In this document: piece by piece, positions 1-64,000 of the stretch | Numbering within the stretch: position 1 is the stretch's first letter | Layout of the letters: each line of letters starts with the position of its first letter | From: a virus | Virus record (IMG/VR): IMGVR_UViG_3300045988_127492 | Location: 64,001-128,000 of that record | DNA: 64,000 nucleotides | Reading direction: 5' to 3' (one strand) | Notes under the pieces: generated by a model | Told to the model about the DNA's origin: nothing | Databases searched by the model: none | What the model saw: the letters and a program-made list of their open reading frames with translations, nothing else | Made by a program: the position numbers and the translations under genes

Positions 1-1235
1 TTAGCTGCATTCCAATAAATTAGTGGATAATGATACGCTAAATTCATCTCTTGTACTGCAATAGTTGAATAAGCAACAATATGAGGGAGACTAAAGCTAT
101 ATCCAAGCTGTTTTCTTATAACTTCGTTCCATACATAATCAAGCATATTGATTCGTGTACCTATCTCTAATCCATGCTTATAAAATTTATCATGTGCTTC
201 TTTCTGTAGTTTTTTCTTTTTCTTTGCGATACTTTTACGTAAGTAGTTAGCTTCAGTCATAGTAAAATCTGATATGTGTTTATCCATAGATAGTTGCATT
301 ACTTCTTCTTGCATTGTTGCCATGCCATGAACAGATTTTAAGTATTTCTCTATAATCCCTATTTCATTGGCATTTAACTGATATTTTTGTTTCATACATT
401 TGTACCATTCATTGATATTGTTTTTATATCTAACAAAAGTATCAATTGGCTGTTCTTCATCTTCTCCTTGTACCATAAGACGCATGGCAGCATTAGCAGT
501 TCCCAGCTCAGTTAATGATCTAGGCTTAATTGTTTGGATGGCTTTAGCTCCTACTTGAGTCTGAAACTGAAATAAATTTACAATTTCAAGCTTTTCTGCC
601 ATTTTCCACATCTCTTCTGAGTCATAATCCAACACATCAGGATGTAGATACTTATTATAGGTATCTCTTAAAGTGCCTTGCCATTCTATATATCCATATT
701 TGACTAAAAAGTCTAAACATAAATGCATAGCGTCTAAATTCTGAATAGTCAGATAATCAAACTTAAGTCCACCACAATAAGAAGAATTATCCATATCCCA
801 TTGTGTAACAGGTTGTCCATTAGGAGCCTTCATCATTGCATTGTGTTCTAAGTAAGGAGCATCAAATATGATTACTCCACTGGCATGTATTGATCTGCCG
901 CAAACTAGACCTTCTATTGCCATAGCAGTATCTAATAAACCAGGATATTTCTTACATTCATTTAGAAACTCTGTCGCAGGCTTTACATTATCTTCTTCGT
1001 TACCATATTTCATTTCAGTCAAAGAAGCTGTCTTTCCTCTGGTAACCGGAATCATTCCTGCTAAATATTGTGCTATGTCGTTGTCTATTTTCAACCCCCT
1101 AGCAGTTGTGAGAATCGCTGATTTACTTCCTTCTGTTTTAAATGTACAAATGTTAAGTACTTTATCATATCCATATCTTTTTCTTGTTGCTTCTATAATC
1201 CTTTGCCTTTTTGAGGCTTCTGTATCAATATCTAC
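1..1235 (-). CDS. dnaE: DNA polymerase III alpha (C-family, DnaE-type), exon 2; continues past the left edge of the window
   Basis: Reverse translation from 1235 reads VDIDTEASKRQRIIEATRKRYGYDKVLNICTF..., the catalytic DxD palm motif and the block after it. The frame is still open at position 1 (...AVQEMNLAYHYPLIYWNAA). It is missing from the ORF track, consistent with an exon that has no start codon and runs off the window edge. Confidence 0.8.
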
Positions 1236-2492
1236 CGAAATACTTTATGTTTCCATAAGGGCTAGACTATATTTTCACCTTCGTCTTTAGCGGTCAGGTG
1301 TTTCATCTTTCAAGTGGTAGCAATCTCCACCTTACTCTCCTTTGAGATAGTCGTTACACATACATCTTGTATAGCACGGTATTACCACAGCTATCTTACG
1401 AAAGACCTTCAGGTTCTCTTAGTCAGCTTATTCGCCTTTGGACAAATGGCTTATAATTGTCATATAAGCAGTCTTAGTTCACTGATACCGTTAGCAGCTT
1501 ATGCCACACCTCTTTGCAATCAGAGTTTATGAAACTTAACACCAAATATTTCTATTCAGCTCGACCCGTTTTAAAATACTCATTTACTAATAACCTATAT
1601 TTCTGATATTTTCTATTCATATAAGTTGTAGCATGTCCATAAAATCTATAGCACATTTCAATTGTTTGCATCGGACCGCCGATATTGAGCGCAAAAATGT
1701 TATCCTTTCTGTCTTTGTATCTTTTGTCTAATTCTATTTTACTTTTACTAAGATAGTCTTTTAGTCCAATTAAAAACTCTTTCGTGCCAGTAAAGCCAAT
1801 GCAAGCATTAATAACTTTGCCATTCCTTATATCAATGGTTATACTTCCGTCACCATCCAAATAGCCACGTATAAAATCATACTTATATTGTTTCGGTACG
1901 ATAGAATCATCTGGAAAAACAAGTTGTTTGGTTTTTTGTTCGATACATCCTTTTTTAATAAGTTGTTGCGCCATATGTTCACTTGTAACCAATACTCGTC
2001 CATAAACAGTATTTTTCTTATATGAGCTATTAGTACTATATATATTTATAGGTCCGGTAAAATTAATATCTTCTTTAAAAGCTTCCAGTCGTTCTTTATC
2101 TTTAATGCTTAAAGAAAGTCCAACTTTTCTATTTCCACACTTTCTTTTAGACACTATGTATCCATCTGCATATAAGAATCCTAACCAATAAGCTTTATGT
2201 TCATTATCTATCGCATCAAAATAATGTTCATTTACAGAATATTTTAAAGCTTGCTCTCTATCTGTTCTTATATGTATGTTGCTCTCTTTTAATTTTTTAG
2301 AAACAGCTTCTGGAGAAGTTTTAATTTCTTTTGCTATATTTGCTATTGATTTTTTATTATCAACATATTGCTCAATAATGTAATTTACACATTCTTGAGA
2401 CCATATTATTCTATTGTTAGAGGTACGTTTAACTTCCATAAGTATCTACCTCCTTTCTTTAGATTTTTATATGAGTATTTTAAATAAGTTGA
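1236..2492 (-). mobile_element. Group I intron (about 1.26 kb) inside dnaE carrying a LAGLIDADG homing endonuclease ORF
   Basis: The dnaE frame leaves conserved sequence after ...HASRPEMPD (codon at 2493-2495) and resumes at VDIDTE (1235), which restores a PDxDxD motif. The insert has its own SD+ATG ORF in another frame. About 315 nt of G+C-richer ORF-free sequence follows (1236-1551), with an S-element-like AAUAUAGUCUAGC near the 3' end and a G just before exon 2. Splice sites are uncertain by a few nt. Confidence 0.7.
1552..2439 (-). CDS. LAGLIDADG homing endonuclease (two-motif, intron-encoded)
   Basis: 295 aa. Motifs WLGFLYADGYI and IRGYLDGDGSI, N-terminal HTH-like SIANIAKEIKTSPEAV, and SD AAGGAGG 9 nt before the ATG. 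Confidence 0.85.
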   Translation of the reverse strand: MEVKRTSNNRIIWSQECVNYIIEQYVDNKKSIANIAKEIKTSPEAVSKKLKESNIHIRTDREQALKYSVNEHYFDAIDNEHKAYWLGFLYADGYIVSKRKCGNRKVGLSLSIKDKERLEAFKEDINFTGPINIYSTNSSYKKNTVYGRVLVTSEHMAQQLIKKGCIEQKTKQLVFPDDSIVPKQYKYDFIRGYLDGDGSITIDIRNGKVINACIGFTGTKEFLIGLKDYLSKSKIELDKRYKDRKDNIFALNIGGPMQTIEMCYRFYGHATTYMNRKYQKYRLLVNEYFKTGRAE

Positions 2493-3854
2493 ATCTGGCA
2501 TCTCTGGTCTACTGGCATGCAAATGCCTCCACCAAGGGATGTTATATTTTAAAGGATTAATTTGTTGCAAATTTATAAGATATGATATATAAAAAGAAGC
2601 AATAGATCCTCGTGATGGACCAACTAAAGATCCTCCACCATCTTCTGAGTCGTCCCACATCATATTGATAATATCCAATGCTGTAATATAATAAGAAGAA
2701 ACTCTATCATTTAATTTTTCACTGGTTTCCCAGATAGCTCCTAACTCATCATTAATTCTTAACATCATTGATCTTATCTCTTCTTTCGTAAGTGACTCCG
2801 AATATTGCTTTGACCACCATCCATCTTCGATAAGATATAGCAGATATCTATCACTCTTTTCTTTTGAATAAGCAAAATTCTTAATGTAGGGACAAAAATC
2901 ATAAGCTGTTTCAAAAGAGTGGCTCATTGTAAACTCTGGTATTTTAGCCTTAGGTACAATTTGCGTATGATACAAGTCATATTCTTCAACCTTCTCACCA
3001 ATCTCCAAAGAGCACATCAAAGCCTCTTCCACTTCTTCATACCCAAGATAATCCATCCTCTGATGAATTTGTTCATTAGTCATTAGCCAAGTTGATTCAT
3101 AGAAGTCACCTAACTCTCTTTCTTCATCATCGCGGCTATTAAGATAAGCAGCGTGGATTTCTCTATCTTCTTGTTTCAAATAATGGACATCACAAGCAAC
3201 CGTAGCTTTTATTCCTAACTGATGTTTTAGTTTTATAATTTCTCGATTCAGTTTTATCTGTTCTTCTGACAGCCCCGGTTGCATTTCTAAATAGAAATCT
3301 TTGCCAAATAACTGCTGGTTCCATTCGAGAAAAGGCAGGTAATTTTCTCCTGCAAGTAGAGACTTACCTAATTCTCCCCCTAGACATGCTGTTGTTGAAA
3401 TCAGGTGTCCAGGATTAGATTTAACCACACGTTCCAGATCACTCTTCAATGTAGGAACACGTTCCATTCTTCCTGTATAAAAACTATTGTCCCACGCTAA
3501 GGAGCTGAGTTCTCTCAACTGTTTATGACCTACTTCGTCTTTAGCCAAAAGAATGTAATGATAAAATGGTGATTCACAGGATTTCTTACCGTCTTCTGTT
3601 ACATATAATTTATCAATAAGATAAATTTCATTACCAAGGATACCTTTGAAATCCTCCGGTAATTCACCGGAAGACTTCATGGCTTTAATTGTTTGAATAA
3701 ATCTCACATGACCAGATACAGATTCATGGTCAGTGATAGCAACTCCTGAAAGTCCAAGAGATGCTGCTTGTTTTATTAATTGAGGTACTTTTACAATACA
3801 ATCCAACATACGAAGCTGACTAAATTCTGTATGTGCATGTGTCTCTATTCTCAC
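2493..3854 (-). CDS. dnaE: DNA polymerase III alpha, exon 1 (PHP domain and N-terminal palm)
   Basis: MRIETHAHTEFS...AITDHESVSGHVRF is a PHP domain; ...GPSRGSIASFYISYLINLQQINPLKYNIPWWRHLHASRPEMPD matches the region before the catalytic aspartates. The last 28 codons of the track ORF (2406-2492) are read-through into the intron. Confidence 0.85.
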
Positions 3855-4840
3855 TAGAACACCAACTTTCTCTTAGTATCTTTCTTTATTTCTTGTCCAT
3901 AAGGATTAAGTACTGCAAATGATTTCTTTTCAGGTGTCCACAAGCTATGATACTGACATAAACCAGCAAACTTAGGATCAGCATTTGGGGAAGTGCTGTG
4001 AAATGGGCACCAATAACATAATGGTGTTGGTTTAGGTGGATACTCACCTTTACCTTCCATTTCATCCATTTCGTTTAAAACCTTGTCCAGTTTCTTAATT
4101 CCTCTATTAAGATAGCCTTTAGTACATACTCCTTCGTCTGCTCCTTGGATAGCATCTATAAGGATAAAGTCATATACATGATCTGCAGCGGGCTGTCCAT
4201 ATAAGTAGATACATGCCAGGTCGTAAATCACATGTTGCATAGGTGTTTTTATGTCTGCATTTCTAAATACAGCTTTCGATGATTTGTAATCAGTAATTCG
4301 CAACTGTTCTTTTGCATTCTTGTCCACTCTATCAATAAAACCATGTATAATAACTCTATCGTCGTACACAAATTCAAATCTCTGTTCTACTGCTACAGGA
4401 GTCCACTCTTTACTATCAATCCTGGATGGTAATACTTTGTTATAAAAAATATCCATCTTCTCTGAATAGTTCATACCAGACTTACTGTCAGCAGTAAAAA
4501 ACTCATCAAAATATTTCTTTTTAAGGTCTTTTATACCGAGAATGTGATTATCCGACTTCTCATCAGTCTCTAAATAGCCCTCTTCTGTAATACTTTTAAG
4601 GTAATCATAATCCACTGTCTTGCCTTCCATTATCATTCTTCCTTTAAGCTCTAATGCTTTATGTAAAATAGAACCAATTTCCATAGGAAGTGATGATTTG
4701 CGTGAAAAATTCTTGTCCACGTATTTTAATTTGTGGCTTAATGGGCAGTGATCAAAGTTACTCTCTTTACTGTAGGAGAGATAAGGTAATCCCCTATCCA
4801 CCTCAGTTACTTGTCGGATTTTCTGACTGAATTCAGTCAA
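3854..4840 (-). CDS. PD-(D/E)XK nuclease, Cas4/RecB-like with Fe-S cysteines
   Basis: 328 aa. GFIDRVD...ITDYKSSK core; N-terminal Cys (DHCPLSH) plus C-terminal CYWCPF...C, as in Cas4/AddB nuclease domains. Confidence 0.6.
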   Translation of the reverse strand: MTEFSQKIRQVTEVDRGLPYLSYSKESNFDHCPLSHKLKYVDKNFSRKSSLPMEIGSILHKALELKGRMIMEGKTVDYDYLKSITEEGYLETDEKSDNHILGIKDLKKKYFDEFFTADSKSGMNYSEKMDIFYNKVLPSRIDSKEWTPVAVEQRFEFVYDDRVIIHGFIDRVDKNAKEQLRITDYKSSKAVFRNADIKTPMQHVIYDLACIYLYGQPAADHVYDFILIDAIQGADEGVCTKGYLNRGIKKLDKVLNEMDEMEGKGEYPPKPTPLCYWCPFHSTSPNADPKFAGLCQYHSLWTPEKKSFAVLNPYGQEIKKDTKRKLVF

Positions 4841-4851
4841 TCAATGCCTTT

Positions 4852-5988
4852 CTATACATAATACGTTCCCTCCAACGCGATATCTTCCATAGTTATTTCT
4901 ACTTTGTTATCAAGTAGTTTTAATAGTGTTTCTTTGCCTTTATCGGTAGGCGCATCTTTGTAATCTAACAGTCCATCCTTATCCCATAAGATTGACACTT
5001 TACAGTAAGGAATAAGTGGACGTATCTTTTTAAATAATTTATTTTTATACAACTCACCGTCCCATCCATACGGATCTTTGTATTCTTTGTCAAAGCCTAA
5101 AATCAATTCTTCTATCTTCAAATAATCAAGTAATAGTTTGATTTGTTCATCTGAAATTTCACTGCCGCATACAGCTAAAGAAAAGTCATTGTCTCCAAAA
5201 TATGAATGATTCTGCATAACGCCTTTCTCAGACTCAAGTAGTAAGCACTTTCTGCAAGCCTTAATCTTGTTCTGATTAATATGAATACCATAAAGATTAT
5301 GTGATAGTTTATGACTCAGAAATTTTCCTTCTATATAAAGAGGCACATATTTTCCAATGTTTTCTACATCCTCTTCATCAAGATATCTTCCTCTTATACC
5401 AATAAGATTTTGATATCTATCTCTATGAGGAATGACTATCTGATTCGTATTACCCCAATAGGATATTTCAAATGTAGATAGTGTTTCTCTGGAGATATGA
5501 TCGTTCAAGAATACTTCATGCGGGGTATATTCAAACATTTCTAGTACATGTTCATCTATAGGCTCACAATCTGTAATATCTTTGGCTTTATTTTTACCAA
5601 ACTTCTTGAGCCACGACATATCACATATATGTTTTGGCTTTTCAATATGCTCTACAGCTTTCATATCTATTTGATTAGCAACATAAGAAACTGCCTGGTA
5701 CCATGTATAAGTAACTCCCTGCGTTCTCTTAGCTCTAATCACTAATTCAAAAATAGAGAATGATTCGCTACAAGACGTGTAGCAATGAAATGTTCTACCG
5801 GAATATTTGTCTGTCGGCTCATGATAGTAATAAAGCTTATAACTATCTCCACCATGACAAACTGTTTGAAAAATTAGATTTCCAGATGAATCTGTCCTAT
5901 ATCCATTAGATCCTAAACCAGTGACTATTTTGATTACTTGTTCTTTTGTAAGAGCCTTTAATATTGCATTTTTATCATAATAGGGCAT
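4852..5988 (-). CDS. DnaG-like DNA primase (CHC2 zinc finger + Toprim-like)
   Basis: 378 aa. VCHGGDS...FHCYTSC zinc-finger pattern, acidic Toprim-like LLLESEKGV and ILGFDKE, and a position next to the helicase. Confidence 0.5.
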   Translation of the reverse strand: MPYYDKNAILKALTKEQVIKIVTGLGSNGYRTDSSGNLIFQTVCHGGDSYKLYYYHEPTDKYSGRTFHCYTSCSESFSIFELVIRAKRTQGVTYTWYQAVSYVANQIDMKAVEHIEKPKHICDMSWLKKFGKNKAKDITDCEPIDEHVLEMFEYTPHEVFLNDHISRETLSTFEISYWGNTNQIVIPHRDRYQNLIGIRGRYLDEEDVENIGKYVPLYIEGKFLSHKLSHNLYGIHINQNKIKACRKCLLLESEKGVMQNHSYFGDNDFSLAVCGSEISDEQIKLLLDYLKIEELILGFDKEYKDPYGWDGELYKNKLFKKIRPLIPYCKVSILWDKDGLLDYKDAPTDKGKETLLKLLDNKVEITMEDIALEGTYYV

Positions 5989-5997
5989 TTATCTCAC

Positions 5998-7614
5998 CTA
6001 AAAATCAAATGGTAAGGCCCCAAATAAAGTGCTCGTAGCTTCCTGTTGCTCATCATCAGTAATCTGGATATCATCAAGGCTCTCAGAATGTTCCTCAATT
6101 ACCTTTTCAATTTGAGCTACCGCTACTTCCGTTTCAATTAGGTTGTAATAGTTGTCTGTGATAAATAAATCTTTCGTTCTGCCAGTAGATAAATCAGCAT
6201 ATTGCCATAAACGAATTTTTGTCAGCTTTCCTCTTCGAACTTTGTAGATGTGTCTTACAAGATTAGGTGTTGGAACTCCATACATATTATGCATAAGTTT
6301 CTTTACGCACTCTAGCTCCGCACTCGATGGTCTCAATGAGATTTCACCTAAGTCAATTCTATCAGCCAAAGATTTTGCTCCTCGAAGCATTGTTTCATCT
6401 TTAATCTGACTATCTTTGTATGTTCCATTTAGCTGTGTCATCGTCAGAATAAAAATACCTAATTTCATAGCTAAATTTTTGAGAGTATCCATAAATAAGA
6501 ATAATGTCTGATCCTCTCTCAGTTTCATTCCCTTACTCATAGAAGCAACTTCTGCAATCAATTTAGCTGACATATGTATGTAATCGAATACGAAATAATG
6601 GCATCCTTTTTCTCTTTTATAGGTCTTTATGATATTTGATATATCTTCTATACCAAAATCATTTATAATCTCTATATACAAAGGATATGTAGAGATATAT
6701 TCAATAGCTTTATCTACTCGCTCCTCTTCGTCTCCTTCATATTCACCATCAAGAATCTTGTTCTCTGGAACTCCGGAAACGTATGCCATAATAATTGTCT
6801 GTACTTCATCTTCCTCTAACTCGGTAGAGATAAATAATGATGGTTCTTCACATCCGGTGTATATCCATTCTTTTTTATCTGTATCGTAGAAATAAGGAAT
6901 TGAAATATTACAAATATCTGCCAAAGCAGTTCTGGTTTTACCACCACCACTGTCTGCTGAACGAAGATAAACCTTTTTTAGTCTAGCTCCTCTGGCGATA
7001 GTAGTCATCATTGGACTTTGTAGAGGAATGCCAAACTCCGGTTCCTCTTTTAATCTTTCTTTCAACTCTTTCATTCCCTTACCAGCAAGCTGACCTCTTC
7101 TGGAAGAATCCATTCCATAAAGCATTTTAGCTTTTGTAATAAGTAAATCCTCTTCTTCCAGAATCATGTCATTTATTGAAGTCGCATCTAACTTAGCTGC
7201 TTGCTGCTCTTGTCTACTAGGGTCAATGATTGACTGATCGTAGATGTTTCTTATATCTACCCCACATGAATCCCAGTATCTCAAGAGACTGAATTTTTTC
7301 AAACGTTCAAGGTAATAACTGAAATTGTCCAACTCTGCCAATCGAATAGCATCATCACAATAATCAATCCCCTGATTGTCATTGAAAATCTTATATTGTT
7401 TCTCGTATCTTGAAAGAAAGCTATCTATAGCGAATGTATCTATAACCTCTACACCTTGGTTGTAGAGATTATATACACATGAAAACAATATTGCATAAAA
7501 CTGTTCTTCTTCAAAGTCGTATTGTGTAAGTGTATACTCTTCCAAAAGGGAAGGTTTTTTCATAATACATCCTAAACATTGAAGAGTGGCATGTTTGTCA
7601 ATTAGCATATTCAC
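5998..7614 (-). CDS. DnaB-family replicative helicase
   Basis: 538 aa. N-terminal DnaB-like LQCLGCIMKKPSLL, Walker A SGGGKT, Walker B FVFDYIHM. Confidence 0.75.
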   Translation of the reverse strand: MNMLIDKHATLQCLGCIMKKPSLLEEYTLTQYDFEEEQFYAILFSCVYNLYNQGVEVIDTFAIDSFLSRYEKQYKIFNDNQGIDYCDDAIRLAELDNFSYYLERLKKFSLLRYWDSCGVDIRNIYDQSIIDPSRQEQQAAKLDATSINDMILEEEDLLITKAKMLYGMDSSRRGQLAGKGMKELKERLKEEPEFGIPLQSPMMTTIARGARLKKVYLRSADSGGGKTRTALADICNISIPYFYDTDKKEWIYTGCEEPSLFISTELEEDEVQTIIMAYVSGVPENKILDGEYEGDEEERVDKAIEYISTYPLYIEIINDFGIEDISNIIKTYKREKGCHYFVFDYIHMSAKLIAEVASMSKGMKLREDQTLFLFMDTLKNLAMKLGIFILTMTQLNGTYKDSQIKDETMLRGAKSLADRIDLGEISLRPSSAELECVKKLMHNMYGVPTPNLVRHIYKVRRGKLTKIRLWQYADLSTGRTKDLFITDNYYNLIETEVAVAQIEKVIEEHSESLDDIQITDDEQQEATSTLFGALPFDF

Positions 7615-8204
7615 TCTCCTATTTTGCTTATGTCAATCAAATCTACGTCTTTCTTTTTAGGTGATACTTTTATATATTTCTTCTTATACAGCTTATCCAA
7701 GCTTACTTTTGAAGACTCTATACTATCTAATTGGGTATAGAATGCTTGAGCCTGATCATAATACCAAGGGATCAATCCAACAATATCACTATCTTCCTCT
7801 TTCCTGACCTCTAATCCAACTATAGAAAAGCAGTAGTCTAAGGTCTGTTCCATTCCTTCCCAAGTAAACTCTTCGTACATTTTCTTATACTTATAAGCTA
7901 TTGCTGAACTTTTAGCTGTACATTTTCCCTGTATCTGTTCCACTTTATTAAAAAATTTCTCAGCAGCTTGCGCTTCTGATTCTGGTACTGCTTCTGGGAT
8001 TGTGGGGAGAGCACTTTGTTTCAGCGCTCTCTCATATTGTTCCCTTTGTTTTTTAGTCAGCTTATCATTCTCGATTTTCTCTTTTTCTTTCTTGATTTTT
8101 TTATCAAGACAAGCTTTATGGTAGTATCTCGTTTTTATATGAATAGCTTTAGAAGCAAGTACATTTTTATGGCATACAGGGCAAATATACATTGCCCTTG
8201 GCAT
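7611..8204 (-). CDS. hypothetical protein, N-terminal zinc-finger-like, Lys/Glu-rich
   Basis: 197 aa. CPVCHK...YHKAC. ATGA-type overlaps at both ends. Confidence 0.5.
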   Translation of the reverse strand: MPRAMYICPVCHKNVLASKAIHIKTRYYHKACLDKKIKKEKEKIENDKLTKKQREQYERALKQSALPTIPEAVPESEAQAAEKFFNKVEQIQGKCTAKSSAIAYKYKKMYEEFTWEGMEQTLDYCFSIVGLEVRKEEDSDIVGLIPWYYDQAQAFYTQLDSIESSKVSLDKLYKKKYIKVSPKKKDVDLIDISKIGE

Positions 8205-9202
8205 CAGGCAACTCCTAATTCAGCGCAAGCATCTTTGATGTCTTCGAGAATAATGCTCATAGCCTCAGTCTGCTTTTTAGTACACTGAGATACTTTCTTT
8301 CCAACACCAAGAGTCTGTTCTACAATGTCTGTCAGTGTTTCCATGTGATCAGAAGTTGCTAATTTTCCTCCCCAAACAGCAATTTCTTCCTGAAGCTGTT
8401 CAAAGGACATAGTTTCTTTCTCTTCGTACATGGACTGCTGCTCATCATAAGATACAGATTTAATACCATCTGCTTCTTCCTGTTTAGTAATTGCATCAGA
8501 GATTGCCTTCTCTAAATTGTCTGCTGTAAATTCTTCAATCTTCGTTACCATGAAGTCATATCTTGAACGAGCGAAAAATTTATCAGTCTGTGCAAAATAG
8601 GCGGAAGATTTAATCACATGACCTTCCTCATCTACGCCGTTCGGTTCAAGATAGGCTACTACATCGCAGTTGTCTACGATTGGCTTAATGCAACGTTTGT
8701 CTCCTTTTGGCTGAATAAAGCCATCTTTTTCGTCTGCATGAGCAACGAATACTACTGTATACCCAGAGGTTACTAATTTCTGAATCTGCTCCCAATAAAT
8801 ACGTTCATAAATCTGATAAAGATTTACTTTACTGTTTTCATTGGCTCCGAGAGAAATGCATCCTCCACCGTATGTATCACATACGAATTTCTGGCAAAAC
8901 AGGGATGAAGCATATACTTCGTCAATAACGATGGTAGAATAAATTGCTTTAGCTCTTTCTACTGTCTTAGGATCGGTAAGCTCTTTGATGTACTTAGTGA
9001 ACATTCTCCAGTTATTAATCATTTTATGTTTAACCCCTGCCTGGGCACCCAATCCATTTTCACACATGAAGAACAAAGCATTCTTCATTTTTGCGCAGTT
9101 ATAAGTTTTACCTGTGTTATTGGTTCCATAGAGCATAATTACTTTTCCTTCAAGACCATGTGCTACAACACTTACTTCTGGTTCAAAAATACTATCTGTC
9201 AT
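8204..9202 (-). CDS. P-loop ATPase, Sak4/AAA_24-like (RecA-fold recombination/annealing helper)
   Basis: 332 aa. Walker A GTNNTGKT, hydrophobic strand + D (IVIDEVY), acidic C-terminal region. Lies in the replication module. Confidence 0.45.
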   Translation of the reverse strand: MTDSIFEPEVSVVAHGLEGKVIMLYGTNNTGKTYNCAKMKNALFFMCENGLGAQAGVKHKMINNWRMFTKYIKELTDPKTVERAKAIYSTIVIDEVYASSLFCQKFVCDTYGGGCISLGANENSKVNLYQIYERIYWEQIQKLVTSGYTVVFVAHADEKDGFIQPKGDKRCIKPIVDNCDVVAYLEPNGVDEEGHVIKSSAYFAQTDKFFARSRYDFMVTKIEEFTADNLEKAISDAITKQEEADGIKSVSYDEQQSMYEEKETMSFEQLQEEIAVWGGKLATSDHMETLTDIVEQTLGVGKKVSQCTKKQTEAMSIILEDIKDACAELGVA

Positions 9203-9231
9203 GTATAGTCTCCTTTATATTTGTTCTTTTA

Positions 9232-9264
9232 GGTTTTACAAAATGGTTTATAGAATTAAAAATT
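9232..9264 (-). promoter_or_regulatory. Copy a of a conserved intergenic motif (sense TATAAACCATTTTGTAAAACC preceded by AATTTTTAA)
   Basis: The same 21-nt core recurs at 35945, 37570 and 37660, always just upstream of a minus-strand gene start. Confidence 0.5.
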
Positions 9265-10176
9265 AGGAAGTTTCGGTCTAGCTTTAGTTGTTGCAGCAGA
9301 GTTTCCTGTCTCTGGCTGTTTAGCTTTTGCTTTCTCTTCTTCCAGACGAACTTCTCTATCAGTAATTGCCTGAGAAATTGCACTAAGATCATATGGTTCT
9401 GGAGTCGGTGTTTCACTATCTTCACCATATGCATCAGATGCATTGGTAATAATCATTTCGTTTTTGTAAATAGTTTTCTTTTCGAATCTTGGTTTTCCAA
9501 TTTTTACAGGAATCTCTTTTGTGATTTCTGCACGACTATTTACAATATCGCCATAGAATTTAACAGTCTGATTCGGTGCATAATCATCTAAGATTGCTTC
9601 TGCAATTCCATCTTCTGCCGGAGCAATCAGAGTCATTGGTTCAATACCTGAGTATGTAGGAACCCATCCTTTTACAACAACTCTACCTGTCTCTTCTCCT
9701 CTATTTTCACCAGTTGTATAAAGCTCTGGAGTAATAGAAGCAATTGCCATTTCTATTTCAAACCAAGCGTGAGGCTCAAATTTCTCTGGATCTCCATCAT
9801 AACGATTGAAGAACATTGTCTGATAAGAAACACCCACATGTACCTGTTTGTCTCTCCCAACATAGGAACGAGGTCTAATCTGTCCATTAGTAACAATTAC
9901 TCTTGTAGCAGCATCTTTACCAACTTTAGCAATAGATTGATATTCTCTCATTACTGTTTCAATTCCTGCATAGCAACCATTATCTGTACCATCATTCTTT
10001 TTCTCATTGACGTACTCTCTAAAAGTTACAAAGTTAATATCTCCTGTCTGTATAGTAATATCTCCACTAATAACTTTTTTCCCGTCTCTCACTGACTCTT
10101 CCAGTGTGTTTTCGCTTACAATACCAACTACTTCTACTTTTGAATCTGCCTGTCTTAAGTTTGTTTTTTCGTTCAT
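9256..10176 (-). CDS. hypothetical protein, possible ssDNA-binding protein
   Basis: 306 aa. Called only from its position between replication/recombination genes and a C-terminal tail ending LPNF. No firm motif. Confidence 0.3.
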   Translation of the reverse strand: MNEKTNLRQADSKVEVVGIVSENTLEESVRDGKKVISGDITIQTGDINFVTFREYVNEKKNDGTDNGCYAGIETVMREYQSIAKVGKDAATRVIVTNGQIRPRSYVGRDKQVHVGVSYQTMFFNRYDGDPEKFEPHAWFEIEMAIASITPELYTTGENRGEETGRVVVKGWVPTYSGIEPMTLIAPAEDGIAEAILDDYAPNQTVKFYGDIVNSRAEITKEIPVKIGKPRFEKKTIYKNEMIITNASDAYGEDSETPTPEPYDLSAISQAITDREVRLEEEKAKAKQPETGNSAATTKARPKLPNF

Positions 10177-10242
10177 AAATAATGTCTCCTCTTTATAAAT
10201 AATATTATTTGGTATATTGATAAGCGTTCATAGTTGAACGAC

Positions 10243-10416
10243 TTATTCACTAAATCTCATGCTGATCTCATCTAAGTATTTTTCATCTGATGGATTAGCA
10301 AATCTAATAATTGTATATGTACCTCTGCACTCTGGACATTTATTATTTTTTCTTTCACTCCATTCAAATACTGAAGCACAACGAGTGCACTGGCATAATG
10401 TTGTTCTTGTCTCCAT
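10243..10416 (-). CDS. small zinc-ribbon protein (57 aa, below ORF-track cutoff)
   Basis: My translation: METRTTLCQCTRCASVFEWSERKNNKCPECRGTYTIIRF..., with CxC..C and CPEC pairs. It fills the gap between flanking genes. Confidence 0.5.
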   Translation of the reverse strand: METRTTLCQCTRCASVFEWSERKNNKCPECRGTYTIIRFANPSDEKYLDEISMRFSE

Positions 10417-10427
10417 CTCAAGCCCCC

Positions 10428-11189
10428 TTATTCAAAAATACTTCCACTAATGCCTAGTGCATCAGCTAGCAATGATTTCAGAGGTTCTGATGGATTCTGA
10501 TCGTTCAACCATCCTAAATAACTATCTGGAATATTGGAGAGTAGTTCTCCTTTATATTTGCCGAATGGCATAAGATATGTTTCTGGCGTAGGTTTGAACT
10601 CCTCAATAAGTTCTTCTACTTCAGTTTCATCAAAAGATACGGTCAAATCCTTTCTTGAAGCTAAGTAATCTGCTAAGTGAACTATCATCTGACCTTTTGT
10701 TTCTGGTAGTGGTAGGTCATCTTTGCTTCTTTTATCAGTATTCCACTGCCCCATGTGTGAGGCACAACAATCTGCAATATAATCTAATTCTTCATCTGGC
10801 AACCATTCATATCCCTTGTAAGCTTTTACTCTCTCAGCTATAAGTAAAGGATGTTTGAATAAAGTATACTGACTGCCATTACGTCCTAGTTTTTCATCAT
10901 CATGATTCATAATTGCCGTTCGTAATAAGTCTCTTTCCCTTGATGTGAACAGGTTCTTTATACAGTCAATAGCTAACATATGATTTAAAAATCTAGTTGC
11001 TCCTTTTACATGTTTGGCAAGTCCCATAAATCCAACTGTATAATCAGGGTGGTATTTATTCGTACTTGAAGCAGACACTTGCCAGAAATATGTAGGTGCA
11101 GTCTCTAATAATTCAATACAAAATTCTTGGATATCATCGTTTTCAAACAGCTCTAGCTCTTCCTTAAAAAATCTCTCTGCTAATGTCAT
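10428..11189 (-). CDS. HD-domain phosphohydrolase with C-terminal DUF3820-like tail
   Basis: 253 aa. YHPDY...NHDDEK...HLADYLA His/Asp pattern; C-terminal MPFGKYKGELLSNIPDSYLGWL. Confidence 0.5.
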   Translation of the reverse strand: MTLAERFFKEELELFENDDIQEFCIELLETAPTYFWQVSASSTNKYHPDYTVGFMGLAKHVKGATRFLNHMLAIDCIKNLFTSRERDLLRTAIMNHDDEKLGRNGSQYTLFKHPLLIAERVKAYKGYEWLPDEELDYIADCCASHMGQWNTDKRSKDDLPLPETKGQMIVHLADYLASRKDLTVSFDETEVEELIEEFKPTPETYLMPFGKYKGELLSNIPDSYLGWLNDQNPSEPLKSLLADALGISGSIFE

Positions 11190-12481
11190 ACAGCTTCCTC
11201 CTCAATAATTTCTTGTGCTTCTTCCATATCTGGTGCATCAGAGGAATCTTTGATCAATCCTTCAAGAACCTTGAAAGTGAAGTTCTTGTGTTTATAAGCT
11301 TTAAAGCTGCTTCTATTATCAATTCTTACAACTACACCTTCTCTAACATGTGTCGCTCCTATTGGATCAGGCCCGTCATAGTATTTCTCTACTCGAGCCA
11401 TTAAGTCTTCCTTAGTAGTAAACAAGAATTTGTCAAATTCAGGTACGTGTTCTACTGCTAAACGATTACACCAATTCTTTACTTCTTCCCACGGAATCTC
11501 TGTTACAACTCCGTCTTCATTGGTCATGGTCATTCTATAGACATAAATATCAGAAGTGCCTGGTGTACATCCATAAGAGAATATTGTTTCATCTCCGTAA
11601 AGTTTTCTAACCTCTTTATCTTTGATTTTAGTATTAGAGCAAGTTCCCATAATAGTCTGATCGGTTCCATCAACCCATCCTACTATTTCATAGAATATTT
11701 CCATTCCTTTAGGGAGTCTGCTAGAAAAGTAATCATGATATTTTTCTCTAAATTTATTAGATCCATAATATCCACCCTCATATTCTTCTAACACAACTCT
11801 TCTCGTACCAGAAACAGGCTTCCATCCTTTAATGATAGGTGCTGGTTTATGGAATAACTTCTGTAAGAAAGTTCTCTTGCCCTCAGTGACTTTAATAGAG
11901 TTTCCGGTACGACCTGATGTTCCATGCATTTTTAAAGTAATGTAGCAAGTGTCTCCTGGTTTAAAGGCATCAAGATTATAAGCTAATTGCTCTGTATCTA
12001 CATGTTCCATAAAATATGGGAAGTTGTCTTTTAGATTTTTACTTTTATGTTTTGGATAATTAGACTTTCTATGATTTGATTTAGGAATATATTTTTGACA
12101 GATAACAGTACCATCAAGTACAGTAATTTGATCGCCTAAAGATAATTCATCTACATTTGTCCATTTATTAAGGGATTCTACGGGTAATACTAATCCTTCT
12201 GATTTCTCACCTCGAAGTCTCATTGCTTTGATGTTTCTTTTTACAGGATCAAGATACCCACCTGTAGTTGTCCCATCTTCGTTTTTAATACGCAGTAAGT
12301 TGTTTTCTTTTGCAAATTCTTCACCAAGCTGTCCGTCAACCGGGAAGAACACAACTTTCTGCCCTTCGTAATAACTTAAATCAACAATAACCGTATTTCC
12401 AAAGACGGTCGCAAGCTGGAGCCTATCAGCATTGTTGTGTTTACGAAGTTGCTTTAGCTCAGTAATGTAAGCGCAATACAT
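11186..12481 (-). CDS. ATP-dependent RNA ligase (Rnl-type nucleotidyltransferase with N-terminal OB-like domain)
   Basis: 431 aa. Motif I LKMHGTS (KxxG lysine), FYEIVG, and motifs IV/V EGVVVR...AYKHK. Confidence 0.6.
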   Translation of the reverse strand: MYCAYITELKQLRKHNNADRLQLATVFGNTVIVDLSYYEGQKVVFFPVDGQLGEEFAKENNLLRIKNEDGTTTGGYLDPVKRNIKAMRLRGEKSEGLVLPVESLNKWTNVDELSLGDQITVLDGTVICQKYIPKSNHRKSNYPKHKSKNLKDNFPYFMEHVDTEQLAYNLDAFKPGDTCYITLKMHGTSGRTGNSIKVTEGKRTFLQKLFHKPAPIIKGWKPVSGTRRVVLEEYEGGYYGSNKFREKYHDYFSSRLPKGMEIFYEIVGWVDGTDQTIMGTCSNTKIKDKEVRKLYGDETIFSYGCTPGTSDIYVYRMTMTNEDGVVTEIPWEEVKNWCNRLAVEHVPEFDKFLFTTKEDLMARVEKYYDGPDPIGATHVREGVVVRIDNRSSFKAYKHKNFTFKVLEGLIKDSSDAPDMEEAQEIIEEEAV

Positions 12482-12636
12482 TAAGTATTGAATACCTCTT
12501 TCTCACTCATAATTCTTTTGCACAGACCAATTACATCTGTGTTACCTCCTTTTACTTCGTTGTATATTTGTGTAACCCCATAAAGTTTTCCTATGTGAAA
12601 ACCTTTATTGTATGTATCTGTAATTTTCTTTTTCAT
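12481..12636 (-). CDS. small hypothetical protein (51 aa)
   Basis: MKKKITDTYNKGFHIGKLYG... Its stop overlaps the ligase start as TAATG. Confidence 0.4.
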   Translation of the reverse strand: MKKKITDTYNKGFHIGKLYGVTQIYNEVKGGNTDVIGLCKRIMSEKEVFNT

Positions 12637-12647
12637 TCTCTTCTTAG

Positions 12648-12827
12648 TTATAAACACACGGTTCCTCCTACTGTTATATTTTCAACAGCTATGATAGTTG
12701 TTGTTGCAGAGATAAGAGCTATAATTATTAATAATATGAACCAATGCAATGTCTTCATTTTTATTTTTGCAGCAAATATCCCTAATACAGCCCAACATAC
12801 CAAGTTTAAAATTCGCATTGTACTCAT
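12648..12827 (-). CDS. small membrane protein (59 aa, two hydrophobic segments)
   Basis: MSTMRILNLVCWAVLGIFAAKIK...ILLIIIALISATTTIIAV. ATGA overlap with the upstream gene. Confidence 0.45.
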   Translation of the reverse strand: MSTMRILNLVCWAVLGIFAAKIKMKTLHWFILLIIIALISATTTIIAVENITVGGTVCL

Positions 12828-13057
12828 AAAGCACCCCCATCTCTTATATAATCTTCATATATAAAATCAGTTGTAGTTTCTATATCGTCGTGCAGTGTTT
12901 CTTCTGGGTAATAAACAAGAGAATCTATTATATAAGAAGTCATAACTAAATTTGATGCTTTACTGTCTGACAACTGATATTTTCTTTTTAATGTATCTTT
13001 TAATGCCTTAATATAGCTCTTGGCACTTTCTGTAAGTTTTAATGTGTCTGCTATCAT
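12824..13057 (-). CDS. hypothetical protein
   Basis: 77 aa, coupled at both ends. Confidence 0.5.
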   Translation of the reverse strand: MIADTLKLTESAKSYIKALKDTLKRKYQLSDSKASNLVMTSYIIDSLVYYPEETLHDDIETTTDFIYEDYIRDGGAL

Positions 13058-13791
13058 GCAATCCTCACAATCTGGTCATATAAAAGCAAATCTTTTGTTG
13101 TTATAGCTTTGCTGTCATGATAATGGCCAAACAGCCAACGTCCATAATCAACATTGCATTTTATTTCTTCAAAATAATCAGTTAATTTATCCGGTTTATA
13201 AAGTCCATGTGATAACAATGCTGCTGTAGAAGATGCAGTACAATGTGTGAGAATAAAATCTACTTTATTACCATTCTTTGCCAAGTTCCTTATGCCTTCA
13301 TCCATTTCATCCTGATTTGGCATTTCTCTTTCCCACCAAGATATATGATTGATTCGGTACATTTTATCTGGATCATCTCTCCATTCTTTTACTCTTGGAT
13401 CGTCAATCTCTAATACTCCATCTGAAATATCATGACTGGCAGCTCCACCAAAAGTAAAAAATTTTAAACCGTCTATATCAAATATCTGTCCTCTCATAAG
13501 ATGAATTATAGATGGCTTAATAAAATGTACCTTGCCACCATGCCATTCTTTTACCGGATAAGCATCTAATATATCGTAACATTCATGATTACCGTCAATA
13601 AAGAGTGTAGTAAAGTTTCTCTCTTCAAGCCAATTCAGATACCATCTCTGTTGTGGCGTATCTCTCCATATTCCAAAATCTCCAAGAACTATCACATAAT
13701 CATCTTTTGTCATTTCCTTTTGTTCTGGGAAAGAGTCCATATTGACTCTATGAACCCAATCCCCATGCGTATCTCCAGTTACCCAAATCAA
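13054..13791 (-). CDS. calcineurin-like metallophosphatase
   Basis: GDTHGD, GDFG, GNHE and GHYH motifs. I place the start at the TTG at 13791 (SD GGAGGTG upstream, overlapping the TGA of the upstream gene). The track's longer 13902 start would overlap that gene by more than 100 nt. Confidence 0.75.
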   Translation of the reverse strand: MIWVTGDTHGDWVHRVNMDSFPEQKEMTKDDYVIVLGDFGIWRDTPQQRWYLNWLEERNFTTLFIDGNHECYDILDAYPVKEWHGGKVHFIKPSIIHLMRGQIFDIDGLKFFTFGGAASHDISDGVLEIDDPRVKEWRDDPDKMYRINHISWWEREMPNQDEMDEGIRNLAKNGNKVDFILTHCTASSTAALLSHGLYKPDKLTDYFEEIKCNVDYGRWLFGHYHDSKAITTKDLLLYDQIVRIA

Positions 13792-14033
13792 TCCCACCAC
13801 CTCCAACAATATGTAGTGATTGAAAAACCAATAAGAAGAATTAAATAAGCAACAGGGATTGCAAACAACATTTTTATTAATGAAACTAATAAGATAGACC
13901 AATTAAATGTCTTAGTTGCCAGTGCGTCCAATATTCTTATTATAGAAAGAAGTAATAGTTTCCATCCGCCTACATACATAGCTCCAAAGACTCCACCTGC
14001 AGCAGAAATCCATCCTATAATTTGCTTAATCAC
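13788..14033 (-). CDS. small multi-pass membrane protein
   Basis: 81 aa, three hydrophobic segments. Confidence 0.55.
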   Translation of the reverse strand: MIKQIIGWISAAGGVFGAMYVGGWKLLLLSIIRILDALATKTFNWSILLVSLIKMLFAIPVAYLILLIGFSITTYCWRWWD

Positions 14034-14392
14034 TTAACTCCTCCTAAACTAACAATCCACTTTTTTACTTTTCCATTATCATAGGTTTTAGTGATTAGTG
14101 TAGCCTGAACAGTTTCACCAATTCTTCCATGGTACTTTTTATATGTATCTGAGTCTGTTAATGAATATTCAACACCATCATAATTAACAGTTATTTCGTA
14201 TTCAGCATAATCTGTGTATAATTGAGGTTTCCCAGCGATAAACGTAATATGACTTTCTTCTGGTTTATAGTATTCATTTGTAATAGTTGCCTTTACAGTT
14301 TCAGTTTTCTTATTAATACACTTAGTACATCCAGTTAATGTTGAAATGCTTACTAACAAGACTCCTAAAATGTTAATAAATTTCTTTTTCAT
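14030..14392 (-). CDS. lipoprotein (paralog of 46349-46705)
   Basis: 120 aa. Signal peptide with lipobox LTGC. Aligns along its length with the 118-aa ORF at 46349 (CINKK..., NEYYKPEE, YEITV.Y.G.EY, RIGETV, TKTYDNG). Confidence 0.7.
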   Translation of the reverse strand: MKKKFINILGVLLVSISTLTGCTKCINKKTETVKATITNEYYKPEESHITFIAGKPQLYTDYAEYEITVNYDGVEYSLTDSDTYKKYHGRIGETVQATLITKTYDNGKVKKWIVSLGGVK

Positions 14393-14577
14393 AGTTTTAT
14401 ACCTGTATTAGAACTTGGTGTTACATTAGTTAAAGTCCAATCTTTTTGATCTCCATAAGGATAAGGGCTATATTTTACAACATTATCCTCAGTAGTCTCT
14501 GTTCTTGTTGTTTCTTCAATAAGATGACCTTCCTTGTCATATTTCTTAGTTGTTTCAGTAACCGTAGTTTTTGTCAT
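14389..14577 (-). CDS. hypothetical protein (62 aa)
   Basis: Start moved to the ATG at 14577 (SD AAGGAGGA 4 nt upstream). The track's 14604 start is a GTG without an SD. Confidence 0.5.
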   Translation of the reverse strand: MTKTTVTETTKKYDKEGHLIEETTRTETTEDNVVKYSPYPYGDQKDWTLTNVTPSSNTGIKL

Positions 14578-14592
14578 ACTGTCCTCCTTATA

Positions 14593-14621
14593 TTGACAAA
14601 TCACCTCACCTAAAGTACAAT
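14593..14621 (+). promoter_or_regulatory. sigma70-type promoter on the plus strand (TTGACA-17 nt-TACAAT)
   Basis: Exact -35 at 14593-14598, a 17-nt spacer, and a -10 TACAAT at 14616-14621. It points into the only large gap on this side of the window. Confidence 0.55.
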
Positions 14622-14720
14622 ATACTTACCGGTCCCAGAGTGGATTCGGGTGAGGATCTTCTGAATGGGTAATGTGACATGGGACCGTTCCACACATTAT
14701 TTTTGAAGGAGGTGTTGCCT

Positions 14721-14861
14721 ATGGCAGCAGATATTATAACTATTCTTACTTGCTTTGGCCCTACATTACAATTTATAGCTATTAACGTTATCCTTGCCTT
14801 ACGCACCCACCTACTTCATTTACTGACGCAAAATACCTACACTACCGTCAATATGGTATAG
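14721..14861 (+). CDS. small hydrophobic peptide (46 aa) on the opposite strand; candidate type I toxin-like or membrane peptide
   Basis: MAADIITILTCFGPTLQFIAINVILALRTHLL... SD GAAGGAGGTG lies 6 nt before the ATG, about 93 nt downstream of the plus-strand promoter. Confidence 0.4.
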   Translation: MAADIITILTCFGPTLQFIAINVILALRTHLLHLLTQNTYTTVNMV

Positions 14862-14896
14862 ATCCACTGTTCTGTTACTATACGTTACCCTCATTC

Positions 14897-15862
14897 TTAT
14901 TTATTCTCAACAGTTGCTACATCATCAGATGTCAAATCACCTGCATCAATGATAGTCGCGGCATTTCCACCCTGTACTTTTGGCACACTACCATTCCACT
15001 TATCAATTTTCTGTTTTTCAATAAGTTCTGGAGTAAGTGATTCTGCAATCTTTTTATTTGCTTCCGCTTCGGCAGCGGCTTTAATACGTGTTGCTTCAGC
15101 TTTACCTTCGGCAGTGATCTTAGTCTGTTCTGCTTCAATAGCAGCTTTCTCTTTATCTTGCTCTGCCGCAATAAGAGCTACTTCTTTATCCTTATCAGCC
15201 TGTACTTTTGCAGTTTTTGCTTCAATGTTTGCAAGTTCCAATTCCTGCTGTGCATTTACTTTCTTCTGAATTGCTGCTTGAGTTTCATCATCAGTAGAAA
15301 TTGAAGTAAAGTTTACAGTGTCAATAATAATTCCGTATGGCTCAAACTTCTGTTTCAGGTATACATCGAGCGCCTCATTCAGTTCCTGTCTTTTATCTCC
15401 AAATACATCTGTAACTGGATATTTCGCTGTTACTTCCTGTGTCCAAGCTTTCATTTTAGGTTTAATAAAAGTATTCTTAACTGATTCTCCGGACTGGCCT
15501 TTAAACTGAGTAAATACATCAGTTACACGATCCTGATCAAACTTGTAAGAAAACTCTAAGTTCACAAGTAAAGATTTACCATCAGCTGTGGGGGTTTTAA
15601 AACTCTCATCTTTTGGGGAATCACCTTTATCTTCCGATGTCAGATAAGACTGTTCAATACCAATTGAATACAAAGAAGTACTAATTGTTGGTGAGATTAC
15701 ATGCCAACCTTGACTAAGAGTATCTCCACTGATACCACCATTTAAGTGATATTCAACTGCCACATAACCTGCCGGAACTCTCACACTACATTTTGCTACA
15801 CAAATCAATCCAGCTACAATTGCCACTGCTAATCCTACGCCGCCTAATAATCCTCTTTTCAT
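14897..15862 (-). CDS. SPFH/band-7 (prohibitin/HflC-like) membrane protein
   Basis: 321 aa. N-terminal TM helix, SPFH-like core, Ala/Glu/Lys-rich coiled coil (AAIEAEQTKITAEGKAEATRIKAAAEAEA). Confidence 0.7.
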   Translation of the reverse strand: MKRGLLGGVGLAVAIVAGLICVAKCSVRVPAGYVAVEYHLNGGISGDTLSQGWHVISPTISTSLYSIGIEQSYLTSEDKGDSPKDESFKTPTADGKSLLVNLEFSYKFDQDRVTDVFTQFKGQSGESVKNTFIKPKMKAWTQEVTAKYPVTDVFGDKRQELNEALDVYLKQKFEPYGIIIDTVNFTSISTDDETQAAIQKKVNAQQELELANIEAKTAKVQADKDKEVALIAAEQDKEKAAIEAEQTKITAEGKAEATRIKAAAEAEANKKIAESLTPELIEKQKIDKWNGSVPKVQGGNAATIIDAGDLTSDDVATVENK

Positions 15863-16020
15863 TAATCTTCTTTCTCCTTTTTATCATCTCTTGTAATTTC
15901 GTCATAAGCATCATCCCAAAGCTTTTTTAAAATTCTACCAAGAGGATAGAACACCCCAGCTAAAAGGAACCATAATGCAATAGCTGCTAATATTACTAAA
16001 AATATAAATACCGGATTCAT
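15862..16020 (-). CDS. small membrane protein (52 aa) coupled to the SPFH gene
   Basis: MNPVFIFLVILAAIALWFLLAGVFYPLG... TAATG overlap with the SPFH start. This is the position where NfeD-like partners of SPFH proteins sit. Confidence 0.45.
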   Translation of the reverse strand: MNPVFIFLVILAAIALWFLLAGVFYPLGRILKKLWDDAYDEITRDDKKEKED

Positions 16021-16030
16021 ATTCTCTCCT

Positions 16031-16282
16031 TTATAATTCGATGCCTTCCATAACAGCTCTAGCTTCTAAGATAGCTAAATAATTTGCCATAGCATCAATC
16101 TGAATGTTATATGTACTCCTTGGGCATATCGGCTCAAAGTTAAGAGTTCCATTGTCCCATCTGAAGAGTATAGACTGTAGGCTTCTGAATCTAATCATTA
16201 ACTGATAATACTCAGCTTTGAATCTCTCTTTATAATCTGGGCTAACCATCATTTCTGTTGTTTCTTTTAATGTTTTTACCAT
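16031..16282 (-). CDS. hypothetical protein
   Basis: Start moved to MVKTLKE at 16282 (SD AAGGAGA 8 nt upstream). Confidence 0.5.
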   Translation of the reverse strand: MVKTLKETTEMMVSPDYKERFKAEYYQLMIRFRSLQSILFRWDNGTLNFEPICPRSTYNIQIDAMANYLAILEARAVMEGIEL

Positions 16283-16283
16283 G

Positions 16284-16442
16284 CTATTTATCTCCTTTAT
16301 GTTCTTTAATATCATTTACGAGTGTCCAAGTGAAAAAGATTACCAACATGAAACAAAGTAAATTTTTATAAGTAATAAGATCTACTAATGATATTGCTAT
16401 AAAAATAGCATCAAGGATGATAAAAAATTTGTCAAACTTCAT
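16284..16442 (-). CDS. small membrane protein (52 aa)
   Basis: MKFDKFFIILDAIFIAISLVDLITYKNLLCFMLVIFFTW... Confidence 0.4.
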   Translation of the reverse strand: MKFDKFFIILDAIFIAISLVDLITYKNLLCFMLVIFFTWTLVNDIKEHKGDK

Positions 16443-16878
16443 TTAATTCATCCCTTACTCTCATAAGTATCTTCCCAAGCCTATTTTCTCCAACTCCATC
16501 TACGGTTCCCCAAATGGCATCTCCCCAAGTATTACCCTCTTCCAGGTGCTCGTCACCTGTGGCAAGTAATTTTTCCTTAAGGTCTGGATTCTGAGTAAAT
16601 TTAGCCAGTACGATTTCATACATTACTTTATCTTTTACTTCTTCCCAATCTGATCTCAAATCAATCTTTCTACCTACTGCCTTTGCCTCTGATGGACTAG
16701 CTTGAGAAAATAACTGGAATTTTAGTCTACGATTTTTTGTTTTCTGTGCTTGAAAAGCTGCTTCATTATTTGTATAGTCCCATCCGTTATAACTTACCGG
16801 TGCCATATAAAAGTTACTTAAAAAGTAATAATCTCCAGTAAAACTATTAATCATTCTTTCTCCTTCCCTAATAATCAC
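16432..16878 (-). CDS. NADAR (YbiA/DUF1768) domain protein
   Basis: 148 aa. FLSNFY..., NNEAAFQAQK and GDAIWG signature blocks. Confidence 0.75.
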   Translation of the reverse strand: MIIREGERMINSFTGDYYFLSNFYMAPVSYNGWDYTNNEAAFQAQKTKNRRLKFQLFSQASPSEAKAVGRKIDLRSDWEEVKDKVMYEIVLAKFTQNPDLKEKLLATGDEHLEEGNTWGDAIWGTVDGVGENRLGKILMRVRDELNEV

Positions 16879-17050
16879 TACAAGTTACTGTTAAACTTAC
16901 GAATCCATCATCTTGTTCAAAAGATGCCATAAGCTCATCTTTTACCAATTCTTCTACTATGTCTCTATCAGTTATTTTTACTCCAATCAATTCAGGATCA
17001 GTCAAGTTGTATTCAGCTTCTACAGTGATCACTCTTTTTGTTGGTATCAA
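16868..17050 (-). CDS. hypothetical protein; its true start is probably the ATG at 17136 (frame break in an A-run)
   Basis: The track start is a TTG without an SD. The same frame stays open 43 codons upstream to a strong SD (AAGGAGG, 7-nt spacing) and an ATG that is 1 nt out of frame (ATG AAA TAA). Confidence 0.5.
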   Translation of the reverse strand: MIPTKRVITVEAEYNLTDPELIGVKITDRDIVEELVKDELMASFEQDDGFVSLTVTCSDY

Positions 17051-17198
17051 AATTTCTTTCTCACATGCATCATCAATTGGTTTATTTAATATTCTTTTTC
17101 CTCTTTGCGTAATACCACCTCCATATTTTATTTCATTGTTTAACCTCCTTAAGTGTAGGTGAGGAATTGAACCTCACCTTAACCTTTTGTTACTACAC

Positions 17199-17282
17199 TT
17201 ATTTTCTTTTCCCTACAAAGAACCCAACTAAAAAACAGGTTAATAAGCATACCGCAAACACGCCTATATTCAACACTATCAT
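17199..17282 (-). CDS. tiny hydrophobic peptide (27 aa)
   Basis: MIVLNIGVFAVCLLTCFLVGFFVGKRK. Its ATG overlaps the PspA stop. Followed by a GC-rich 8-bp hairpin at 17157-17179. Confidence 0.3.
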   Translation of the reverse strand: MIVLNIGVFAVCLLTCFLVGFFVGKRK

Positions 17283-17283
17283 T

Positions 17284-18033
17284 TTATTTGCCTTTCTTTG
17301 CCTTTAATTCCTGCAACTTTTTATCAATTTCATCATCTTTCATTTTCTTATCCAGACGCTGTTTCTGTACAATAGTAGAACTTTCATAGACGATCCTAGC
17401 TCCATCAGCAGCTTCTTTCTGCTTTTTAACTCCGTCACGTATTTTCTCTAACATCTTTTCTTCTTCACTGGAACATACTCCTGGCGTTACATTAAAAGCT
17501 TTTGATGCCTGAGCAGTCTCCAAAGTTAAAACAGCACTTTCTTTTTCTGCTTTTAAATCATTAAGTTGCTGCTGTAATACTTCTACTTTTTCTTTCTGTA
17601 CATCAGCATTTTCTTTCCATTCTTTTAATGTACTCTTAATAAAATCAATCTTATCATTCAGCTCCTGTTGTTCTTTTAAGTAGACTTTTGCCGCTTCGTC
17701 ATCTCCTCGATCCACACAAACATTTACATTTACATCTGCTTTCATGGCATCTTTCTTCAAATGGAACAAATCATCTTCATAATTAGAAATCTTACCAAGC
17801 ATCTGCTGATATCTTACATTTTCCTGCTGAAGTTCATCTTCTTTTTTCTCAATAGCGGCATTATAATATGCTTTAGCTCCTTCAGGTGTAGACGCATCTT
17901 TCTGAATCGCTTCGTTTGCCGTGCCAGATGCTCTTATCCTTACTCTTTTTCCAATTTTACTATTAAAAAAGAAACAAAGTCCTACGAGTACTAAAATAAC
18001 AATTATAATAATTGCTCCAGCTGTAATATTCAT
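17284..18033 (-). CDS. PspA/IM30 (ESCRT-III-like) protein with N-terminal TM anchor
   Basis: 249 aa. TM helix followed by a long heptad coiled coil typical of PspA/IM30 (AYYNAAIEKKEDELQQ...LNDLKAEKESAVLTLETAQA). Confidence 0.65.
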   Translation of the reverse strand: MNITAGAIIIIVILVLVGLCFFFNSKIGKRVRIRASGTANEAIQKDASTPEGAKAYYNAAIEKKEDELQQENVRYQQMLGKISNYEDDLFHLKKDAMKADVNVNVCVDRGDDEAAKVYLKEQQELNDKIDFIKSTLKEWKENADVQKEKVEVLQQQLNDLKAEKESAVLTLETAQASKAFNVTPGVCSSEEEKMLEKIRDGVKKQKEAADGARIVYESSTIVQKQRLDKKMKDDEIDKKLQELKAKKGK

Positions 18034-18671
18034 TAGTCTCTCCCCTCATCAATATCAAGCCCAAAGTTTTTAAACAGTTCTGTCATACCTCCCACATAAC
18101 CGGAACCTAATGCCTGGAATTTGAATCCATCTCCGTAACGGTATAATTTACCCATTTCTACTGCATTCAATTTTTCAAAGTTTTCATTCTCAGACAGATC
18201 ATATTCATACTTATCACCATCTGGATTGTCGTAATCACAAATTGTCATAACTGCATTGGAGACCATTCCAAAATTCTGCATACGCTGTAAGGCCCTAAAA
18301 ATTGTTAAGCAGATAGTAAATTCTGTTTTATCTTTCGGGAAAGTATCGGCATGCACAATGAAATATTCGTCATAATGCTTTCCATTGAAAATCATTCCCT
18401 GAGAATCGTCACCAGTTTTATTGTCTCCTGAATAATCTACCCAGGGATATGCAGAGCCATCTTCATAGGTTTTATAGTTTACTAAATCTTCTGGGTATAC
18501 TACTTTGCGACTTGAATCTGTTAAAAATCCATTGATATCAAAGTCAATGTCTGCTTCACCAGCATAACGGTTCTGATCCCAATTGACTCCAATAAAGAAA
18601 TTCTTAATGCCTGTGCCATCTTCTTTTACCATACTAATTTTCTGATTTTTGCTCATGTTGATTACTGCCAT
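18033..18671 (-). CDS. TerD-family stress protein
   Basis: 212 aa. INMSKNQKISM..., GVNWDQ, DIDFDINGFL: the acidic Ca-binding-type TerD pattern. Confidence 0.65.
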   Translation of the reverse strand: MAVINMSKNQKISMVKEDGTGIKNFFIGVNWDQNRYAGEADIDFDINGFLTDSSRKVVYPEDLVNYKTYEDGSAYPWVDYSGDNKTGDDSQGMIFNGKHYDEYFIVHADTFPKDKTEFTICLTIFRALQRMQNFGMVSNAVMTICDYDNPDGDKYEYDLSENENFEKLNAVEMGKLYRYGDGFKFQALGSGYVGGMTELFKNFGLDIDEGRD

Positions 18672-18688
18672 ATTTCTTTATCTCCTTT

Positions 18689-19456
18689 TTATTTATTATT
18701 CAGCCAGTCTTTATACTGACGAAGAATCTCTGTATATAACTGTTCATCAGACATTTTATTCATGTCTTTTACTGCTGTAAAACCGGTGTTGTCATGTTTT
18801 CTACCTTTCATATTGTCAAGGGATTTTAAATAACCAAAATCTTCATCTCCAATTCCTATGAACTGCACGAAGATGTTGTACTCTGAAAGCTCTTTAATAA
18901 CTGCATTGGTGGCAAAAGTATCACTGTTTTCACCATCTGTAATAAAGATGATAAATGCTGGAATCTCACTTGGCTCAATATCTTTATAATATGTAACCAT
19001 TTCTTTCAATACAGGAGCATAATTAGTACCACCCATATACATATGAGCTTTTTTCATAACATTTTTAACATAACTACTATAATTATCAGCGTTAGCAGCT
19101 TTTAAGCGCTCTGCTCCATTTGAGAACAGCCAACTCTCAAGTTCTCCATTATCGTCAAATCTTAGAGCAATAGGCAACAAACGAGAAATGGTTTCCTGTA
19201 CAGATCCATTATCATACAGCCAATCCATACTTCCTGAATAATCCATTGCAAGAGCTACTCTAGCCGTATGTTTTGTCATATCAATCTTGCTTCCCTTAGA
19301 CATATCAATAAGTACTTTGCCAAGATTTTCATTGTGCTTAGACATATCAATTGTCTGTAACTTTTCTTCATATACAGGTTGCGGAGTTACAGCAGAAGAT
19401 AACTCTACTGCTGCTTTCTCATCTTTTTTTCCGAATAGTTTTCCCAAAAATCCCAT
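18689..19456 (-). CDS. vWA-domain protein (TerF/TerY-associated type)
   Basis: 255 aa. MIDAS motif ALAMDYSGSM and ITDGEN. Adjacent to TerD. Confidence 0.65.
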   Translation of the reverse strand: MGFLGKLFGKKDEKAAVELSSAVTPQPVYEEKLQTIDMSKHNENLGKVLIDMSKGSKIDMTKHTARVALAMDYSGSMDWLYDNGSVQETISRLLPIALRFDDNGELESWLFSNGAERLKAANADNYSSYVKNVMKKAHMYMGGTNYAPVLKEMVTYYKDIEPSEIPAFIIFITDGENSDTFATNAVIKELSEYNIFVQFIGIGDEDFGYLKSLDNMKGRKHDNTGFTAVKDMNKMSDEQLYTEILRQYKDWLNNK

Positions 19457-19457
19457 T

Positions 19458-22085
19458 TTAGTTACTTCCTTTCTTACAAATTGCTTTTCTAGTCCAATCT
19501 ACAGGCACAACCATAAATGCTGTCACTAAGACTACAATCCACTGTTTAGCATCCATTGGAGTTGTCTGTACTAGATTTCCTACAAAGTTACACAAAACTA
19601 CAGTCATTGCAAAAATACCCAATGCGATATATACAAATAATTTGTTATTTTTAATTCCTTTGAAAAGATTCATACTATCTGTTCTAATAGTGAATCCATT
19701 AAATACTGCCATTAAACACAATAAAGCGAATCTCGCTGTCATAGCCGAAAGTTTTGTTGCAAACATATTTCCAACTGGACCAAATGTAATTACACCAAAT
19801 AAAGCAATAAATACAATTGAACTTAATGCAATTCTTCCTTTCGCTCCACGGATAAATAATCCGGATCCTTTCATGATAGGCTCTTCATTCATATATTCCT
19901 CTTTTGGCGGTTCCCCACCAAAGCTTAATGAGTTAAGTGAATCCATGATGATATTTACAATAAGAATCTGAACTGCTGCTAAGAGAGCTGATCCGCCAGA
20001 AATAATTGGAAATACCATACTTAAGATCAACAATGAAATATTGATAGGTAACTGGAATTCAAGGAACATCATAATGTTATGCATAAATGTTCTACCAAGT
20101 TCGACTGCCTTTACCACACTTGCAAAATTATTGTCTGTCAAAACAATATCTGCTGCTTCTTTTGCTACATCAGATCCGTCTTGCATTCCAAAGCCTACAT
20201 CTGCTTTCTTTAGTGCAGGAGCATCGTTCACACCGTCACCTGTCATTGCTACAGACATTCCAATTTCTTGTGCTAATGTTACAAGGCGAAGCTTCGTATT
20301 CGGTGAGCATCTGGAAATTACTCTTAACTGTGGAATAATCTCTTTTACCTTTTCATCTGACATTGCCTCAAACTCATCATTGGTAACTGCTAAGTCTCCA
20401 GGCTTATAAATTCCAGCTTCCATAGCAACAGCCTTAGCAGTCTCCATGCAATCGCCAGTAATTTCAATTACCTGAATTCCAGCTTTATGAGCAATTTTTA
20501 CTGCTTCTGGAACTTCATTCCTAACCGGGTCAACAACTCCAATGACTCCAAGGAGATTCATTTCATCGGGGAGACCATCATCAGTTTTATCTGAGATAGT
20601 CAATGCAATACATCTCATTGCCTTCTCTGTTAATCCTTTAATATGGCTCTTTAAAGCTTTTCTTTTTTCTTCTGTCAGCTCAGTTACAATGCCATCATTA
20701 TCAAGATAAAATTTACACTTCTCAATTAATTTCTCTGGTGCGCCTTTATAAACAGTAAAATCATTTGCTCCATTATTTAAAGTAACTGCAGAGAATTTAT
20801 TTTCACTACTAAATGGAACACGTTTCTTCATGATAGCTTTATTCTGTATTTTTTGTGCATCTTCAGGAGAAAGCATATCAAGTACTGCTCGATCAATTGA
20901 ATTACCACCAGTGATATTTCCGTTAGAATCGAACACTGCACTATTATTCATGCAGATATTTAAATCAATTAGCTCGTTGAGCGGACTTTCCTTATTAAAA
21001 ATATCCTGACAGTTACCGTTAATCATAACTGTAGAAGTCATTTCACCTGTTGTGAGAGTTCCTGTCTTATCTGTGCAAATTAAATTAACATATGCTAATT
21101 CAGGAATTTTACCAGTATTCTTTGCAAGAATATTGAATTTTTCCATTGTTGATACATTTTGTTTAGTGACAAGTTTTACAATGAGTGGTAAGCCTTCTGG
21201 TACAGCAGCAACAATAATTGTCAATGCATTTGAGACATTCTGTGCTACTTTCTGAATACTTTCAAGAATACTTCCTGAGAAATACTGATTTAAGCTTCCA
21301 GCATTTAAGATACCTGTAATTGTCATAATTACAAATGCTAATGCTGCCGCAATTGTTCCCCATTTTGAAATAAAATCACACAAATGATCCAGAGCAATAT
21401 CAAGAGCTGTCTTAGGTGGTTCTAAAGTCTGCATTTTGACAAGAGTATCACCATTAACTGTATTAACACCAACATCTGTAACAATCATTTTTCCTTCACC
21501 AGACATAATAACTGTTCCTGCAAAGAGAGAACACTGGTCCGTATATGCAGTAGTTGATGTTGTTTTAACATGCTTATAATCAATACTAGGAATCTTTCTA
21601 CATTCTTTTGTTTCTCCATTGATAGCGGCATTATTAACAGAAATTTCCCCTTCAACAATAAAACCATCTGCAAAAATCTCTTGTCCAGTTCTCAATAGAA
21701 CTAAATCACCTACTACCAGATCATCTTTATTAATTGTCTGTATGCTTCCGTCTCGGACAACATCACAATATCTAACTGCCGTTTTTGCTCTTAGTTCTGC
21801 TGCAGATTTCTGTACACCTAGACCTGTCTTAATAGCAATTCCAGTAACAATAGCCAAAACCACTATAATCATCACAGGCTCAGAAAGAGACATTACTCCC
21901 ATAGCTCCTAAAACTAACTGGAATAAAGCAATTATTATTAGAATCATAGTAATTGGTTCAGTTAATGCTTCCTTAGCAAAATGATACCATTTTTTCAATT
22001 CAGACTCCGGAAGCTTATTACTTCCATATGTAGCCCTGCTAACCTCTACTTCGTTACTTTTTAATCCATTAAATTTCATTTTCAA
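19458..22085 (-). CDS. P-type ATPase, type II Ca2+-transporting
   Basis: 875 aa. Motifs CTDKTGTLT, PEGLP, KGAPE, DPVRNE, TGDCMETA and TGDGVNDAPALKKADVG. N-terminal cation-ATPase domain and about 10 hydrophobic segments. Confidence 0.85.
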   Translation of the reverse strand: MKMKFNGLKSNEVEVSRATYGSNKLPESELKKWYHFAKEALTEPITMILIIIALFQLVLGAMGVMSLSEPVMIIVVLAIVTGIAIKTGLGVQKSAAELRAKTAVRYCDVVRDGSIQTINKDDLVVGDLVLLRTGQEIFADGFIVEGEISVNNAAINGETKECRKIPSIDYKHVKTTSTTAYTDQCSLFAGTVIMSGEGKMIVTDVGVNTVNGDTLVKMQTLEPPKTALDIALDHLCDFISKWGTIAAALAFVIMTITGILNAGSLNQYFSGSILESIQKVAQNVSNALTIIVAAVPEGLPLIVKLVTKQNVSTMEKFNILAKNTGKIPELAYVNLICTDKTGTLTTGEMTSTVMINGNCQDIFNKESPLNELIDLNICMNNSAVFDSNGNITGGNSIDRAVLDMLSPEDAQKIQNKAIMKKRVPFSSENKFSAVTLNNGANDFTVYKGAPEKLIEKCKFYLDNDGIVTELTEEKRKALKSHIKGLTEKAMRCIALTISDKTDDGLPDEMNLLGVIGVVDPVRNEVPEAVKIAHKAGIQVIEITGDCMETAKAVAMEAGIYKPGDLAVTNDEFEAMSDEKVKEIIPQLRVISRCSPNTKLRLVTLAQEIGMSVAMTGDGVNDAPALKKADVGFGMQDGSDVAKEAADIVLTDNNFASVVKAVELGRTFMHNIMMFLEFQLPINISLLILSMVFPIISGGSALLAAVQILIVNIIMDSLNSLSFGGEPPKEEYMNEEPIMKGSGLFIRGAKGRIALSSIVFIALFGVITFGPVGNMFATKLSAMTARFALLCLMAVFNGFTIRTDSMNLFKGIKNNKLFVYIALGIFAMTVVLCNFVGNLVQTTPMDAKQWIVVLVTAFMVVPVDWTRKAICKKGSN

Positions 22086-23116
22086 ATTTCTCCTAAAATA
22101 ATTCTTTCATTGACAGATGCCACAAACGCTTCTATGGATTTATAATCTGGTTTATCTGGTAACGCAGTATTTTCCGCATCATATTTAAGTCTTTTCTCTA
22201 ACTCATCTATCATTTCAAAAAACTCTGGAATAGGCTGATAATTTTCATCCAAATATTTTCCATTGCGTAAATCCATAAGAAGTTCATGATCATCTTCTCT
22301 ATATGTAATAATTTTTCCTTTCTCAAGAATGTCAAAACACATAAGATACAGTCTCACTAAATGACACATATGCTTTCCCAACTTATTGTGATCTATAGCA
22401 TGTTTGTTTCTCTTCCCAATTTTAGAATAGTCTTTAACAATACTTTTCATTTCAGCCCACATTCCTTGATAATCATTCAAAGGATAGTGCTTTAGGTGAA
22501 TATCCATAAACACTTCTGTTTCATAGTCTTCCTGAACACCTTTATCTACATAAAGCTTTATTGCATCTTCTGGAAAATTGAAATACTTTTCAGGGAAAGT
22601 ATAAAAAGCATTCATAATACTATTAAGAACATGCTGCATTCTTTCTTCTTGTCCCAATTTCCTGGCAGCTTTATTATCGAGCCTTCTTAGCTGACTTGTA
22701 GCATAGCCTCCAAAAGAATAGATCGCTTTCTTAGATAAAAACATTTCAGCATTATCAAGAAGTTCTTGACCAATTGGATGAATATAAAGATAATGTTCTG
22801 GCTTCAATCCTATCAGCTCAATTGTGTTTGGGTTGCAGTTTGACAATAGAGTTATCAATTTATTAAAAGAATAGATTGTTGTATCTGTTGTTTCTTCCGT
22901 TACCTGATCAAAATTATGTGTAGGAATCAGGATTTCTTCTCTTTTATTTAAAGCACAACCCCTAATATCCAGATCGGAGTTTTCTGTATCTGTACCATAA
23001 GCATGAGACCCACCTAAGCCTAATAGAATTATGTTACTCCCCAGGTGCTCGTTCGCTCTTAAGAAATCATAGTGTTCACTTTTCAACAATTTTTTGATTT
23101 TCTCTATTTTCATCAA
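22082..23116 (-). CDS. Pol-beta-fold nucleotidyltransferase, RlaP-like
   Basis: 344 aa. LGLGGSHAYGTDTENSDLDIRG (GS...SDxD) nucleotidyltransferase signature. Confidence 0.55.
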   Translation of the reverse strand: MMKIEKIKKLLKSEHYDFLRANEHLGSNIILLGLGGSHAYGTDTENSDLDIRGCALNKREEILIPTHNFDQVTEETTDTTIYSFNKLITLLSNCNPNTIELIGLKPEHYLYIHPIGQELLDNAEMFLSKKAIYSFGGYATSQLRRLDNKAARKLGQEERMQHVLNSIMNAFYTFPEKYFNFPEDAIKLYVDKGVQEDYETEVFMDIHLKHYPLNDYQGMWAEMKSIVKDYSKIGKRNKHAIDHNKLGKHMCHLVRLYLMCFDILEKGKIITYREDDHELLMDLRNGKYLDENYQPIPEFFEMIDELEKRLKYDAENTALPDKPDYKSIEAFVASVNERIILGEI

Positions 23117-23594
23117 TTTCTCCTGTTGAATAATAATAATTTACTATATCATCTAAGTTCCTTATCTCTTTTTCTAACTCTGCACACTTTTTCTTGCTAT
23201 CACATGCCCATAACTGTTTTCGTAGCTTCGTTGCAACCTCAGATACCTTTTCTGCTTCTTCTGTTTTATCAATGGTTTCTATGACATCAACTTCAATTGG
23301 TTCTCCGCAAAATGGACAGAATTTAAGAGGGTAATAATAGTCATCAGGCCATGTATCTCCCCAGTCTTGGACTTCTTCGCTTACGTAAAAGAAAATTCCA
23401 AAAGTTTCATTACTTTCGTAATCACAGTCTTGGCATACTACACTTTCACAAGTTCTACATAGGTAGGCATCAGGGTATTCATTAGAAATAATTATTCTAG
23501 GATTTTCTTCCAATGCCTTACAGCAGAACTTTGGTTTATAATACTTATAAGATGTGTTGCCATCTACAATTATTTCCTTTGCTTTTATTTTCAT
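23076..23594 (-). CDS. Cys-rich hypothetical protein
   Basis: 172 aa. Several CxxC pairs (CRTCESVVCQDC, CPFCG). Confidence 0.5.
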   Translation of the reverse strand: MKIKAKEIIVDGNTSYKYYKPKFCCKALEENPRIIISNEYPDAYLCRTCESVVCQDCDYESNETFGIFFYVSEEVQDWGDTWPDDYYYPLKFCPFCGEPIEVDVIETIDKTEEAEKVSEVATKLRKQLWACDSKKKCAELEKEIRNLDDIVNYYYSTGEIDENRENQKIVEK

Positions 23595-23603
23595 GTTTAC
23601 ACC

Positions 23604-23987
23604 TCAGATAATCTGTAAGTTTTCGTCACCAATAAGCCATGCAGAATCTAAAATAAAATTTTCATATGGATCACCATTGTCGTTCCAGAATTCATCTGAT
23701 CCAACTTCCCAATCACCCAATGTTCCAGCATTAAAGTTACCGTATAAATAATCTGCCACATATTCTAAAAACGCATCTACAGCCTTATCATAATCTTCTT
23801 TTCTTATTGACTCTTCTACATCTGGCTCAAGATCAATCCATTTATGCTGCTCAATCAAAAAAGATTTAGCATTGTCTCTTACTTTCAACAGTGAGTTTTT
23901 AATGTCTGTCAATGTTGCATCTTTCTTTTTTGCAATGATGTAACTTGAAGATGAGCTATTAGTAACAAACCCTCTTCTTATTTTCAT
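23604..23987 (-). CDS. MKIRxGFVTNSSSSSF-family protein (copy 2)
   Basis: 127 aa. N-terminus MKIRRGFVTNSSSSSYIIAKKK is shared with four other ORFs; the remainder is unrelated and acidic. Confidence 0.6.
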   Translation of the reverse strand: MKIRRGFVTNSSSSSYIIAKKKDATLTDIKNSLLKVRDNAKSFLIEQHKWIDLEPDVEESIRKEDYDKAVDAFLEYVADYLYGNFNAGTLGDWEVGSDEFWNDNGDPYENFILDSAWLIGDENLQII

Positions 23988-24383
23988 TATCCATCTCTCC
24001 CTTCTCCTTCAGCAACTTCTATATCAGCAAATCCATTTTCTTCCGTAATGGCATCAATCGCTTCATTCATAGAAAAATTATAATTATAATTAACATCACC
24101 CCACTCATCTTCATAGGCCTCATTGCTATCCATAATTACAATATATTCTCCATCAGGATGCTTTTCTAAAATGTCATCAACTCCATAAATTGTTGCTCCG
24201 CACCAGCTAGCCCCGAGACCACCACACCAATCTTTTTCATCATTTACGCCGGCAACATCTAATACATTAAGATTAAATTGATCAATTATCTTCTGAACTT
24301 TTTTCTTTGTCAGCGATTCTTGCAAAACAGATAATGAAACTGCTAGAGCTTGAATTAGTGACAAATCCTTTCCGTATTTTCAT
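23987..24383 (-). CDS. MKIRxGFVTNSSSSSF-family protein (copy 1), frame-disrupted at an A-run
   Basis: The ATG at 24383 (SD GGGAGG) encodes MKIRKGFVTNSSSSSFIICFARIADKEK... and stops at 24282. The 125-aa track ORF (TTG start at 24364) is the +1 frame of the same gene. The two frames join across GAAAAAAG. Confidence 0.5.
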
Positions 24384-24394
24384 GGTCCTCCCTT

Positions 24395-24583
24395 CTAGTG
24401 GCTTTCGCCACTAGATTTCTTATTCCAATTTGGTTTGTTAGTTTTCATTTTATTTACATGTTTAGAAAACGCTAGGGACTTCTTAGATGGCTTTAATCCA
24501 TGCTTAGTCATTCTGGTGTGTTCTTTTCCGTTTTTATCTACTCTCGTTGTATACTCTTTGTTCCAAGAATTCTTTGATTTCAT
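24395..24583 (-). CDS. small highly basic protein
   Basis: 62 aa, Lys/Asn/Ser-rich. Confidence 0.45.
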   Translation of the reverse strand: MKSKNSWNKEYTTRVDKNGKEHTRMTKHGLKPSKKSLAFSKHVNKMKTNKPNWNKKSSGESH

Positions 24584-24584
24584 A

Positions 24585-25730
24585 TTACATATCCTCCATT
24601 GAATAAATTACTCTCTCTAAGCTTCTTTTGGATTTAAAGCATTTCTTAAGTAAACACCACATAATTGCCTTTTCAACATCGTCTTCATCTTCCCAATCAT
24701 TTAAGACTACAGAAGTTTGAGTTCCATCTTTAAAGCCAACAGTTGTTCTAATCTTTTCTGTAGAAATATCTCTTGTTCTTCCTACAAATGCAATATCGTC
24801 TTTCGATAAGGTTTTACAAACGTGTTTATCAGTTTTGTTTTTAGGTACAATATATACATCAATACCCAAAGCATCTTTAATCTGACGTTCGCAACTTCTA
24901 AGCTCCTCTCCAATAGTATGTTCTTTTTCTTTTTTCGCTACTACTTTTTCAAGTGCTTTTAAGATTTCATCTGGTGACATGTTCATATCTGTTTTCTCCT
25001 CTTTATAATCAAAATATGGCATTGGTTTCAGTTTAAACTCATTCTTCTCATGTAAACGATCAATTCGTCTTTTTACTTCTGGATCGTCACATACTCCTGT
25101 ACGAATATATCTATCTAATACTGCATAGGTGAATCCAAAGTTATCTTCATCTGACTTGCCGCATAAACCATCTGCTGGCGTTTTCTCTACATATTTTTTA
25201 GGCAATCTTAAATAATGACCAATTGCTACAACTTCCTTTTTTACAAAAGGAGCTAATGGAGCTAAATCTCCTGCTCCGTCACCATCACGAGTAAAATATC
25301 CAATATATATTTCACTAAGATTTCCAGTATTGACTACTCTTCCATTATGAGACTGTGCTACCCCGCGTAAAACAGCCATTCTTAATCTTGGAGCAAGATT
25401 AATCAGGGTCTGATCTGATACATCCAGTGCAAGATCAATCTGATCAATGATATCATCATAAGCATATCCAATATTAATAGTAAGATAATCAATACCTAAT
25501 ACGTGCTGGCAGATATCATACGCCACATCTATATCATCCTGTTTGTAATTTGGCATAATTACTCCGAGGACTTTGCTTGGTCCGACAGCTTCCACACATA
25601 ACTTAGCAGCTACTAAAGAGTCAACACCGCCGGAAATACCTACTATAAAGTTACATTCTGGGCCATTTTTCTCTCTCCAATCTCTGATCCACTGAATGCA
25701 ATCATTTGTTGCTTTTTCTACATTAAACAT
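24585..25730 (-). CDS. nadE: NH3-dependent NAD+ synthetase with an extra C-terminal domain of about 140 aa
   Basis: 381 aa. PP-loop GISGGVDS plus a NadE-like core ending near residue 240; the rest has no recognisable motif. Confidence 0.75.
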   Translation of the reverse strand: MFNVEKATNDCIQWIRDWREKNGPECNFIVGISGGVDSLVAAKLCVEAVGPSKVLGVIMPNYKQDDIDVAYDICQHVLGIDYLTINIGYAYDDIIDQIDLALDVSDQTLINLAPRLRMAVLRGVAQSHNGRVVNTGNLSEIYIGYFTRDGDGAGDLAPLAPFVKKEVVAIGHYLRLPKKYVEKTPADGLCGKSDEDNFGFTYAVLDRYIRTGVCDDPEVKRRIDRLHEKNEFKLKPMPYFDYKEEKTDMNMSPDEILKALEKVVAKKEKEHTIGEELRSCERQIKDALGIDVYIVPKNKTDKHVCKTLSKDDIAFVGRTRDISTEKIRTTVGFKDGTQTSVVLNDWEDEDDVEKAIMWCLLKKCFKSKRSLERVIYSMEDM

Positions 25731-26223
25731 TCTGTTCCTCCAATTTCCATAATTCTACTTCAAAGTTACACAATTCTTCTTCTATAATTTTGTAAATCAC
25801 ATCCCAATCTGCGCCTCCTCTTCCGCAGCCTATTTTATATGGGAGTGCAATGCTTGTCTTGTGAGGCCTATTATCAACATCAAACCAATAAATAGGTATC
25901 TGTTGCCGAATGAAATTTAATCCCTCTCGAAAAGCTTTAAGATCTGTATATTGCTTACCATCATATCCATACTTGTCTTGTGCAAATAAAGACAATATTA
26001 CTTGATTTTTCCATCTGATAAAGTACTCGTCATATGTTCCAAGAAGTAATTCTGGATTAAACTCACGTAATTTACAGACGTTTCTATAATGTATATAAAT
26101 ACTTTCGTCATAATCTCTTAATGCTTTAGCAACACCAGTATTCATTTCTCCTTGGCAGTTAACTTGATGAATTATATAATCGGTCTTTGCATCTACAATG
26201 TTGCCTTCAATAATTCTAATCAT
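25723..26223 (-). CDS. macrodomain protein (ADP-ribose binding/hydrolase)
   Basis: 166 aa. IIEGNIVDAKTDYIIHQVNCQGEMNTGVAKAL and GCGRGGADW blocks. Overlaps the nadE start by 8 nt. Confidence 0.7.
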   Translation of the reverse strand: MIRIIEGNIVDAKTDYIIHQVNCQGEMNTGVAKALRDYDESIYIHYRNVCKLREFNPELLLGTYDEYFIRWKNQVILSLFAQDKYGYDGKQYTDLKAFREGLNFIRQQIPIYWFDVDNRPHKTSIALPYKIGCGRGGADWDVIYKIIEEELCNFEVELWKLEEQNV

Positions 26224-26764
26224 TTTTTACCTCTTTATAATTTGCATCTCCTACGTCATACATACTAAAATGGAAATCCATATAATCTTTATCATCTATA
26301 TCTTCTTTGTCAAAGAAATCTTCAATCTGCTTTCCATCTGCAATTACAATATAGAGATTTCCATCTTTGCTTATGTACGTTTTTTGAGCTTCGTTTGTAT
26401 AATCACTATCACCTGTCCAATCTGTATAATACTCATAAGATTCTACCGGTTCGTCAGGATGATATTCGTCTTCTAGTTCAAACTTAATTTTTGTAATGTC
26501 ATTATACATAGACAATGTATCAAATATCATTTCTGAAAAACCTTCTGGTACCGCAAAACAACCAAACTGATTTCTCTTTTTATTTGCATCTTTATGAATT
26601 TCAATGGCAATAATGTTAGCTGACACCATTTTACAAATAGCGTTACATGCTATTCTTCTTACAGAAGTGTCTATATCCTCTACTATAAAATCTCCTATGT
26701 ATTTACCATCAATGGTCACATAATCACAATTTTCTAAAATGAAGGTAATTGATTTTAGTCTCAT
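26216..26764 (-). CDS. hypothetical protein
   Basis: Start moved to MRLKSITF at 26764 (SD AGGAGA). The longer track start overlaps the upstream gene. Confidence 0.5.
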   Translation of the reverse strand: MRLKSITFILENCDYVTIDGKYIGDFIVEDIDTSVRRIACNAICKMVSANIIAIEIHKDANKKRNQFGCFAVPEGFSEMIFDTLSMYNDITKIKFELEDEYHPDEPVESYEYYTDWTGDSDYTNEAQKTYISKDGNLYIVIADGKQIEDFFDKEDIDDKDYMDFHFSMYDVGDANYKEVKND

Positions 26765-26772
26765 TTTTTCTC

Positions 26773-27186
26773 CTATAAATCCTGGAACGTAAACTTCTCG
26801 CCACAAGAGCAAATCACTTCTCCAATAGTTCCAATTGATGTAGGTGTGAAGCACCATGTAAGAGATCCACCTATGCAGCCATGTCCCATTGCTCTCTGTT
26901 TAGAAGTTTTAAGTCCATGTTTTTCTGCATCATGTTTCAACTGCCACTCTCTAATTTTCTTTTCTTCCTTTTCAGAAATTGGGAATCCTCTGTACAGATC
27001 TTCTTTTGCTTTTTTCAATTCAGCTTCCATTCTCTGCATTTCAGAATCTTTATAATGCTCATCTTTGAGATTTTTATTTTCTTCACTCAGATACTTAATT
27101 CGTCTTTCATAAGAATCTGCCTTATCAATAATTCCCTGACAAAGTTCTGAAACCGAATCAGTAAAATATGTTTTTCTCATTTTCAT
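26773..27186 (-). CDS. hypothetical coiled-coil protein with Cys/His-rich C-terminus
   Basis: 137 aa. Confidence 0.5.
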   Translation of the reverse strand: MKMRKTYFTDSVSELCQGIIDKADSYERRIKYLSEENKNLKDEHYKDSEMQRMEAELKKAKEDLYRGFPISEKEEKKIREWQLKHDAEKHGLKTSKQRAMGHGCIGGSLTWCFTPTSIGTIGEVICSCGEKFTFQDL

Positions 27187-27187
27187 C

Positions 27188-28654
27188 TTAATGTTCTCCG
27201 TTTAATCTGTTTCTGATTTTTTCAAAACACTCATCATCATATGTTCCCCCATTAATGAACACTGTCCTTAATGCATCATCATATACAAGACTGTCATATC
27301 CATCTGCACACTGTAGTTCTCCATTTTCATCATAATAGATATAACAACATCCTTTATGAGATTTCTTTAAATGACTTGTATCAGTCTTCGGATCCTTATA
27401 AATCATGACTGGTTGTCCATTAACTTCTCCGAACGTAGCTTTCATAGCAATTCCAAACATATCTCTAGTTACAACGACCATACGTCCATCAGGTTCTACG
27501 ACCGCTGAAAAACAAAAAGCTCCCACACCAAAAACAATATTGTTCGCGGCGAATCCTTTCTTCTCAAGTTCCTCCCATACCTGCCTTACATTATTAAGAG
27601 TACAGCCATCTCCATAGATAATTCCAATATGAGGGTCCAGTACTTTATATCCTTTGCTATTCACTGATCCTTCAAATGTGTTCCAGAGTTTTTCAATTGT
27701 CTTTACTGAAATTTCTACCATATTTCCACTGTCCGGACGAACCAGAAGCTTACCGTTATGCTGCATAATTTCTTCTTTACAAGCTGGAAGAATGTTGTCA
27801 ATCATATTCCAGTAATCATATGTATCAGATACCATACTGAATGATGCATTAGGATAAAGCTCTGTAAGCAGTCTCTTCACAAATGTAATTTCATCTCCGT
27901 CTACGGCGAAGTTTGAAGCCATAACTGAGTGTTCTGTTGAGATTGCTCCAATTCCAATACCTTCTGTATAACAATCAGCATCGTAATATTTGTCCAAATA
28001 ATCAATTGCTGGGATTGTGCTGGTTTTATCGAATGATAATAACCATGCGGCAGAACATCTTTTAGCTTCTTCAATACAGGACATTCCTCTCATTCCAAAG
28101 TCAGAGCAAGCTAAATTGGGTTTTAAAGAGTCATCACAAGTCTTTTTGTAATAGAAATTAGCCAACTCTCTGTACATATGTCCGATTGTCGCATGAGCAC
28201 ATGGCTTCCAGAGTTCTACCTGCAGGATACATTCAATCCACTGTACAACCCATGCAAAGTCTGGATGTGTATTTGTGATCTCGATACACGGTACCCCCAT
28301 CGGAACCAGTGTTCCCTCCGGTAATGCGCGGATTTGAATTGGAAGATATCCTAATTCGTGGAGTTTAAGGATTGGAGAAATATCGTAATTTCTTTCCCCT
28401 AACTGGATATCCATACTATATGTATAGAGTTCCTGAATTTCGTCAGTATTCAACTTGAAAAAATCCCTTTTGAAATATTTAACAAGATACTCTTTAATAA
28501 AAGCCTGCAGTCCGAAGAAAACCATATGATCTTGCTCCTTTAACATTGATCTTCTCGGAGTCCAATAAGAGACTAACTTCGTAAGTCCCTTCGGATAGAT
28601 TTTATTATGGATTTGCTTATAAGTGTCACTTAATAAAATTGCAAGTGTATTCAT
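27188..28654 (-). CDS. NAMPT-family phosphoribosyltransferase (NadV-like; candidate Namat of NARP1)
   Basis: 488 aa. N-terminal LSDTYKQIH, YWTPR, and length and overall pattern of the nicotinamide phosphoribosyltransferase family. Confidence 0.75.
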   Translation of the reverse strand: MNTLAILLSDTYKQIHNKIYPKGLTKLVSYWTPRRSMLKEQDHMVFFGLQAFIKEYLVKYFKRDFFKLNTDEIQELYTYSMDIQLGERNYDISPILKLHELGYLPIQIRALPEGTLVPMGVPCIEITNTHPDFAWVVQWIECILQVELWKPCAHATIGHMYRELANFYYKKTCDDSLKPNLACSDFGMRGMSCIEEAKRCSAAWLLSFDKTSTIPAIDYLDKYYDADCYTEGIGIGAISTEHSVMASNFAVDGDEITFVKRLLTELYPNASFSMVSDTYDYWNMIDNILPACKEEIMQHNGKLLVRPDSGNMVEISVKTIEKLWNTFEGSVNSKGYKVLDPHIGIIYGDGCTLNNVRQVWEELEKKGFAANNIVFGVGAFCFSAVVEPDGRMVVVTRDMFGIAMKATFGEVNGQPVMIYKDPKTDTSHLKKSHKGCCYIYYDENGELQCADGYDSLVYDDALRTVFINGGTYDDECFEKIRNRLNGEH

Positions 28655-29043
28655 TATTTTTTATTCTCCTCTTTGTTGTTTACAACTTTATCAATCTGGT
28701 CAGTAATGTAATCAATAACATCCTTGCCGGTTTTCCCAACTGCTTGAATGTTATCTGTCGTTACATTATCTAATACAATCATTGTATACATTGTATCTTT
28801 CGATGGAGTTACTGCAAAAAGTAAACTACTAACGCAAAGCCAGATAACTGATTTCTTTAAATACTTTTTACATGCAACAACAGGTTCCTCATCCTGTTCA
28901 TAATCCATAGAACTAAGAAACCAAATAATTGATAATACCACCGCTGCACATCCAAGTAAAAATAATACAACACTAAATAATCCCTTTAAATCATCAAATA
29001 AATCAATTAAATAAATCAACCATGGGTTAATAATCGGTTTCAT
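28654..29043 (-). CDS. membrane protein (2 TM)
   Basis: 129 aa. Overlapping start/stop with neighbours. Confidence 0.5.
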   Translation of the reverse strand: MKPIINPWLIYLIDLFDDLKGLFSVVLFLLGCAAVVLSIIWFLSSMDYEQDEEPVVACKKYLKKSVIWLCVSSLLFAVTPSKDTMYTMIVLDNVTTDNIQAVGKTGKDVIDYITDQIDKVVNNKEENKK

Positions 29044-29056
29044 ATTTTTATCTCCT

Positions 29057-29446
29057 TTATAACTTTCCTATCAAACAGCTCCAAGTAAAACCAATCTGAA
29101 ACATATGAGTTATTTGATCTTGAATTAAATTAATTTTCTTTTTATTGGCTTTCATATCATCTACTAACATATGTATCAATAAATTCATAACCAATAATAA
29201 AGGATTCCATTTACCACCAATAATCATAAGCGCAATTGTTGGTGGTAACATAATCATAAATGACCAACTAAAGCTATGCATAAACAATGCTGCTAAATAA
29301 TCATATTTATATAATTTTCCTGGTGCATTCTTTTCCCACCATGATTTTTGCTTTGCAGATGCTAACCATCCTTGCAAGTAATAATCATCTACAATATGAC
29401 AGAAAATCATAGTAAATAAGATAAATATTTTATATGCAATATTCAT
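29057..29446 (-). CDS. DUF3307-like integral membrane protein
   Basis: 129 aa. CHIVDDYYLQ (HxxxDxxxQ) and a second HMLVDD motif. Confidence 0.4.
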   Translation of the reverse strand: MNIAYKIFILFTMIFCHIVDDYYLQGWLASAKQKSWWEKNAPGKLYKYDYLAALFMHSFSWSFMIMLPPTIALMIIGGKWNPLLLVMNLLIHMLVDDMKANKKKINLIQDQITHMFQIGFTWSCLIGKL

Positions 29447-30249
29447 TATCTAAACCTCTCAATCAGTTCAATCTTAGGACTTTCAAGATTTGTCAAAATC
29501 GTATCTGTCGTATAAATCTTCTCAATCAGTCCATTATTCTTCAGAAGCTCTCCATCATAAATAGTGTTTTCACAATGAGTAACATAGAGATAAATCTTAC
29601 CTACACCGGCCTCCTTTAGCTTTTTAGCACTATGATAAAAAGTACCGCCTCTGCTACAGATATCATCTACTATAAGGATATCTTTACCTGGGAGTTGATT
29701 AATTTCACCTGATAGATCAAGACCTTTGATTTCTCCTGTCTCCCAGTCTCTATTCTTAATACCAAACGCATATGGAAGATGTACCATGGAAGAATATCTC
29801 TTCATAGATCCTGCGTCTGGATAAAACATCATGAGATTATCACTCGCAATCTTCTTGACAGTAGCTTCAATCATTCGATTCGGTGACTCTACATGCACTT
29901 TATTAAATAACGCAACAGATACATCAGAGTGAGGATCTAAAACTTCTACCTTATTAAAATGCAATGAATTAATAATCTGAGCAAAATATTTTAAAGTAAA
30001 TAATTCGTTCTCATGCTTAACTCGATCCATACGAGCATCTGGGATATAAGGCATGTATAAACTAGGTACTACTCTATGGTCCCAACAATATCTAGCTATA
30101 TATTCAACTGCTGTTAACTCTTCCATTGATTCAAAGAACCATTCAATATTATCTCTACTCCATCCACCGATGGGTGGGAGATTCTTAAATAAGAATGTCC
30201 CATCCGGATATTTATCAAGTTTGATTTCTACACCGTTTAATTTAATCAT
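29446..30249 (-). CDS. short ribose-phosphate pyrophosphokinase-like enzyme (candidate Adps of NARP1)
   Basis: 267 aa. PRTase loop DILIVDDICSRGGTF and an N-terminal Prs-like half. Shorter than housekeeping Prs. Confidence 0.65.
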   Translation of the reverse strand: MIKLNGVEIKLDKYPDGTFLFKNLPPIGGWSRDNIEWFFESMEELTAVEYIARYCWDHRVVPSLYMPYIPDARMDRVKHENELFTLKYFAQIINSLHFNKVEVLDPHSDVSVALFNKVHVESPNRMIEATVKKIASDNLMMFYPDAGSMKRYSSMVHLPYAFGIKNRDWETGEIKGLDLSGEINQLPGKDILIVDDICSRGGTFYHSAKKLKEAGVGKIYLYVTHCENTIYDGELLKNNGLIEKIYTTDTILTNLESPKIELIERFR

Positions 30250-30604
30250 TCCAAATCTCCTTGTAATTTATTTCTCGCTGCTCAATGATGTTATTTCTTG
30301 TGAAAACAATCTCAAAATCTGAAATCTGTTTCGTTCCAACAAGCTGAAATTCATAAACTTTATATCCAAGTTTCTTCAGTTCAAGAACATCAGTAAGGCT
30401 GAACCAGTGTTTTAATGTTTCCTTTGATGGTGCTGCTGAGAACCACTGTTTCCCACCTTCTCTGTATAATTCACTATCTTCCATTGGCAGGTTTCTACTT
30501 AATCCTTCTGAGAGCTGGTCGAATACAGGATTCCATGTTCCATCAAAATTCCGCCACAGTCCATGTTTCTCAATTTGGTCTTCTACTCTATATCCGAAAA
30601 TCAT
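30242..30604 (-). CDS. hypothetical protein coupled to the Prs-like gene
   Basis: 120 aa; 8-nt overlap with the downstream gene. Confidence 0.5.
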   Translation of the reverse strand: MIFGYRVEDQIEKHGLWRNFDGTWNPVFDQLSEGLSRNLPMEDSELYREGGKQWFSAAPSKETLKHWFSLTDVLELKKLGYKVYEFQLVGTKQISDFEIVFTRNNIIEQREINYKEIWND

Positions 30605-30622
30605 TTCTTTTCTCCTATCACA

Positions 30623-31318
30623 CTAATCTGACAACTTTTCATTGTATTTTTCTTTTAGTTTTTCATAAGCGAGATGTGCTTCATATTCTGTTTCATATCT
30701 TCCACCATATATATTTTTACTATTGTGAACATATGTGACCTGCCATTTTCCATCTTTTAGTCTTGTTACACCTACATATCTTGATGTTGTTGTTAATTTT
30801 CTCCTGCCAAGCATTTCATCGAAATTAATTCTATTTGGTAAAAACATGCATGTCTCTATTGAGTATATTTTATTATTACTTCCAATATATGACATATCTT
30901 TATCTAATTGAATTTCTCCTTTTAAAAATTTTTGTTCATTATACCCTTTTATATTAGGGATATCTTTATAGAAATATTCAAAACACAACCATCTGTCGCA
31001 TACCCGTATTCCCTTCTCCCCGTACAATTTATATCCCTTATGATTTTTGTTGTAACATCTTTCAATCATAAATTTCCATAAATTAAATTCTTTCTTATGA
31101 TTGGATTTTTTTATATCGCCTTGACAGGCAACGCCATAATAAATAGGATAGTAAGGATCTCTTATTTCTCCATATATAACGCAAGATGCACATATATCTT
31201 TTTCATAATTAGTTAATAAAAATCTCACTCTATATTTCTGAGAATTATATCTTTTTATAATCTCATAATCTCCATATTTATTGGATTTTCTTATATCTCC
31301 AACTTTAATTTTACTCAT
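30623..31318 (-). CDS. AP2-domain DNA-binding protein, probable free-standing homing-endonuclease-like gene
   Basis: 231 aa. C-terminal RYVGVTRLKDGKWQVTY...YETEYEAHLAY (AP2 fold pattern) and WKFMIERCYN...YGEKGIRVCDRW block. Confidence 0.4.
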   Translation of the reverse strand: MSKIKVGDIRKSNKYGDYEIIKRYNSQKYRVRFLLTNYEKDICASCVIYGEIRDPYYPIYYGVACQGDIKKSNHKKEFNLWKFMIERCYNKNHKGYKLYGEKGIRVCDRWLCFEYFYKDIPNIKGYNEQKFLKGEIQLDKDMSYIGSNNKIYSIETCMFLPNRINFDEMLGRRKLTTTSRYVGVTRLKDGKWQVTYVHNSKNIYGGRYETEYEAHLAYEKLKEKYNEKLSD

Positions 31319-31877
31319 TTATGGCCTCAATCTGAAGTGATTTTAAAATTAACACCGTATTTTTATACATTTCTGTAGTAGTTGCAGCAGTACATTTTAA
31401 ATCAATAAATATATTTGCTTCTGGAAAAGCTGTTTTTAATAATACCAAATTAGTAATAACACATACATCCAAGCACAAACCACAAAGCTCTATGAAATAT
31501 TCGCCCTGAATTTCCTTATTTTCCGTTATAAATGGCTTTAAATATTCAATGAGTTCAAGAGATCCGAATGTATGTTTTAATATAGGTTTGTAATAACTGT
31601 ATCCTCTTAAACAATTGTAAATACTATCTTCAATTTGCCAACCATCTGAACTAACAATACAGTGCTTTATAGGTAATTTTTTACCTTCATTTGTCTCTAA
31701 GTAATCAGCATAATGAGTATCTTGTGTAGATATAATAATGCCATTATTTGATTTATACTCTTCAATTTTTTTCACTATATTTGGTACAACTGCCTGAGCT
31801 TCCGGTGTACCTAGCGAACCTGTCACAAAATCATTCTGCACATCAACTACAATCAGAACTTTCTTTTTACTTTCCAC
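31311..31877 (-). CDS. pncA: isochorismatase-family hydrolase, nicotinamidase-like
   Basis: 188 aa. VLIVVDVQNDF, KH and LCGLCLDVCV (catalytic D/K/C arrangement). Confidence 0.6.
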   Translation of the reverse strand: MESKKKVLIVVDVQNDFVTGSLGTPEAQAVVPNIVKKIEEYKSNNGIIISTQDTHYADYLETNEGKKLPIKHCIVSSDGWQIEDSIYNCLRGYSYYKPILKHTFGSLELIEYLKPFITENKEIQGEYFIELCGLCLDVCVITNLVLLKTAFPEANIFIDLKCTAATTTEMYKNTVLILKSLQIEAINE

Positions 31878-32490
31878 AAATATTACCTCCGATAATCATT
31901 TTCCCAAATGGATACTCGACAATTCCATAGCTGCATAGGACTTCCATTTCTTTAGTTGGATCATTTCCACACACCTCTAACAATGCCTCAACTTCTTCTA
32001 CTTTTCTATTGATTTGAGCTCTATCATCTTCATTATCCTTTAACAACTTATCTCTCATCTTTTTGCTATTTTCAGTCGCTTTATCAAACACATTAGGCAT
32101 CTCAACTTTATAGCCTTCATCCGTAAGTCGTTTCATACAAGCAATTAACTCATGTGTATTAGTATCTGAATTAAGTATCTCTAAAAGTTTTTCATTCATT
32201 TCCTTTTCGATTTTCTCAAGTGACCTTTTCTTCCAAAGTTTTACAACTGATGTGGAATTACTCACTGTTTTCACTTCCTTCTTTTCTGTCTGTAAAATAT
32301 TTGCTAAATTATCTTCTTTTAAATAAAAGTACCCAAAATTGGATTTTTCATTGTATTTTCCAGGTACCTCCACTGCAACGAGGCCGGTATCACATATGCC
32401 TTTAACAGTTCCATTAAAATGTAATAAATTACAAGATTGATACTTTTTAGGAACCGATATTATAAAGACTTTATTTCCTACATTAAACAT
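31867..32490 (-). CDS. hypothetical protein
   Basis: Start moved to MFNVGNK at 32490 (SD AGGAG). The longer track start would run into tRNA-Leu. Confidence 0.5.
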   Translation of the reverse strand: MFNVGNKVFIISVPKKYQSCNLLHFNGTVKGICDTGLVAVEVPGKYNEKSNFGYFYLKEDNLANILQTEKKEVKTVSNSTSVVKLWKKRSLEKIEKEMNEKLLEILNSDTNTHELIACMKRLTDEGYKVEMPNVFDKATENSKKMRDKLLKDNEDDRAQINRKVEEVEALLEVCGNDPTKEMEVLCSYGIVEYPFGKMIIGGNICGK

Positions 32491-32514
32491 TTTTAACTCC
32501 TTTCTATTTATTAA

Positions 32515-32596
32515 TCCACCCAGAGAGACTCGAACTCTCACGCCGTTAAGCATTAGAACCTAAATCTAACGTGTCTACCAGTTCCACCATGAGTGG
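32515..32596 (-). tRNA. tRNA-Leu (anticodon UAG), class II with long variable arm
   Basis: Hand-folded: acceptor CCACTCA/TGGGTGG, D arm GTGG-AACTGGTAGA-CAC, anticodon stem TTAGA/TCTAA with loop TTTAGGT, variable arm TGCTTAACGGCGT, T arm GAGAG-TTCGAGT-CTCTC. No encoded CCA. Confidence 0.85.
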
Positions 32597-32733
32597 GTAC
32601 AACTGGCAGGTAAACTGCCAATTGTTAATAATGAGAGCTACGATTATTTACTTATTCACTACTTACCAGCCTTGTACAAACTAAGAGCCAAGTATAATCA
32701 TGCTCATAAACTTTTACCAAGGATTTGATAAAT

Positions 32734-32827
32734 CTTTATTCTTTATGCTTTATTCTTTAATCTTTAAATTGGGATAAACTTTGAATTTTGAATTTTAAGA
32801 TTTGATATTTGAGCTTTGAACTTTACA
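32734..32827. repeat. Two blocks of tandem heptamers: 5 x CTTTAWD (32734-32768) and 7 x NTTTGAN (32779-32827)
   Basis: Read directly: CTTTATT CTTTATG CTTTATT CTTTAAT CTTTAAA, then CTTTGAA TTTTGAA TTTTAAG ATTTGAT ATTTGAG CTTTGAA CTTTACA. Lies in a 417-nt ORF-free spacer. Confidence 0.8.
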
Positions 32828-33013
32828 GCACTATGGCTATCTGCCTCATCTAATAATGTAAATATTAGACATACCAGTCTAATCCTTTTTGTATTTTATA
32901 CCATTTGCTGTATAAGTAATGCTGCAGTTTCTTTATTGTTTTATATATGTCTAACCCAGCTAAAAAGACATATAGATTATAGTTTAAAGTTTTCGATAAG
33001 CAGTGAATATATC

Positions 33014-33652
33014 TTAGTATGTAATTTCGATTTCTGTCAGAGAATTACTTACTGAAAGTGCCGCATCTACTTCAGCAGTGAACTCTGCAATTTCTGTTTC
33101 CAAATCCTCCATTTCTTTAAGAACACCAATTGGATCAACAAGTTCCATTGTCTGAGCTTCTATATAAGCTTCTCTAGTTTTTGTAAACTCTTCAGTAGAG
33201 GTTTTACCTTCTTTACTGCCATAGAGCCCTACAACATAATTTTCAGCTTTATCTTCCAATTTACCATTCTCAGTTATGATCTGAGCCATAGCAGCATCAT
33301 ACTGTTTTTTAATTTTCTGTTTTAAAAGTTTCTTGAAGTCCATTCCATGATTTTTCATTTCAATAGCTTCAGCTACTGTATACTCTTTATCGGCAACAGT
33401 GACTTTAGTTACTGCATTTGAAAGAACTACAGCTCTTTTAATAGCTTCTCTTCTCTTGATTAAATCAGTTGCTTTATCATAAGAAGATTTCATAACTCCT
33501 GTGTAAACTTTGATATCTACACCTTTGACTTTTGTGTTAGAATGCTTATTTGAAATACAAGCTTCTACACTGTTAATCGCTTTAATAATGCGATCATCTA
33601 AGATTTTCAGTTCTGCTAATGCCTTATGGACATTCATTTTTTCTGTTGTCAT
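33014..33652 (-). CDS. hypothetical helical protein embedded in the tRNA island
   Basis: 212 aa. Good SD (AGGAGG). Confidence 0.55.
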   Translation of the reverse strand: MTTEKMNVHKALAELKILDDRIIKAINSVEACISNKHSNTKVKGVDIKVYTGVMKSSYDKATDLIKRREAIKRAVVLSNAVTKVTVADKEYTVAEAIEMKNHGMDFKKLLKQKIKKQYDAAMAQIITENGKLEDKAENYVVGLYGSKEGKTSTEEFTKTREAYIEAQTMELVDPIGVLKEMEDLETEIAEFTAEVDAALSVSNSLTEIEITY

Positions 33653-33693
33653 AATAAATACCTCCTGAATTTTAAACTTTAAATTAGTTATCT

Positions 33694-33767
33694 GTGATAA
33701 GAGTGGACTCGAACCACTGACGCCAAGAGCTATGTGCTCTCCGCTCTCCCAACTGAGCTACTTATCA
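33694..33767 (-). tRNA. tRNA with CAU anticodon (Met or Ile2 type) and a non-canonical anticodon loop
   Basis: Acceptor TGATAAG/CTTATCA, D arm GCTC-AGTTGGGA-GAGC, T arm AGTGG-TTCGAGT-CCACT. Anticodon stem GAGAG/CTCTT with loop CACATAG, which puts A (not U) at position 33. Variable region is 6 nt. Confidence 0.65.
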
Positions 33768-33830
33768 CTTTTCATGCATGACCTGTCGTGCTGCAGTCAC
33801 AACAGGATTATGTGTACTTTTTCTTTCTCC

Positions 33831-34157
33831 TTATCCATTATAATTTTCTCCATAGATTGCGATTTCTGGTTTACCATTTTCATCTAATACGTAATATGGT
33901 GTAATGCCACTAATGCCACCATAACGGTCTGAACCTTGTGCTACATATACAATTTTAGTAGTTTTATCATATACAAAATATTGACTGACCATATACCACC
34001 CATTACTCGATGCGATTTTTATTTCCTTAAATTCAATAAATTGTCCAAATGATTGAACTTTTTCCCCACTGTCATTTATCTCTTTGTCACCACATCCTGC
34101 AAATGAAAATACCAATCCTGCCATCAATAATCCAACAGTCAAATTTTTAATTTTCAT
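33831..34157 (-). CDS. lipoprotein
   Basis: 108 aa. Signal peptide with lipobox FAGC. Confidence 0.6.
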   Translation of the reverse strand: MKIKNLTVGLLMAGLVFSFAGCGDKEINDSGEKVQSFGQFIEFKEIKIASSNGWYMVSQYFVYDKTTKIVYVAQGSDRYGGISGITPYYVLDENGKPEIAIYGENYNG

Positions 34158-34273
34158 TTAACTTCTCGCTTCCTTAAGTAATTCTTTTGAATTTTCATCA
34201 TCTAATTCAAGTTCTCGCTTGTTTCTTATTGGAACTTTACAGCCTATAAAAGTCACTCCTTCGTCAGGAGAAA

Positions 34274-34347
34274 TGGAAACTCTGGGACTCGAACCCAGGA
34301 CCGACCGGTTATGAGCCGGTTGCTCTAACCAACTGAGCTAAGTTTCC
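34274..34347 (-). tRNA. tRNA-Met (CAU), canonical elongator-type (or Ile2 if lysidinylated)
   Basis: Acceptor GGAAACT/AGTTTCC, D arm GCTC-AGTTGGTTA-GAGC, anticodon stem ACCGG/CCGGT with loop CTCATAA, T arm CTGGG-TTCGAGT-CCCAG. Confidence 0.85.
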
Positions 34348-34715
34348 ATAGTGGGTGAACTTTGAAAACACCCACATATAAAAACGTAACAACTATAATG
34401 ATTGATTTGTAATCATGTCAGCTACACGAACAGTCGTCACCATTCCGTTGCCCCATCACTCACCTCTACCTCACTGACTCAATTACTTTTTTCGCCTTAT
34501 ACTAATTACTCATTAGTACAAAGCACATCTATATAAATGTTTCGTACATCCAAACCATTACTACCAATGTACTGCGTTCCCTTTTTTGAACAGGTTCCAG
34601 TTATTAAACCATCCAAATTTTCACTTAAGTTTTATCTATGTTCGCCATGAACATAAGTAGGTATACCTTAGTTCTATTGGTTACCTCTTTGGCCTTCAGA
34701 GCTAACTTAGAACTA

Positions 34716-34787
34716 CGGGGTAGATGGGATTCGAACCCATGAATGCTGGAGTCAAATTCCAGTGCCTTGCCGCTTGGCCACTACCCT
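34716..34787 (-). tRNA. tRNA-Gln (UUG)
   Basis: AGGGTAG-TG-GCC-AAGCGGCAA-GGC, anticodon stem CTGGA/TCCAG with loop ATTTGAC, T arm ATGGG-TTCGAAT-CCCAT. Position 1-72 is an A-C mismatch. Confidence 0.8.
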
Positions 34788-34824
34788 CTATAGATACCTA
34801 TGAAGGTATCTATATATAGATTAT

Positions 34825-35925
34825 TTATACTGCATAATGCAATTCTCTACTTTTTACTCTTACAAAAGTCATATATGCTGGCTTCATTGCTTTGATGATC
34901 TTTTCATCTTCTTCATCATTGTAATAATTATCATTCTCTAATTTAATATCATTTCCAGATACATAAATGATGCCTTTCTTATGATCAAACTCACAATCAA
35001 GAACTTTACAAGAAGCATCTACATAGGTTCCTTTAAAGCAGAATTCCGGTTCAATCCTTGCACTCTTATCAAAGAAATCAATAGTCAATTTTGTGGTTGC
35101 TTCAGAACCATCTTCAAGATGTAAAGTGGCTTCATATGCAATACTGTTTAAATTAATAATATTTAGATCTTTAATTGCTGTCTCAAAAGGTTCTCCAAAG
35201 TTTAATTCAAATGCGATTGCTCTTAAACAGTCATAGTTTAAATCTACTTTGTGAGCGAAAGAAATTACTTTTTCAATTTCACTGTAATACTGTCTATCCA
35301 ACTTATCTTCTAGGTACTCTGTAATTTCAGCATCTGACGGATACTCAAACCTAAAGTGATAGTGGAATCTTCCAGGTCTGTTTACTAAGTAACTATTTAA
35401 TGAATTGAGATCATTACAAGTAATTACAAATAATTTCTTTCCCTGCGATAGCCCATCGAATAATGTAAGCATTTCTGTTTGAGGATCCGCCATACCCTCA
35501 GCAGCTTTGACACCGCCAAATGTCTTGTCAAACTCATCAAACAGTACCATCACTTCCTGTTCAATCTCCTCTATGAAGCTAGCAATTCCGGGGATATATG
35601 TATCCACAATGATAACTGGCAATCCAGTTTTTGCCGCTTCAACAGCCAACGTTTTCGCAAATAATGATTTTCCAATTCCTTTGTTTCCAGAAAGAATAAC
35701 ACCAAGATTTTTCTCTGCTTTTGGAAAGGCTTTAAGAACTTTCTCAACCTTACTCATATGTACTCCATAAGTTTTCTCTTTAATTTCAATATCTGCATAC
35801 TTTTCTAAAAAGAAACCGGAATTTTTTTGGAATCTCACAACGTAATTCTGTGCTGGAAGCTTATCAAAAGTTTCTAATGAATCGTCATAAGTTCTAAATG
35901 TGTTTCCTACTTTAATAATTCTCAT
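34825..35925 (-). CDS. AAA+ ATPase
   Basis: 366 aa. Walker A GNKGIGKS, Walker B VLFDEFD, Arg-finger-like NRPGRFH. Confidence 0.7.
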   Translation of the reverse strand: MRIIKVGNTFRTYDDSLETFDKLPAQNYVVRFQKNSGFFLEKYADIEIKEKTYGVHMSKVEKVLKAFPKAEKNLGVILSGNKGIGKSLFAKTLAVEAAKTGLPVIIVDTYIPGIASFIEEIEQEVMVLFDEFDKTFGGVKAAEGMADPQTEMLTLFDGLSQGKKLFVITCNDLNSLNSYLVNRPGRFHYHFRFEYPSDAEITEYLEDKLDRQYYSEIEKVISFAHKVDLNYDCLRAIAFELNFGEPFETAIKDLNIINLNSIAYEATLHLEDGSEATTKLTIDFFDKSARIEPEFCFKGTYVDASCKVLDCEFDHKKGIIYVSGNDIKLENDNYYNDEEDEKIIKAMKPAYMTFVRVKSRELHYAV

Positions 35926-35944
35926 TCTTCATTTCTCCTATTTG

Positions 35945-35976
35945 AGTTTTACAAAATGGTTTATATGTTAAAAATT
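35945..35976 (-). promoter_or_regulatory. Copy b of the conserved intergenic motif
   Basis: Sense AATTTTTAACATATAAACCATTTTGTAAAACT, ending 20 nt before the ATG of the AAA+ gene. Confidence 0.5.
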
Positions 35977-36880
35977 AGTGACCATTGACATCTGCTTCAT
36001 GTAATAACATTACATCTGAAAACATTTTGTCTCCGATCAATCGTTTATCTTTATTTCTTGCTCTTCTTGATTGAGCCCATGATAAATATGGATGCATATG
36101 ATAATAAATCAAATTAGCTATATAAAAGATATCAAACATATCTTTCCCCGTAGTTACATCAGAGAAATCGCAAGATGTCAAAAATTCATATGCTCCAACA
36201 CAATGATGCTGATAATAGTGACAGTAATCATCCTCTTCTCCTTTTTTATTGATTCTTGATTTAGTAAATAATTTTCCTATATCATGAACCCAAGCTGCAA
36301 CCCATAAATTAGAGTCTTCTGTTGGAACTCCTGCTGAAACCTTTTTCAGATGTCCGTAAAGAGTCAAGGTATGATGTGGATTTTCCTGATCAAAATCACG
36401 AGTCATATCTATTAAATCATTCAAATCTTTACAGTCATCCTGTACAACTCTGATTTCATTGAATCCTTCATGGCACATAGGCGGAGAAAACGTTTTTCTC
36501 ATTCTAGTAATTACTTCGTCAGGCACTGGAATTTCTCTTTTTAAATTATCTTCCAAACACTTTTCATATGTTTTTAAGAATACAACACAGGTTTTATAAA
36601 CTTGTTTACTAACCTGCTTTAAAAAATGCACTCTCCTTTTCTTTACTAAGTTAGTAGCATCATAGATAACTGAATGAGTTTTCAGATCTTCCAGTATCCT
36701 TCGATGTAACTCTTCAAATACTTTATTATTATCTGAATCATCAAAATTATCTCCGTACATTTCTCTTCTGAGTTTATCAGATGAATGTAGTATATACTCC
36801 GGATTAGCTTCTACATAGGCCTTAGCCCAAGTACTCTTACCAGAAGCAGGAAGTCCTACTAACATAATCAATTCATTCAT
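35975..36880 (-). CDS. P-loop polynucleotide-kinase-like domain fused to an HD phosphohydrolase
   Basis: 301 aa. GLPASGKST Walker A with a kinase-type N-half; C-half has WVHDIGK...HH...H of HD domains. Confidence 0.6.
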   Translation of the reverse strand: MNELIMLVGLPASGKSTWAKAYVEANPEYILHSSDKLRREMYGDNFDDSDNNKVFEELHRRILEDLKTHSVIYDATNLVKKRRVHFLKQVSKQVYKTCVVFLKTYEKCLEDNLKREIPVPDEVITRMRKTFSPPMCHEGFNEIRVVQDDCKDLNDLIDMTRDFDQENPHHTLTLYGHLKKVSAGVPTEDSNLWVAAWVHDIGKLFTKSRINKKGEEDDYCHYYQHHCVGAYEFLTSCDFSDVTTGKDMFDIFYIANLIYYHMHPYLSWAQSRRARNKDKRLIGDKMFSDVMLLHEADVNGH

Positions 36881-37515
36881 TATGTAATCTCCTCTATCTC
36901 TTTACAAATTTTTTCTGCAGTTTCTTTAGATATATACTTCTGATTAAAGAACTCTTGTCCAATATCTGATCTAATTTGATATTTCTGCTTGTCAGGATTA
37001 GGTTTTCCTTCTCCATTTACAATTTGAGGTAATGAAGCAGTTTGGAGATAATCTATATAATATAAATCTTCTTTTATACTTCTTCGTTTCTCTCTAATTG
37101 CTTTCTTAATTTTATAAGCCCAATATCCAGAAGTAACATTTAATTTATTAAATTCGATATAGTGATCAAGGTCCTGAGATATAAGTTCTAGTTCTTTTAA
37201 CTGTTTCTCTAATGGTCCTCTATTACCTAAAATTTCTTTAATAGGCAATATACTGTCATCTATTTTCTTTTTATAATCACCAATTTCTACAAGAGATTTA
37301 TTCTGCTGTACAAAACCGACTCTCTCATCAACTGATGTTACTTTCCAAGGGGCGTATGTACTTAAGTTTTTTGGAATTGTTGATATCCTGTTTAAAGCTT
37401 TTGGCACATTATCAAACTTCTGTGCAGACTTTAGATCTACTACATGAGGCGGATATCCATGCTTAAACAATAAGTAATTTCCAGGATATTTTTCACTTTC
37501 TAAAACATATTTCAT
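36880..37515 (-). CDS. hypothetical protein
   Basis: 211 aa. First gene downstream of two consensus promoters. Confidence 0.55.
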   Translation of the reverse strand: MKYVLESEKYPGNYLLFKHGYPPHVVDLKSAQKFDNVPKALNRISTIPKNLSTYAPWKVTSVDERVGFVQQNKSLVEIGDYKKKIDDSILPIKEILGNRGPLEKQLKELELISQDLDHYIEFNKLNVTSGYWAYKIKKAIREKRRSIKEDLYYIDYLQTASLPQIVNGEGKPNPDKQKYQIRSDIGQEFFNQKYISKETAEKICKEIEEIT

Positions 37516-37538
37516 TTTCCTCTTCCTTCGATGTTTGT

Positions 37539-37567
37539 ATTATATCGCAGTTTACATTTTGCGTCAA
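37539..37567 (-). promoter_or_regulatory. sigma70-type promoter P1 (TTGACG-17 nt-TATAAT)
   Basis: Read on the minus strand: -35 at 37562-37567 and -10 at 37539-37544. The conserved motif (copy c, 37570-37590) sits immediately upstream of the -35. Confidence 0.65.
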
Positions 37568-37627
37568 GAGGTTTTACAAACTTGTTTATAAGTTTAAAAA
37601 ATTTGTTTCCTCTCTTAACTTGTTTTA

Positions 37628-37656
37628 AGTATATCACAGTCATTTCATCTTGTCAA
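37628..37656 (-). promoter_or_regulatory. sigma70-type promoter P2 (TTGACA-17 nt-TATACT)
   Basis: -35 at 37651-37656 and -10 at 37628-37633. Motif copy d (37660-37680) is immediately upstream, overlapping the last codons of ligA. Confidence 0.6.
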
Positions 37657-39689
37657 CATGTTTTTACAAAATTGTTTATAAAATCTTTTTCTGAAATAAT
37701 CGGCACACCAAGCTGTGTAGCCTTTACATTTTTACTGCTCTTTGATGTTGTATCATTATTAATAAGGTAGCTAGTCTTTTTAGTCACAGAGCCTGTCACT
37801 TTGCCTCCCAGTGATTCTATCTTCTCTACCAACGCAACCCTATTGGTGAACTCAGTGAGTGTCCCAGTAATGCAGAACGTTTTTCCCTTTAAACTATCTT
37901 CTACAATTTGTTGAGGAATCTCTTCAAACTGAAATTCTGCTGCAAGTTCATTTATATATCTTTCATTTTCTTCAAAATAATTTTTTAGAGAAGATGCTTT
38001 CGCGAATCCAAAATCCTCCAGACATGTGAAATCATACTGAGAATTCATATCTTCAATGAAACTGTCAAAAGCTGTTTTTAATCCTTTTTCTCTTGCTCTT
38101 TTCTCTTCGATATTATTTAATTGTTTACTAACATTACGACCTATTAAAGGTATCGACAACCCATAAAGGAATTTAGGTAACGTTGTTTTACGGCATTTTT
38201 CTATTGATTCCAGAATTTTATCAACTTTCTTTGCACCTAATCCTTGTAGTGTCAGCAACATTTCTCTACAATTCTTTAAATAAAATAAATCTATTGGCCC
38301 TTTAATAAACTCTTTCTCTATTAAAAGATTCAAGGTAGATTTAGAAAGCCCAGTAATATCATGCGCTTCTTTACTTACAAAAGTACACAATTCACCAAGA
38401 AGTTTTCCCTTGCACTCAAGGTTCATACATTGAAGTTCCTCTGTTTCGTTCCCACCAATAACCTTTGTATGTCCACCACAAATAGGACATTTATCTGGAA
38501 CTGTAAACAAATTATTTTTGTTTCTAGTCAGGTTCTCCGCAATCTGCGGAATGATCATATTAGCTTTATATACAGTGATCGTATCCCCTACAGATAACTC
38601 ATAGCTTTTGAAAATACTTACATTGTGTAAACTAGCTCTCTCAACGATGGTATCATCTATCTCAACCGGATCAAACACTGCTACGGGTGTTAACTGACCA
38701 GTCTTTCCCATGCTCCATTCTACGTTTCTGATCACTGTTTCAAACTTATCATCTGCAAATTTATAAGCCAATTGAGAACGAACATGGTGTGATGTTTCTC
38801 CTAGGCTTTCGCCATAGGCAATATCATCATATGAAAATACGATTCCATCAATAGGAACATCTTTTTCTCTTGCAGTCTCTCTAAGGATTCTAATATCTTC
38901 TTCAATATTATCAACCTTTACCCAAGGAACCACTTCAAATCCAAGAAGTTCTAATATCTGCAGTCTTTTCATAAAGCTATTACCATCTATGCCGCGAACC
39001 GCCTTCCAAGCAACAAAATTAATTTTTCTTTCTTTTGTAATAGAGCTATCAAGCTGCCTGACGGAACCAGCAGCTAAGTTCCTAATATTCTTAATGCCGT
39101 TCTCCTTGATATATTTTTCTAATTCTTCACCAAAAAGACCTTTTCTTTCTCCTTCTTCTTTCAACTCAATGTCTTTCAGTTCTTTAAGATGAATGTATTG
39201 ATGAATTTCCATAATAGCTTCTCCATCTACTACCACCTCATCTTTATACGGAATTTCTTTCGGAAGATTTACAAAAGTGTTTACTGTATGTAAAACATCT
39301 TCGCCAATAACTCCATTACCTCTAGTCTCTGCTGCAACTAATTTACCATCTATATATTTTACTGAAATAGTAAGCCCATCCATTTTTAGCATAGCCAATC
39401 CAGGCAAACCATTCATAAAGTTTTCAACATCACTTATATCTTTTGTCTTGTCTAAAGACAGCATTGGATGATCGTGTTCAACTTTTTCCAACTCACTAAC
39501 TGTTTCTGAGCCAACACTAATAGTGGGACTGTTGGCTAAAATAATACCTGTAGCATGTTCAAGTTCTTTAAGTCGATCATATTTTTTATCATATTCATAA
39601 TTAGAAATTAGAGAAGTGTCTTCCATATAATATGCATGAGCATATATACTTAATTCTTCCACTAATTCACGCATTTCCTTTAAAAGCAC
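37653..39689 (-). CDS. ligA: NAD+-dependent DNA ligase
   Basis: 678 aa. Adenylation motif KMDGLT, Ia-domain YYMEDTSLISNYEYD, CxxC...C zinc finger (CPICGG...C...C), HhH region, C-terminal BRCT-like GKTFCITGTL. Confidence 0.9.
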   Translation of the reverse strand: MLLKEMRELVEELSIYAHAYYMEDTSLISNYEYDKKYDRLKELEHATGIILANSPTISVGSETVSELEKVEHDHPMLSLDKTKDISDVENFMNGLPGLAMLKMDGLTISVKYIDGKLVAAETRGNGVIGEDVLHTVNTFVNLPKEIPYKDEVVVDGEAIMEIHQYIHLKELKDIELKEEGERKGLFGEELEKYIKENGIKNIRNLAAGSVRQLDSSITKERKINFVAWKAVRGIDGNSFMKRLQILELLGFEVVPWVKVDNIEEDIRILRETAREKDVPIDGIVFSYDDIAYGESLGETSHHVRSQLAYKFADDKFETVIRNVEWSMGKTGQLTPVAVFDPVEIDDTIVERASLHNVSIFKSYELSVGDTITVYKANMIIPQIAENLTRNKNNLFTVPDKCPICGGHTKVIGGNETEELQCMNLECKGKLLGELCTFVSKEAHDITGLSKSTLNLLIEKEFIKGPIDLFYLKNCREMLLTLQGLGAKKVDKILESIEKCRKTTLPKFLYGLSIPLIGRNVSKQLNNIEEKRAREKGLKTAFDSFIEDMNSQYDFTCLEDFGFAKASSLKNYFEENERYINELAAEFQFEEIPQQIVEDSLKGKTFCITGTLTEFTNRVALVEKIESLGGKVTGSVTKKTSYLINNDTTSKSSKNVKATQLGVPIISEKDFINNFVKTC

Positions 39690-39946
39690 CCTTCTTCCTC
39701 CATTTTGTACAAAATAATATAATCTTTATCATGAACAAACTTTTGTCCTTCCTCTGTCGGAACCTCTTCATATAAATCTGGTTCCAATTTTATGTATGAG
39801 TCTCCGGTCTCTATTCTTACCGTACTTCCCTCTTCGTATATATTTTCGATTACAAAATTCATCCACCCCATTTCTGTGCCGTTCATATGACAAATTAATC
39901 CAATTCTTTCTTCAGTTCCAAAACATTCATAAAGTCTTTCTAACAC
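39680..39946 (-). CDS. hypothetical protein
   Basis: 88 aa. GTG start with SD GGAGGGA. Confidence 0.5.
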   Translation of the reverse strand: MLERLYECFGTEERIGLICHMNGTEMGWMNFVIENIYEEGSTVRIETGDSYIKLEPDLYEEVPTEEGQKFVHDKDYIILYKMEEEGCF

Positions 39947-39997
39947 TGCAATCCCTCCAATGTTCGAACGTTTGTTCGGTTGCTATGTTTAAATATT

Positions 39998-40033
39998 ACC
40001 ACACACAGAGAATTAAGTCAATCTATGTGTGGT
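39998..40033 (-). terminator. hairpin after the recombinase module (possible intrinsic terminator)
   Basis: ACCACACA(TAG)...(CTCTG)TGTGTGGT stem followed on the minus strand by AATATTT. The U-tract is weak. Confidence 0.35.
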
Positions 40034-40042
40034 ATCATTTAT

Positions 40043-40963
40043 TTATAAATAATTATAATATTTGATTCTAAGTGCCTTTTTAGTATAGCCATTTATATTA
40101 TAATTTGAATTAACCTTTTTGATATATTGTTCTTCAAAAATTGTTTCTTTAGAAACGCCATATTTTTCCATTATGTCTTTTAATTGTTCCACTATCCCAG
40201 CTGTATAAAGTCGAGGTATGGTAAGATATGGAATATTTTCTTCTTTCCTAAGAACTATCAATCGACTTGTTAATCTTAAATTCAGAGCCTCCAACGTATT
40301 ACTACGTATATTCTTCCTGGAGTTAACTATATTTCCCTCCATATTTAATGAAGTTACATTCCCAGTAGAAGATATATACTCTTCTTCTTGTGAACTAGCT
40401 TTAGCTAACTCTACTAATTCCTCTGATAAAATTCTTTTTTCTCCATTTTCAAAAGTAAGGATATTCCCGTTGAGTTTACTTATTTTAACTCTTAAAAGTT
40501 CACCAACTTCTTCTGTTCTTACCCCTTCAAATAAAGCCAAAATTAAAAATTTATCAGAAAAATTTTTAAATTGGGAAATGTCTTCTAAAACTTGTGCTCT
40601 ACTAGGGCACACTGCTTTCTCTTTATTAAGATATTTTTGTAAATATTCCGCACTTGTGCCTAGCTCATCATAATGATTTATATTATCAATTGAAATATTG
40701 CAAGAACAACACCAATCCGTATACTTCCGTAAAATACTTATAATTTTTCTTATTGCATTTAATGAGGAAGCTAAAAATATAGGTAATAATTTATCTATCT
40801 CAGACAAAGTAAAATCACATATATCTTTATCAAGTAGTTCCTCATAACTCTCTGTTTTGTTAAAAAGCGATTTAGCACTTGATGGAGTTTGTTCAAGATC
40901 TTCTACTATATAACGTAAATACTCTTGCTTCCGTTCTTTGTTATACATATCACACCTCCTCAA
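40043..40963 (-). CDS. recombinase-like protein (SAM-like/core-binding fold, degenerate catalytic domain)
   Basis: 306 aa. LILALFEGVRTEEVGELLRVK resembles integrase box I, but no HxxR/Y tail was recognised. Confidence 0.35.
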   Translation of the reverse strand: MRRCDMYNKERKQEYLRYIVEDLEQTPSSAKSLFNKTESYEELLDKDICDFTLSEIDKLLPIFLASSLNAIRKIISILRKYTDWCCSCNISIDNINHYDELGTSAEYLQKYLNKEKAVCPSRAQVLEDISQFKNFSDKFLILALFEGVRTEEVGELLRVKISKLNGNILTFENGEKRILSEELVELAKASSQEEEYISSTGNVTSLNMEGNIVNSRKNIRSNTLEALNLRLTSRLIVLRKEENIPYLTIPRLYTAGIVEQLKDIMEKYGVSKETIFEEQYIKKVNSNYNINGYTKKALRIKYYNYL

Positions 40964-42164
40964 ATAAAGCTTTTATTTTATTCAATTTTGTATCTGTAGC
41001 ATTATCAATAATCGGTATATCTTTTTCTAAGGCATTTTCTATTTTTTCTGCACACTTATATATATCTTTAGAAATTGATGTCCCATATATTATTACTGGC
41101 ATAGTTGTATCGTCAAGTATAACATCCGGATCATTCTCTTGCAGTATTTTCAAAATGCTTATAATAAAAACAGCAGTTCTAATACACTGGCTTCTATTCA
41201 TCTTATTAGTTTTAAGAATAAACTCCAATAATGAAAATAGAGATGCTCTGTCTATTTCTCCTCTATGCGCTCTTTCAATCTTACCTCTTACAGGACTATC
41301 TAATGTATTGTTTAATTTATCAATAATTATATTAGTAGGAGCTGATTTATCCATTGAAGCTAAATAGCTCTTAGAAATTTTATTTCTTTTATCTTCCTGT
41401 TCAATATACTGACATGCTTTATTTTCTGAGAAATTCATGATATTCAGAATGAAATTAAACTGAAAATCAGGATTTTTTATTTTTGTATTCATTGCAGCTC
41501 TAAACCGGTGAAAACCATCAATAATATCAAACTTCCCAGAATTAAGTACCAACTCAGAATCAACTATATCAAAATCCACATTTGGATCATCAACATTAAG
41601 ATTTAAAGTCAGAGCATTAGGTACAAATTCTCCTTTACTCATTAAATCCTCGATAGCTTTTACAGATGTAGCAACTATATCAATTGTATATGATATATCT
41701 TGTCCTCTACGCCTTTGCTTAAGCTGACGCTGGGTCCTTGGATTATATATTATAAGTTGCTGATCATAAAGTTCTTTTAACAGATCAATGCTGATTTTTG
41801 CTACCCACTGATCTTCAGCTATTTCTATTACCGGGCTTATTTTTATTGGATAAATCTCAGCTTTTCGATAATCTGCCTTCAAATTTGAAAAACGTACAAT
41901 TTCTTTATCTGAGAAATATGTTTTTATTTCCATGTTTGCCCTAAAAACATTATTAAAAGCATCAATAAGCCAGTACATTTCATTATCTGGTATTTCATCT
42001 TTGCTCTTAGCACCGATAACATACTGCATATATTCTATATCTGAATATTCATATTTTTCCATAAGAAATTTTTTAGTTTCTTTCTTAAAGTATGAATTTT
42101 TTTGGAGCTGAGAAAAATATCCATCCAATGTTTTATATAGGTTTTCACTTCTTAACATTTCCAA
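40950..42164 (-). CDS. DGQHR/DndB-like ParB-superfamily domain protein
   Basis: 404 aa. FDIIDGFHRFRAA matches the DGQHR-type ParB/Srx nucleotide-binding motif. Confidence 0.5.
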   Translation of the reverse strand: MEMLRSENLYKTLDGYFSQLQKNSYFKKETKKFLMEKYEYSDIEYMQYVIGAKSKDEIPDNEMYWLIDAFNNVFRANMEIKTYFSDKEIVRFSNLKADYRKAEIYPIKISPVIEIAEDQWVAKISIDLLKELYDQQLIIYNPRTQRQLKQRRRGQDISYTIDIVATSVKAIEDLMSKGEFVPNALTLNLNVDDPNVDFDIVDSELVLNSGKFDIIDGFHRFRAAMNTKIKNPDFQFNFILNIMNFSENKACQYIEQEDKRNKISKSYLASMDKSAPTNIIIDKLNNTLDSPVRGKIERAHRGEIDRASLFSLLEFILKTNKMNRSQCIRTAVFIISILKILQENDPDVILDDTTMPVIIYGTSISKDIYKCAEKIENALEKDIPIIDNATDTKLNKIKALFEEV

Positions 42165-42198
42165 GCCTCCTTTCTAGTATTATAACATTGTTTAGGAA

Positions 42199-43197
42199 TT
42201 ATTTCAACAAGCTATTTACATATTTAGCTGCTTCTGCATCAACAGGTTTCTGAACAATATATCTTTGTGTAGTATCCACGCGTGAATGATGCATATTTTG
42301 CTGAACATACGCAATATCTCCTGTTTTCTCGTAAAGTAATGTTGCATAAGTACTTCTAAACTTATGTGGTGTAATATGCTTTTCAAAATCTACTGTATAT
42401 GCTTTAACCAGATCCCTTACAGATTTATCTGTAATCCTTGTCCTTCTATTTGATATGAATAAAGCATTACATTCTCGTTTAGCTAAAAGTTCGCTTCTTT
42501 TTATTGACCAATCTCTTAGTATTTCAATAGTATCATCATCAAGTTCATATTCATACGTGTTCCTACGCTTATCAGTAACTCTAATGATTTTCTGATCCCA
42601 GAATATATCTTCCACATTAAGTTCTGTAAGCGCAGTAACACGAATACCAGTTACCATAAGAAGAGTAAATATAGCTAGGTTCCTTTCTTTCCAAGCCTCT
42701 CTTCTTGCATTAGCTCTTTTTGTACCAATAGAATTATCATTTATTCTATCCACAACTTTTTTCAACTCTGCAGCTGTCATAGCAACTTGCTTATGTGGAT
42801 CTTTTACAGAAACCCTTTTTATGCCACAGTCAAAAGGGTTTTCTGAAATTATTTTTCTACTTAATAAGTAATCAGCAAATGATTTTAATGCCGTATAAGC
42901 AGTTGCTTTAGCACTATCTGAACTATATCCTCCATCTCGCCCTCTCAAACAAGAAAGATAAGAGTTTACATTATCAATAGTCATTGCCCCATTGCAATCT
43001 TCTATTGACTCTATAAATCCATTTTCTTTCAAATAATTCATAAATCTAACAGCTGTCATAGTATAATTTTGAGCAGTAAGATATTCGCATGAATTGAACA
43101 GACCATTATAATAACCAGTAAAATACTGTGGCTTATCTCTAAGTAATGTTCTCATCTTGCTTTCTGATTTATATTTATGTTCTTCTCTTCCCTTCAT
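42199..43197 (-). CDS. tyrosine recombinase/integrase (XerC/D-like)
   Basis: VTGIRVTALTELNV (box I Arg), HKFRSTYAT (HxxR), HSRVDTTQRY (His...Tyr). ATG at 43197 preferred over the GTG at 43206. Confidence 0.8.
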   Translation of the reverse strand: MKGREEHKYKSESKMRTLLRDKPQYFTGYYNGLFNSCEYLTAQNYTMTAVRFMNYLKENGFIESIEDCNGAMTIDNVNSYLSCLRGRDGGYSSDSAKATAYTALKSFADYLLSRKIISENPFDCGIKRVSVKDPHKQVAMTAAELKKVVDRINDNSIGTKRANARREAWKERNLAIFTLLMVTGIRVTALTELNVEDIFWDQKIIRVTDKRRNTYEYELDDDTIEILRDWSIKRSELLAKRECNALFISNRRTRITDKSVRDLVKAYTVDFEKHITPHKFRSTYATLLYEKTGDIAYVQQNMHHSRVDTTQRYIVQKPVDAEAAKYVNSLLK

Positions 43198-43207
43198 GCA
43201 AATCACC

Positions 43208-43909
43208 TCACCATCTAAATTTGTGATCTAATCCACTTCCACGGACTCCATTCTTTTCTCTTTCCTCAAGTATTTCTTTCCTAATTTTCTCATGTTTAGA
43301 GTGGAAATATGCCATTGCCACCAACCAGATCATAATTAGCATAGCCCATCCTGATGGACCCGCTAACAAAAACATGAATGATATCAATACTAATACAATT
43401 ATAGTTTTTGCATCAGATTCATCCCACACCTCAACATGATTATCTGCTTTTGTTACTGGTCTATCGCTTGCTTTTCTCCAATTCCATGGATTGGGCAATG
43501 GGATTGGTTCATAATCATCTCTTACTACTGCAATAGGAAACGGATGTGCTTCTTCCATTTCAAAATCCAATGAATCTACTTTTACCCAAACAGTATAATT
43601 AGGATGGTATGTCCAAATTTTATTTCCTGTTCTTACCACCTGAAAAGTCCCTTGTTGTCCAGGTCTTAATGCTTTTTCCGCTAACTCATTTGCCTCATAT
43701 ACTAAATAAAGCTGGAACCCATATGTATCATCATATGTTTCATGCTTAATGTCTGGAGCTAAAAATAATCCTGTATTAGGAACCATATTTTCAAGATGAG
43801 GCGGATACATACACTGCTCTTTATATAGCTCTTCTATAGTTTTATCTGGCATAGTATATGTCCAGCCTCGCTGCATATCTCTTACTTTAACTTTCTTTCC
43901 CAAATTCAC
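43208..43909 (-). CDS. membrane-anchored hypothetical protein (C-terminal 2 TM)
   Basis: 233 aa. Confidence 0.5.
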   Translation of the reverse strand: MNLGKKVKVRDMQRGWTYTMPDKTIEELYKEQCMYPPHLENMVPNTGLFLAPDIKHETYDDTYGFQLYLVYEANELAEKALRPGQQGTFQVVRTGNKIWTYHPNYTVWVKVDSLDFEMEEAHPFPIAVVRDDYEPIPLPNPWNWRKASDRPVTKADNHVEVWDESDAKTIIVLVLISFMFLLAGPSGWAMLIMIWLVAMAYFHSKHEKIRKEILEEREKNGVRGSGLDHKFRW

Positions 43910-43948
43910 CTTACCTTTCCTTGGTACAAAAAGATAGCTATTTACAGT

Positions 43949-44479
43949 TTATGGCATCTGTGTAGTATTTTCAATAGGCCGCCATCCTACAACATATTTA
44001 TTTGACCAGTTTCTCCATTCATAATTTCCATATTTTCCTTTAATCATCATATCTCTTTTAAGACTACCATCAGTCATGAGAATTTCTACTTCTTTATATA
44101 ATTCTGGAAAATCTCCCCATTCTGTATGCCATTCCATATTTTCATCTTCTCTTTTTCTTACATATTCAATTACGGGAATCATTTTTTCTATCTTTTCCAC
44201 TTCGTAAATGTCGATAAAAGTAACATCTCGTACATCTTTACAAAAATTATGGCTTATTTTTTCTGTTATATGGAAATAGCGATCTTCAACTCGCACAATA
44301 TTCGAAAAATAATATACATTGAAAACGTCAAAGTTTTCATTCTTTGGCGAATTGCATGTGCGGACTTTTCCAAAGTCACAAATGAATTTGCATTGCAATT
44401 CTGTAAGTTCGCCTTTTGCCATTTTATCAGCGGTGATTCCGCGTTCTTTTAGTCCTTCTCTGTAGTAGTAATCTGTCAT
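43949..44479 (-). CDS. hypothetical protein
   Basis: 176 aa. Confidence 0.5.
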   Translation of the reverse strand: MTDYYYREGLKERGITADKMAKGELTELQCKFICDFGKVRTCNSPKNENFDVFNVYYFSNIVRVEDRYFHITEKISHNFCKDVRDVTFIDIYEVEKIEKMIPVIEYVRKREDENMEWHTEWGDFPELYKEVEILMTDGSLKRDMMIKGKYGNYEWRNWSNKYVVGWRPIENTTQMP

Positions 44480-44884
44480 AATGGTATCCTTTCTTGTAAC
44501 ATAATCCTTGTAGCGAGAGGTAATTAAAATAAATCAAATTATTTCAATTATGCTTGAACTAATAGGGAATGCCGGGCTTGCCTGGTAAATAATTTTGACA
44601 TTTAGAGTACCTCCATAAGAAACTTCTGATCCATCAAACTCCTAAAATCATCAATATAAGTATGACATCAATACTAAGAATACTCTGTCAGCAACTTTTT
44701 CATTCATATTTGTAAGCATATACCAACAAGTCAAACTAATTATTGCACTTGAAATACTTCTCATAACATTCTCCTATACTCTCTTTGTTCATTTATCCTT
44801 TAAAATCTAAAAGTGGGCGGACATACGGCTGGATATGTTCTACGTTCATGAATCTTGATGACATATTTTATTCCCTCCAATCTC

Positions 44885-45058
44885 CTACATATTCTTTAGT
44901 ATTTCCATTGCATCATCTAATGCTACTTGTTTTTCTTCTAATTGTTTCTGTAAGCTCTTTATCTCTTCGTCTCTGGCCTTTATCATAAGCTTTAACTGTT
45001 CTTTTGTAGCATTATGTGTATTTAAATATTCTCCGTTTTCATACTGTTTATATGTCAT
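44885..45058 (-). CDS. small coiled-coil protein (57 aa)
   Basis: MTYKQYENGEYLNTHNATKEQLKLMIKARDEEIKSLQKQLEEKQ... SD AGGAGA. Confidence 0.4.
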   Translation of the reverse strand: MTYKQYENGEYLNTHNATKEQLKLMIKARDEEIKSLQKQLEEKQVALDDAMEILKNM

Positions 45059-45067
45059 AATGTTCTC

Positions 45068-45277
45068 CTACACTCTCATATTCCACGCATCAATCAATCC
45101 ATGCGGTGTTTGATCCCAACCTCTATCAATTCCTGCTATACAATTGCAACAATAAATTCTCCATCTTTTTCCTACTATGTGTGTATATTCTTCTAAAATA
45201 ATTTCTGATTCTCCACAAAACGGACACGGTTTGAATTTTACACCTTGATATAAATTTTTTGCCTTGATAGTCTTCAT
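45068..45277 (-). CDS. Lar-family (restriction alleviation-like) zinc-ribbon protein
   Basis: 69 aa. CPFCGESE...CCNCIAG...AWNMR, the Lar-type pattern. Confidence 0.6.
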   Translation of the reverse strand: MKTIKAKNLYQGVKFKPCPFCGESEIILEEYTHIVGKRWRIYCCNCIAGIDRGWDQTPHGLIDAWNMRV

Positions 45278-45286
45278 AATATTCTC

Positions 45287-45475
45287 CTATGTAACTAATT
45301 CAAACTCTTTAATAAGTCTCTGTACAACCATCCGGTTACACTTCTTATAAGCAATCGAAAGTGTTTTCTTTGCACCTTCTTTCTTATAAATAGTGTGTCC
45401 GCCAGTGCAATGATCCAGTTCCCAACCATTTTTTAGAATGATTCTCTCAACTTCTCTTCTGTTATAAGTTTTCAT
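45287..45475 (-). CDS. hicA: HicA-family mRNA interferase toxin-like protein
   Basis: 62 aa. LKNGWEL...GGHTIYKK...QRLIKEF matches the HicA fold pattern (G-S/G-H-x-x-F/Y). Confidence 0.65.
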   Translation of the reverse strand: MKTYNRREVERIILKNGWELDHCTGGHTIYKKEGAKKTLSIAYKKCNRMVVQRLIKEFELVT

Positions 45476-45564
45476 GTTTCACCTTCTTCCATCTAAATAT
45501 CCATTCAATAATGATTCTTACTACAACGCCTATTAAAAACCATTTCAAAATTTCGCCCTCTTCA

Positions 45565-46347
45565 TCATATCTTAAAATATCCAACTGTTTTATTCTTTGG
45601 CTTTCCCCAAATAGATTCATACAGATACTCTACCGTACTAGGTGCAATTCCATGATAGTTACACAATTCTTTAAATACTTCATATTTTGGTCTGGCATCA
45701 ATATCTTCAATTACTTCTTCTAATGAAGTTTCGGCATGATTAGGACTACAACCATACATTGGAAGCGGCTCATACATATTCTTCAATTCTTTATAAACTT
45801 CATCATTATACTTATGAGTACTATTATCCTGCTTCTCATCATACATAATTTCGCTTATTTTAAACTGAACAATATCACACATATGCCATTGATTATCATC
45901 GTCAACACATGAATCGAAAAAATTAACTTCAAATATATCATCGTTGGTTATATCAATATCATAATCATTTGCTACTTTAGCTGCAGAATCTAACATTTGA
46001 TTTCTACATTGTTCCAAAGTGCCGATTTTCTCTACATAGAATCCAACACCATCATAGGCATGATGATAGATGCAGAGATAATTCCCGTCTTCTATTTCAA
46101 TTTCATGGATAGTATTAACATAGAATTCTCCATCTCCGAATGAATACGCAATGCGCATAATTTGATCATCAGATCCGTCTACATTTTTATATTCAAGCTC
46201 ACTCATTACTTCTTCTCGGCTTTCCTCTGCAATACTGACTAAGTTGTCTATAACCCATTTATGAGCCGCAAAAGCAGTTTTGAAAAAGTAAAAATATGGT
46301 TCTCTATAATATTCATCATTCAATGTACATACTAAATATACTTTCAT
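45565..46347 (-). CDS. acidic hypothetical protein
   Basis: 260 aa, Asp/Glu-rich. Confidence 0.5.
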   Translation of the reverse strand: MKVYLVCTLNDEYYREPYFYFFKTAFAAHKWVIDNLVSIAEESREEVMSELEYKNVDGSDDQIMRIAYSFGDGEFYVNTIHEIEIEDGNYLCIYHHAYDGVGFYVEKIGTLEQCRNQMLDSAAKVANDYDIDITNDDIFEVNFFDSCVDDDNQWHMCDIVQFKISEIMYDEKQDNSTHKYNDEVYKELKNMYEPLPMYGCSPNHAETSLEEVIEDIDARPKYEVFKELCNYHGIAPSTVEYLYESIWGKPKNKTVGYFKI

Positions 46348-46348
46348 C

Positions 46349-46705
46349 TCACATTTCTCCTAAACGATCAATATATTGTTCAATATTTCCATTATCATAC
46401 GTTTTTGTAACTAATATAGCAGATACTGTTTCTCCTATTCTTTTATAATATTTCTGATATGTGTCTGCACCATAGAGAAAATACTCTGTACCGTTATAAT
46501 CTACAGTAATTTCATATTCTACCTGATCTGTATAGACAAATGGTCTACCATTGAACATCGTCATATATTCTTCTTCTGGCTTATAATACTCATTTACAAT
46601 TTTAACTTTTACAATCTTTTCTTTCTTGTTAATACATTTAGCACATCCAGCTAGCATAAACATACTGATAAGCATAATAGATAATATTGTAAATATTTTT
46701 TTCAT
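46349..46705 (-). CDS. lipoprotein (paralog of 14030-14392)
   Basis: 118 aa. Lipobox LAGC; colinear similarity to the 120-aa lipoprotein. Confidence 0.7.
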   Translation of the reverse strand: MKKIFTILSIMLISMFMLAGCAKCINKKEKIVKVKIVNEYYKPEEEYMTMFNGRPFVYTDQVEYEITVDYNGTEYFLYGADTYQKYYKRIGETVSAILVTKTYDNGNIEQYIDRLGEM

Positions 46706-46837
46706 TCCAATATTCTCCTCTTACAATCCTAATTCGTTTAAAATAGGAAGCATTACAATAGTAAGTTCTGGATGAATTTTTTCCAAAGTTTCTCTAGCAT
46801 TAAGTGGTTTATCTGGCTTAGTCAGTCTTGCGCATTC

Positions 46838-47083
46838 TCAATCAATTGCCATCTGGATATAATCATCATGAGTCTTAGCTTTTAAATGATGTCTACTATG
46901 ATGTCTGTGCCAGTTATGCACTTGTTTATAATCAAAGAATGGATATAAAAATACTTTATCTAAATCATGAAATAAACTTCTTACTGTATTATGACCTAAT
47001 AATTGTTTCTCTACTACACGAAAAGCTTTCCTATGATCAAGTGTATATTTAATTCTGTCTTTATTTTTCATTTTTGTTTCCAC
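46838..47083 (-). CDS. His-rich hypothetical protein; the frame continues through an in-frame TGA for 38 more codons (to 46721)
   Basis: 81 aa ending ...IQMAID-TGA. The same frame then reads ECARLTKPDKPLNARETLEKIHPELTIVMLPILNELGL-TAA, ending 15 nt before the next gene. Confidence 0.55.
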   Translation of the reverse strand: METKMKNKDRIKYTLDHRKAFRVVEKQLLGHNTVRSLFHDLDKVFLYPFFDYKQVHNWHRHHSRHHLKAKTHDDYIQMAID

Positions 47084-47652
47084 TGTCTCTTTCTCTTACT
47101 CTGCATTTTCCAACCTGATACTTTAGAGCATCTTTCATTATCATAAGCATTCAAATTTCTTTTATTTTTTATAGGTTTAAGAGTAATACCATACTCATAT
47201 TTAATTTCATCAAGTTCCTCTGGCGTAATGCTTTTACGCTGATCAGAAGTCAATTTGGACCAATGATTGTTCCAACCACAATAACGATGTTTGTAATGTA
47301 ATGTCCAATTTTTCTTATATTGATCAGTAAGTTGATAAAAATCTCGCACATTACCATGATCGTCAATAATCAAATATCTATGATATTCGTGATAGCAAAT
47401 ATAATTAAAATCCAATTTATTTTCTACTTTAGAATATTCATCTTCAAAATAATTAAATGAATAGTAGAAATCAATACTTCTCGTGCTATACAGGAACTTT
47501 AATTTGAAATATTTGTACAGATTTTTAGTTCCAGTAACATATCCTATATATTCCCATGGAAGCCATCTGTAAATAGTATAATTGCAATGACATCCTACTG
47601 GTTTTGTCCGTTGCATATAAATATGGTATTTTCTCATACTATAACCTTTCAT
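47068..47652 (-). CDS. hypothetical basic protein
   Basis: 194 aa. Confidence 0.5.
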   Translation of the reverse strand: MKGYSMRKYHIYMQRTKPVGCHCNYTIYRWLPWEYIGYVTGTKNLYKYFKLKFLYSTRSIDFYYSFNYFEDEYSKVENKLDFNYICYHEYHRYLIIDDHGNVRDFYQLTDQYKKNWTLHYKHRYCGWNNHWSKLTSDQRKSITPEELDEIKYEYGITLKPIKNKRNLNAYDNERCSKVSGWKMQSKRKRQWKQK

Positions 47653-47682
47653 TTATCTCCCTCAAAAAGAGGGAGATTTATT

Positions 47683-48630
47683 TTATCCTATACAAATAAC
47701 ATTGTGAGTATCTTTTTTATACATATAAATCTTAGAAGTCAGGAAATCTTCCTTTGGAGTAGCTTCTTCTAAAGTGTCTTTTAACACCGATTTCAGGTCT
47801 TCTGGATCTACTCCCCCTGCCTTATGTATCATTACTTCATGAATACTTGTGAATACCAGATATAAATCTGAATCTAACAAATCTGCCAATTTTTCAGCCA
47901 CTCCTGGTAAGAAAATAGCTATGGCTCCATTTGTCTTTATTGTTGTACTGATACAATTTCCACTGTATCCAGCACTAATTTCACATTCTCTGTTTGGACT
48001 CATAAAATCATCACCATTATAGCTTGGATCAAAAATCATTTTCTCCCACTTATAGAGTCTTGGTGGAGTCATTCGGTAGGTGTTATCAATTGCTTCTTTG
48101 AATAAGTTATCCTCATTCAGTTCCGGATGATCTTTCTTCCAATGTTCTAACATTGCTTTTCGAATCTTTGTACTTGTAACACAACCTTCCTGTTCTGAAA
48201 CCTGCGCATAAGTGACAAGAGCAATATCACCAACAATCCTATGAATGGTATCCTGTAAGTCTGCAGCATTTTTATCTTTATTAAGTAAGCGTACAAATAA
48301 ACGTTTTTTTGCTACTTCATAATCTCTTAATCCTTTGGTCTGATCATAAACATTTGCATCTTTGATTCTAAGGATATCTTCAATGACCTTTGCCAGAATG
48401 TTTGCAAATGTATCACCTTCTTCATAGGACTTAAACAATTCCTGTGTATAAAGCCCACAGACCTCCCAGGCATCGTCATGCTCTGCAAACTTTACCAACA
48501 GTCTGTCTCCTACAGGCGCAAACCTCCCGCCTTCTTTCTCAAAAGAAATATTCTCTCTTGGAATGCTAATAGCTGCACTAATTTCATTTTTAAGTTCTTC
48601 TACAAATATTTCATAGTTCATCATAAACAT
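47683..48630 (-). CDS. hypothetical protein
   Basis: 315 aa. Confidence 0.55.
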   Translation of the reverse strand: MFMMNYEIFVEELKNEISAAISIPRENISFEKEGGRFAPVGDRLLVKFAEHDDAWEVCGLYTQELFKSYEEGDTFANILAKVIEDILRIKDANVYDQTKGLRDYEVAKKRLFVRLLNKDKNAADLQDTIHRIVGDIALVTYAQVSEQEGCVTSTKIRKAMLEHWKKDHPELNEDNLFKEAIDNTYRMTPPRLYKWEKMIFDPSYNGDDFMSPNRECEISAGYSGNCISTTIKTNGAIAIFLPGVAEKLADLLDSDLYLVFTSIHEVMIHKAGGVDPEDLKSVLKDTLEEATPKEDFLTSKIYMYKKDTHNVICIG

Positions 48631-48645
48631 ACCCTCACTTTCTCG

Positions 48646-49419
48646 CTAACCCATATGGTTGCATGAATACTCTGCCATTTCACTTAACTTTTTAACTATA
48701 AAATCTGGTATATAACCACATTCAGAGCAGATACAAATCTTTCCTAAAATATACAAACATGCTTGATCCCTTGGAATTTCTTTTCCCATGAACTGTTGTT
48801 TAGTTTCTTGGCATTCACCTTCATAACAGTATTCGTTCTGTGGACAGCTATCACAGTCATATTCCAGAGCATTTTCAATCCAAGGAAAATACCAAGCTAA
48901 GATATCAGATTCAATCCCGTTGCCATTGTCACCTGTACATTCCGTTATTCCTGTACTGAAGTCCAAAGGGATATATGGATCATTAGAAGAAAAATCCCTT
49001 ATGTAAAAAGGTGCACATTTATTCATGCCTGACTGCTGCATTTTTTGAATCCAAAACTGTTTATACTCTTCATAGGATTCACACTCTGTCCAAGAAAGTT
49101 CTTCTGGACTTGGTAAATCATCATACCAAGTGGTTCCAAACATTGCTTCTAACTGTTTATTAATATTATCAGTGCATCTCCAGTCATACCCGTTTTGCTG
49201 ATGAATGCTCTTTCCTCTATTAGTATTAACAATTTCAAATACTGCCGGATAGTATTTCTCTACATAGTCATACATTTCTGAACAGGATTTATAATATTGT
49301 TTATAAAGTTTTCTCACTTCCTTATATACCGAATCAATAGTTACTGTGTTGTCGTTTGCCTTACCAATAATAAAACTTGAAGAACTACTATTGGTCACAA
49401 AACCATTACGAATCTTCAT
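48646..49419 (-). CDS. MKIRxGFVTNSSSSSF-family protein (copy 3) with Cys-rich C-terminal part
   Basis: Start at MKIRNGFVTNSSSSSFIIGK (ATG at 49419, SD GGAAGGGGTGG). Confidence 0.6.
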   Translation of the reverse strand: MKIRNGFVTNSSSSSFIIGKANDNTVTIDSVYKEVRKLYKQYYKSCSEMYDYVEKYYPAVFEIVNTNRGKSIHQQNGYDWRCTDNINKQLEAMFGTTWYDDLPSPEELSWTECESYEEYKQFWIQKMQQSGMNKCAPFYIRDFSSNDPYIPLDFSTGITECTGDNGNGIESDILAWYFPWIENALEYDCDSCPQNEYCYEGECQETKQQFMGKEIPRDQACLYILGKICICSECGYIPDFIVKKLSEMAEYSCNHMG

Positions 49420-49987
49420 TGGTACCACCCCTTCCTATATCATATGCTCTTTTACAGTAGACCCAATCATCACATAATGAACCTGCCATTTCTTTGTAGC
49501 ACCCTTTGCACAAGTGTTGTCTGTCTTCTACTATTTTATTAAATTGGTCATAGTCTACATAGAATTCTTTCCGGTAAGTTCCATCTTCATCTTTAACTTT
49601 TCCTATATAACCACCATTTGCCATATCATAAGCAGTTTGGTCTATATATGGATGTAAGAAATCATAAATATCCTGTCCCAGATCATCTCCATCATACATG
49701 TACCCCTTCATGCAGAAGTTTATAGAAAAGCACCAGCCCGTGTAGTTATCAGTAGGACTCTTATAGAAATCCAAATAATATGCTGGATATAGCAGTCTAT
49801 AATGATCTGCCCATTTAGATTCCTTAAATTCTTTACATAACAGTTTATCCCAAAAATCTTCTTCGGAGCATTTTTTTGTCAAAAGGCTCAGATCATGAAG
49901 CAAGTCTTCCGGAATATCTTTTTTTAGTCCGAATGCTAAATTCCCCTCATAATAATTCCCCACTTTTCCACATCCTTTCGAACACAT
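49406..49987 (-). CDS. hypothetical protein
   Basis: 193 aa. Confidence 0.5.
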   Translation of the reverse strand: MCSKGCGKVGNYYEGNLAFGLKKDIPEDLLHDLSLLTKKCSEEDFWDKLLCKEFKESKWADHYRLLYPAYYLDFYKSPTDNYTGWCFSINFCMKGYMYDGDDLGQDIYDFLHPYIDQTAYDMANGGYIGKVKDEDGTYRKEFYVDYDQFNKIVEDRQHLCKGCYKEMAGSLCDDWVYCKRAYDIGRGGTNEDS

Positions 49988-50276
49988 AAATAGAATTCTC
50001 TGTTTCTACTGTTACCTCAGTTACTTTTACTGTAATGCCTACTACACGACTTGTGTATAATACTAATCCTTCGAGAGAGGTTCCATCAGAATCACATACG
50101 TAGCTAATTATCATAGGAGCGTTCCCTGTAATTTTATTTACATCAAGGTCTACTATCCGTCCTATTCTTAATGGATAACGCCCATCCGTTCTTTTGATTC
50201 CTCTAATGCCACAACTGCCAGAATGTAATATTTCTTTTATTTTATATTGTGTATTCTTTTTTCGCAGTGTTTCCAT
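49947..50276 (-). CDS. hypothetical protein
   Basis: 109 aa. Confidence 0.45.
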   Translation of the reverse strand: METLRKKNTQYKIKEILHSGSCGIRGIKRTDGRYPLRIGRIVDLDVNKITGNAPMIISYVCDSDGTSLEGLVLYTSRVVGITVKVTEVTVETENSIYVFERMWKSGELL

Positions 50277-50285
50277 ATGGTCTCC

Positions 50286-50744
50286 TTAATGATGACTAAT
50301 AGTAGCAAGACAACATTTCATCTTTGGAACAACATAATGTTCAAGTTCTGAGTATTTAAGTCCATCATTGTCTGAATAACTGATTTCCACAAACACAGAG
50401 AGACCTTCCATTGCTTTTTCTAAATTAGACACTTTATTTGTAATTGCTTTATTAAGTTCTTTCTGAAATTCTTCTGTTTCTCGAACTTTAAATCTCTCGC
50501 TATAAGGGATATTTAAAGTATTTTCTACTTCCCATCTGGTATAATAACGAATTTCTTCTGTATATCCCCCCAGAACATCTTCTTTATCCAATCTTGTAGC
50601 TTCCGTTACATCTCTCAGAATCTCTTCAAAATACTCTTTAAGATTTTCTGCTTTCAGTTCTTCTTTGACGCTCTCTTCACTTTTAAAGCCAAGGATGAAG
50701 CTACTACTGCTACTGTTAGTTACAAATCCTTTTCTAATTTTCAT
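50286..50744 (-). CDS. MKIRxGFVTNSSSSSF-family protein (copy 4)
   Basis: Start at MKIRKGFVTNSSSSSFILG (ATGA overlap with the upstream copy, SD GGGAGGA). Confidence 0.6.
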   Translation of the reverse strand: MKIRKGFVTNSSSSSFILGFKSEESVKEELKAENLKEYFEEILRDVTEATRLDKEDVLGGYTEEIRYYTRWEVENTLNIPYSERFKVRETEEFQKELNKAITNKVSNLEKAMEGLSVFVEISYSDNDGLKYSELEHYVVPKMKCCLATISHH

Positions 50745-51025
50745 GACCAATCCTCCCATTCAACGTCTTCACCATCTACACCAATTAACCGTAAGAACTT
50801 ACTCATATTAAAATTGTCCATAATAGTAAAACCACGAATTGATTGATCCGTTTCAGTAATACTCCATCTGTCCCACTCATCATAATAAGAACTATCCATT
50901 TCTAATTCTTTTGCAACTTTAATATGATTTTTAATCTTTTCAATCTGATCAGCTGTTAAATTACTTTTTGCAATAGTAAAACTGGATGAAGAACTATTAG
51001 TTACAAAACCGGTTCTTAATTTCAT
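50741..51025 (-). CDS. MKIRxGFVTNSSSSSF-family protein (copy 5)
   Basis: 94 aa. MKLRTGFVTNSSSSSFTIAK. Confidence 0.6.
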   Translation of the reverse strand: MKLRTGFVTNSSSSSFTIAKSNLTADQIEKIKNHIKVAKELEMDSSYYDEWDRWSITETDQSIRGFTIMDNFNMSKFLRLIGVDGEDVEWEDWS

Positions 51026-51444
51026 GTATCCTCCTCTATGATTTTATAATTTTTCTCTTGAGCATAGCTTTTTGTGTAGGTATTACAAGTGGCATAAACA
51101 TACACATCTTTATTTCCTTTATCAATTAAATTTCTTTGGCTTAAATCTCTCACTTTTGCTTCGGCAGCAAGATTATTTCTAGCCTTTATAGCTATGCAAT
51201 TCTTAAAACGAGTTTCTATGGACACCAAGTAATATTCTTTAGGCTCTCCTGAAGCTTCATCATACATATCACTTAAATCATTGGTATCAAAATCAATAGT
51301 CTTACTGTCCGGATCACAATGAACATATCCATTCTTTTTACCTTCAAAGTGGACGATCCCATCCTGAGGCAACCGCTGCAGAGCTTCAATCATCTCTGCA
51401 ACAGTTGTTCCCTCACACCTCACTCTCTTACTAATATCCAGCAT
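51022..51444 (-). CDS. hypothetical protein
   Basis: 140 aa. Confidence 0.5.
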   Translation of the reverse strand: MLDISKRVRCEGTTVAEMIEALQRLPQDGIVHFEGKKNGYVHCDPDSKTIDFDTNDLSDMYDEASGEPKEYYLVSIETRFKNCIAIKARNNLAAEAKVRDLSQRNLIDKGNKDVYVYATCNTYTKSYAQEKNYKIIEEDT

Positions 51445-51455
51445 AGAACTCCTTT

Positions 51456-51722
51456 CTACTCCGTAACTTTAATGACGTAGATTTTATTTCCTCGTTTAGC
51501 ATATTTAATAACTTCTTTTCCATCCTCCTCATTGAGTCTCTTGCAACAATTCATTACTGCAGAAGCTCTTCTTTTAGCCTCAGCTTCATCATCGTACTCA
51601 AAACACATATTAGCTCTGCCAGTTTTCATGAACTCAACAATGGCTCTTCCCTCTTCTGTTGTAACAAGACCTCTTCTGTTTGCTCCTAAATCTTCTACCT
51701 GTACGTCATAGCTCATTTTCAT
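51456..51722 (-). CDS. hypothetical protein
   Basis: 88 aa. Confidence 0.5.
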   Translation of the reverse strand: MKMSYDVQVEDLGANRRGLVTTEEGRAIVEFMKTGRANMCFEYDDEAEAKRRASAVMNCCKRLNEEDGKEVIKYAKRGNKIYVIKVTE

Positions 51723-51726
51723 AATT

Positions 51727-51951
51727 TTAGTTCTCCTTTTCTCTTTTATTTAAAATTAATAATTTTAACGAATTTAGTGGTACCATAAAATACCTATTTA
51801 CAGGATGCTCATGTTCCAATACTGGATAGTATACGACACCCCAAGAACCCTTTAGGGACTCTTCTCCAGTTAAAGTAAATATTCTATTTTCCCATGAATC
51901 TATTAAAGTATCTTTCATAATCACTTGTAACCCTTTTTTATTCGGAACCAT
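51727..51951 (-). CDS. small protein with the GL..LI..R-type tail (distant YKVGD-family member)
   Basis: Start at MVPNKKG (51951). Ends ...YFMVPLNSLKLLILNKREKEN, like the tails at 59330-60586. Confidence 0.45.
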   Translation of the reverse strand: MVPNKKGLQVIMKDTLIDSWENRIFTLTGEESLKGSWGVVYYPVLEHEHPVNRYFMVPLNSLKLLILNKREKEN

Positions 51952-51952
51952 A

Positions 51953-52774
51953 TTAAAAACCTGTTTGCTTTCCAACAAAGTTAATTGGCTCACCAGTAAC
52001 TTTGTTAATACCATGCCCTACTACTTCGACAAAATAATCTTCCCAGTAGTCTCCTTTCTTGTAATAGGATGTATCTTCTTCATAGTATCCTTCTGTATGT
52101 TTAACAACAAATTTTACGGTTCCTTTAAAATCTTTGATCCAAGTAGTTGACCATTCTCTATTCAGATGGTAATCAAATTCCGGATTATATTTCAGTACTT
52201 CTTCTAACAAAAATACTGACACCAATCCAGCGTCTGCACAAAAATCGCCAATAACTTTCTTTGTATCTGTGTTAAAAGTAGTACAGCTCCAATCACCATA
52301 AAGTGTATCTCTTGTCATGTAATGAGTGATTCCAAGAGCTTCCATCTCACTACCGTAATTACATGCAGCCCAATCATCTTTTGTGAGTTCGTTAATTTCT
52401 CTCATAATGTAACAAGGATCTGTGATGATGATGTCTCCATCAAATTCCATTCCCGTATCAAGGTATCTCCTCAAATTATTTTTATTCCTGTATTTATAGA
52501 ACAGTTCAATTACACCTGAGTGTTTTAACCACTTGTAAGTATTAGCGTCATAGTCATCTTCAAGACACTTCATGCACAGCATGTCTAAATAAAAATCTAC
52601 ATCTCTATGCATATTTTCCAAATCTTCAAAGACCTCATCCATTTTTTGATCTGTTAATGGTAACTTTTCTCTTAAAATTTTCTCAATTTCAGGCCGAACA
52701 CTTTCACATTCTTTTGTTTTCTGTTCTAACCAAGCTTTGTTCATTTTTCTCTCTCCTTTAATTTGGTTCGTCAT
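51953..52774 (-). CDS. hypothetical protein
   Basis: 273 aa. Confidence 0.55.
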   Translation of the reverse strand: MTNQIKGERKMNKAWLEQKTKECESVRPEIEKILREKLPLTDQKMDEVFEDLENMHRDVDFYLDMLCMKCLEDDYDANTYKWLKHSGVIELFYKYRNKNNLRRYLDTGMEFDGDIIITDPCYIMREINELTKDDWAACNYGSEMEALGITHYMTRDTLYGDWSCTTFNTDTKKVIGDFCADAGLVSVFLLEEVLKYNPEFDYHLNREWSTTWIKDFKGTVKFVVKHTEGYYEEDTSYYKKGDYWEDYFVEVVGHGINKVTGEPINFVGKQTGF

Positions 52775-53162
52775 AACTAAGTCCAGAAAGATTTACAAAC
52801 TCATTTAATGCTAAAAACATATCTTTTTCCAATTTCTCCTTCCATATGTTACTCCACCAATCTACATCTGCTTCAATTCCAAGGTACCCAGCAGACTCCC
52901 AACCATCTTCCGTTTTAACACAAGTGAAATACTCAATAATTGGTTTATATGTTGGTAATTCATTAAACATCCCACGGACAAAAATATTCACCTCAATGTC
53001 AACGTAACCTATTTCTAATACCGCTTCACCTATGAGAGGTCCATTGTCAAGATCAATCTCTAAATGGTCTGCTTTTATGACTCTTATCCAATGTTGAATT
53101 CCATTGAGTCGAAATTCGTAATCTGGGCGTTGTTTAGCTTCTTCAAATGTCATAGCTAGCAC
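52758..53162 (-). CDS. hypothetical protein
   Basis: 134 aa. Confidence 0.5.
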   Translation of the reverse strand: MLAMTFEEAKQRPDYEFRLNGIQHWIRVIKADHLEIDLDNGPLIGEAVLEIGYVDIEVNIFVRGMFNELPTYKPIIEYFTCVKTEDGWESAGYLGIEADVDWWSNIWKEKLEKDMFLALNEFVNLSGLSYDEPN

Positions 53163-53602
53163 CTCGAATATAATTCAATTTCCATATGAATGTATTTTCC
53201 CATGTTACTATTTAAAATTTCTAACAGATCATGCCCTCCACATTTAAATTCTTCTTCAGTCCAAAGATATCCTGTGTAATCACTATACCGATGATAATAT
53301 TCAGATTCAGTGATACCTTCCATTGATACAATCTTTGTTTCGTCAATATGATCCATATCAATAGGAGTATCTCCTGTAAGCATTTGAATACTTGCATATC
53401 TGTCAAGCCACCCGCATCGACTTTCCATTTCTTTTGAAAAAGCAAATCCATTATTAGATACAACAATTTCTTCACCAGAAAATCTTTTTACTTTCTGAAT
53501 ATTTTGTATTCCAATAATGCTATCAGCAACATCTTCTGTGTTTACCCACCCTACTTTTCCATTGAGAATAATAGTGTCCTCTAATTTATACCCTTCTTTC
53601 AT
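53156..53602 (-). CDS. hypothetical protein
   Basis: 148 aa. Confidence 0.5.
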   Translation of the reverse strand: MKEGYKLEDTIILNGKVGWVNTEDVADSIIGIQNIQKVKRFSGEEIVVSNNGFAFSKEMESRCGWLDRYASIQMLTGDTPIDMDHIDETKIVSMEGITESEYYHRYSDYTGYLWTEEEFKCGGHDLLEILNSNMGKYIHMEIELYSRC

Positions 53603-53834
53603 GTCTATAATTCTCCTTTCTTTTCTCTATAGTATTCCTCAAATTGTGTTCTCCATATATAATAGAGTAATACTTCAAAGCTTCTAATAATGGAACCGGA
53701 TTTCCATCTAAGAAATATCCATAACCATTACCGCATTTGTGTTGAGGATTTATAAAACTTATTTGACAGATACTGCAGTACGGAGACTTACAACAGAATT
53801 CTCTTAACTTGAAATATATTTCATATCTATCCAT
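53586..53834 (-). CDS. Cys-rich small protein with RKENY-type tail
   Basis: 82 aa. CCKSPYCSIC...C; ends NLRNTIEKRKENYRHERRV. Confidence 0.5.
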   Translation of the reverse strand: MDRYEIYFKLREFCCKSPYCSICQISFINPQHKCGNGYGYFLDGNPVPLLEALKYYSIIYGEHNLRNTIEKRKENYRHERRV

Positions 53835-54117
53835 GTCTTCTCCTATAAATTAATGTGCTTAAAGGAAGTTCTAACATCTGGCTATTCCAACAATATCTTG
53901 CTTCTTTTATATGATAAAGCTTATTTTCATGTCCTTCAAATGCGCTATGTATCGTAACTTTTTGACCACATAGTTTTTTCATTTATTCATTGAAGCCACA
54001 GATGACAATTGGCATTCCATCCTCTTCCTGCGGCCGATATTCTTCTATTAAACGATCAAACGGTTTTACTTTATAGTGACCACCAATTTTAAGAACTTTA
54101 AGTTTACTTAGATTCAT
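53827..54117 (-). pseudogene. YKVGD-family paralog split by an in-frame TAA (44 + 51 codons)
   Basis: MNLSKLKVLKIGGHYKVKPF...ICGFNE-TAA-MKKLCGQKVTIHS...LSTLIYRRRHG. The stop (53983-53985) sits where the other copies have F(V/I)x(D/E)M(K/R)KYCG. An ATG follows the TAA directly. Confidence 0.45.
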
Positions 54118-54436
54118 TGTTTATCCTTTCATATAGTTTTCTAAACTTTACAAAATCTTCTTGTTTACCTCCATTGTCAGGATGAGCTTTAACCATTGCA
54201 TAATGAACAGCTTCTTCTATTTCTAAAGATGGTGTAATAATTTGGGGCTTTTTAAGTTTTATTGCAAGCCTTTTATTTTCTTCACATACACATATTATAT
54301 TGAAGCGTAAAGAGTCATTCTGTCTTTTTAATTTATCTACTTCCATTTTCAAATTTATGTTTCCACTTATACAAACAAACAAAATTATTAATGTTGCTAC
54401 CAATACAACACTCAACCCTACTATTTGTACTAACAT
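54104..54436 (-). CDS. membrane-anchored J-domain (DnaJ-like) protein
   Basis: Start at MLVQIVG (54436, SD GAGGAGAAAG). TM helix and coiled coil, then ...VHYAMVKAHPDNGGKQEDFVKFRKLYERI with the HPD tripeptide. Confidence 0.55.
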   Translation of the reverse strand: MLVQIVGLSVVLVATLIILFVCISGNINLKMEVDKLKRQNDSLRFNIICVCEENKRLAIKLKKPQIITPSLEIEEAVHYAMVKAHPDNGGKQEDFVKFRKLYERINNESK

Positions 54437-55494
54437 AAATCTTTCTCCTCTTTTGTACATAAGACGATTTCTCTTCTGATCGGACATCCACCTAAGCAAT
54501 CACACTGACGGCTACAGCCTCTACAAGAATTCCTGAAATGACTTCTGAAATCATCGAATACATCTGAATCCCATGCTTCCTGAATAGTGTGTTCATTAAG
54601 ATCAACTGCCCACTTAAGTTCCTGATTATCAAAGCTACATGGCAGCATTTTCATATCTGACGTAATGTAACCAGAAAATCTTGCTCCTTCACACGGTTCC
54701 AGAGTAGAATTTAAAATCTCTTCTGTAAAATTCAACAGTCCAGGCACAGAACATGAATCAAATCCAATCTGAAATTTATAATCATGTTTATCAATCAAAG
54801 AGAAAAATTCTTTGACTCTTTCATCATCAGGAGATAAGACATTTGCCTGAGTTCCTAAGCCTACTGGTTTATGTAGCAAGAAAATCACTGCATTAATACC
54901 ATCTGGAAAATCTTCACGCTGCAAATGTTCAATAGCTTCGTCAATAGAATTTCGACCAAGAACATAATGAATATTAGTAGTAACACCAGCAGCTACTAAC
55001 ATGTTAATTGCTTTTTCAGTATACTCACTTCTGTACCAAGAAATAGCTACAGCGCCACAATATCCTTTGCAAAGGGCTACGATTTCATCAGTAAATCCTA
55101 AACCTGAGCTTGTAAAATTTGGTACAATCCCTTGTGAACGACAGTATTTAAGAATTTCTTCAAAGTTCTCATGCTGATCCACATCGCCTCTACCTCCAAG
55201 AGCAAACTGGAATGTTTTTCCTTTACATTCATCTACTATTCTCTTGAAATTCTCAAGGGACATATTAGGCTCCTGTGTGTGTAATCCATTCTGATAACAC
55301 TGAACTCCTGACTGAATACACAAACCAGATGCCCCATGAACGCAATGTCCCATAACACCAATATCTAACAAAGCAGGAAAATTTCTCATAAATGGTTCCT
55401 TTCCTGTTGTCAAATCATCAGACCGGATATAGAACCCTGTCTTCGGATTAAATGTTTCTACAAAGTTATTTTTCTTGTCGTAATATCTATACAT
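54430..55494 (-). CDS. radical-SAM/SPASM-like Fe-S enzyme (non-canonical N-terminal Cys triad)
   Basis: 354 aa. C-terminal CRGCSRQCDCLGGC SPASM/twitch-type cluster motif, GGRGD in the place of GGEP, and an N-terminal C-x8-C-x6-C (HCVHGASGLCIQSGVQC) instead of CxxxCxxC. Confidence 0.5.
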   Translation of the reverse strand: MYRYYDKKNNFVETFNPKTGFYIRSDDLTTGKEPFMRNFPALLDIGVMGHCVHGASGLCIQSGVQCYQNGLHTQEPNMSLENFKRIVDECKGKTFQFALGGRGDVDQHENFEEILKYCRSQGIVPNFTSSGLGFTDEIVALCKGYCGAVAISWYRSEYTEKAINMLVAAGVTTNIHYVLGRNSIDEAIEHLQREDFPDGINAVIFLLHKPVGLGTQANVLSPDDERVKEFFSLIDKHDYKFQIGFDSCSVPGLLNFTEEILNSTLEPCEGARFSGYITSDMKMLPCSFDNQELKWAVDLNEHTIQEAWDSDVFDDFRSHFRNSCRGCSRQCDCLGGCPIRREIVLCTKEEKDLC

Positions 55495-55792
55495 TTTTTC
55501 TTCTCTCCTTAATCATAATTTCTAATTTCCCTGTGAATGGAATAAGCATTACTTCATCCCAAGAGAAATAAAGCAATTCTTTATCCTCATCCTCGTATCC
55601 TGTAATGGTTTCCAAATCATATATGTTATTAACTGGATCATATATTGCTTTAATTTTGTATATTTTCCCACAAAAGCATCGCATATCTGGGATAAAACTT
55701 GATGGTGTATTTATAGTTCCATCAGTGACACCATACTCCTTTGCCATCTGATCCCAAGACTTAACCCTTACTTTCTGTCCTACTTCATACAT
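55487..55792 (-). CDS. YKVGD-family small protein
   Basis: 101 aa. MYEVGQKVRVKSW...FIPDMRCFCGK...GKLEIMIKERRKNV. Confidence 0.55.
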   Translation of the reverse strand: MYEVGQKVRVKSWDQMAKEYGVTDGTINTPSSFIPDMRCFCGKIYKIKAIYDPVNNIYDLETITGYEDEDKELLYFSWDEVMLIPFTGKLEIMIKERRKNV

Positions 55793-56064
55793 TCTTGCCT
55801 CCTTGTGATTAACATTGATAAGTCTCCTTTTTCAAACATCTCACTTGTAAAAGTCCATGTATCTGCAGCATTCAAATAATAATAGATGTCATCAAATTTC
55901 TGTATAGCACGTATCCGCAACTTTTGGCCACAATATTTTTTCATTTCTCTTACAAAACCGCAATTGTTACATCGAATAACACCATAATAATTAACACCAA
56001 ATTCTTTAACCATATCATCCCATTGACGAATCTGAACTATGTCTCCTACTTTGTATTGCCTCAT
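55780..56064 (-). CDS. YKVGD-family small protein
   Basis: 94 aa. MRQYKVGDIVQIRQW...FVREMKKYCGQ...GDLSMLITRRQ. Confidence 0.55.
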   Translation of the reverse strand: MRQYKVGDIVQIRQWDDMVKEFGVNYYGVIRCNNCGFVREMKKYCGQKLRIRAIQKFDDIYYYLNAADTWTFTSEMFEKGDLSMLITRRQECMK

Positions 56065-56323
56065 GCAAACCTCCTATTGGCATAATCATGTCTGTAGACC
56101 ATGTGAACATTCTTCCATCTTCTTCAATATCGAAAAGATCTCTATCCCAGGGCAAAACATATTTGATTGTTACTATATTTCCACAATACTTACGCATATC
56201 TCTAACAAACGAAGCTTGACATGATATATATTCATTGTACGATCCAGCATGTCTTAATCCAAATTCTTTTTTCATACTTTCCCATGAACGTACTCTATAC
56301 TTTTGTCCTACTTTTACTTTCAT
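56015..56323 (-). CDS. YKVGD-family small protein
   Basis: 102 aa. MKVKVGQKYRVRSW...FVRDMRKYCGN...GGLHEAIQSRR. Overlaps the next copy by 50 nt. Confidence 0.55.
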   Translation of the reverse strand: MKVKVGQKYRVRSWESMKKEFGLRHAGSYNEYISCQASFVRDMRKYCGNIVTIKYVLPWDRDLFDIEEDGRMFTWSTDMIMPIGGLHEAIQSRRHSSDSSMG

Positions 56324-56600
56324 TTCTTACCTCAATTAAATTCATCAACCCAGGCTTAATAAGCATATTTTCAGTAAATAAATATTGCTCTCCAGTTTCT
56401 ATATTCTGCCCTTTATATACATGGTCTTTTTTATACCAATTATCCCTTGTAATTATGCGAATATTTTTCTCGCATAAAGGCTCCATTTCAAGTAAAAATA
56501 CTATTGGTCCAAAATCTAAACATCCAAGGAATTTGCCATTAGAAGCTTTTTTAAGTTCTTCCCATCTTTTTACACGGTATACTTCTCCTATTTTTATCAT
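56295..56600 (-). CDS. YKVGD-family small protein (divergent)
   Basis: 101 aa. MIKIGEVYRVKRW...PGLMNLIEVRNE. Confidence 0.5.
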   Translation of the reverse strand: MIKIGEVYRVKRWEELKKASNGKFLGCLDFGPIVFLLEMEPLCEKNIRIITRDNWYKKDHVYKGQNIETGEQYLFTENMLIKPGLMNLIEVRNESKSRTKV

Positions 56601-56608
56601 AATTTCAC

Positions 56609-57685
56609 CTACTCAATAAGCAGTACATCAACTGCATTTCTAAATTTCTTTAACAACTCCGGATTAGCACAAACAATTTTCTTTCTGGTTACTCTACTTT
56701 TTCCATGCTTGTTAATATATCTGGTTTCTAAATTATGCCAGTTGATAGAAGAATTCATTTCTTTCATCTTCTGATAAACTTTTCTATATGTAACCATGTT
56801 TCCATTGCTCTTATCTTTATATTTTTCTGCTAAAGGAATAATAATAGAATCAGTTGCATCCTGATTACAAACTGGTTTATACTTTTCGTAGAGATCTCCT
56901 AAAGCTGCACTAAAGATAGATCTAAGAGTATCATTTGCATAGACAACATCATAAGTGCTAAACTTACTTACCGGATTATGTTTTGCTTTGTAATCTTTTA
57001 CTTCCTGATCCCAACAGATACCATAGTTTTTATTCATATATTTATATACTGCACCCATAACTGAGCCACGGTCTGAAAATCTATCACATGTAGTAAGTGC
57101 ATCAATCATCTGGTACATATCATTTTTCCATTTCTTACAGGGGTCTTCTACCTTTTTCACTGGTAATGCGACAGCAGGAGCTTTTGATTCTAACAATACA
57201 GAAACTACTTTACCCATATCCGCATAAACTCTATCTACTTTTTCCTGTAGAATTTCAATCTGTTTACTAAAATCAGGCATCTGTAACTGAATGATATTAG
57301 AATTATCAACTTTCTTTTCTAAGAAAGCTGCTGCCAGTACATCTTTTGCTTTGAGCTGGTATGATACAAGCTTTTCAGTAATTCCTGGGGAATCTTTTTT
57401 CATTGCTGGAGTGATTGAAATTTTAGTTAGCCATAAAGGTAAGTAATCCAGTTGTAAACATAAAACATTTTGATTCCCACCATTTGTAAGGAGGGTAAAA
57501 TTTTGTACCCCCTTTGAAATTACTGAATCTGTTTGCATTTTTCTTCTTTCATATTTGATCCGGTTGTCGTCGAGTCCAATAGCCTCACACACCCAACGAG
57601 CACCGACCCAGACATTCCCTTCTGGATCCTGTGCCGCTCTAAGAATATCTCCCTGAAAATTTATTTCTTTAGCTACTAAATCCAT
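56609..57685 (-). CDS. phage antirepressor (P22 Ant/Bro-N-like N-terminal domain)
   Basis: 358 aa. INFQGDILRAAQDPEGNVWVGARWVCEAIGL resembles the AR N-terminal domain. Confidence 0.55.
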   Translation of the reverse strand: MDLVAKEINFQGDILRAAQDPEGNVWVGARWVCEAIGLDDNRIKYERRKMQTDSVISKGVQNFTLLTNGGNQNVLCLQLDYLPLWLTKISITPAMKKDSPGITEKLVSYQLKAKDVLAAAFLEKKVDNSNIIQLQMPDFSKQIEILQEKVDRVYADMGKVVSVLLESKAPAVALPVKKVEDPCKKWKNDMYQMIDALTTCDRFSDRGSVMGAVYKYMNKNYGICWDQEVKDYKAKHNPVSKFSTYDVVYANDTLRSIFSAALGDLYEKYKPVCNQDATDSIIIPLAEKYKDKSNGNMVTYRKVYQKMKEMNSSINWHNLETRYINKHGKSRVTRKKIVCANPELLKKFRNAVDVLLIE

Positions 57686-57687
57686 AA

Positions 57688-58230
57688 TTATTCTCCTTTT
57701 AACTTACTGATTGCTAATTTAATTGCTTCTTGTTCTTTTGGAGTTTTACAAACATTGTCATCGAGATAGCTTTGAAGCAACGCGACTGCTTTCTCGTCAG
57801 TCATTTCATTTAATTTATTTCTTACAATTTCCAGAAGCTTTTCTTCATTCCCTTTCCATTCATATGCTTTACATAAATTTCCGCTACAATGTACATTTGT
57901 GATTGATAAGGCACATGAAGAACAATTTTTATCGCCACACCCAGCAACATATTTAATCATGTCCTCAATAAACTCTCTGGCAGTCATTTCTTTCTCTTCT
58001 GACCGACTCTCATCAATAATTTCGGAAGCTGTATATAAATTATGATGATAACCGGTGGCAACTGTTCCATCACTACGAAAACGAAGTACATCTGGAAATT
58101 TCTGTCCTTCAAAAACTCTTAATTCTCCTCCTGTAACCCATTTGTATCCCTGTTTCCTTGCAATTTCAAAGAACTTTTCACATTCTTCTCTTGTATTTAC
58201 TCTTACATAAATATTTCTTAAATCAATCAT
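57688..58230 (-). CDS. MIDLR-family domain fused to a Cys-rich C-terminal domain
   Basis: 180 aa. MIDLRNIYVRVNTREECEKFFEIARKQGYKW aligns with 58647 and 58915. Confidence 0.5.
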   Translation of the reverse strand: MIDLRNIYVRVNTREECEKFFEIARKQGYKWVTGGELRVFEGQKFPDVLRFRSDGTVATGYHHNLYTASEIIDESRSEEKEMTAREFIEDMIKYVAGCGDKNCSSCALSITNVHCSGNLCKAYEWKGNEEKLLEIVRNKLNEMTDEKAVALLQSYLDDNVCKTPKEQEAIKLAISKLKGE

Positions 58231-58253
58231 ACTGTTTTATCTCCTCTTTATCA

Positions 58254-58628
58254 TTATTCAAGTACTGGTTTTAATGGACATGCTTCAGGAATTGTAGAGT
58301 GTTCTTTCTTTTTTAATATTTCGATATATTCATGTAATAAATTACAATAATATCCATTGATAAGTTTTGAAAATGGACATTCATTGCATGTATTCGGAGC
58401 GTTTATGATTATCATTTTCTTGTTTGTTTTCTCACCTTTTGATAATCGCACTAACAATCCCTGTTCTTCTAAGTCCTCATAATCGGCAAGTTTTTCAATA
58501 GCTTTTCCAACAGGACACGCCCAGCAACCTGAAAATGTATAATCATCACAGAAACATTTACAAGCTGTATCTCCGACTTCTGCCAAAAGAGTGTTTTCAT
58601 CTTCTATTCTCTTTGTTAATCTCTCCAT
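58254..58628 (-). CDS. Cys-rich hypothetical protein
   Basis: 124 aa. MERLTKR..., multiple Cys pairs. Confidence 0.5.
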   Translation of the reverse strand: MERLTKRIEDENTLLAEVGDTACKCFCDDYTFSGCWACPVGKAIEKLADYEDLEEQGLLVRLSKGEKTNKKMIIINAPNTCNECPFSKLINGYYCNLLHEYIEILKKKEHSTIPEACPLKPVLE

Positions 58629-58646
58629 CTACTTCACCTCAAAAAT

Positions 58647-58922
58647 TTACATCTCCGAAACATCTTCCCTTTTTAAAATCAAACCTCTTAATCCAAGTAT
58701 ATCTTTACACTGATAATCTCGTGGATAATATTGATAAGCCGTAGCATTATAATGTACACTATATTCTTCATCAAAACGCAATCTAGTCGGGAACCGACAA
58801 TAAACATGATCTAAAGAAACACTATTCGCCCAATAGAATCCTTGTCTCTTCGCTACTACAGCTATTGCCTTGTACTCAACTTCATTATTCACTAAAACAG
58901 TACATTTTCTTAAATCAATCAT
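58647..58922 (-). CDS. MIDLR-family small protein
   Basis: 91 aa. MIDLRKCTVLVNNEVEYKAIAVVAKRQGFYW...LRGLILKRED. Confidence 0.55.
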   Translation of the reverse strand: MIDLRKCTVLVNNEVEYKAIAVVAKRQGFYWANSVSLDHVYCRFPTRLRFDEEYSVHYNATAYQYYPRDYQCKDILGLRGLILKREDVSEM

Positions 58923-59196
58923 TAGTTCTTCCCTTTTGTCTAATTAAAATAAGTTTTCGTACACCTTTTATTAGAACCATACAGTTTGGATAGTCACGCG
59001 GCTGGCAACCTATCCATGCTCCATAATATGTACAATGATTTCTCTTAAATTCTAATCTAGTTGGGAATTCACACATAATATTATTTAAAGAACTTCCACT
59101 AGCCCATTCAAAGCCTTGCTTTATAGCCATTTTAGTTATAGCTCTGTACTCTTTTTCATTGTTAATCTTTACAGTACAATCTCTAAGGTCAATCAT
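58915..59196 (-). CDS. MIDLR-family small protein
   Basis: Start at MIDLRDCTVKINNEKEYRAI (ATG 59194-59196, ATGA overlap). Tail VRKLILIRQKGR. Confidence 0.55.
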   Translation of the reverse strand: MIDLRDCTVKINNEKEYRAITKMAIKQGFEWASGSSLNNIMCEFPTRLEFKRNHCTYYGAWIGCQPRDYPNCMVLIKGVRKLILIRQKGRTND

Positions 59197-59333
59197 TTCC
59201 ATCCCCATCCTTTCAAAGTAAGCATCTTTTTCAGGTTCTTACATTTAATGAAACTTGGTGTATATTCTTTTGTCTCTTCACAATATCCAAACCATTTACC
59301 TGATACATCCTTTTGAATAATATATACTTTCAT
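59193..59333 (-). CDS. small hypothetical protein (46 aa)
   Basis: MKVYIIQKDVSGKWFGYCEETKEY... ATGA overlaps at both ends. Confidence 0.4.
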   Translation of the reverse strand: MKVYIIQKDVSGKWFGYCEETKEYTPSFIKCKNLKKMLTLKGWGWK

Positions 59334-59623
59334 TGCTGATTCTCCTTCCTAAGTTTTATAATATTGTTTAATCCTGATGGAGAACGTAGCATAGCGTTGT
59401 TAAAGTACCATTCGATTCCATGTCCATCTATTTTTATGAAGTACTCATCTGCTGTACCATCCGTTATAGCAACAATCTTACCTAATTTTCCACGATATTT
59501 TGCCATAGAAGTATTAAAAAGCAATGTTTCATATCCACAAATTGGTTTATGTTCATATACATAAAGATTATTGATAATCAAATCCTCTCTAACAATTACC
59601 TTGTCTCCAATCTTATATCTCAT
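59330..59623 (-). CDS. YKVGD-family small protein
   Basis: 97 aa. MRYKIGDKVIVRED...MAKYRGK...SGLNNIIKLRKENQQ. Confidence 0.55.
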   Translation of the reverse strand: MRYKIGDKVIVREDLIINNLYVYEHKPICGYETLLFNTSMAKYRGKLGKIVAITDGTADEYFIKIDGHGIEWYFNNAMLRSPSGLNNIIKLRKENQQ

Positions 59624-59843
59624 AATTTTCCTTTCTGGCTTCTATCAGTCTACTTAGACTTCCTACCGGAATAAGTGATGATCTATACCAGCATCCATCT
59701 GGAACCCCAATTAGATTATAACCATTAAGACTCTTTCTACCAATCCTATAAACTTTTCCGAGATATTTTACCCCTATCTCACGAACTGCTAAGTTACGTT
59801 TTATACGAACCCAGTCTCCTACTTTATATTCTCTCTTCTGCAT
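59613..59843 (-). CDS. YKVGD-family small protein (short)
   Basis: 76 aa. MQKREYKVGDWVRIK...GSLSRLIEARKENYEI. Confidence 0.55.
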   Translation of the reverse strand: MQKREYKVGDWVRIKRNLAVREIGVKYLGKVYRIGRKSLNGYNLIGVPDGCWYRSSLIPVGSLSRLIEARKENYEI

Positions 59844-60103
59844 ATCAAACCTCCTAAGCTATTAGCTGGCAATAACATGGCATCGTTAAATACCCACATG
59901 TTTTGTTCTACTTCTAAAGATAATTCATAAAACTCTCCTTCATTATCAATTGAAGCTTTTGTTATTTTATATTCTCTCCCGCAAAATTTTTCCATTTGAT
60001 GAGCAAACCATAATTTTCTACTTGATGAATTTGAGTAGGGATATTCATTTCCTCCAATTAAATCTGTTCGAACTCTAACTCTATCCCCAACTTTATATCT
60101 CAT
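59819..60103 (-). CDS. YKVGD-family small protein
   Basis: 94 aa. MRYKVGDRVRVRTD...HQMEKFCGR...NSLGGLICRRENIK. Confidence 0.55.
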   Translation of the reverse strand: MRYKVGDRVRVRTDLIGGNEYPYSNSSSRKLWFAHQMEKFCGREYKITKASIDNEGEFYELSLEVEQNMWVFNDAMLLPANSLGGLICRRENIK

Positions 60104-60348
60104 GTTCGTTTTCTCCTCCTATCAATCAGTACAGTTAATCCTTTGTAAGGGATAAATTCGTCTGCTGGAAATACATAACCTCTAAGTTCTTCAAACATAT
60201 AAGCTTCAAACGTATAAGCTTCTATCCCAGAAGTTAAACTTTTAATTAATCTTATAGTATATATATTTCCTAACAACCGTTCTCTATGGATACCCCATAT
60301 CTTAAGAGGTGCATTAGTTTTAAGGATTACTTTGTCTCCTGGCCTCAT
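60100..60348 (-). CDS. YKVGD-family small protein (divergent)
   Basis: 82 aa. MRPGDKVILK...KGLTVLIDRRRKRT. Confidence 0.5.
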   Translation of the reverse strand: MRPGDKVILKTNAPLKIWGIHRERLLGNIYTIRLIKSLTSGIEAYTFEAYMFEELRGYVFPADEFIPYKGLTVLIDRRRKRT

Positions 60349-60562
60349 ATTGCCTCCTTTTGTGAATTGCAGAAGATAATGTGTCTTTTATAGGGATCAA
60401 CATATCTATATCAAATATATATTTTGATTCTTCCACTAAACAGGAACCATAGTCATATATACTTTGTATGGTCAAAATTCTTCTTTGTACGTCTTTCACA
60501 GGAATCCCAAATACAGTCCCAGATAATCTAGGATCAACTATCACTTTATCTCCAACCTTCAT
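60320..60562 (-). CDS. YKVGD-family small protein (divergent)
   Basis: Start at MKVGDKVIV (60562). Tail DTLSSAIHKRRQ. Confidence 0.5.
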   Translation of the reverse strand: MKVGDKVIVDPRLSGTVFGIPVKDVQRRILTIQSIYDYGSCLVEESKYIFDIDMLIPIKDTLSSAIHKRRQYEARRQSNP

Positions 60563-60563
60563 G

Positions 60564-60719
60564 TTATTTCTCCAGTATAAAATCAAGTACTTCTACAATA
60601 CTCATACCTGATATATCTAATAGTTTCATTTCCTTTGAAGCATACTGCACAATACAAATCCCGTCCTTGATTGTACAGCTTGTTATGCCTCTCTTTTTTA
60701 ATAACTTGTTCAGCTCCAT
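60564..60719 (-). CDS. small hypothetical protein (51 aa)
   Basis: MELNKLLKKRGITSCTIKDGICIVQY... First gene after a terminator; SD AAGGAG. Confidence 0.4.
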   Translation of the reverse strand: MELNKLLKKRGITSCTIKDGICIVQYASKEMKLLDISGMSIVEVLDFILEK

Positions 60720-60730
60720 GATGACTCCTT

Positions 60731-60763
60731 AAAATTCTCTTGGGGAGTCGAACCCCAAGAGAA
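60731..60763 (-). terminator. rho-independent terminator
   Basis: 11-bp stem TTCTCTTGGGG/CCCCAAGAGAA with a 7-nt loop, followed on the minus strand by TTTT. Directly downstream of 60785-61309. Confidence 0.75.
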
Positions 60764-60784
60764 CTGTTTTTATTTTATTGTTTA

Positions 60785-61309
60785 TTACTCAGCATCCGGC
60801 AGATAGAACTTTTTAATTCTATCCTCACCAACAGCCTCTACAGCAGCCATTGCTACCTCATGAGAGCTGAAGTAAATACCGTCAGTGATTTTTCTTCTGC
60901 TCCATGTGGAGTCAACTTTCTCTGTCTCTCTGTTCCAGCAGAGTTTGTATTTTCTCTGAGAGTGATCGTCCCAATCAATCTCATCGTTGTGATCAATAGC
61001 GAAGCGTTTCAGCTCTGCTACAATCATCAGATACTCAGCAGCTGCATCTCTCTCCTCCTCAGTCTTGAAGCAGTTACCTACTGCAAGTCTCATTACATCT
61101 TTCTGGTTCTCTGTTGTGAATACTCCGCCGTCTTTCTTACCTGTACCCCACAGATAGAAGTACTGCTCGCCCTCTGTTGGCTCCCAATGTTTCTGTACTG
61201 TCTCTGGTGCATCAATCATTTCCTGAAATGCTCCGATGAGTTCTTTAAGCTCGTCCTGTCCAAGTGTTGCAAAAATTCTTGTAATAGTAGTAATGTTCAT
61301 CATAGTCAA
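60785..61309 (-). CDS. hypothetical protein in a G+C-richer, terminator-flanked cassette (moron-like)
   Basis: 174 aa. Composition visibly richer in G+C than the neighbours. SD AAGGAGA. The plus-strand 212-aa ORF over it is a shadow. Confidence 0.6.
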   Translation of the reverse strand: MTMMNITTITRIFATLGQDELKELIGAFQEMIDAPETVQKHWEPTEGEQYFYLWGTGKKDGGVFTTENQKDVMRLAVGNCFKTEEERDAAAEYLMIVAELKRFAIDHNDEIDWDDHSQRKYKLCWNRETEKVDSTWSRRKITDGIYFSSHEVAMAAVEAVGEDRIKKFYLPDAE

Positions 61310-61385
61310 ATTCTCCTTTTAATCCTTGTTTTCTTATTTTTTCTTATTTCTCTTTTTAAATCCTATATTCAGTTGTAATTTATAT

Positions 61386-61409
61386 GAAAACCTCTTAGTG
61401 GGCTAGAGG
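61386..61409 (-). terminator. rho-independent terminator
   Basis: Minus strand CCTCTAG-CCCA-CTAAGAGG (one bulge) followed by TTTTCAT. Downstream of the peptidase-like gene. Confidence 0.55.
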
Positions 61410-61441
61410 TCAATCATATACTTTGGCATATCCATTCCTCC

Positions 61442-62428
61442 TTACGCTGCTGATTTAATATCTATAATGTCACAAACAGAATAATACTGATAATGACTTA
61501 AAACGATACCAATTGCTTCCATTTCATTTACTGCAAGAACTTCACAACATATTTCTTCTTCCTTGTATCCTAGAAGATATACATGAAAGTATTTCTTAGC
61601 TGCTTTTTCATTTGAAAACATAAGGACACCAGAATCTGTATAAGCTGTTGTGTAATCTGTGCTAATAGGTGATGTCTCTTCTTCATCATCCCAGTCTTTC
61701 CACCAGTTTCCATATTTACCATAGCCATAAGCAGCTTCGATGTACTCAAAAGGCTCTTCACATGGTAAAGCAAGAATCTTTTTCGCTTCTTCAATCGTTG
61801 ATAAAAGAGCTTCTACATTGATGGTTTCTGTTATTGTGTGCTCATTAAAGTATCCAGATGAAAGATTCACTGCCGCTACTTGCAATACAGGAGCAATTAT
61901 TGAAATATCAGACACTGAACCCCATTCTGTTTTGAAATAACCAGTTGATTCAATAAACTCTTTAAAATCTGGGTTATCACAAGAGTAAAATACACAATCG
62001 TTTGTTCCTCTACGGTCAATTTCAATTATGTAATTTATATTATTGTTTACTACATAATCACTCTTTGCAAACTTCCCAGATCCTACACAACCAATCTCTT
62101 CATCTTCTGTAAATAATACAGAACAATGATAGTCCTTAATGATCTGTAAGATAGCGTAGATTCCACACCGGTCATCTCCCCCAATTCCTTGAGGGGAAGA
62201 CATAATTGCTCCGTTATATTTGATTTTCTGGACACATTCTTTATGTACTGTGTCCATATGAGCAACTAAGAGTACTGGGAAAGTTCCTTCTGCATAAAGG
62301 AAACCATCTTCTGACTTAGGCTCATAACCTGCTGCTTCCAATTTAGCTTCCAGATGTCTCTTGAGAGTCATCTGTTTCATTTTTAAGATTTCTTCAAATT
62401 CTACAATTCTGTATTTATTTTCATTCAT
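61442..62428 (-). CDS. M20/M28/M42-type metallopeptidase-like protein
   Basis: 328 aa. LLVAHMDTVH, GGDDRCG and FTEDEEIGCVGS (His/Asp/Glu-Glu metal ligand pattern). Confidence 0.5.
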   Translation of the reverse strand: MNENKYRIVEFEEILKMKQMTLKRHLEAKLEAAGYEPKSEDGFLYAEGTFPVLLVAHMDTVHKECVQKIKYNGAIMSSPQGIGGDDRCGIYAILQIIKDYHCSVLFTEDEEIGCVGSGKFAKSDYVVNNNINYIIEIDRRGTNDCVFYSCDNPDFKEFIESTGYFKTEWGSVSDISIIAPVLQVAAVNLSSGYFNEHTITETINVEALLSTIEEAKKILALPCEEPFEYIEAAYGYGKYGNWWKDWDDEEETSPISTDYTTAYTDSGVLMFSNEKAAKKYFHVYLLGYKEEEICCEVLAVNEMEAIGIVLSHYQYYSVCDIIDIKSAA

Positions 62429-63941
62429 CTCCGGTCTCCTTTTCTACACAATCTGGACAAAGTCCTTTATCATCGTCTCCGATTACATAGAGACTGCCGC
62501 ATTCTTTGCATTCTTTAACTTTTTCGTTAAAGAAATAGTCACCCTCACGTTCAACATATGTATAATTTTCCTCTAAACACTGACTACACACATTTTCATT
62601 AGTCGACTCTACATGAATAACATCTTCATCTCTTCGTAATCTTCCACAACAATCACATGTTGTGAATTCATTATCTTTACAATCATCACAGATATCCATA
62701 TCTAATTCACTATAATAATGAATATAATCGTTAGGGATTCTTTCATCACAGCAATCACAGAAAGTAGAACAATCACAACAGTACCATTGGTCGTCAATAA
62801 GATACATATCATCTTCATCATAACGACAGCCGCATCTATGACATCTTCGTGTTCCATCGGATCCGTCATAGCAATCTTCACAAAGAAGTGTTGATTCATT
62901 ATCATGCCAATCGCCGCATTTTACACAATAGATATCATGTCCTACAGTCATTTTTCTATTGTCAACTCTTCCCTTGGGAATCATTTTGACGATTCTACTT
63001 ACTGAACACTCATTCTGATAGCTATAATCTCTATAATGAGTTCCCTCAGAATGAATAACTCCGCAGCAAGCTTCTGTTCCACCTTTCTTTCTCCAAAGAT
63101 TAGGTGCTACTAAGCAGTCAGCAATAATCTTCTGAAGCTGTGCTCTGATTGGTGTATACAGTGAGTTCTGACCATCATTACACTGAGGATACAGTCTTCC
63201 CTGTATGAGGATTCCATCCTTATAATGAAACATCTGACGAATGATCTTAGGCTCAAACTCTAAGTCATTTCCGTCATATTCTTTGTCTACCTGATAATAA
63301 ACCATTGTAGTTCCATCAAGCAGATAACTCATGGTACCGGAACAATGGCATCCTGAATATCCATTAGGATTATTCTTATCAAGTGTGTGGCAAGAAGACC
63401 AGCTGTTTCCGTTGCTTGATAATAAATAATCAACTGGATTAACTGACAGAATCGTATGTCTGACCTGATCCAGTGGATTGATTGCATCAGAATACTTTGC
63501 GTATTCTTTTTCATAACCACTTCTTTTGTCTATTCCTAAGAGCTTACAAATCTTATTTACTGCTCTTGAAGTTTTCTGTCCTGCTGCGATTCCTTTGATT
63601 TCTGGATAGGACTTTTTAATTCTTTCTGCCATATCCTCAGTTAAAAGCTGTTCTTTATAATATTTCAAACAATCAAGGGCATCTGTATAACCGCTCACAT
63701 CTATCACTCTATCAAGAAACCGATAAATTTTATTTTCATCAACTTTTCCTTTGACATTCTGATCAAATGCTACATAACATTTCTCTTCATTCCAATTCGG
63801 ATGATGTCTTAACAACTCAATCAGAGGAGCTTTGCCCTCTGCCCAGATGTCAATAATTTTATTAATTGCACTGGTACCCCAAGGGATATCATACATATTA
63901 AGAACTTTAATCATACCCTGTTTCATTGTTTCCTTATTCAT
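62421..63941 (-). CDS. large hypothetical protein with multi-zinc-ribbon C-terminus
   Basis: 506 aa. At least 8 CxxC pairs in the last ~170 aa. Confidence 0.55.
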   Translation of the reverse strand: MNKETMKQGMIKVLNMYDIPWGTSAINKIIDIWAEGKAPLIELLRHHPNWNEEKCYVAFDQNVKGKVDENKIYRFLDRVIDVSGYTDALDCLKYYKEQLLTEDMAERIKKSYPEIKGIAAGQKTSRAVNKICKLLGIDKRSGYEKEYAKYSDAINPLDQVRHTILSVNPVDYLLSSNGNSWSSCHTLDKNNPNGYSGCHCSGTMSYLLDGTTMVYYQVDKEYDGNDLEFEPKIIRQMFHYKDGILIQGRLYPQCNDGQNSLYTPIRAQLQKIIADCLVAPNLWRKKGGTEACCGVIHSEGTHYRDYSYQNECSVSRIVKMIPKGRVDNRKMTVGHDIYCVKCGDWHDNESTLLCEDCYDGSDGTRRCHRCGCRYDEDDMYLIDDQWYCCDCSTFCDCCDERIPNDYIHYYSELDMDICDDCKDNEFTTCDCCGRLRRDEDVIHVESTNENVCSQCLEENYTYVEREGDYFFNEKVKECKECGSLYVIGDDDKGLCPDCVEKETGDE

Positions 63942-64000
63942 GCTGCAAAACCTCCTAATATTGTTTCGTATAACTCTTCCGGAACCTGTTCTTTTCCTAA
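63938..64000 (-). CDS. 3' end of an ORF entering from the right edge
   Basis: Reads ...LGKEQVPEELYETILGGFAA-TGA, with an ATGA overlap onto the next gene. Confidence 0.4.
   Translation of the reverse strand, partial: LGKEQVPEELYETILGGFAA

What the first reader, a model, noticed from the sequence alone, without database searches (positions are those of the whole stretch)
24585..31877. Extended NAD/ADP-ribose island: NadE with an unexplained ~140-aa C-terminal domain overlapping a macrodomain gene, plus a nicotinamidase
Seen: the same operon as the NAMPT/Prs pair carries nadE (PP-loop GISGGVDS; the core ends near residue 240 of 381). It also carries a macrodomain whose stop overlaps the nadE start by 8 nt, and an isochorismatase-family nicotinamidase-like gene (31311-31877). 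Established: NadE amidates NaAD to NAD, PncA turns nicotinamide into nicotinate, and macrodomains remove or bind ADP-ribose. Inference: the phage carries parts of the deamidated route (PncA, NadE) but I see no NaPRT or NadD, so the pathway logic is incomplete. PncA would also compete with the NAMPT-like enzyme for nicotinamide. Either the NAMPT-like enzyme accepts nicotinate, host enzymes fill the gaps, or these enzymes act on defence-generated molecules (ADPR, cADPR isomers, ADP-ribosylated targets) rather than in bulk salvage.
Basis: partly seen in the sequence, partly recalled or inferred. Interest (0 to 1): 0.7.

Follow-up and report, generated by a model that had tools for sequence, protein, structure and literature searches.

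The report
Phage NAD-rebuilding island with extra enzymes
A gut phage carries the known NAD+-rebuilding counter-defence genes (Adps, Namat, an ADP-ribose phosphatase) together with a nicotinamidase and an NAD synthetase; this five-gene set recurs in many related phages, I found no report of it in the papers I searched, and the odd tail on the NAD synthetase is a neighbouring small gene fused onto it.

Summary
On the minus strand lie a 381-aa NadE (24585-25730), a macrodomain gene whose stop overlaps the nadE start by 8 nt (25723-26223), and an isochorismatase-fold protein with the full nicotinamidase active site (31311-31877).

The "NAMPT/Prs pair" is NARP1 (Namat plus Adps). The macrodomain belongs to the Adpp family, the ADPR-1''-phosphate phosphatases of the published NARP1-AP pathway. 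That part is already known.

Two things are new. First, PncA and NadE are not strays. Of 80 IMG/VR phage loci chosen by PncA similarity, 50 carry PncA, Adps, Namat, macro and NadE co-directionally within 3.7-10.5 kb, in two gene orders. No PncB or NadD was detected. No paper found in five literature searches links these genes.

Second, the NadE tail is absent from cellular NadE, which is 244-252 aa and 56-60% identical. In one relative the tail is a separate adjacent 136-aa gene, so this is a gene fusion. It folds as a small three-strand, two-helix domain with no Pfam, PHROG or PDB match.

Most likely PncA and NadE bracket the host PncB/NadD route as a second branch independent of ADP-ribose. 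A closed deamidated route through NaAD is not excluded. Interest is moderate: a new variant of a known kind.

The parts
31311..31877 (-). PncA-like nicotinamidase (188 aa)
   Evidence: Pfam Isochorismatase E 7.5e-14. The best solved relative is P. horikoshii nicotinamidase 1ILW/1IM5: phmmer 1.2e-8 and profile E 8e-18 over the full length. Asp12, Lys101 and Cys139 (catalytic triad) and Asp53, His55 and His72 (metal site) are invariant in three phage homologues and align with the PhPncA residues.
30623..31318 (-). HNH/AP2-like homing-endonuclease-type ORF (231 aa), probably an insertion
   Evidence: PHROG 2081 HNH endonuclease, E 3e-41. Present in only 5 of 80 related loci.
30242..30604 (-). 120-aa ORF of unknown function
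   Evidence: phrog_23161, E 2e-14, no Pfam match. Found in 6 of 80 related loci.
29446..30249 (-). Adps-like PRPP-synthetase homologue (267 aa), first enzyme of NARP1
   Evidence: phrog_619, E 2e-69. TIGR01251 scores 92 bits, below its cut-off of 113. tblastn hits the Prs-like genes of 1511 phage records, including Pseudomonas phage PaP1, which Osterman Table S1 lists as carrying NARP1 plus a macrodomain gene. Lies next to Namat.
29057..29446 (-). Small membrane ORF (129 aa, DUF3307)
   Evidence: Pfam DUF3307, E 5e-5. Found in 14 of 80 related loci.
28654..29043 (-). Small membrane ORF (129 aa)
   Evidence: Hydrophobic segments in the translation. Found in 20 of 80 related loci.
27188..28654 (-). 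Namat-like NAMPT homologue (488 aa), second enzyme of NARP1
   Evidence: The best solved relatives are SPbetaL1 Namat 9W5W/9W5X, at E 2e-114 and 386 bits. Human NAMPT scores about 1e-56 and 195 bits. PDB codes identified. The SDFGMRG and TEHSVM motifs are kept.
26773..27186 (-). 137-aa ORF of unknown function (coiled-coil-like N-terminal part, Cys-rich end)
   Evidence: No family match. Found in 21 of 80 related loci.
26216..26857 (-). 213-aa ORF of unknown function; the real start is probably Met32
   Evidence: phrog_2349, E 5e-20, matching from residue 32. No PDB sequence match. Found in 17 of 80 related loci.
25723..26223 (-). Adpp-family macrodomain (166 aa), predicted ADPR-1''-phosphate phosphatase
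   Evidence: phrog_335 'phosphatase', E 1e-35. BLASTP against the biochemically tested Vibrio phage Gary Adpp gives E 3e-8. It is 26-34% identical to six NARP1-associated macro proteins, with shared His19, Asn22, Gly30, Gln82, Pro128, Gly132, Gly137 and Trp140. A macro gene lies near NARP1 in 54 of 80 related loci.
25011..25730 (-). NadE core (residues 1-240), NH3-dependent NAD synthetase
   Evidence: TIGR00552, 161 bits. All nearly invariant residues of a 48-sequence alignment with cellular NadE are kept. AlphaFold pLDDT is above 90 for most of the core. Fold matches to NadE structures reach E 1e-20.
24585..25004 (-). Fused C-terminal module (residues 243-381): long helix, linker, then a three-strand, two-helix core (about residues 296-381)
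   Evidence: No Pfam or PHROG match. Only 11 hits among 1.84 billion representative proteins. It is a separate 136-aa gene next to nadE in L001. The model of the core has pLDDT 89-95. No significant PDB fold match. It resembles uncharacterised gut-phage proteins in BFVD. An SD-like AAAGAGGAG lies 8 nt before the ATG of Met246.

Best explanation
The region is one co-directional NAD+-restoration island of a roughly 150-165 kb phage of gut Clostridia. It has three layers.

(1) A NARP1-AP core. The macrodomain (Adpp) removes the 1''-phosphate from ADPR-1''-phosphate made by RES-type NAD+ phosphorylases. Adps pyrophosphorylates ADPR to ADPR-PP. Namat joins ADPR-PP to nicotinamide to give NAD+. This is inferred by homology to tested enzymes.

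(2) A conserved add-on of PncA and NadE, the first and last enzymes of the Preiss-Handler route. The most likely logic is a second branch that does not need ADPR. Nicotinamide not matched by usable ADPR is deamidated by the phage PncA. The host PncB and NadD, which the phage lacks, carry it to NaAD. The phage NadE then amidates NaAD to NAD+. This branch is inferred, not shown.

(3) The 140-aa NadE tail is a lineage-specific fusion of nadE with the small gene that follows it. It encodes an orphan phage domain (three strands, two helices) preceded by a long helix. It is not needed for NadE chemistry. Its function is unknown and probably independent of NadE. It may also be translated on its own from the retained Shine-Dalgarno/ATG at Met246.
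For: Namat: the best solved relative is SPbetaL1 Namat (386 bits), against about 195 bits for NAMPT.

Adps: phrog_619, E 2e-69, and the same family as the Prs-like gene of NARP1 phages such as PaP1.

Macrodomain: aligns with the NARP1-associated macro family. One member, from Vibrio phage Gary, was shown to convert ADPR-1P to ADPR and to be needed against aRES.

PncA: catalytic triad and metal triad conserved.

NadE: passes the TIGR00552 cut-off, keeps all conserved residues, and is 56-60% identical to chromosomal NadE of Clostridia, Oscillospiraceae and Lachnospiraceae.

Module conservation: of 80 IMG/VR loci, 66 have Adps, 61 Namat, 62 NadE and 54 macro within 10 kb. Fifty have all five genes, all on one strand, spanning 3.7-10.5 kb. 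There are two orders: PncA-Adps-Namat-macro-NadE in 34 loci and Adps-Namat-macro-NadE-PncA in 16. All five occur in 19 of 28 PncA clusters at 90% identity. The set also occurs in MT835544.1 and Phass-1.

No NadD-type motif and no second NAPRTase-like gene in the window or the loci.

Fusion: L001 has a nadE of about 251-258 aa, depending on the start chosen, then a 58-nt gap, then a 136-aa gene that is 54% identical to the tail. The fused form occurs in about 30 clusters at 57-100% identity, on contigs up to 165 kb. Cellular NadE lacks the tail. Distant homologues of the core occur in unrelated architectures.

A reason for the phage to need NAD+: it encodes an NAD-dependent DNA ligase.
Against: No enzyme here was assayed. 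Every function is inferred by homology.

PncA competes with Namat for nicotinamide, so the two-branch logic needs a kinetic or temporal partition for which there is no evidence.

If PncA and NadE merely boost a host route, their very tight and repeated linkage to Adps/Namat, and the consistent absence of PncB and NadD, is not obviously required.

The window Namat has a 10-residue insertion in the region aligned to the selectivity-clamp helix of SPbetaL1 Namat, so ADPR-PP specificity is not verified.

The closest solved NadE by fold and identity is the Francisella NMN synthetase 3FIU (33% identity), so NaMN rather than NaAD could be the substrate.

Host PncB and NadD are assumed from general knowledge of Clostridia. 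They were not checked, because the host genome is unknown.

The macrodomain's best NCBIfam and PDB sequence hits are DarG-type macrodomains.
Confidence: 0.55

Rival explanations
1. Closed 'deamidated NARP1'. PncA converts the released nicotinamide to nicotinate. The Namat-like enzyme couples nicotinate with ADPR-PP to give NaAD directly. NadE amidates NaAD to NAD+. Adps plus Namat would then replace exactly the two missing Preiss-Handler steps (PncB and NadD), and the five genes would form a self-sufficient pathway.
For: The gene content is exactly complementary. PncA and NadE are present while PncB and NadD are not detected in the window or in 85 loci. The five genes are tightly and repeatedly linked in two gene orders. 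In Phass-1 the order is PncA-Adps-Namat-x-NadE with overlapping or abutting ORFs. Five of the related Namat homologues have Ala at the Asp position (GAFDFRG).
Against: The acidic residue that reads the amide of nicotinamide in NAMPT (human Asp219; its mutation to Ser is what lets NAMPT use nicotinate, from my own knowledge of the NAMPT literature) is kept in the window (SDFGMRG), in 58 of the 63 related Namat homologues scored, and in the nicotinamide-bound SPbetaL1 Namat. The route costs one extra ATP per NAD+ with no evident gain. No paper found in the searches reports nicotinate use by Namat.
Confidence: 0.17
2. PncA and NadE are ordinary auxiliary metabolic genes. They raise NAD+ supply for phage replication (for example for the NAD-dependent ligase) from environmental niacin or nicotinamide. 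They have no specific role in counter-defence, and they sit beside NARP1 only because NAD-related accessory genes gather in one early, variable region.
For: NadE alone occurs in many unrelated phages without NARP1, including cyanophages, pelagiphage HTVC008M and Bacillus phage G. Eight related loci show PncA and NadE without a detectable Adps or Namat. The phage NadE is close to host NadE, which suggests simple capture. The phage encodes LigA. Natural deletion variants lacking most of the island exist (P0051, P0017, P0135).
Against: The five genes stay together through rearrangement and down to 38-59% protein identity, which is more than passive clustering predicts. PncA-like genes are very rare in cultured phages (9 of 50,697 records), yet in gut phages they are almost always next to NARP1.
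Confidence: 0.18
3. The macrodomain is a DarG-like or TARG1-like de-ADP-ribosylase. It would reverse DNA, RNA or protein ADP-ribosylation (anti-DarT), or process Appr>p/Appr-1''p from RNA repair, rather than serve NARP1.
For: NCBIfam antitoxin_DarG, E 6e-13. The best PDB sequence hits are DarG macrodomains 5M31 and 5M3I. The window also encodes RNA-repair-type genes (RNA ligase, RlaP, an AAA_33 kinase) and a NADAR protein. Homologues such as the Bacillus phage Kirov macro gene sit outside any NARP1 context.
Against: The DarG score is 48.7 bits against a cut-off of 250. It shares full-length similarity and motifs with the NARP1-associated Adpp family. A macro gene lies inside the NARP1 island in 54 of 80 related loci. 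In four loci a HAD-type phosphatase takes the same slot, which fits a phosphatase role.
Confidence: 0.1
4. The NadE tail is functionally coupled to NadE. It could be a regulatory, oligomerisation or targeting module, or a defence-protein-binding inhibitor tethered to the enzyme. It would not be an incidental fusion.
For: Adjacent-and-split in one lineage (L001) and fused in others is the classic Rosetta-stone pattern. The fusion persists from 57% to 100% identity, and P0060 keeps NadE plus only the 75-aa core. The core is very strongly conserved, with 56 invariant columns of 139.
Against: Most NadE genes in the conserved five-gene module lack it (10 of 62 loci have it). Distant homologues of the core occur without NadE. 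The retained SD/ATG at the junction suggests it can still be made separately. The linker has low model confidence and no docking information was obtained.
Confidence: 0.25

Closest known systems
NARP1-AP (Adps, Namat and the Adpp macrodomain phosphatase; Osterman et al., bioRxiv 10.64898/2026.01.28.702374; NARP1 itself in bioRxiv 10.1101/2024.02.11.579819)
   Same: A Prs-like Adps and a NAMPT-like Namat lie close together, with a Poa1p/Adpp-type macrodomain gene in the same co-directional block. Namat is closest to the crystallised SPbetaL1 Namat. The macrodomain aligns with the listed Adpp proteins.
   Different: This island also carries PncA and NadE as conserved members. The macro gene is the third gene after Namat, not within two. 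Two small membrane ORFs, an HNH-type ORF and three unknown ORFs are interspersed. Namat has a 10-residue insertion at the clamp helix.
Bacterial Preiss-Handler salvage (PncA-PncB-NadD-NadE)
   Same: The first enzyme (a nicotinamidase with the D-K-C triad and the D-H-H metal site) and the last enzyme (NH3-dependent NadE with a PP-loop) are present. The NadE is 56-60% identical to Clostridia NadE.
   Different: The two middle enzymes were not detected in the window or in related loci. The two end enzymes are instead linked to Adps and Namat.
NARP2 (NadV plus NadM/Nudix, Vibrio phage KVP40) and NARP3 (PnuC-like transporter plus NadR-like enzyme; PMC13464706)
   Same: Phage-encoded rebuilding of NAD+ to escape NAD+-depleting defence.
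   Different: No NMN adenylyltransferase, Nudix, PnuC or NadR homologue was found here. The added enzymes belong to the deamidated route, which none of the three described NARPs uses.
Francisella tularensis NMN synthetase (NadE*, PDB 3FIU)
   Same: It is the closest solved structure to the NadE core: TM-score 0.90 on the target, 33% identity, and the same short single-domain form.
   Different: The phage enzyme is much closer (56-60%) to housekeeping NadE of Clostridia. Substrate preference was not determined. The 140-aa tail is absent from 3FIU.

Membership tests
NARP1 (Adps plus Namat) | A NAMPT-fold protein closer to characterised Namat than to NAMPT | tested here: met
   386 bits to SPbetaL1 Namat 9W5W/9W5X, against about 195 bits to human NAMPT.
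NARP1 (Adps plus Namat) | A PRPP-synthetase-like Adps gene close to Namat | tested here: met
   phrog_619, E 2e-69. Adps is at 29446-30249 and Namat at 27188-28654, on the same strand, with two small ORFs between them.
NARP1 (Adps plus Namat) | Aromatic adenine-stacking residues of the Namat selectivity clamp (SPbetaL1 Phe392 and Tyr396, plus a residue from the clamp loop) | tested here: inconclusive
   In the alignment, the stretch I take to hold Phe392 and Tyr396 (no residue numbers are printed, and I did not count them) pairs a Phe with a Phe. A 10-residue insertion (SAVVEPDGRM) follows, so the second aromatic position cannot be assigned. Clamp definition taken from PMC12774641.
NARP1 (Adps plus Namat) | ADPR to ADPR-PP to NAD+ activity, and rescue from NAD+-depleting defence | not testable with these tools
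   Needs enzymology and infection assays.
Adpp (NARP1-associated ADPR-1''P phosphatase macrodomain) | Homology to the NARP1-associated macro proteins, including the tested Vibrio phage Gary Adpp | tested here: met
   BLASTP E 3e-8 to Gary Adpp. 26-34% identity and shared motifs with six Table S1 proteins. phrog_335, E 1e-35.
Adpp (NARP1-associated ADPR-1''P phosphatase macrodomain) | The paper's operational criterion: within two genes of NARP1 and a Pfam macro hit (PF14519, PF01661 or PF20016) by HHpred | tested here: not met
   In the window it is the third gene after Namat. hmmscan gives PF01661 only at E 0.24. HHpred was not available. In relatives such as L005 and L038 the macro gene directly follows Namat.
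Nicotinamidase PncA | Asp-Lys-Cys catalytic triad | tested here: met
   Asp12, Lys101 and Cys139 are invariant and align to the P. horikoshii PncA positions.
Nicotinamidase PncA | Asp-His-His metal site, which separates nicotinamidases from other isochorismatase-fold hydrolases | tested here: met
   Asp53 and His55 (QDTH) and His72 (KHC) align to DWH and RHC of 1ILW.
Nicotinamidase PncA | NCBIfam equivalog score (PRK11609) | tested here: not met
   28 bits against a cut-off of 174, and only the N-terminal 56 residues match. It is a divergent member.
NH3-dependent NAD synthetase NadE | PP-loop SGGxDS and a family score above the cut-off | tested here: met
   GISGGVDS. TIGR00552 scores 161 bits against 63.65. 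Fold matches to NadE structures.
NH3-dependent NAD synthetase NadE | Preference for NaAD over NaMN | not testable with these tools
   The closest structure is an NMN synthetase (3FIU), but the closest sequences are housekeeping Clostridia NadE.
DarG-type antitoxin macrodomain | NCBIfam equivalog score and an attached DarT-binding C-terminal domain | tested here: not met
   48.7 bits against a cut-off of 250. The protein is a 166-aa single domain.

The most novel reading that the evidence does not exclude
The conserved five-gene set is a self-contained fourth NAD+-reconstitution route, a 'deamidated NARP1'. Nicotinamide is first deamidated by PncA. Nicotinate is coupled to ADPR-PP by the Namat-like enzyme to give NaAD. 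NadE then finishes the job. Adps plus Namat would stand in for PncB plus NadD. This would let the phage use the nicotinate pool that dominates in PncA-positive gut hosts, or hold the dinucleotide in a form that defence NADases may not cleave.
Probability: 0.15. Interest if true: 0.8.

Novelty: new variant of a known kind. Interest (0 to 1): 0.55.

Why it matters
NAD+ depletion is a major antiviral strategy in bacteria. Three phage NAD+-reconstitution pathways have been described so far, and all use the amidated route.

A widespread gut-phage module welds the two end enzymes of the deamidated route onto NARP1-AP. That suggests one of two things. Either phages back up ADPR recycling with a second branch that depends on the host, or Namat chemistry extends to nicotinate. 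Both can be tested directly with four recombinant enzymes.

It also matters for annotation. Genes labelled 'nicotinamidase', 'NAD synthase' and 'ribose-phosphate pyrophosphokinase' in gut phage genomes are probably one counter-defence unit.

The NadE tail is of smaller interest. It is a clean example of a split or fused orphan phage domain.

Tried and rejected
C-terminal domain, no informative result:
- Pfam and PHROG scans at E up to 10.
- A word-indexed search of 5.8 billion proteins found only 16 close relatives.
- A profile search of 1.84 billion representatives found 11 hits.
- The Foldseek PDB search had best E 0.29.
- The Foldseek BFVD search found only uncharacterised gut-phage proteins.
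- A scan of GTDB genomes found nothing.

L002 as an 'island-less relative that keeps the tail' was rejected as evidence. The N-terminal 60 residues of P0012 look like a bacterial aconitase-type start. The junction sits at a DIT(F/Y)VG microhomology. The contig has 2.7x coverage. A chimeric assembly is therefore likely.

The context of the Bacillus phage Kirov macro homologue is not a NARP1 island.

Megablast of the island against GenBank phages found only one 380-bp match, so there is no annotated near relative.

Motif search for NadD/NMNAT in the window and 85 loci found nothing.

Promoter and terminator scans did not differ from shuffled sequence.

Literature searches linking NadE, PncA or nicotinamidase with NARP, Adps, Namat or phage defence found nothing relevant.

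Full report
**1. Observation**

All genes in 19-36 kb of the window lie on the minus strand. The 381-aa ORF at 24585-25730 has the PP-loop GISGGVDS. It matches Pfam NAD_synthase over residues 10-235 (E 3e-46) and TIGR00552 at 161 bits against a cut-off of 63.65. About 140 residues are left with no match.

The upstream 166-aa ORF (25723-26223) ends in TAA inside the string ATGTTTAA, which also carries the nadE start.

The 188-aa ORF at 31311-31877 is an isochorismatase-fold protein. No minus-strand terminator-like site interrupts 23900-33100.

**2. The NAMPT/Prs pair is NARP1**

The NAMPT-like protein (27188-28654) scores 386 bits (E 2e-114) against PDB 9W5W/9W5X and about 195 bits against human NAMPT. 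The depositors' paper identifies 9W5W and 9W5X as Namat of phage SPbetaL1.

The Prs-like protein (29446-30249) is phrog_619 (E 2e-69). It belongs to the same family as the Prs-like genes of 1511 phage records. One of these is Pseudomonas phage PaP1, which is listed with a NARP1 operon in Osterman et al.'s Table S1.

One caveat: the window Namat has a 10-residue insertion where the SPbetaL1 selectivity-clamp helix aligns.

**3. The macrodomain is an Adpp-type protein**

Osterman et al. (bioRxiv 2026) report that 15% of phages carrying NARP1 also have a Poa1p-like macrodomain gene associated with the operon. The Vibrio phage Gary protein converts ADPR-1''-phosphate to ADPR and is required to overcome the aRES defence. 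They call this pathway NARP1-AP.

The window protein gives BLASTP E 3e-8 against the Gary Adpp. It aligns along its whole length, at 26-34% identity, with six proteins from their Table S1. Shared motifs are HQxNC, a conserved Gln, and P...GCGxxGxxW. It is phrog_335 'phosphatase' (E 1e-35).

Its NCBIfam DarG hit scores 48.7 bits against a cut-off of 250. Its best PDB sequence hits are DarG macrodomains. A de-ADP-ribosylase role is therefore a minor rival.

**4. The isochorismatase protein is a nicotinamidase by every sequence criterion I could test**

The best solved relative is P. horikoshii PncA (1ILW/1IM5). A three-sequence profile gives E 8e-18 over the full length. Yeast Pnc1 and M. tuberculosis PncA follow.

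Asp12, Lys101 and Cys139 form the catalytic triad. Asp53, His55 and His72 form the metal site. All six are invariant in the phage homologues and align with the corresponding PhPncA positions. The protein fails the NCBIfam equivalog cut-off (28 against 174 bits), so it is a divergent member.

**5. The NadE tail**

The tail has no Pfam or PHROG match. A profile search of 1.84 billion representative proteins found only 11 hits.

Cellular NadE of Clostridia, Oscillospiraceae and Lachnospiraceae is 244-252 aa. It is 56-60% identical to the phage core and stops where the core stops. The tail is therefore not a host feature.

In contig L001, nadE is called at 251 aa (258 aa from an upstream TTG). A 58-nt spacer follows, and then a separate 136-aa gene (P0014) that is 54% identical to the tail, with its own Shine-Dalgarno sequence. 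Its start codon aligns with Met246/248 of the window protein.

In the window, AAAGAGGAG still sits 8 nt before that ATG. The tail is thus the downstream gene fused to nadE.

The fused form is real. It occurs in about 30 protein clusters at 57-100% identity, on contigs up to 165 kb. One is deposited under Ruminococcus sp. AM46-18. P0060 keeps NadE plus only the last 75 residues or so.

AlphaFold models give a confident NadE core. After it come a long helix (253-288), a weak linker, and a three-strand, two-helix unit with pLDDT 89-95 when folded alone.

This unit has no significant PDB neighbour (best E 0.29). It superposes at 2.0-2.5 Å on parts of uncharacterised gut 'Siphoviridae sp.' proteins. 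Invariant residues across near and distant homologues form the motif T-x5-DGT-x-T-x-V ... D-x-EK ... C ... K.

The function is unknown. Most NadE genes in the conserved module lack the tail (10 of 62 loci have it), and distant homologues occur without NadE. I therefore judge the fusion incidental or at most accessory, at about 3:1.

**6. PncA and NadE are conserved members of the island**

tblastn against GenBank phages shows macro, NadE and PncA directly adjacent in MT835544.1. It also shows PncA-Adps-Namat-(HAD-like)-NadE as a compact block in Phage Phass-1.

A scan of IMG/VR with the PncA profile found at least 526 relatives. The best 80 loci, each with 10-kb flanks, were searched with the window proteins. 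Adps was found in 66, Namat in 61, NadE in 62 and macro in 54.

All five genes are present in 50 loci. They are always on one strand and span 3.7-10.5 kb. Two orders occur: PncA-Adps-Namat-macro-NadE in 34 loci and Adps-Namat-macro-NadE-PncA in 16. All five genes occur in 19 of 28 PncA clusters at 90% identity and in 10 of 18 at 70%. Several of the incomplete loci are cut by contig ends.

No NadD/NMNAT motif and no second NAPRTase-like gene were found in the window or in these loci.

Five literature searches, the NARP1 preprint and the 2022 survey of viral NAD+/ADPr systems gave no report linking PncA or NadE to NARP genes. The library is incomplete, so this is absence in what I could search.

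**7. Mechanism**

By homology, the macrodomain, Adps and Namat rebuild NAD+ from ADPR(-1''P) and nicotinamide. For PncA and NadE, two schemes fit the gene content.

(a) Two branches. Nicotinamide that cannot be matched with ADPR goes through the phage PncA, the host PncB and NadD, and then the phage NadE.

(b) A closed route. Namat takes nicotinate plus ADPR-PP to give NaAD, and NadE finishes.

Scheme (b) is attractive because Adps plus Namat would replace exactly the two missing enzymes. However, the acidic residue that reads the amide in NAMPT is kept in the window and in 58 of the 63 related Namat homologues scored, as it is in the nicotinamide-bound SPbetaL1 Namat. I therefore prefer (a), at about 0.55, over (b), at about 0.15-0.2. 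The remainder goes to a plain auxiliary-metabolism reading.

The phage's NAD-dependent DNA ligase gives a direct reason for it to need NAD+.

The closest solved NadE is the Francisella NMN synthetase, so NaMN against NaAD specificity is open.

**8. Verdict**

The macrodomain, Adps and Namat part is already known (NARP1-AP). The recurrent addition of PncA and NadE is a new variant of that system. The NadE tail is a lineage-specific gene fusion with an orphan phage domain.

Interest is moderate (0.55). It would be high if the closed deamidated route proves true.

Noticed in passing
L001 339-770; L004 (Phass-1) 7784-8203; L076; L078: A 139-143-aa HAD-type protein (DxDxT motif: FCVDFDDTIYDF and VAFDFDDTVFNT) sits between Namat and NadE, in the slot the macrodomain (Adpp) fills elsewhere. 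It may be a non-homologous replacement for the ADPR-1''P phosphatase.
   Followed up: partly
window 37653-39689: An NAD-dependent DNA ligase (LigA: adenylation, OB and BRCT domains). Phage replication therefore consumes NAD+, which gives a direct reason to protect the NAD+ pool.
   Followed up: partly
window 16432-16878: A 148-aa NADAR-domain protein (Pfam E 6e-30), a second ADP-ribose-processing gene about 8 kb from the island.
   Followed up: no
window 14897-23116: A stress- or membrane-related block: Band_7/SPFH, PspA-like, TerD, vWA-TerF-like, an 875-aa P-type cation ATPase, and a RlaP-type nucleotidyltransferase.
   Followed up: no
window 28654-29446: Two small membrane ORFs (129 aa each; one is DUF3307) lie between Adps and Namat, and one or both recur in 14-20 of 80 related loci. 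A role in pyridine uptake, by analogy with PnuC in NARP3, is pure speculation.
   Followed up: no
window 30623-31318: An HNH/AP2-like homing-endonuclease-type ORF is inserted between PncA and Adps. It is present in only 5 of 80 related loci, so it is probably a mobile insertion. Its start overlaps the PncA stop by 8 nt.
   Followed up: partly
proteins P0051, P0017, P0135, P0007 (metagenome relatives): Natural in-frame deletion variants join the PncA N-terminus, the Namat body, the upstream 228-aa gene or the NadE N-terminus to the 3' part of nadE. They remove most of the island but keep the tail. P0051 stands for 27 sequences on a contig of up to 59.8 kb. The island is dispensable and prone to recombination.
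   Followed up: partly
L038 11393-12598 and 15516-16790: In one related island an RtcB RNA ligase lies between Adps and Namat, and an ATP-dependent DNA ligase follows NadE.
   Followed up: no
window 24986-25006 (minus strand): AAAGAGGAG lies 8 nt upstream of the ATG of Met246 at the junction between NadE and the tail, and 'KEE' is conserved there in most fused homologues. The tail may also be translated on its own.
   Followed up: partly
window 11186-12481 and 35975-36880: An RNA ligase (PF09414) and an AAA_33 kinase-like protein. Together with RlaP they suggest an RNA-repair set in the same phage.
   Followed up: no
window 23604-23987, 48646-49428, 50286-50759, 50741-51025; also 55487-56600 and 59330-60586: Two families of paralogous small ORFs. 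One has an N-terminal 'GFVTNSSSSS(F/Y)' motif. The other is a set of tandem ORFs of about 95 aa starting with 'K(V/I)GD..(V/R)'. Function unknown.
   Followed up: no

What the first reader, a model, noticed from the sequence alone, without database searches (positions are those of the whole stretch)
27188..30249. NAMPT-like plus short Prs-like pair looks like a NARP1-type NAD+ reconstitution (anti-NADase) module, with two membrane proteins between the enzymes
Seen: a 488-aa NAMPT-family ORF (27188-28654) and a 267-aa shortened ribose-phosphate-pyrophosphokinase-like ORF with PRTase loop DILIVDDICSRGGTF (29446-30249) lie in one overlapping minus-strand operon. I found no NMN adenylyltransferase signature ((H/T)xGH) in any ORF of the window. 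Established: phages pair a Prs-like ADPR pyrophosphokinase (Adps) with a NAMPT-like transferase (Namat) to rebuild NAD+ from ADP-ribose and nicotinamide (NARP1). This counters NAD+-depleting defences such as Thoeris, DSR1/2 and SIR2-HerA. The alternative NAMPT route (NARP2) needs an NMNAT. Inference: this is a NARP1-type pair. The two-enzyme scheme does not explain the two integral membrane proteins between the enzymes (28654-29043 and the DUF3307-like 29057-29446), nor the translationally coupled 120-aa ORF at 30242-30604.
Basis: partly seen in the sequence, partly recalled or inferred. Interest (0 to 1): 0.85.

Follow-up and report, generated by a model that had tools for sequence, protein, structure and literature searches.

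The report
Phage NAD+ rebuilding via nicotinic acid
This gut-phage gene block is a relative of the known two-enzyme phage pathway that rebuilds NAD+ after bacterial defences destroy it, but it always carries a nicotinamidase and an NAD synthetase, and its transferase has a nicotinic-acid-type pocket, so it probably rebuilds NAD+ through a deamidated intermediate, a route not yet described.

Summary
The Prs-like protein groups with validated Adps rather than true PRPP synthases. The NAMPT-like protein is far closer to the crystallised SpβL1 Namat (E 2e-114) than to NAMPT (2e-56).

- a nicotinamidase (31311-31877)
- a macro-domain protein (25723-26223)
- an NH3-type NAD synthetase (24585-25730)

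The transferase has Ser212 where Namat and NAMPT have the Asp that binds the nicotinamide amide. Ser is the residue found in nicotinate phosphoribosyltransferase. A second pocket residue changes with it (Ala to Ser239).

In 81 loci with an acidic residue at this position, none has NadE or PncA within 10 kb. In about 140 loci with Ser or Ala, essentially every untruncated one has both, often as a compact PncA-Adps-Namat-(macro)-NadE operon. These loci form one clade.

Best reading (inferred, not assayed):
- Nam → nicotinic acid
- ADPR → ADPR-PP
- ADPR-PP + nicotinic acid → NaAD
- NaAD → NAD+

The two membrane genes, the 120-aa ORF and an HNH gene are variable inserts. The DUF3307 gene is 98% identical to a Blautia wexlerae protein. 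I found no publication describing this route.

The parts
31311..31877 (-). Nicotinamidase (PncA-type isochorismatase-fold amidase). Proposed step: nicotinamide to nicotinic acid plus NH3.
   Evidence: PF00857 7.5e-14. Best solved relative is the P. horikoshii pyrazinamidase/nicotinamidase 1ilw/1im5, 1.2e-8, aligned across the catalytic Asp and the metal-binding Asp and His residues. The triad D12/K101/C139 and metal ligands D53/H55/H72 are invariant in 100 unique orthologues. Linked to the transferase in the whole Ser/Ala clade.
30623..31318 (-). HNH homing-type endonuclease. An insertion, not part of the pathway.
   Evidence: phrog_2081 3e-41 and other HNH phrogs. No counterpart in any of the 67 related loci.
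30242..30604 (-). 120-aa soluble accessory protein of unknown function, overlapping the Adps start by 8 nt. Sporadic in relatives.
   Evidence: phrog_23161 2e-14. 72 homologues, with precomputed Pfam family PF26820. AF2 model pLDDT 88.7 with no solved-structure match at E<0.1. The only TM~0.4 matches are ADP-ribosyltransferase toxins at low probability. Present in only 7 of the related loci. Weak HMM hits between Adps and Namat in canonical loci L127 and L135.
29446..30249 (-). Adps-family ADP-ribose pyrophosphokinase (Prs-like). Proposed step: ADPR + ATP to ADPR-PP + AMP.
   Evidence: 40.5% identical to the biochemically validated ICP1 Adps over aa 64-225, E 7e-26; true Prs structures score 3e-16 or worse. 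TIGR01251 scores 92 bits, below the 113-bit cut-off, as does ICP1 Adps at 98 bits. R73, H107, D145, K165 (= catalytic Lys185), D195 and D196 are conserved. The donor loop is DDIC-SRGGTF, matching the DD[IL]C..GGTF pattern seen in Adps next to canonical Namat genes.
29057..29446 (-). DUF3307 helical membrane protein. A host-like accessory gene (moron), not a conserved part of the module.
   Evidence: PF11750 5e-5 and phrog_2470. 98% identical to a Blautia wexlerae chromosomal protein cluster seen on at least 1000 contigs. Present in only about a dozen related loci, at 96-98% identity. AF2 model has five helices, pLDDT 83.8, with no PDB match.
28654..29043 (-). Small membrane protein (phrog_3878). 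Fast-evolving occupant of the variable Adps-Namat spacer.
   Evidence: phrog_3878 9e-19. Present in most close relatives but at only about 45% identity, while the flanking enzymes are 85-95% identical. Absent from distant relatives where Adps and Namat abut.
27188..28654 (-). Namat-family transferase with a non-acidic pyridine pocket (Ser212, Ser239). Proposed step: ADPR-PP + nicotinic acid to NaAD + PPi.
   Evidence: Best solved relatives are 9w5w/9w5x (SpβL1 Namat, numbering verified against the paper) at 2e-114; NAMPT scores 2e-56 or worse. Thirteen of 20 NAD-contact residues are conserved. The changed ones are D215S, A242S, R40M, S190G, A/S362G, S391A and Y396V, plus a 10-aa insertion in the SCH. 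The catalytic His (TEHSVM) is kept.
26216..27186 (-). Two ORFs of unknown function (26773-27186, 137 aa; 26216-26857, 213 aa) between the transferase and the macro gene. Conserved only in close relatives.
   Evidence: phrog_2349 5e-20 for 26216-26857. 70-93% identical copies in close loci and none in distant ones.
25723..26223 (-). Macro-domain protein, candidate Adpp (ADPR-1''-phosphate phosphatase). Proposed step: ADPR-1P to ADPR.
   Evidence: phrog_335 'phosphatase' 1e-35. DarG-type macro model 6e-13, below cut-off. PDB macro domains 2e-5. Homologues in 499 phage records, including NARP1-carrying SPbeta-like and PAK_P-like phages. The clade HMM hits macro genes inside canonical NARP1 operons, for example L121 with the order Adps-macro-Namat.
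24585..25730 (-). NH3-dependent NAD+ synthetase (NadE) with a 137-aa C-terminal extension of unknown function. Proposed step: NaAD + ATP + NH3 to NAD+.
   Evidence: PF02540 3e-46. TIGR00552 scores 161 bits against a 63.65-bit cut-off. The SGGxDS loop is invariant in 101 orthologues. The extension is found only in the 16 closest loci.

Best explanation
The block 24585-31877 encodes a nicotinic-acid-routed variant of the phage NAD+ reconstitution pathway NARP1. It uses the two fragments that NAD-cleaving defence systems produce (ADP-ribose and nicotinamide).

Proposed steps:
1. The macro protein converts ADPR-1''-phosphate to ADPR where needed.
2. Adps pyrophosphorylates ADPR to ADPR-PP.
3. The nicotinamidase deamidates nicotinamide to nicotinic acid.
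4. The Namat-derived transferase, in which the amide-binding Asp is replaced by Ser (the residue found in nicotinate phosphoribosyltransferase), joins nicotinic acid to ADPR-PP. This gives nicotinic acid adenine dinucleotide (NaAD) directly, with no adenylyltransferase.
5. The phage NadE amidates NaAD to NAD+. It may reuse the ammonia released by the nicotinamidase.

Shown here: the family memberships, intact catalytic residues, the pocket substitutions, and the strict genomic linkage. Inferred: every substrate and product, and the anti-defence role.

The two membrane proteins, the 120-aa ORF and the HNH gene are lineage-specific inserts, not parts of the pathway.
For: 1. Adps/Namat family membership.

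2. Pocket change.
- The window has Ser212 at SpβL1 Asp215 / human NAMPT Asp219, and Ser239 at Ala242. Both are listed nicotinamide-pocket residues in PMC12774641.
- Literature: Asp219 defines NAMPT specificity. D219S is recorded as switching substrate affinity and D219A as loss of activity (PMC4919578 and PMC7096376, citing Khan 2006).
- Human NAPRT has Ser214 at the equivalent position (PMC4442680).
- SpβL1 Namat D215A makes 8-fold less NAD+.

3. The two pocket residues covary across 150 representatives of 50%-identity clusters: (D,A) 94, (A,S) 28, (S,S) 19.

4. Linkage.
- 0 of 81 acidic-type loci have NadE or PncA within ±10 kb, although about 74 of the 80 canonical loci have Adps.
- 44 of 58 close Ser/Ala-type loci have both. 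The other 14, and further loci with shorter Namat ORFs, are cut on the relevant side.
- 75 of 83 further, more diverse Ser/Ala-type loci have both; five of the exceptions are truncated contigs.
- Compact operons exist, for example L053 PncA-Adps-Namat-NadE with overlapping genes, and L049 and L173 with the macro gene.
- Gene order differs in L002, yet the gene set is kept.

5. PncA and NadE catalytic residues are invariant in about 100 orthologues each.

6. No NMNAT/NadD-like motif occurs in the window or within ±10 kb in any Ser/Ala-type locus. A route that needs no adenylyltransferase therefore fits the gene content.

7. A macro gene of the NARP1-associated kind is present in most members, which points to ADPR as the input.

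8. The phage encodes an NAD-dependent DNA ligase, so it needs NAD+.
Against: - No biochemistry exists for any member.
- The Ser/Ala-type sequences form one monophyletic clade. The linkage is therefore one retained evolutionary event, not many independent ones.
- In the window's Ser subclade the adenine clamp that gives Namat its ADPR-PP preference is altered: Arg40 to Met, Tyr396 to Val, and a 10-aa insertion. Use of ADPR-PP rather than PRPP is therefore less certain here than in the Ala subclade, which keeps Arg40.
- Removing and then re-adding the amide costs an extra ATP and has no proven benefit.
- Ala at position 212 in half the clade cannot hydrogen-bond a carboxylate. Loss of the negative charge, rather than gain of Ser, may be what matters.
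- The D219S result is known to me only through secondary citations.
- The macro gene lies three genes from the transferase in this window and was not matched to Poa1p at sequence level.
Confidence: 0.6

Rival explanations
1. Ordinary NARP1, or NARP1 with the associated phosphatase. Adps and the transferase rebuild NAD+ directly from ADPR and nicotinamide. The nicotinamidase and NadE are independent auxiliary genes that boost the host Preiss-Handler salvage in parallel.
For: Family membership in Adps/Namat. Most catalytic-core residues are conserved. Namat tolerates some pocket mutation: D215A keeps about 1/8 of activity.
Against: The amide-binding Asp/Glu is present in all 81 canonical loci and absent from every member of the NadE/PncA-linked clade, together with a second covarying pocket change. 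A nicotinamidase would destroy the transferase's own substrate. Parallel salvage would still need NAPRT and NadD, which the phage does not encode nearby.
Confidence: 0.15
2. A phage-encoded Preiss-Handler salvage. The Prs-like enzyme makes PRPP. The Ser-pocket transferase acts as a nicotinate phosphoribosyltransferase and makes NaMN. The host NadD adenylylates NaMN, and the phage NadE finishes the pathway.
For: The pocket resembles NAPRT. In the window's subclade the adenine clamp residues Arg40 and Tyr396 are lost. Namat retains NMN-forming activity with PRPP in vitro (PMC12774641). The nicotinamidase and NadE are Preiss-Handler enzymes.
Against: The Prs-like protein fails the ribose-phosphate diphosphokinase cut-off exactly as validated Adps does, and it shares the Adps donor-loop pattern. 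No NadD/NMNAT-like gene lies near any of about 140 loci. A macro-domain gene of the NARP1-associated type is kept in most members; it makes sense only if ADPR is the feedstock. The Ala subclade keeps Arg40 and Phe392 of the clamp.
Confidence: 0.15
3. The module is general metabolic support (an auxiliary metabolic gene set) that raises NAD+ for the phage's NAD-dependent ligase and other enzymes. It has no role against NAD-depleting defences.
For: The phage encodes an NAD-dependent DNA ligase and many nucleic-acid repair enzymes. No defence system or host was tested.
Against: ADPR and ADPR-1P are products of NADase defences. The homologous NARP1 and NARP1-AP operons are experimentally anti-defence. 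This reading concerns purpose, not mechanism, and is compatible with the proposed chemistry.
Confidence: 0.1

Closest known systems
NARP1 (Adps + Namat; Bacillus phage SpβL1, Bas63, ICP1; Osterman et al. 2024, bioRxiv 10.1101/2024.02.11.579819; structures in PMC12774641 and PMC13586617)
   Same: Homologous Adps and Namat genes lie side by side on one strand. Adps catalytic residues and donor loop are conserved. The Namat catalytic core is kept (D13, Y15, F189, R192, R306, D308, G360, D361, F392, T398-R399-D400 and the catalytic His). The likely input is ADPR.
   Different: The nicotinamide-binding Asp215 is Ser and Ala242 is Ser. The SCH motif carries a 10-aa insertion and loses Tyr396. SCL Arg40 is Met. 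The module is always accompanied by a nicotinamidase and NadE, which none of 81 canonical loci have. The proposed product of the transferase is NaAD, not NAD+.
NARP1-AP (Adps-Adpp-Namat, Vibrio phage Gary; bioRxiv 10.64898/2026.01.28.702374)
   Same: A macro-domain protein of the phage 'phosphatase' family (phrog_335) sits in the same block. Homologous macro genes lie inside canonical NARP1 operons.
   Different: In this window it lies three genes downstream of the transferase. It was not matched to Poa1p or to the Gary protein directly. The module also has PncA and NadE.
Preiss-Handler salvage (PncA, PncB/NAPRT, NadD, NadE)
   Same: It uses a nicotinamidase, a nicotinate-type pyridine pocket (Ser at the hNAPRT Ser214 position) and NadE. 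NaAD is the penultimate intermediate.
   Different: No NadD is present. The transferase belongs to the NAMPT/Namat family, not PncB (TIGR01513 scores 23 bits against a 297-bit cut-off). The ribosyl donor is probably ADPR-PP rather than PRPP, which would bypass NaMN.
NARP2 (NAMPT + bifunctional NMNAT, phage KVP40) and NARP3 (PnuC + NadR, Bas30; PMC13464706)
   Same: These are phage-encoded NAD+ restoration routes that start from pyridine precursors.
   Different: No NMNAT, NadR or PnuC is present in the window. Those routes go through NMN and do not use ADPR.

Membership tests
NARP1 | Adps homologue and Namat homologue in close proximity | tested here: met
   29446-30249 and 27188-28654 lie on the same strand, 792 bp apart. 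Homology to validated ICP1 Adps and SpβL1 Namat.
NARP1 | Namat nicotinamide pocket: Asp215 hydrogen-bonds the amide, and Ala242 lines the pocket | tested here: not met
   Ser212 and Ser239 in the window. All 81 canonical loci have Asp or Glu.
NARP1 | [quoted passage not shown] | tested here: not met
   The window has GAFCFS-AVVEPDGRMV-VVTRD. The aromatic at position 3 is kept, position 7 is Val, and there is a 10-aa insertion.
NARP1 | Namat SCL stacking residue (Arg, Lys or Tyr at the third loop position) | tested here: not met
   Met37 aligns with Arg40 in the window's Ser subclade. The Ala subclade keeps Arg.
NARP1 | Adps catalytic Lys185, acceptor residues Arg87/His121/Asp161/Asp212/Asp213, and the remodelled PP loop | tested here: met
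   K165, R73, H107, D145, D195, D196 and the DDICSRGGTF loop.
NARP1 | ADPR to ADPR-PP to NAD+ activity, and escape from NAD-depleting defence | not testable with these tools
   Requires enzyme assays and infection experiments.
NARP1-AP | Macro-domain gene within two genes of the NARP1 core, homologous to Poa1p/Adpp | tested here: inconclusive
   A macro-family protein lies three genes from the transferase here but is adjacent in relatives such as L049 and L173. It is homologous to macro genes inside canonical operons. Poa1p (6LFQ) was not hit by phmmer.
NARP2 | NMN adenylyltransferase partner of a canonical NAMPT | tested here: not met
   No GxFxPxHxGH-type motif in the six frames of the window, or within ±10 kb in related loci. 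The rest of the genome was not seen.
Bona fide NAMPT | Asp219 specificity residue, and closest similarity to NAMPT enzymes | tested here: not met
   Ser at that position. PDB NAMPT scores 2e-56 or worse, against Namat at 2e-114.
Ribose-phosphate diphosphokinase (Prs) | Score above the NCBIfam TIGR01251 or equivalog cut-offs | tested here: not met
   92 bits against a 113-bit cut-off. Equivalog models score 67 bits or less against cut-offs of 296 or more. Validated ICP1 Adps behaves the same way.
Nicotinamidase (PncA) | Asp-Lys-Cys triad plus the Asp/His/His metal site of nicotinamidases | tested here: met
   D12, K101 and C139, with D53, H55 and H72, are invariant in 100 orthologues. Best PDB hit is a nicotinamidase. 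The equivalog model PRK11609 scores only 28 bits.
NH3-dependent NAD+ synthetase (NadE) | TIGR00552 above cut-off, with the SGGxDS PP-loop | tested here: met
   161 bits against 63.65. The motif is invariant.
Nicotinate phosphoribosyltransferase (PncB/NAPRT) | Membership in the PncB-type family models | tested here: not met
   TIGR01513 scores 22.7 bits against 297.4. Only the pocket Ser resembles NAPRT. The NCBIfam model PRK09198, named 'nicotinate phosphoribosyltransferase', is matched (462 bits against a 405-bit cut-off); I did not test whether canonical Namat/NAMPT proteins match it too, so I did not take it as evidence about nicotinate versus nicotinamide.

The most novel reading that the evidence does not exclude
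A fourth, undescribed phage NAD+ reconstitution pathway. A Namat-derived enzyme condenses ADPR-PP with nicotinic acid to give NaAD directly, which would be an adenylyltransferase-independent route to NaAD not known in any organism. It is flanked by a dedicated nicotinamidase and an NH3-dependent NadE that may recycle the released ammonia. The module is widespread in large phages of gut Lachnospiraceae and also occurs in environmental phages.
Probability: 0.55. Interest if true: 0.85.

Novelty: new variant of a known kind. Interest (0 to 1): 0.75.

Why it matters
- It would add a new enzyme activity (nicotinate ADP-ribosyl transfer) and a new four- to five-gene NAD+ reconstitution route to the three known phage pathways.
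- It would show that NARP1 has diversified in which pyridine it uses.
- It raises a testable question: why would a phage pay an extra ATP to pass through NaAD? Possible reasons are an irreversible pull on the reaction, hosts that deamidate nicotinamide quickly, or a bacterial counter-measure aimed at nicotinamide.
- It gives a simple sequence rule for annotating these genes, which are abundant in human-gut viromes and are currently all labelled NAMPT/Prs: Asp/Glu + Ala versus Ser/Ala + Ser at two pocket positions.

Tried and rejected
- **Membrane proteins as a pyridine transporter.** Rejected as a conserved role. DUF3307 is sporadic and 98% identical to a Blautia chromosomal gene. Its AF2 model has no PDB match, PnuC included. 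The other membrane gene is absent from distant operons.
- **120-aa ORF as a RyR/RyDEP-type or other known anti-Thoeris protein.** There is no Pfam, PDB sequence or fold match. Only a weak ADP-ribosyltransferase-like topology was seen, which I keep as a lead.
- **Promoter and terminator scans of the block.** Counts equal those in shuffled sequence, so they are uninformative.
- **DNA-level search of deposited phages.** Only an 11% match, over the DUF3307 gene.
- **Cluster look-up for names or hosts of Namat relatives.** No names were returned.
- **PF26820 (the precomputed family of the 120-aa ORF).** It is not in the local Pfam copy.
- **Residue labels printed with the tree.** They are wrong because of a trimming offset. 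I used only the tree topology and linkage counts from that call.
- **Literature.** No paper in the held library combines NARP1 or ADPR-PP with nicotinic acid, NadE, nicotinamidase or NaAD, apart from a generic pathway figure in the NARP3 paper.


Full report
**Observation.** The window has about 34% GC and is almost entirely minus-strand coding. It encodes phage-type replication and repair genes. The same tightly packed, co-directional block runs from 31877 to 24585. It also holds an isochorismatase-fold protein (31311-31877), an HNH endonuclease (30623-31318), two unknown ORFs (26216-27186), a macro-like 'phosphatase' (25723-26223) and an NAD synthetase (24585-25730). A tRNA cluster lies just upstream.

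**Which families.**
- The NAMPT-like protein's best solved relatives are 9w5w/9w5x (2e-114). Human and rodent NAMPT reach only 2e-56.
- I rebuilt the 9w5x sequence from that alignment. All 20 NAD-contact residues named in the SpβL1 Namat paper fall on the right letters, so 9w5x is SpβL1 Namat with native numbering.
- The Prs-like protein is 40.5% identical to the ICP1 Adps over residues 64-225 (E 7e-26). That enzyme has been shown to make ADPR-PP (PMC13586617). True Prs structures score 3e-16 or worse.
- The Prs-like protein fails the NCBIfam ribose-phosphate diphosphokinase cut-off (92 against 113 bits), exactly as ICP1 Adps does (98 bits).
- It keeps the catalytic Lys (K165 = Lys185), the acceptor residues, and a DDIC..GGTF donor loop shared with Adps genes that sit next to canonical Namat genes.

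**What does not fit plain NARP1.**
- In every alignment (HMMER; MAFFT) the window protein has Ser212 where SpβL1 Namat has Asp215 and human NAMPT has Asp219. This Asp hydrogen-bonds the nicotinamide amide.
- According to the papers I could read, Asp219 defines NAMPT specificity. D219S is recorded as switching substrate affinity and D219A as loss of activity.
- Human nicotinate phosphoribosyltransferase has Ser214 at the structurally equivalent position.
- Namat D215A makes 8-fold less NAD+.
- A second nicotinamide-pocket residue, Ala242, is Ser239 here.
- Of the 20 NAD contacts, 13 are conserved. The other changes are Arg40 to Met and Tyr396 to Val (both adenine-stacking clamp residues), S190G, S391A and A/S362G. 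There is also a 10-residue insertion in the SCH motif: GAFCFS-AVVEPDGRMV-VVTRD against GSFTYQYNTRD.

**Comparative test.** I collected several sets of loci and scanned them with local HMMs built from this clade's NadE, PncA, Adps and macro proteins.
- *Set 1:* 67 IMG/VR loci found with the window protein (53-90% identity).
- *Set 2:* 80 diverse Namat loci found with a mixed alignment (42-100% identity to ICP1 Namat).
- *Set 3:* 80 loci found with an alignment of diverse non-acidic representatives.
- *Extra loci:* three metagenome contigs and seven genome contigs.

Results:
- All 81 loci with Asp (62) or Glu (19) at the pocket position lack both NadE and PncA within ±10 kb, although nearly all have Adps next door.
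- Every locus in sets 1 and 3 has Ser or Ala at that position and Ser at 239.
- In set 1, 44 of 58 have both NadE and PncA. The remaining 14, and further loci with shorter Namat ORFs, are cut by a contig end on the relevant side.
- Among set 3 plus the three extra contigs, 75 of 83 have both. Five of the eight exceptions are truncated. Some contigs recur between sets.
- The arrangement is often a compact operon. L053 has PncA, Adps, Namat and NadE with overlapping ends. L049, L164 and L173 add the macro gene between Namat and NadE.
- In MT835544 the nicotinamidase has moved to the other end, yet the five-gene set is intact.
- Among the best 150 representatives of 50%-identity clusters in 1.8 billion proteins, the two pocket positions covary: (Asp, Ala) 94, (Ala, Ser) 28, (Ser, Ser) 19.
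- About ten non-acidic representatives lack the SCH insertion, so the pocket change and the insertion are separable.
- A neighbour-joining tree of 55 clusters at 70% identity puts the 13 NadE/PncA-linked clusters in one clade with a Ser and an Ala subclade. The linkage is therefore one ancient event that has been retained through deep divergence and gene-order change. It is not many independent events.

**Are the partners functional?**
- *Nicotinamidase.* The isochorismatase-fold protein's best solved relative is the P. horikoshii nicotinamidase. It has the Asp-Lys-Cys triad and the Asp/His/His metal site that mark nicotinamidases, invariant in 100 orthologues.
- *NadE.* It passes the curated NAD+ synthase cut-off and keeps SGGxDS in 101 orthologues. 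It has no glutaminase domain, so it is the NH3-dependent type.
- *Macro protein.* It belongs to the phage 'phosphatase' family phrog_335. It has homologues in 499 deposited phages, including NARP1 carriers. It is homologous to macro genes that lie inside canonical NARP1 operons, such as Adps-macro-Namat in L121. That arrangement was shown experimentally to be an ADPR-1''-phosphate phosphatase extension of NARP1. I could not match it to Poa1p by sequence.
- *Adenylyltransferase.* No NMNAT/NadD-like motif occurs in the window or near any Ser/Ala-type locus.

**Mechanism.** The most economical reading of this gene content is a deamidated NARP1:
1. The nicotinamidase turns nicotinamide into nicotinic acid.
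2. Adps makes ADPR-PP.
3. The Ser-pocket transferase joins the two into NaAD.
4. NadE amidates NaAD to NAD+.
5. The macro protein feeds in ADPR from ADPR-1''-phosphate.

This needs no adenylyltransferase, which matches what is encoded. All substrates are inferred. I put it at 0.6.

There are two main rivals, at 0.15 each:
- Ordinary nicotinamide-using NARP1 with unrelated helper genes. This is hard to square with a co-encoded nicotinamidase and the loss of the acidic residue.
- A Preiss-Handler route through NaMN that relies on host NadD. The altered adenine clamp in the window's subclade favours it. The Adps family traits, the retained macro gene and the absence of NadD disfavour it.

Why a phage would remove and re-add the amide at the cost of an ATP is unexplained. 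Possibilities are an irreversible pull on the reaction, hosts that deamidate nicotinamide rapidly, or a counter-measure aimed at nicotinamide.

- The Adps-Namat spacer varies from 0 to about 1750 bp among relatives and holds different small genes.
- The DUF3307 gene is present in about a dozen loci at 96-98% identity. It is 98% identical to a Blautia wexlerae protein found on at least 1000 contigs, up to 2.4 Mb long. It is therefore a recently shared host-like gene and a clue to the host. Its confident five-helix model matches nothing solved.
- The other membrane gene (phrog_3878) is common in close relatives but diverges fast (about 45% identity beside enzymes at about 90%). It is missing from distant operons.
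- The 120-aa ORF is sporadic. It folds confidently but has no solved relative.
- The HNH gene is unique to this window.
- None of these genes is needed to explain the module.

**Host and distribution.** Related modules lie in a Ruminococcus sp. AM36-2AA scaffold and in Lachnospiraceae, Acutalibacteraceae and Clostridium MAG contigs. They also occur in many 100-260 kb viral contigs.

**Novelty.** The held literature describes NARP1, NARP1-AP, NARP2, NARP3 and RyDEP. None of the papers that mention NARP1 or ADPR-PP discusses nicotinic acid, NaAD, NadE or a nicotinamidase as part of a phage pathway. I therefore rate this a new variant of a known kind, predicted from sequence and genomic context only.

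Noticed in passing
window 30242-30604: The 120-aa ORF family has invariant Tyr5-Arg6 on strand 1, a WFSAAPS segment on strand 2, and [D/E]-[F/Y]-Glu98 at the start of strand 5. This order recalls the R-S-E motif of ADP-ribosyltransferases. The only fold matches with TM about 0.4 are LT-A, CT-A1, ParT and TreTu toxins, at low probability. This is a lead only.
   Followed up: partly
L011, L012, L017, L019-L022 (Namat ORFs of 646-649 aa); protein clusters P0002-P0013: In several close relatives the transferase is fused to a C-terminal domain of about 158 aa with a HAD-type DVDGV motif. One such protein cluster has 2,406 member sequences. In the window the transferase stops at 27188 without this domain.
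   Followed up: partly
window 24585-24995 (C-terminal 137 aa of NadE): The NadE carries a 137-aa C-terminal extension with no family match. It is found only in the 16 closest loci. All other orthologues are about 250 aa.
   Followed up: partly
window 16432-16878: A NADAR-domain protein (PF08719, 6e-30), a family linked to NAD and ADP-ribose metabolism. It shows a second investment in ADP-ribose biology in this phage.
   Followed up: no
window 37653-39689: An NAD-dependent DNA ligase (adenylation, OB and BRCT domains). It gives the phage a direct need for NAD+.
   Followed up: no
window 17284-22085: A TerD-domain protein (18033-18671) sits next to an 875-aa P-type cation ATPase (19458-22085), an unusual cargo for a phage.
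   Followed up: no
window 10428-12481, 22082-23116, 35975-36880: An RNA-repair-like set: an RNA ligase with a PHA02142 OB domain, an RlaP nucleotidyltransferase, and an AAA_33 kinase plus HD domain protein.
   Followed up: no
window 23604-23987, 48646-49428, 50286-51025: Several paralogous ORFs begin with the same motif, MK(I/L)R(K/R/T/N)GFVTNSSSSS(F/Y). Function unknown.
   Followed up: no
window 55487-60586; L002 1028-6810: Runs of small paralogous ORFs of about 80-100 aa, with a 'Y/K-VGD-V-V' start in the window and a C-terminal 'C-C-SLL' ending in MT835544. These are tandem gene families of unknown role.
   Followed up: no
L113, L124, L127, L130, L135, L137: Six Asp-type (canonical) Namat genes carry a different 7-aa insertion (GA[VI]xxxA) at the same SCH site, and two of them have a p120-like ORF directly upstream. 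The site is therefore a recurrent insertion point.
   Followed up: partly
L150-L152 (8499-9146 in L150): In 238-261 kb contigs a 215-aa ORF with a faint radical-SAM hit sits between the nicotinamidase and Adps of the same module. A Gad2-family gene and IS605-type TnpB genes lie nearby.
   Followed up: no
Protein-representative hits P0198-P0346: Many Namat/NAMPT relatives are 550-1100 aa long and match the query in two to four separate stretches, split near residues 233-255 and 310-330. This suggests inteins or other large insertions at recurrent sites.
   Followed up: no

What the first reader, a model, noticed from the sequence alone, without database searches (positions are those of the whole stretch)
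48646..51025. Five ORFs begin with an almost invariant 18-residue N-terminus MK(I/L)RxGFVTNSSSSS(F/Y)(I/T)I followed by unrelated bodies
Seen: copies are 48646-49419 (MKIRNGFVTNSSSSSFIIGK), 50286-50744 (MKIRKGFVTNSSSSSFILG), 50741-51025 (MKLRTGFVTNSSSSSFTIAK), 23604-23987 (MKIRRGFVTNSSSSSYIIAK) and 23987-24383 (MKIRKGFVTNSSSSSFIIC). Downstream sequences differ in length (94 to 257 aa) and character (acidic, Cys-rich). Inference, option one: a shared N-terminal tag on different cargos resembles a targeting or processing signal, like the capsid-targeting sequences of T4 internal proteins, and could mark injected proteins or a common protease/chaperone handle. Option two: it is the first strand-loop (Ser-rich phosphate- or metal-binding loop) of a common small fold. 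I cannot assign it to a known family by eye.
Basis: partly seen in the sequence, partly recalled or inferred. Interest (0 to 1): 0.7.

Follow-up and report, generated by a model that had tools for sequence, protein, structure and literature searches.

The report
Shared N-terminal tag for a radical-SAM enzyme
Five otherwise unrelated small phage proteins start with the same 16 residues, which mark a huge uncharacterised protein family whose genes sit next to a divergent radical-SAM/SPASM enzyme gene, so the shared start is most likely that enzyme's docking and modification site.

Summary
Five minus-strand genes start with MK[IL]RxGFVTNSSSSS[FY], against 0 expected by chance. Serine codons differ between copies, so selection acts on the protein. 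The fifth copy carries a 1-nt frameshift.

Past residue ~20 the bodies show no BLAST or profile-profile similarity. No Pfam, NCBIfam, PADLOC or PDB family matches. Only PHROG 7397 (function unknown) does.

The motif defines a very large family: 16,804 clusters at 50% identity, almost always with the motif at residue 1.

The new result is genetic linkage. A divergent radical-SAM/SPASM gene (window 54430-55494) lies 3.4 kb upstream on the same strand. In other phages, arrays of up to 8 motif genes start 2-60 nt after its stop codon. Of 80 bacterial-genome loci chosen only for the enzyme, 76 carry a motif gene, mostly adjacent.

Enzyme residue 172 covaries with motif residue 6: Lys/Arg with Asp, Thr with Gly or Thr, in five separate lineages. 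AlphaFold2 models p1 and p2 confidently but leaves residues 1-10 disordered.

Best reading: a docking and modification cassette for the enzyme. The chemistry is unknown. This is a new variant of radical-SAM maturase/substrate systems and has not been tested experimentally.

The parts
48646..49419 (-). p1: 257-aa motif protein (MKIRNGFVTNSSSSSFIIGK...), Cys-rich, ends ...SECGYIPDFIVKKL..CNHMG
   Evidence: It has 83 full-length homologues, all unnamed. The AlphaFold2 model has pLDDT 86, with residues 1-11 below 50 and the first strand at 13-18.
50286..50744 (-). p2: 152-aa motif protein, ends ...LEHYVVPKM..ISHH (the final His is invariant in its subfamily)
   Evidence: The AlphaFold2 model has pLDDT 92.5, with residues 1-10 below 50, strands at 13-20, 117-124 and 145-150.
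50741..51025 (-). p3: 94-aa motif protein (MKLRTGFVTNSSSSSFTIAK...), acidic, contains no Cys
   Evidence: Its subfamily carries GxTxMDNFxM.
23604..23987 (-). p4: 127-aa motif protein (MKIRRGFVTNSSSSSYIIAK...)
23987..24383 (-). p5: motif gene broken by a +1 frameshift. The N-terminal ORF stops after 33 aa, and the body continues in ORF 24364..23987. Intact orthologues are 131 aa.
24299..24304 (-). A-run with one extra A relative to orthologues (the frameshift site in p5)
   Evidence: alignment with L001 and L010.
54430..55494 (-). Divergent radical-SAM/SPASM protein (354 aa), the proposed partner enzyme. Its N-terminal Cys triad is non-canonical (C51..C59..C66-Y-Q). It has a GGxGD motif, 8 conserved C-terminal Cys, and Thr at position 172.
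   Evidence: Pfam SPASM PF13186, E 3e-5, above the gathering cut-off. Sub-threshold NCBIfam matches to rSAM maturases over both halves. Conserved Cys residues. Weak profile matches to SkfB, PqqE, anSME and BtrN. Linkage to motif genes. Covariation with the motif.
49372..49419 (-). Motif-coding stretch of p1 (first 16 codons)
50697..50744 (-). Motif-coding stretch of p2
50978..51025 (-). Motif-coding stretch of p3
23940..23987 (-). Motif-coding stretch of p4
24336..24383 (-). Motif-coding stretch of p5

Best explanation
The invariant N-terminus (family consensus M-K-[IVF]-R-x-[D/G]-F-V-T-N-S-S-S-S-S-F) is a portable docking and modification cassette for a dedicated, divergent radical-SAM/SPASM enzyme. 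In this window that enzyme is encoded at 54430-55494. The enzyme acts in trans on every protein carrying the cassette, whatever its body.

Proposed steps:
1. The first ~10 residues are flexible in the free protein and dock into the enzyme. Motif residue 6 lies against enzyme residue 172 (inferred from covariation).
2. The enzyme performs radical chemistry on a residue of the invariant F-V-T-N-S-S-S-S-S stretch (inferred, not shown). Among known SPASM chemistries the candidates are anSME-like oxidation of a Ser side chain to formylglycine, or a cross-link such as an F7-x-T9 cyclophane.
3. The modified N-terminus sits at the start of the first beta-strand of each body and is needed for whatever the bodies do. 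Phages have multiplied and diversified the bodies into arrays of paralogues.

Shown here: the family, the linkage and the covariation. Inferred: that docking leads to modification, and which modification.
For: Linkage in phages. The commonest non-motif neighbour of motif genes, in 52 of about 98 motif-selected viral loci, is a ~359-aa protein whose window homologue is 54430-55494. All 38 viral loci fetched with the enzyme that hold enough downstream DNA have motif genes downstream on the same strand. In 53 loci with enzyme identity 46-72%, motif genes are always co-oriented. They often start 2-60 nt after the enzyme's stop codon, in arrays of up to 8.

Linkage in bacteria, reciprocal and not biased by the motif. 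Of 80 loci from species-representative bacterial genomes chosen only for the enzyme, 76 contain a motif ORF. About 48 have a ~124-aa motif protein immediately upstream. The only other recurrent neighbour is a small HTH gene. One locus (L213) has an enzyme-plus-motif-protein fusion ORF of 621 aa.

Covariation. Enzyme residue 172 is K in 107, R in 4 and T in 5 of the 116 sequences scored as D-type; one of the five T cases, L243, actually has T6. Residue 172 is T in all five lineages whose motif lacks Asp6: the window clade, L213/214, L016, L034 and L243. The nearest enzyme relatives of each of the four Gly6 lineages are K172/D6 (this was not checked for L243).

Concerted change. Residue 6 is uniform within loci: 102 loci are all D, 74 all G and 3 mixed. 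The five body subfamilies also exist with D6 elsewhere. All paralogues of this lineage therefore changed in parallel despite different codons.

Structure. AlphaFold2 models the bodies confidently (pLDDT 86 and 92.5) but gives residues 1-10/11, the most conserved part, pLDDT <50. That fits a segment ordered only on a partner.

Enzyme identity. It has a SPASM domain, conserved Cys residues and remote matches to peptide or protein maturases.
Against: No modification has been observed. The chemistry and the target residue are guesses.

The enzyme's SAM-cluster motif is non-canonical (C-x7-C-x6-C or CxCx3Cx3C). Pfam Radical_SAM is not matched, and the NCBIfam matches are far below their cut-offs. 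Radical-SAM activity is therefore not certain.

The motif has no Cys, which excludes the commonest SPASM cross-links (thioethers) within the motif.

About half of the motif-selected loci show no enzyme gene in the fetched stretch. In the window, p4 and p5 lie about 30 kb from the enzyme gene, so action in trans must be assumed.

The covariation rests on five lineages at one column picked from about 350. My own Fisher estimate, using the four Gly6 lineages only, is ~1.5e-5, or ~5e-3 after correcting for columns. Two Asp6 lineages carry T172.

Some linkage could reflect shared ancestry of related phages. The bacterial two-gene cassettes argue against that.
Confidence: 0.62

Rival explanations
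1. The motif binds the radical-SAM/SPASM protein but is not itself modified. The small proteins would be adaptors, regulators or inhibitors that plug into the enzyme through a common handle. Alternatively they present another part of themselves for modification, such as their conserved C-termini (SHH, CNHMG, DLxY or GRDG at the very end).
For: The linkage and covariation fit this reading equally well. Each subfamily has a conserved extreme C-terminus. In the p1 and p2 models the last strand is C-terminal, though whether it lies next to the first strand could not be checked because no coordinates were available. Several SPASM enzymes act on C-terminal residues (general knowledge: MftC).
Against: One enzyme per genome serves paralogues with quite different C-termini. 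The only element common to all of them is the N-terminal cassette. Its near-100% invariance over 16 residues, including five serines, exceeds what a simple docking strand usually needs.
Confidence: 0.17
2. The motif is the first strand-loop of a common small fold with its own activity, for example a Ser-rich ligand- or metal-binding loop. The radical-SAM/SPASM gene is merely a syntenic neighbour.
For: Residues 13-20 form the first strand of the body in both models. p1 and p2 share a C-terminal strand-helix-strand with conserved His or Cys.
Against: Residues 1-10 are not packed on the body in either model. The bodies show no profile-profile similarity. No known fold or family is matched. Tight, co-oriented adjacency in unrelated bacterial genomes, together with the K172/D6 covariation, is hard to explain by synteny alone.
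Confidence: 0.1
3. The motif is a targeting or processing signal in the sense of the first reader. It would direct virion packaging like T4 internal proteins, act as a protease site, or serve as a degron for timed turnover.
For: It is strictly N-terminal, sits on diverse cargos and is flexible in the models. An M28-like peptidase gene lies at 61442-62428.
Against: No conserved cleavage residue follows the tag. The cassette occurs with the enzyme as a two-gene unit whose only other recurrent neighbour is a small HTH gene, with no head genes among the recurrent neighbours. The window region is a replication and nucleotide-metabolism module, not a structural one. No peptidase is among the recurrent neighbours.
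Confidence: 0.06

Closest known systems
Anaerobic sulfatase-maturating enzyme (anSME/AtsB) acting on sulfatases
   Same: A radical-SAM/SPASM enzyme modifies a short invariant motif inside whole proteins rather than in a small peptide. Ser is a possible target (Ser to formylglycine is known anSME chemistry, from general knowledge). The enzyme profile matches anSME weakly in the SPASM region.
   Different: The motif is not (C/S)xPxR. The match is weak (E 0.07). The substrates are thousands of unrelated small proteins with the motif fixed at residue 1. The genes form arrays in phages. The SAM-cluster Cys spacing is non-canonical.
RiPP maturase/precursor clusters with SPASM enzymes (sactisynthases SkfB and AlbA, PqqE, MftC, StrB, three-residue cyclophane enzymes such as Xye/Fxs)
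   Same: The operon logic matches: one maturase gene followed by one or several precursor genes that share a conserved N-terminal recognition region. The best PDB profile hit is SkfB (E 0.014). NCBIfam shows sub-threshold hits to MftC, PqqE and StsB. F7-V8-T9 resembles the aromatic-x-X pattern of cyclophane substrates (my recollection, not tested).
   Different: The precursors are folded proteins of 90-460 aa with confident predicted structures, not short peptides. The conserved part is only 16 residues. It is probably both the recognition site and the target. No recognisable RRE/PqqD domain, no protease or transporter gene, and no Cys in the motif were found.
Capsid-targeting sequences of T4 internal proteins
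   Same: A short N-terminal tag is shared by otherwise unrelated small phage proteins.
   Different: No protease cleavage consensus follows the tag. There is no link to head genes. The cassette is present in bacterial two-gene units. Its genetic partner is a radical-SAM/SPASM enzyme.
PHROG 7397 (unknown function)
   Same: All five window proteins match its N-terminal positions (E 9e-6 to 2.5e-3). p1 matches over 120 residues.
   Different: The PHROG carries no function. It covers only part of a family that numbers 16,804 clusters at 50% identity.

Membership tests
Radical-SAM/SPASM maturase plus substrate system | The enzyme carries a SPASM/twitch domain with conserved Cys for auxiliary Fe-S clusters | tested here: met
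   Pfam PF13186, E 3.2e-5, 24.5 bits against a cut-off of 21.5. C248, C268, C286, C324, C327, C333 and C337 are 100% conserved, and C346 is 97% conserved.
Radical-SAM/SPASM maturase plus substrate system | The enzyme has a radical-SAM core with a CxxxCxxC-type Cys triad and a GGE-like SAM motif | tested here: inconclusive
   Three Cys are conserved at the right place, but the spacing is C-x7-C-x6-C or CxCx3Cx3C. GGxGD is present. Pfam Radical_SAM is not matched. NCBIfam maturase models match residues 59-157 far below their cut-offs. The SkfB core aligns at E 0.014.
Radical-SAM/SPASM maturase plus substrate system | The substrate gene or genes are adjacent to and co-oriented with the maturase gene | tested here: met
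   All 38 viral loci with enough downstream DNA and 76 of 80 bacterial loci have a motif gene. Many start 2-60 nt from the enzyme's stop codon or lie directly upstream.
Radical-SAM/SPASM maturase plus substrate system | The substrates share a conserved recognition motif that co-evolves with the enzyme | tested here: met
   Motif logo. Enzyme K/R172 goes with motif D6 and T172 with G6/T6, in five lineages.
Radical-SAM/SPASM maturase plus substrate system | The enzyme covalently modifies the substrate | not testable with these tools
   This needs co-expression and mass spectrometry.
T4-type capsid-targeting sequence | The N-terminal tag ends in a prohead-protease cleavage site, and the genes are tied to head morphogenesis | tested here: not met
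   No conserved residue follows position 16-18. The neighbours are replication, NAD and RNA-repair genes. The cassette occurs with the enzyme as a two-gene unit whose only other recurrent neighbour is an HTH gene.
Glycyl-radical motif (RVxG[FYW]) with its activase | An invariant Gly carries the radical | tested here: not met
   Residue 6 is Asp in 98% of the motif-unbiased set. Gly is a peculiarity of this phage lineage.
Type IV prepilin signal (G|FTLIE) | Gly at -1, Glu at +5 and a hydrophobic helix after the cleavage site | tested here: not met
   Gly is not conserved, there is no Glu, and five serines replace the hydrophobic stretch.
anSME/sulfatase pair | The substrate motif is (C/S)xPxR | tested here: not met
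   The motif is K-x-R-x-D-F-V-T-N-S5-F, with no P/R pattern after any Ser.
   There are no Pfam, NCBIfam or PADLOC hits. Foldseek of the p1 and p2 models against the PDB and of p2 against BFVD gives no hit better than E 0.06. The motif profile finds no significant match in the PDB; the best hit is E 0.29.
PHROG 7397 | Significant match to the profile | tested here: met
   E 8.8e-6 to 2.5e-3, mostly over the N-terminal 24-48 residues and over 1-120 for p1.

The most novel reading that the evidence does not exclude
The 16-residue cassette is the site of a previously undescribed enzyme-installed protein modification, made by a non-canonical radical-SAM/SPASM enzyme. Evolution has grafted this cassette onto thousands of different small protein bodies. 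Large gut and environmental phages carry arrays of such modified effectors, possibly host-takeover or anti-defence proteins. That would be a protein-level counterpart of RiPP biosynthesis operating during infection.
Probability: 0.4. Interest if true: 0.85.

Novelty: new variant of a known kind. Interest (0 to 1): 0.75.

Why it matters
A family of at least 16,804 clusters at 50% identity has no Pfam or NCBIfam model, no solved structure and no function. It has a dedicated enzyme family of 4,045 clusters at 90% identity, labelled only 'SPASM domain-containing protein'.

The two now form a concrete, testable pairing with three predictions:
- One enzyme acts on one 16-residue tag.
- Enzyme K172 contacts tag residue D6.
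- p3 (94 aa) is a convenient minimal substrate.

If the tag is modified, this would add a new radical-SAM protein modification. It would also assign a role to a sizeable share of the unannotated small genes in large phages of anaerobes. The cassette might further serve as a portable tag for enzymatic protein modification.

Tried and rejected
- Pfam, NCBIfam and PADLOC scans of the five proteins, of the 124-aa bacterial form and of 88 diverse family members gave nothing shared.
- tblastn of p1 against deposited phages gave no match. blastn of the region found only one 343-nt match, in an unannotated faecal phage.
- Literature searches for the motif string and for phage radical-SAM/SPASM/RiPP terms found nothing relevant.
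- A word-indexed homologue search with an N-terminal alignment returned only truncated fragments of the same orthologues.
- I thought by eye that p1 and p2 share a C-terminal module (E[CH]xxxP ... [CS]xH[HM]). hhalign did not support it (0.3% probability). I keep it only as a similarity in secondary-structure layout.
- Foldseek of p1 and p2 against the PDB, and of p2 against BFVD, gave no significant hit.
- A glycyl-radical motif and a prepilin signal were considered because of 'IRxGF' and 'KGF'. Both were rejected because Gly6 is Asp in 98% of the family.
- A DNA-level repeat or gene conversion was rejected on codon differences.
- Cultured T4-like Klebsiella, Enterobacter and Escherichia phages encode a distant homologue of the enzyme (27% identity, CX7CX2C). 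In KP15, the one region examined, no motif genes lie near it, so they are not a ready experimental model.
- RNA-repair genes (RNA ligase, kinase-HD, RlaP nucleotidyltransferase) recur near the system. They are absent from the bacterial two-gene cassettes, so I treat them as synteny.
Full report
**1. The observation**

The window has 34% G+C, and nearly all long ORFs, including every gene discussed here, lie on the minus strand. Five minus-strand genes start with MK[IL]RxGFVTNSSSSS[FY]:
- p1 49419..48646 (257 aa)
- p2 50744..50286 (152 aa)
- p3 51025..50741 (94 aa)
- p4 23987..23604 (127 aa)
- p5 from 24383

A degenerate DNA pattern for the 16 residues hits five times in the window and never in 100 shuffles. 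Each copy is preceded by a purine-rich Shine-Dalgarno-like stretch. Serine codons switch between AGY and TCN from copy to copy. So the amino-acid sequence is what is conserved, not a DNA repeat.

p5 is broken. Its motif ORF ends after 33 codons and the body continues in another frame. Intact 131-aa orthologues exist in related phages. The window copy has one extra A in an A-run at about 24299-24304. This could be a real pseudogene or a homopolymer sequencing error.

**2. The bodies**

With the first ~20 residues removed, proteins from the window and related loci fall into 11 clusters with no BLAST links between the five window types. Profile-profile comparison of the subfamily alignments gives under 5% probability for every pair of window subfamilies. 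Pfam, NCBIfam and PADLOC give nothing. Only PHROG 7397 (unknown function) matches, mainly over the N-terminus.

AlphaFold2 with family alignments gives confident models: p1 has pLDDT 86 and pTM 0.84, and p2 has pLDDT 92.5 and pTM 0.83. In both, residues 13-18/20 (SSSFII) form the first strand. The chain ends with strand-helix-strand, and a variable helical region lies in between. Residues 1-10/11, the most conserved part, have pLDDT below 50. Foldseek finds no significant match for either model in the PDB, or for p2 in BFVD.

**3. Size of the family**

I ran an exhaustive HMM search with a 33-residue profile of the five window N-termini. It finds 16,804 representative proteins (clusters at 50% identity) at E <= 1e-3. 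The motif is almost always at residue 1, and lengths are mostly 80-290 aa. The rare internal matches carry two motif copies and look like read-through of tandem genes.

Recognisable subfamilies differ in their extreme C-termini...LEHxxxP...SHH...SECGYIP...CNHMG, GxTxMDNF......AEGEGRDG and ...IDxxLxY. Of 88 diverse members, none shares a Pfam family with another. The motif profile finds no significant match in the PDB; the best hit is E 0.29. Sources name the members only 'hypothetical protein', some from Blautia.

**4. The genetic partner**

Scans of viral contigs for the motif gave 158 loci with 448 motif ORFs, up to 8 per locus. The commonest other neighbour, in 52 of about 98 diverse loci, is a ~359-aa protein. 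Its window homologue is 54430..55494 on the same strand, 3.4 kb upstream of p3.

That protein has these features:
- a SPASM domain above Pfam's cut-off
- sub-threshold NCBIfam matches over both halves to radical-SAM maturases: the tungsten-cofactor maturase, MftC, NirJ2, PqqE and StsB
- weak profile matches to SkfB, PqqE, anSME and BtrN
- three conserved N-terminal Cys with non-canonical spacing, a GGxGD motif and eight conserved C-terminal Cys

I then fetched loci with the enzyme itself. All 38 viral loci with enough downstream DNA have motif genes downstream and co-oriented. Among 53 loci whose enzyme is 46-72% identical, arrays often begin 2-60 nt after the enzyme's stop codon.

A scan of species-representative bacterial genomes found 363 enzyme loci. 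They come from Lachnospiraceae, Oscillospiraceae, Erysipelotrichaceae, Anaerolineaceae, Bacteroidaceae, Synergistaceae and others. Of the 80 loci kept, 76 have a motif ORF. About 48 have a ~124-aa motif protein directly upstream and 24 have one just downstream. One locus looks like a fusion ORF. The only other recurrent neighbour is a small HTH gene. The conserved unit is therefore motif protein plus enzyme.

**5. Evidence for contact**

The set chosen through the enzyme is not biased by the motif. It gives the consensus M K(100%) [IVF] R(100%) [TS] D(98%) F V T(99%) N(100%) S S S S S F.

The window phage is unusual in having Gly at position 6 in all five copies. Residue 6 is uniform within loci: 102 loci are all D, 74 all G and 3 mixed. 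The five body types also occur with D6 elsewhere. The paralogues therefore changed in parallel, with different Gly codons.

One enzyme column tracks this change. Residue 172 (..GV[K/T]TNIHYVLG) is K in 107, R in 4 and T in 5 of the 116 sequences first scored as D-type. One of those five T cases (L243) turned out to have Thr6 rather than Asp6. Residue 172 is T in all five lineages whose motif lacks Asp6: the window clade, L213/214, L016, L034 and L243. The nearest enzyme relatives of each of the four Gly6 lineages are K172/D6; this was not checked for L243. My own Fisher estimate on the four Gly6 lineages is about 1.5e-5, or about 5e-3 after correcting for the roughly 350 columns screened. The simplest reading is a salt bridge between enzyme Lys172 and motif Asp6.

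**6. Interpretation**

The shared N-terminus is best explained as a docking and modification cassette for the radical-SAM/SPASM enzyme, which acts in trans on all paralogues. p4 and p5 lie about 30 kb from the enzyme gene.

The linkage, the family and the covariation are shown. That the cassette is covalently modified, and how, is inferred. Two known SPASM chemistries fit a Cys-free, Ser-rich protein motif. One is anSME-like Ser oxidation. The other is a cross-link such as a cyclophane at F7-V8-T9. I cannot choose between them.

Rivals:
- The motif is a handle only, with modification elsewhere, for example at the conserved C-termini.
- The motif is an autonomous strand-loop of a small fold.
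- The motif is a packaging, protease or degron signal.

The last rival is weakened by three points. No cleavage consensus follows the tag. The genomic context is non-structural. The bacterial two-gene cassettes have no head genes among their recurrent neighbours.

**7. Novelty**

Maturase-plus-precursor clusters and anSME-type protein maturation are known. Several features here are not described in the libraries and literature I could search:
- a 16-residue cassette fixed at residue 1 of thousands of unrelated folded proteins
- its expansion into arrays in large phages
- the non-canonical enzyme

Deposited cultured phages contain only a distant homologue of the enzyme (27% identity). In KP15, the one region examined, no motif genes lie near it. 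An experimental system will therefore have to come from Lachnospiraceae prophages or from heterologous expression.

Noticed in passing
window 19458-22085 (-): An 875-aa P-type cation-transporting ATPase (E1-E2_ATPase, Cation_ATPase_N/C and HAD domains) is encoded in what otherwise looks like a large phage genome. This is an unusual auxiliary gene.
   Followed up: no
window 24585-25730, 27188-28654, 37653-39689 (-): An NAD-related gene set: an NAD synthase with a ~140-aa C-terminal extension, a NAMPT-like nicotinamide phosphoribosyltransferase and an NAD-dependent DNA ligase.
   Followed up: no
window 11186-12481, 35975-36880, 22082-23116 (-): An RNA-repair-like set: an RNA ligase with a PHA02142 OB domain, an AAA_33 kinase fused to an HD domain, and an RlaP-type nucleotidyltransferase. 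Homologues recur near the motif and SPASM genes in other phages. One Fusicatenibacter locus (L246) also has ORFs that by eye resemble a macro domain and Thg1; this was not checked with a family search.
   Followed up: partly
window 24299-24304: A 1-nt insertion in an A-run breaks p5. Orthologues are intact. It may be a homopolymer sequencing error or a recent pseudogene.
   Followed up: yes
window 47683-48630 (-): A DUF5688 protein (E 1e-46) is encoded directly downstream of p1 in the same gene string. Its function is unknown.
   Followed up: no
window 61442-62428 (-): A weak M28/M42/M20-type aminopeptidase-like protein lies about 6 kb upstream of the SPASM gene. It is not among the recurrent neighbours of the system.
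   Followed up: partly
L213 about 7986-9850 (Hungatella MAG), compared with L214: A 621-aa ORF appears to fuse the SPASM enzyme to a 262-aa motif protein (MKYRTGFVTNSSSVSF...). In the 98%-identical locus L214 they are separate genes. This is either a natural fusion or a frameshift.
   Followed up: partly
L281 5818-7080 (Klebsiella phage KP15, KP15_135) and 167 other T4-like phage records: A distant homologue of the enzyme (27% identity) has a CX7CX2C motif and a shortened C-terminal Cys region. It is annotated as hypothetical, radical SAM or Fe-S oxidoreductase. In the KP15 region examined no NSSSSS-motif genes lie next to it.
   Followed up: partly
window 23076-23594 (-): A 172-aa Cys-rich protein with several CxxC pairs and no Pfam match lies directly downstream of p4.
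   Followed up: no
family-wide (P0118, P0123, P0159, P0226 and others): Each body subfamily conserves its very last residues (…SHH, …CNHMG, …DLxY, …GRDG, …NVG). The final His is invariant in the p2 subfamily. This suggests the free C-terminus matters.
   Followed up: partly
window 56609-57685 (-): A protein with a P22 antirepressor N-terminal domain (P22_AR_N, E 5e-19) lies just upstream of the SPASM gene region.
   Followed up: no
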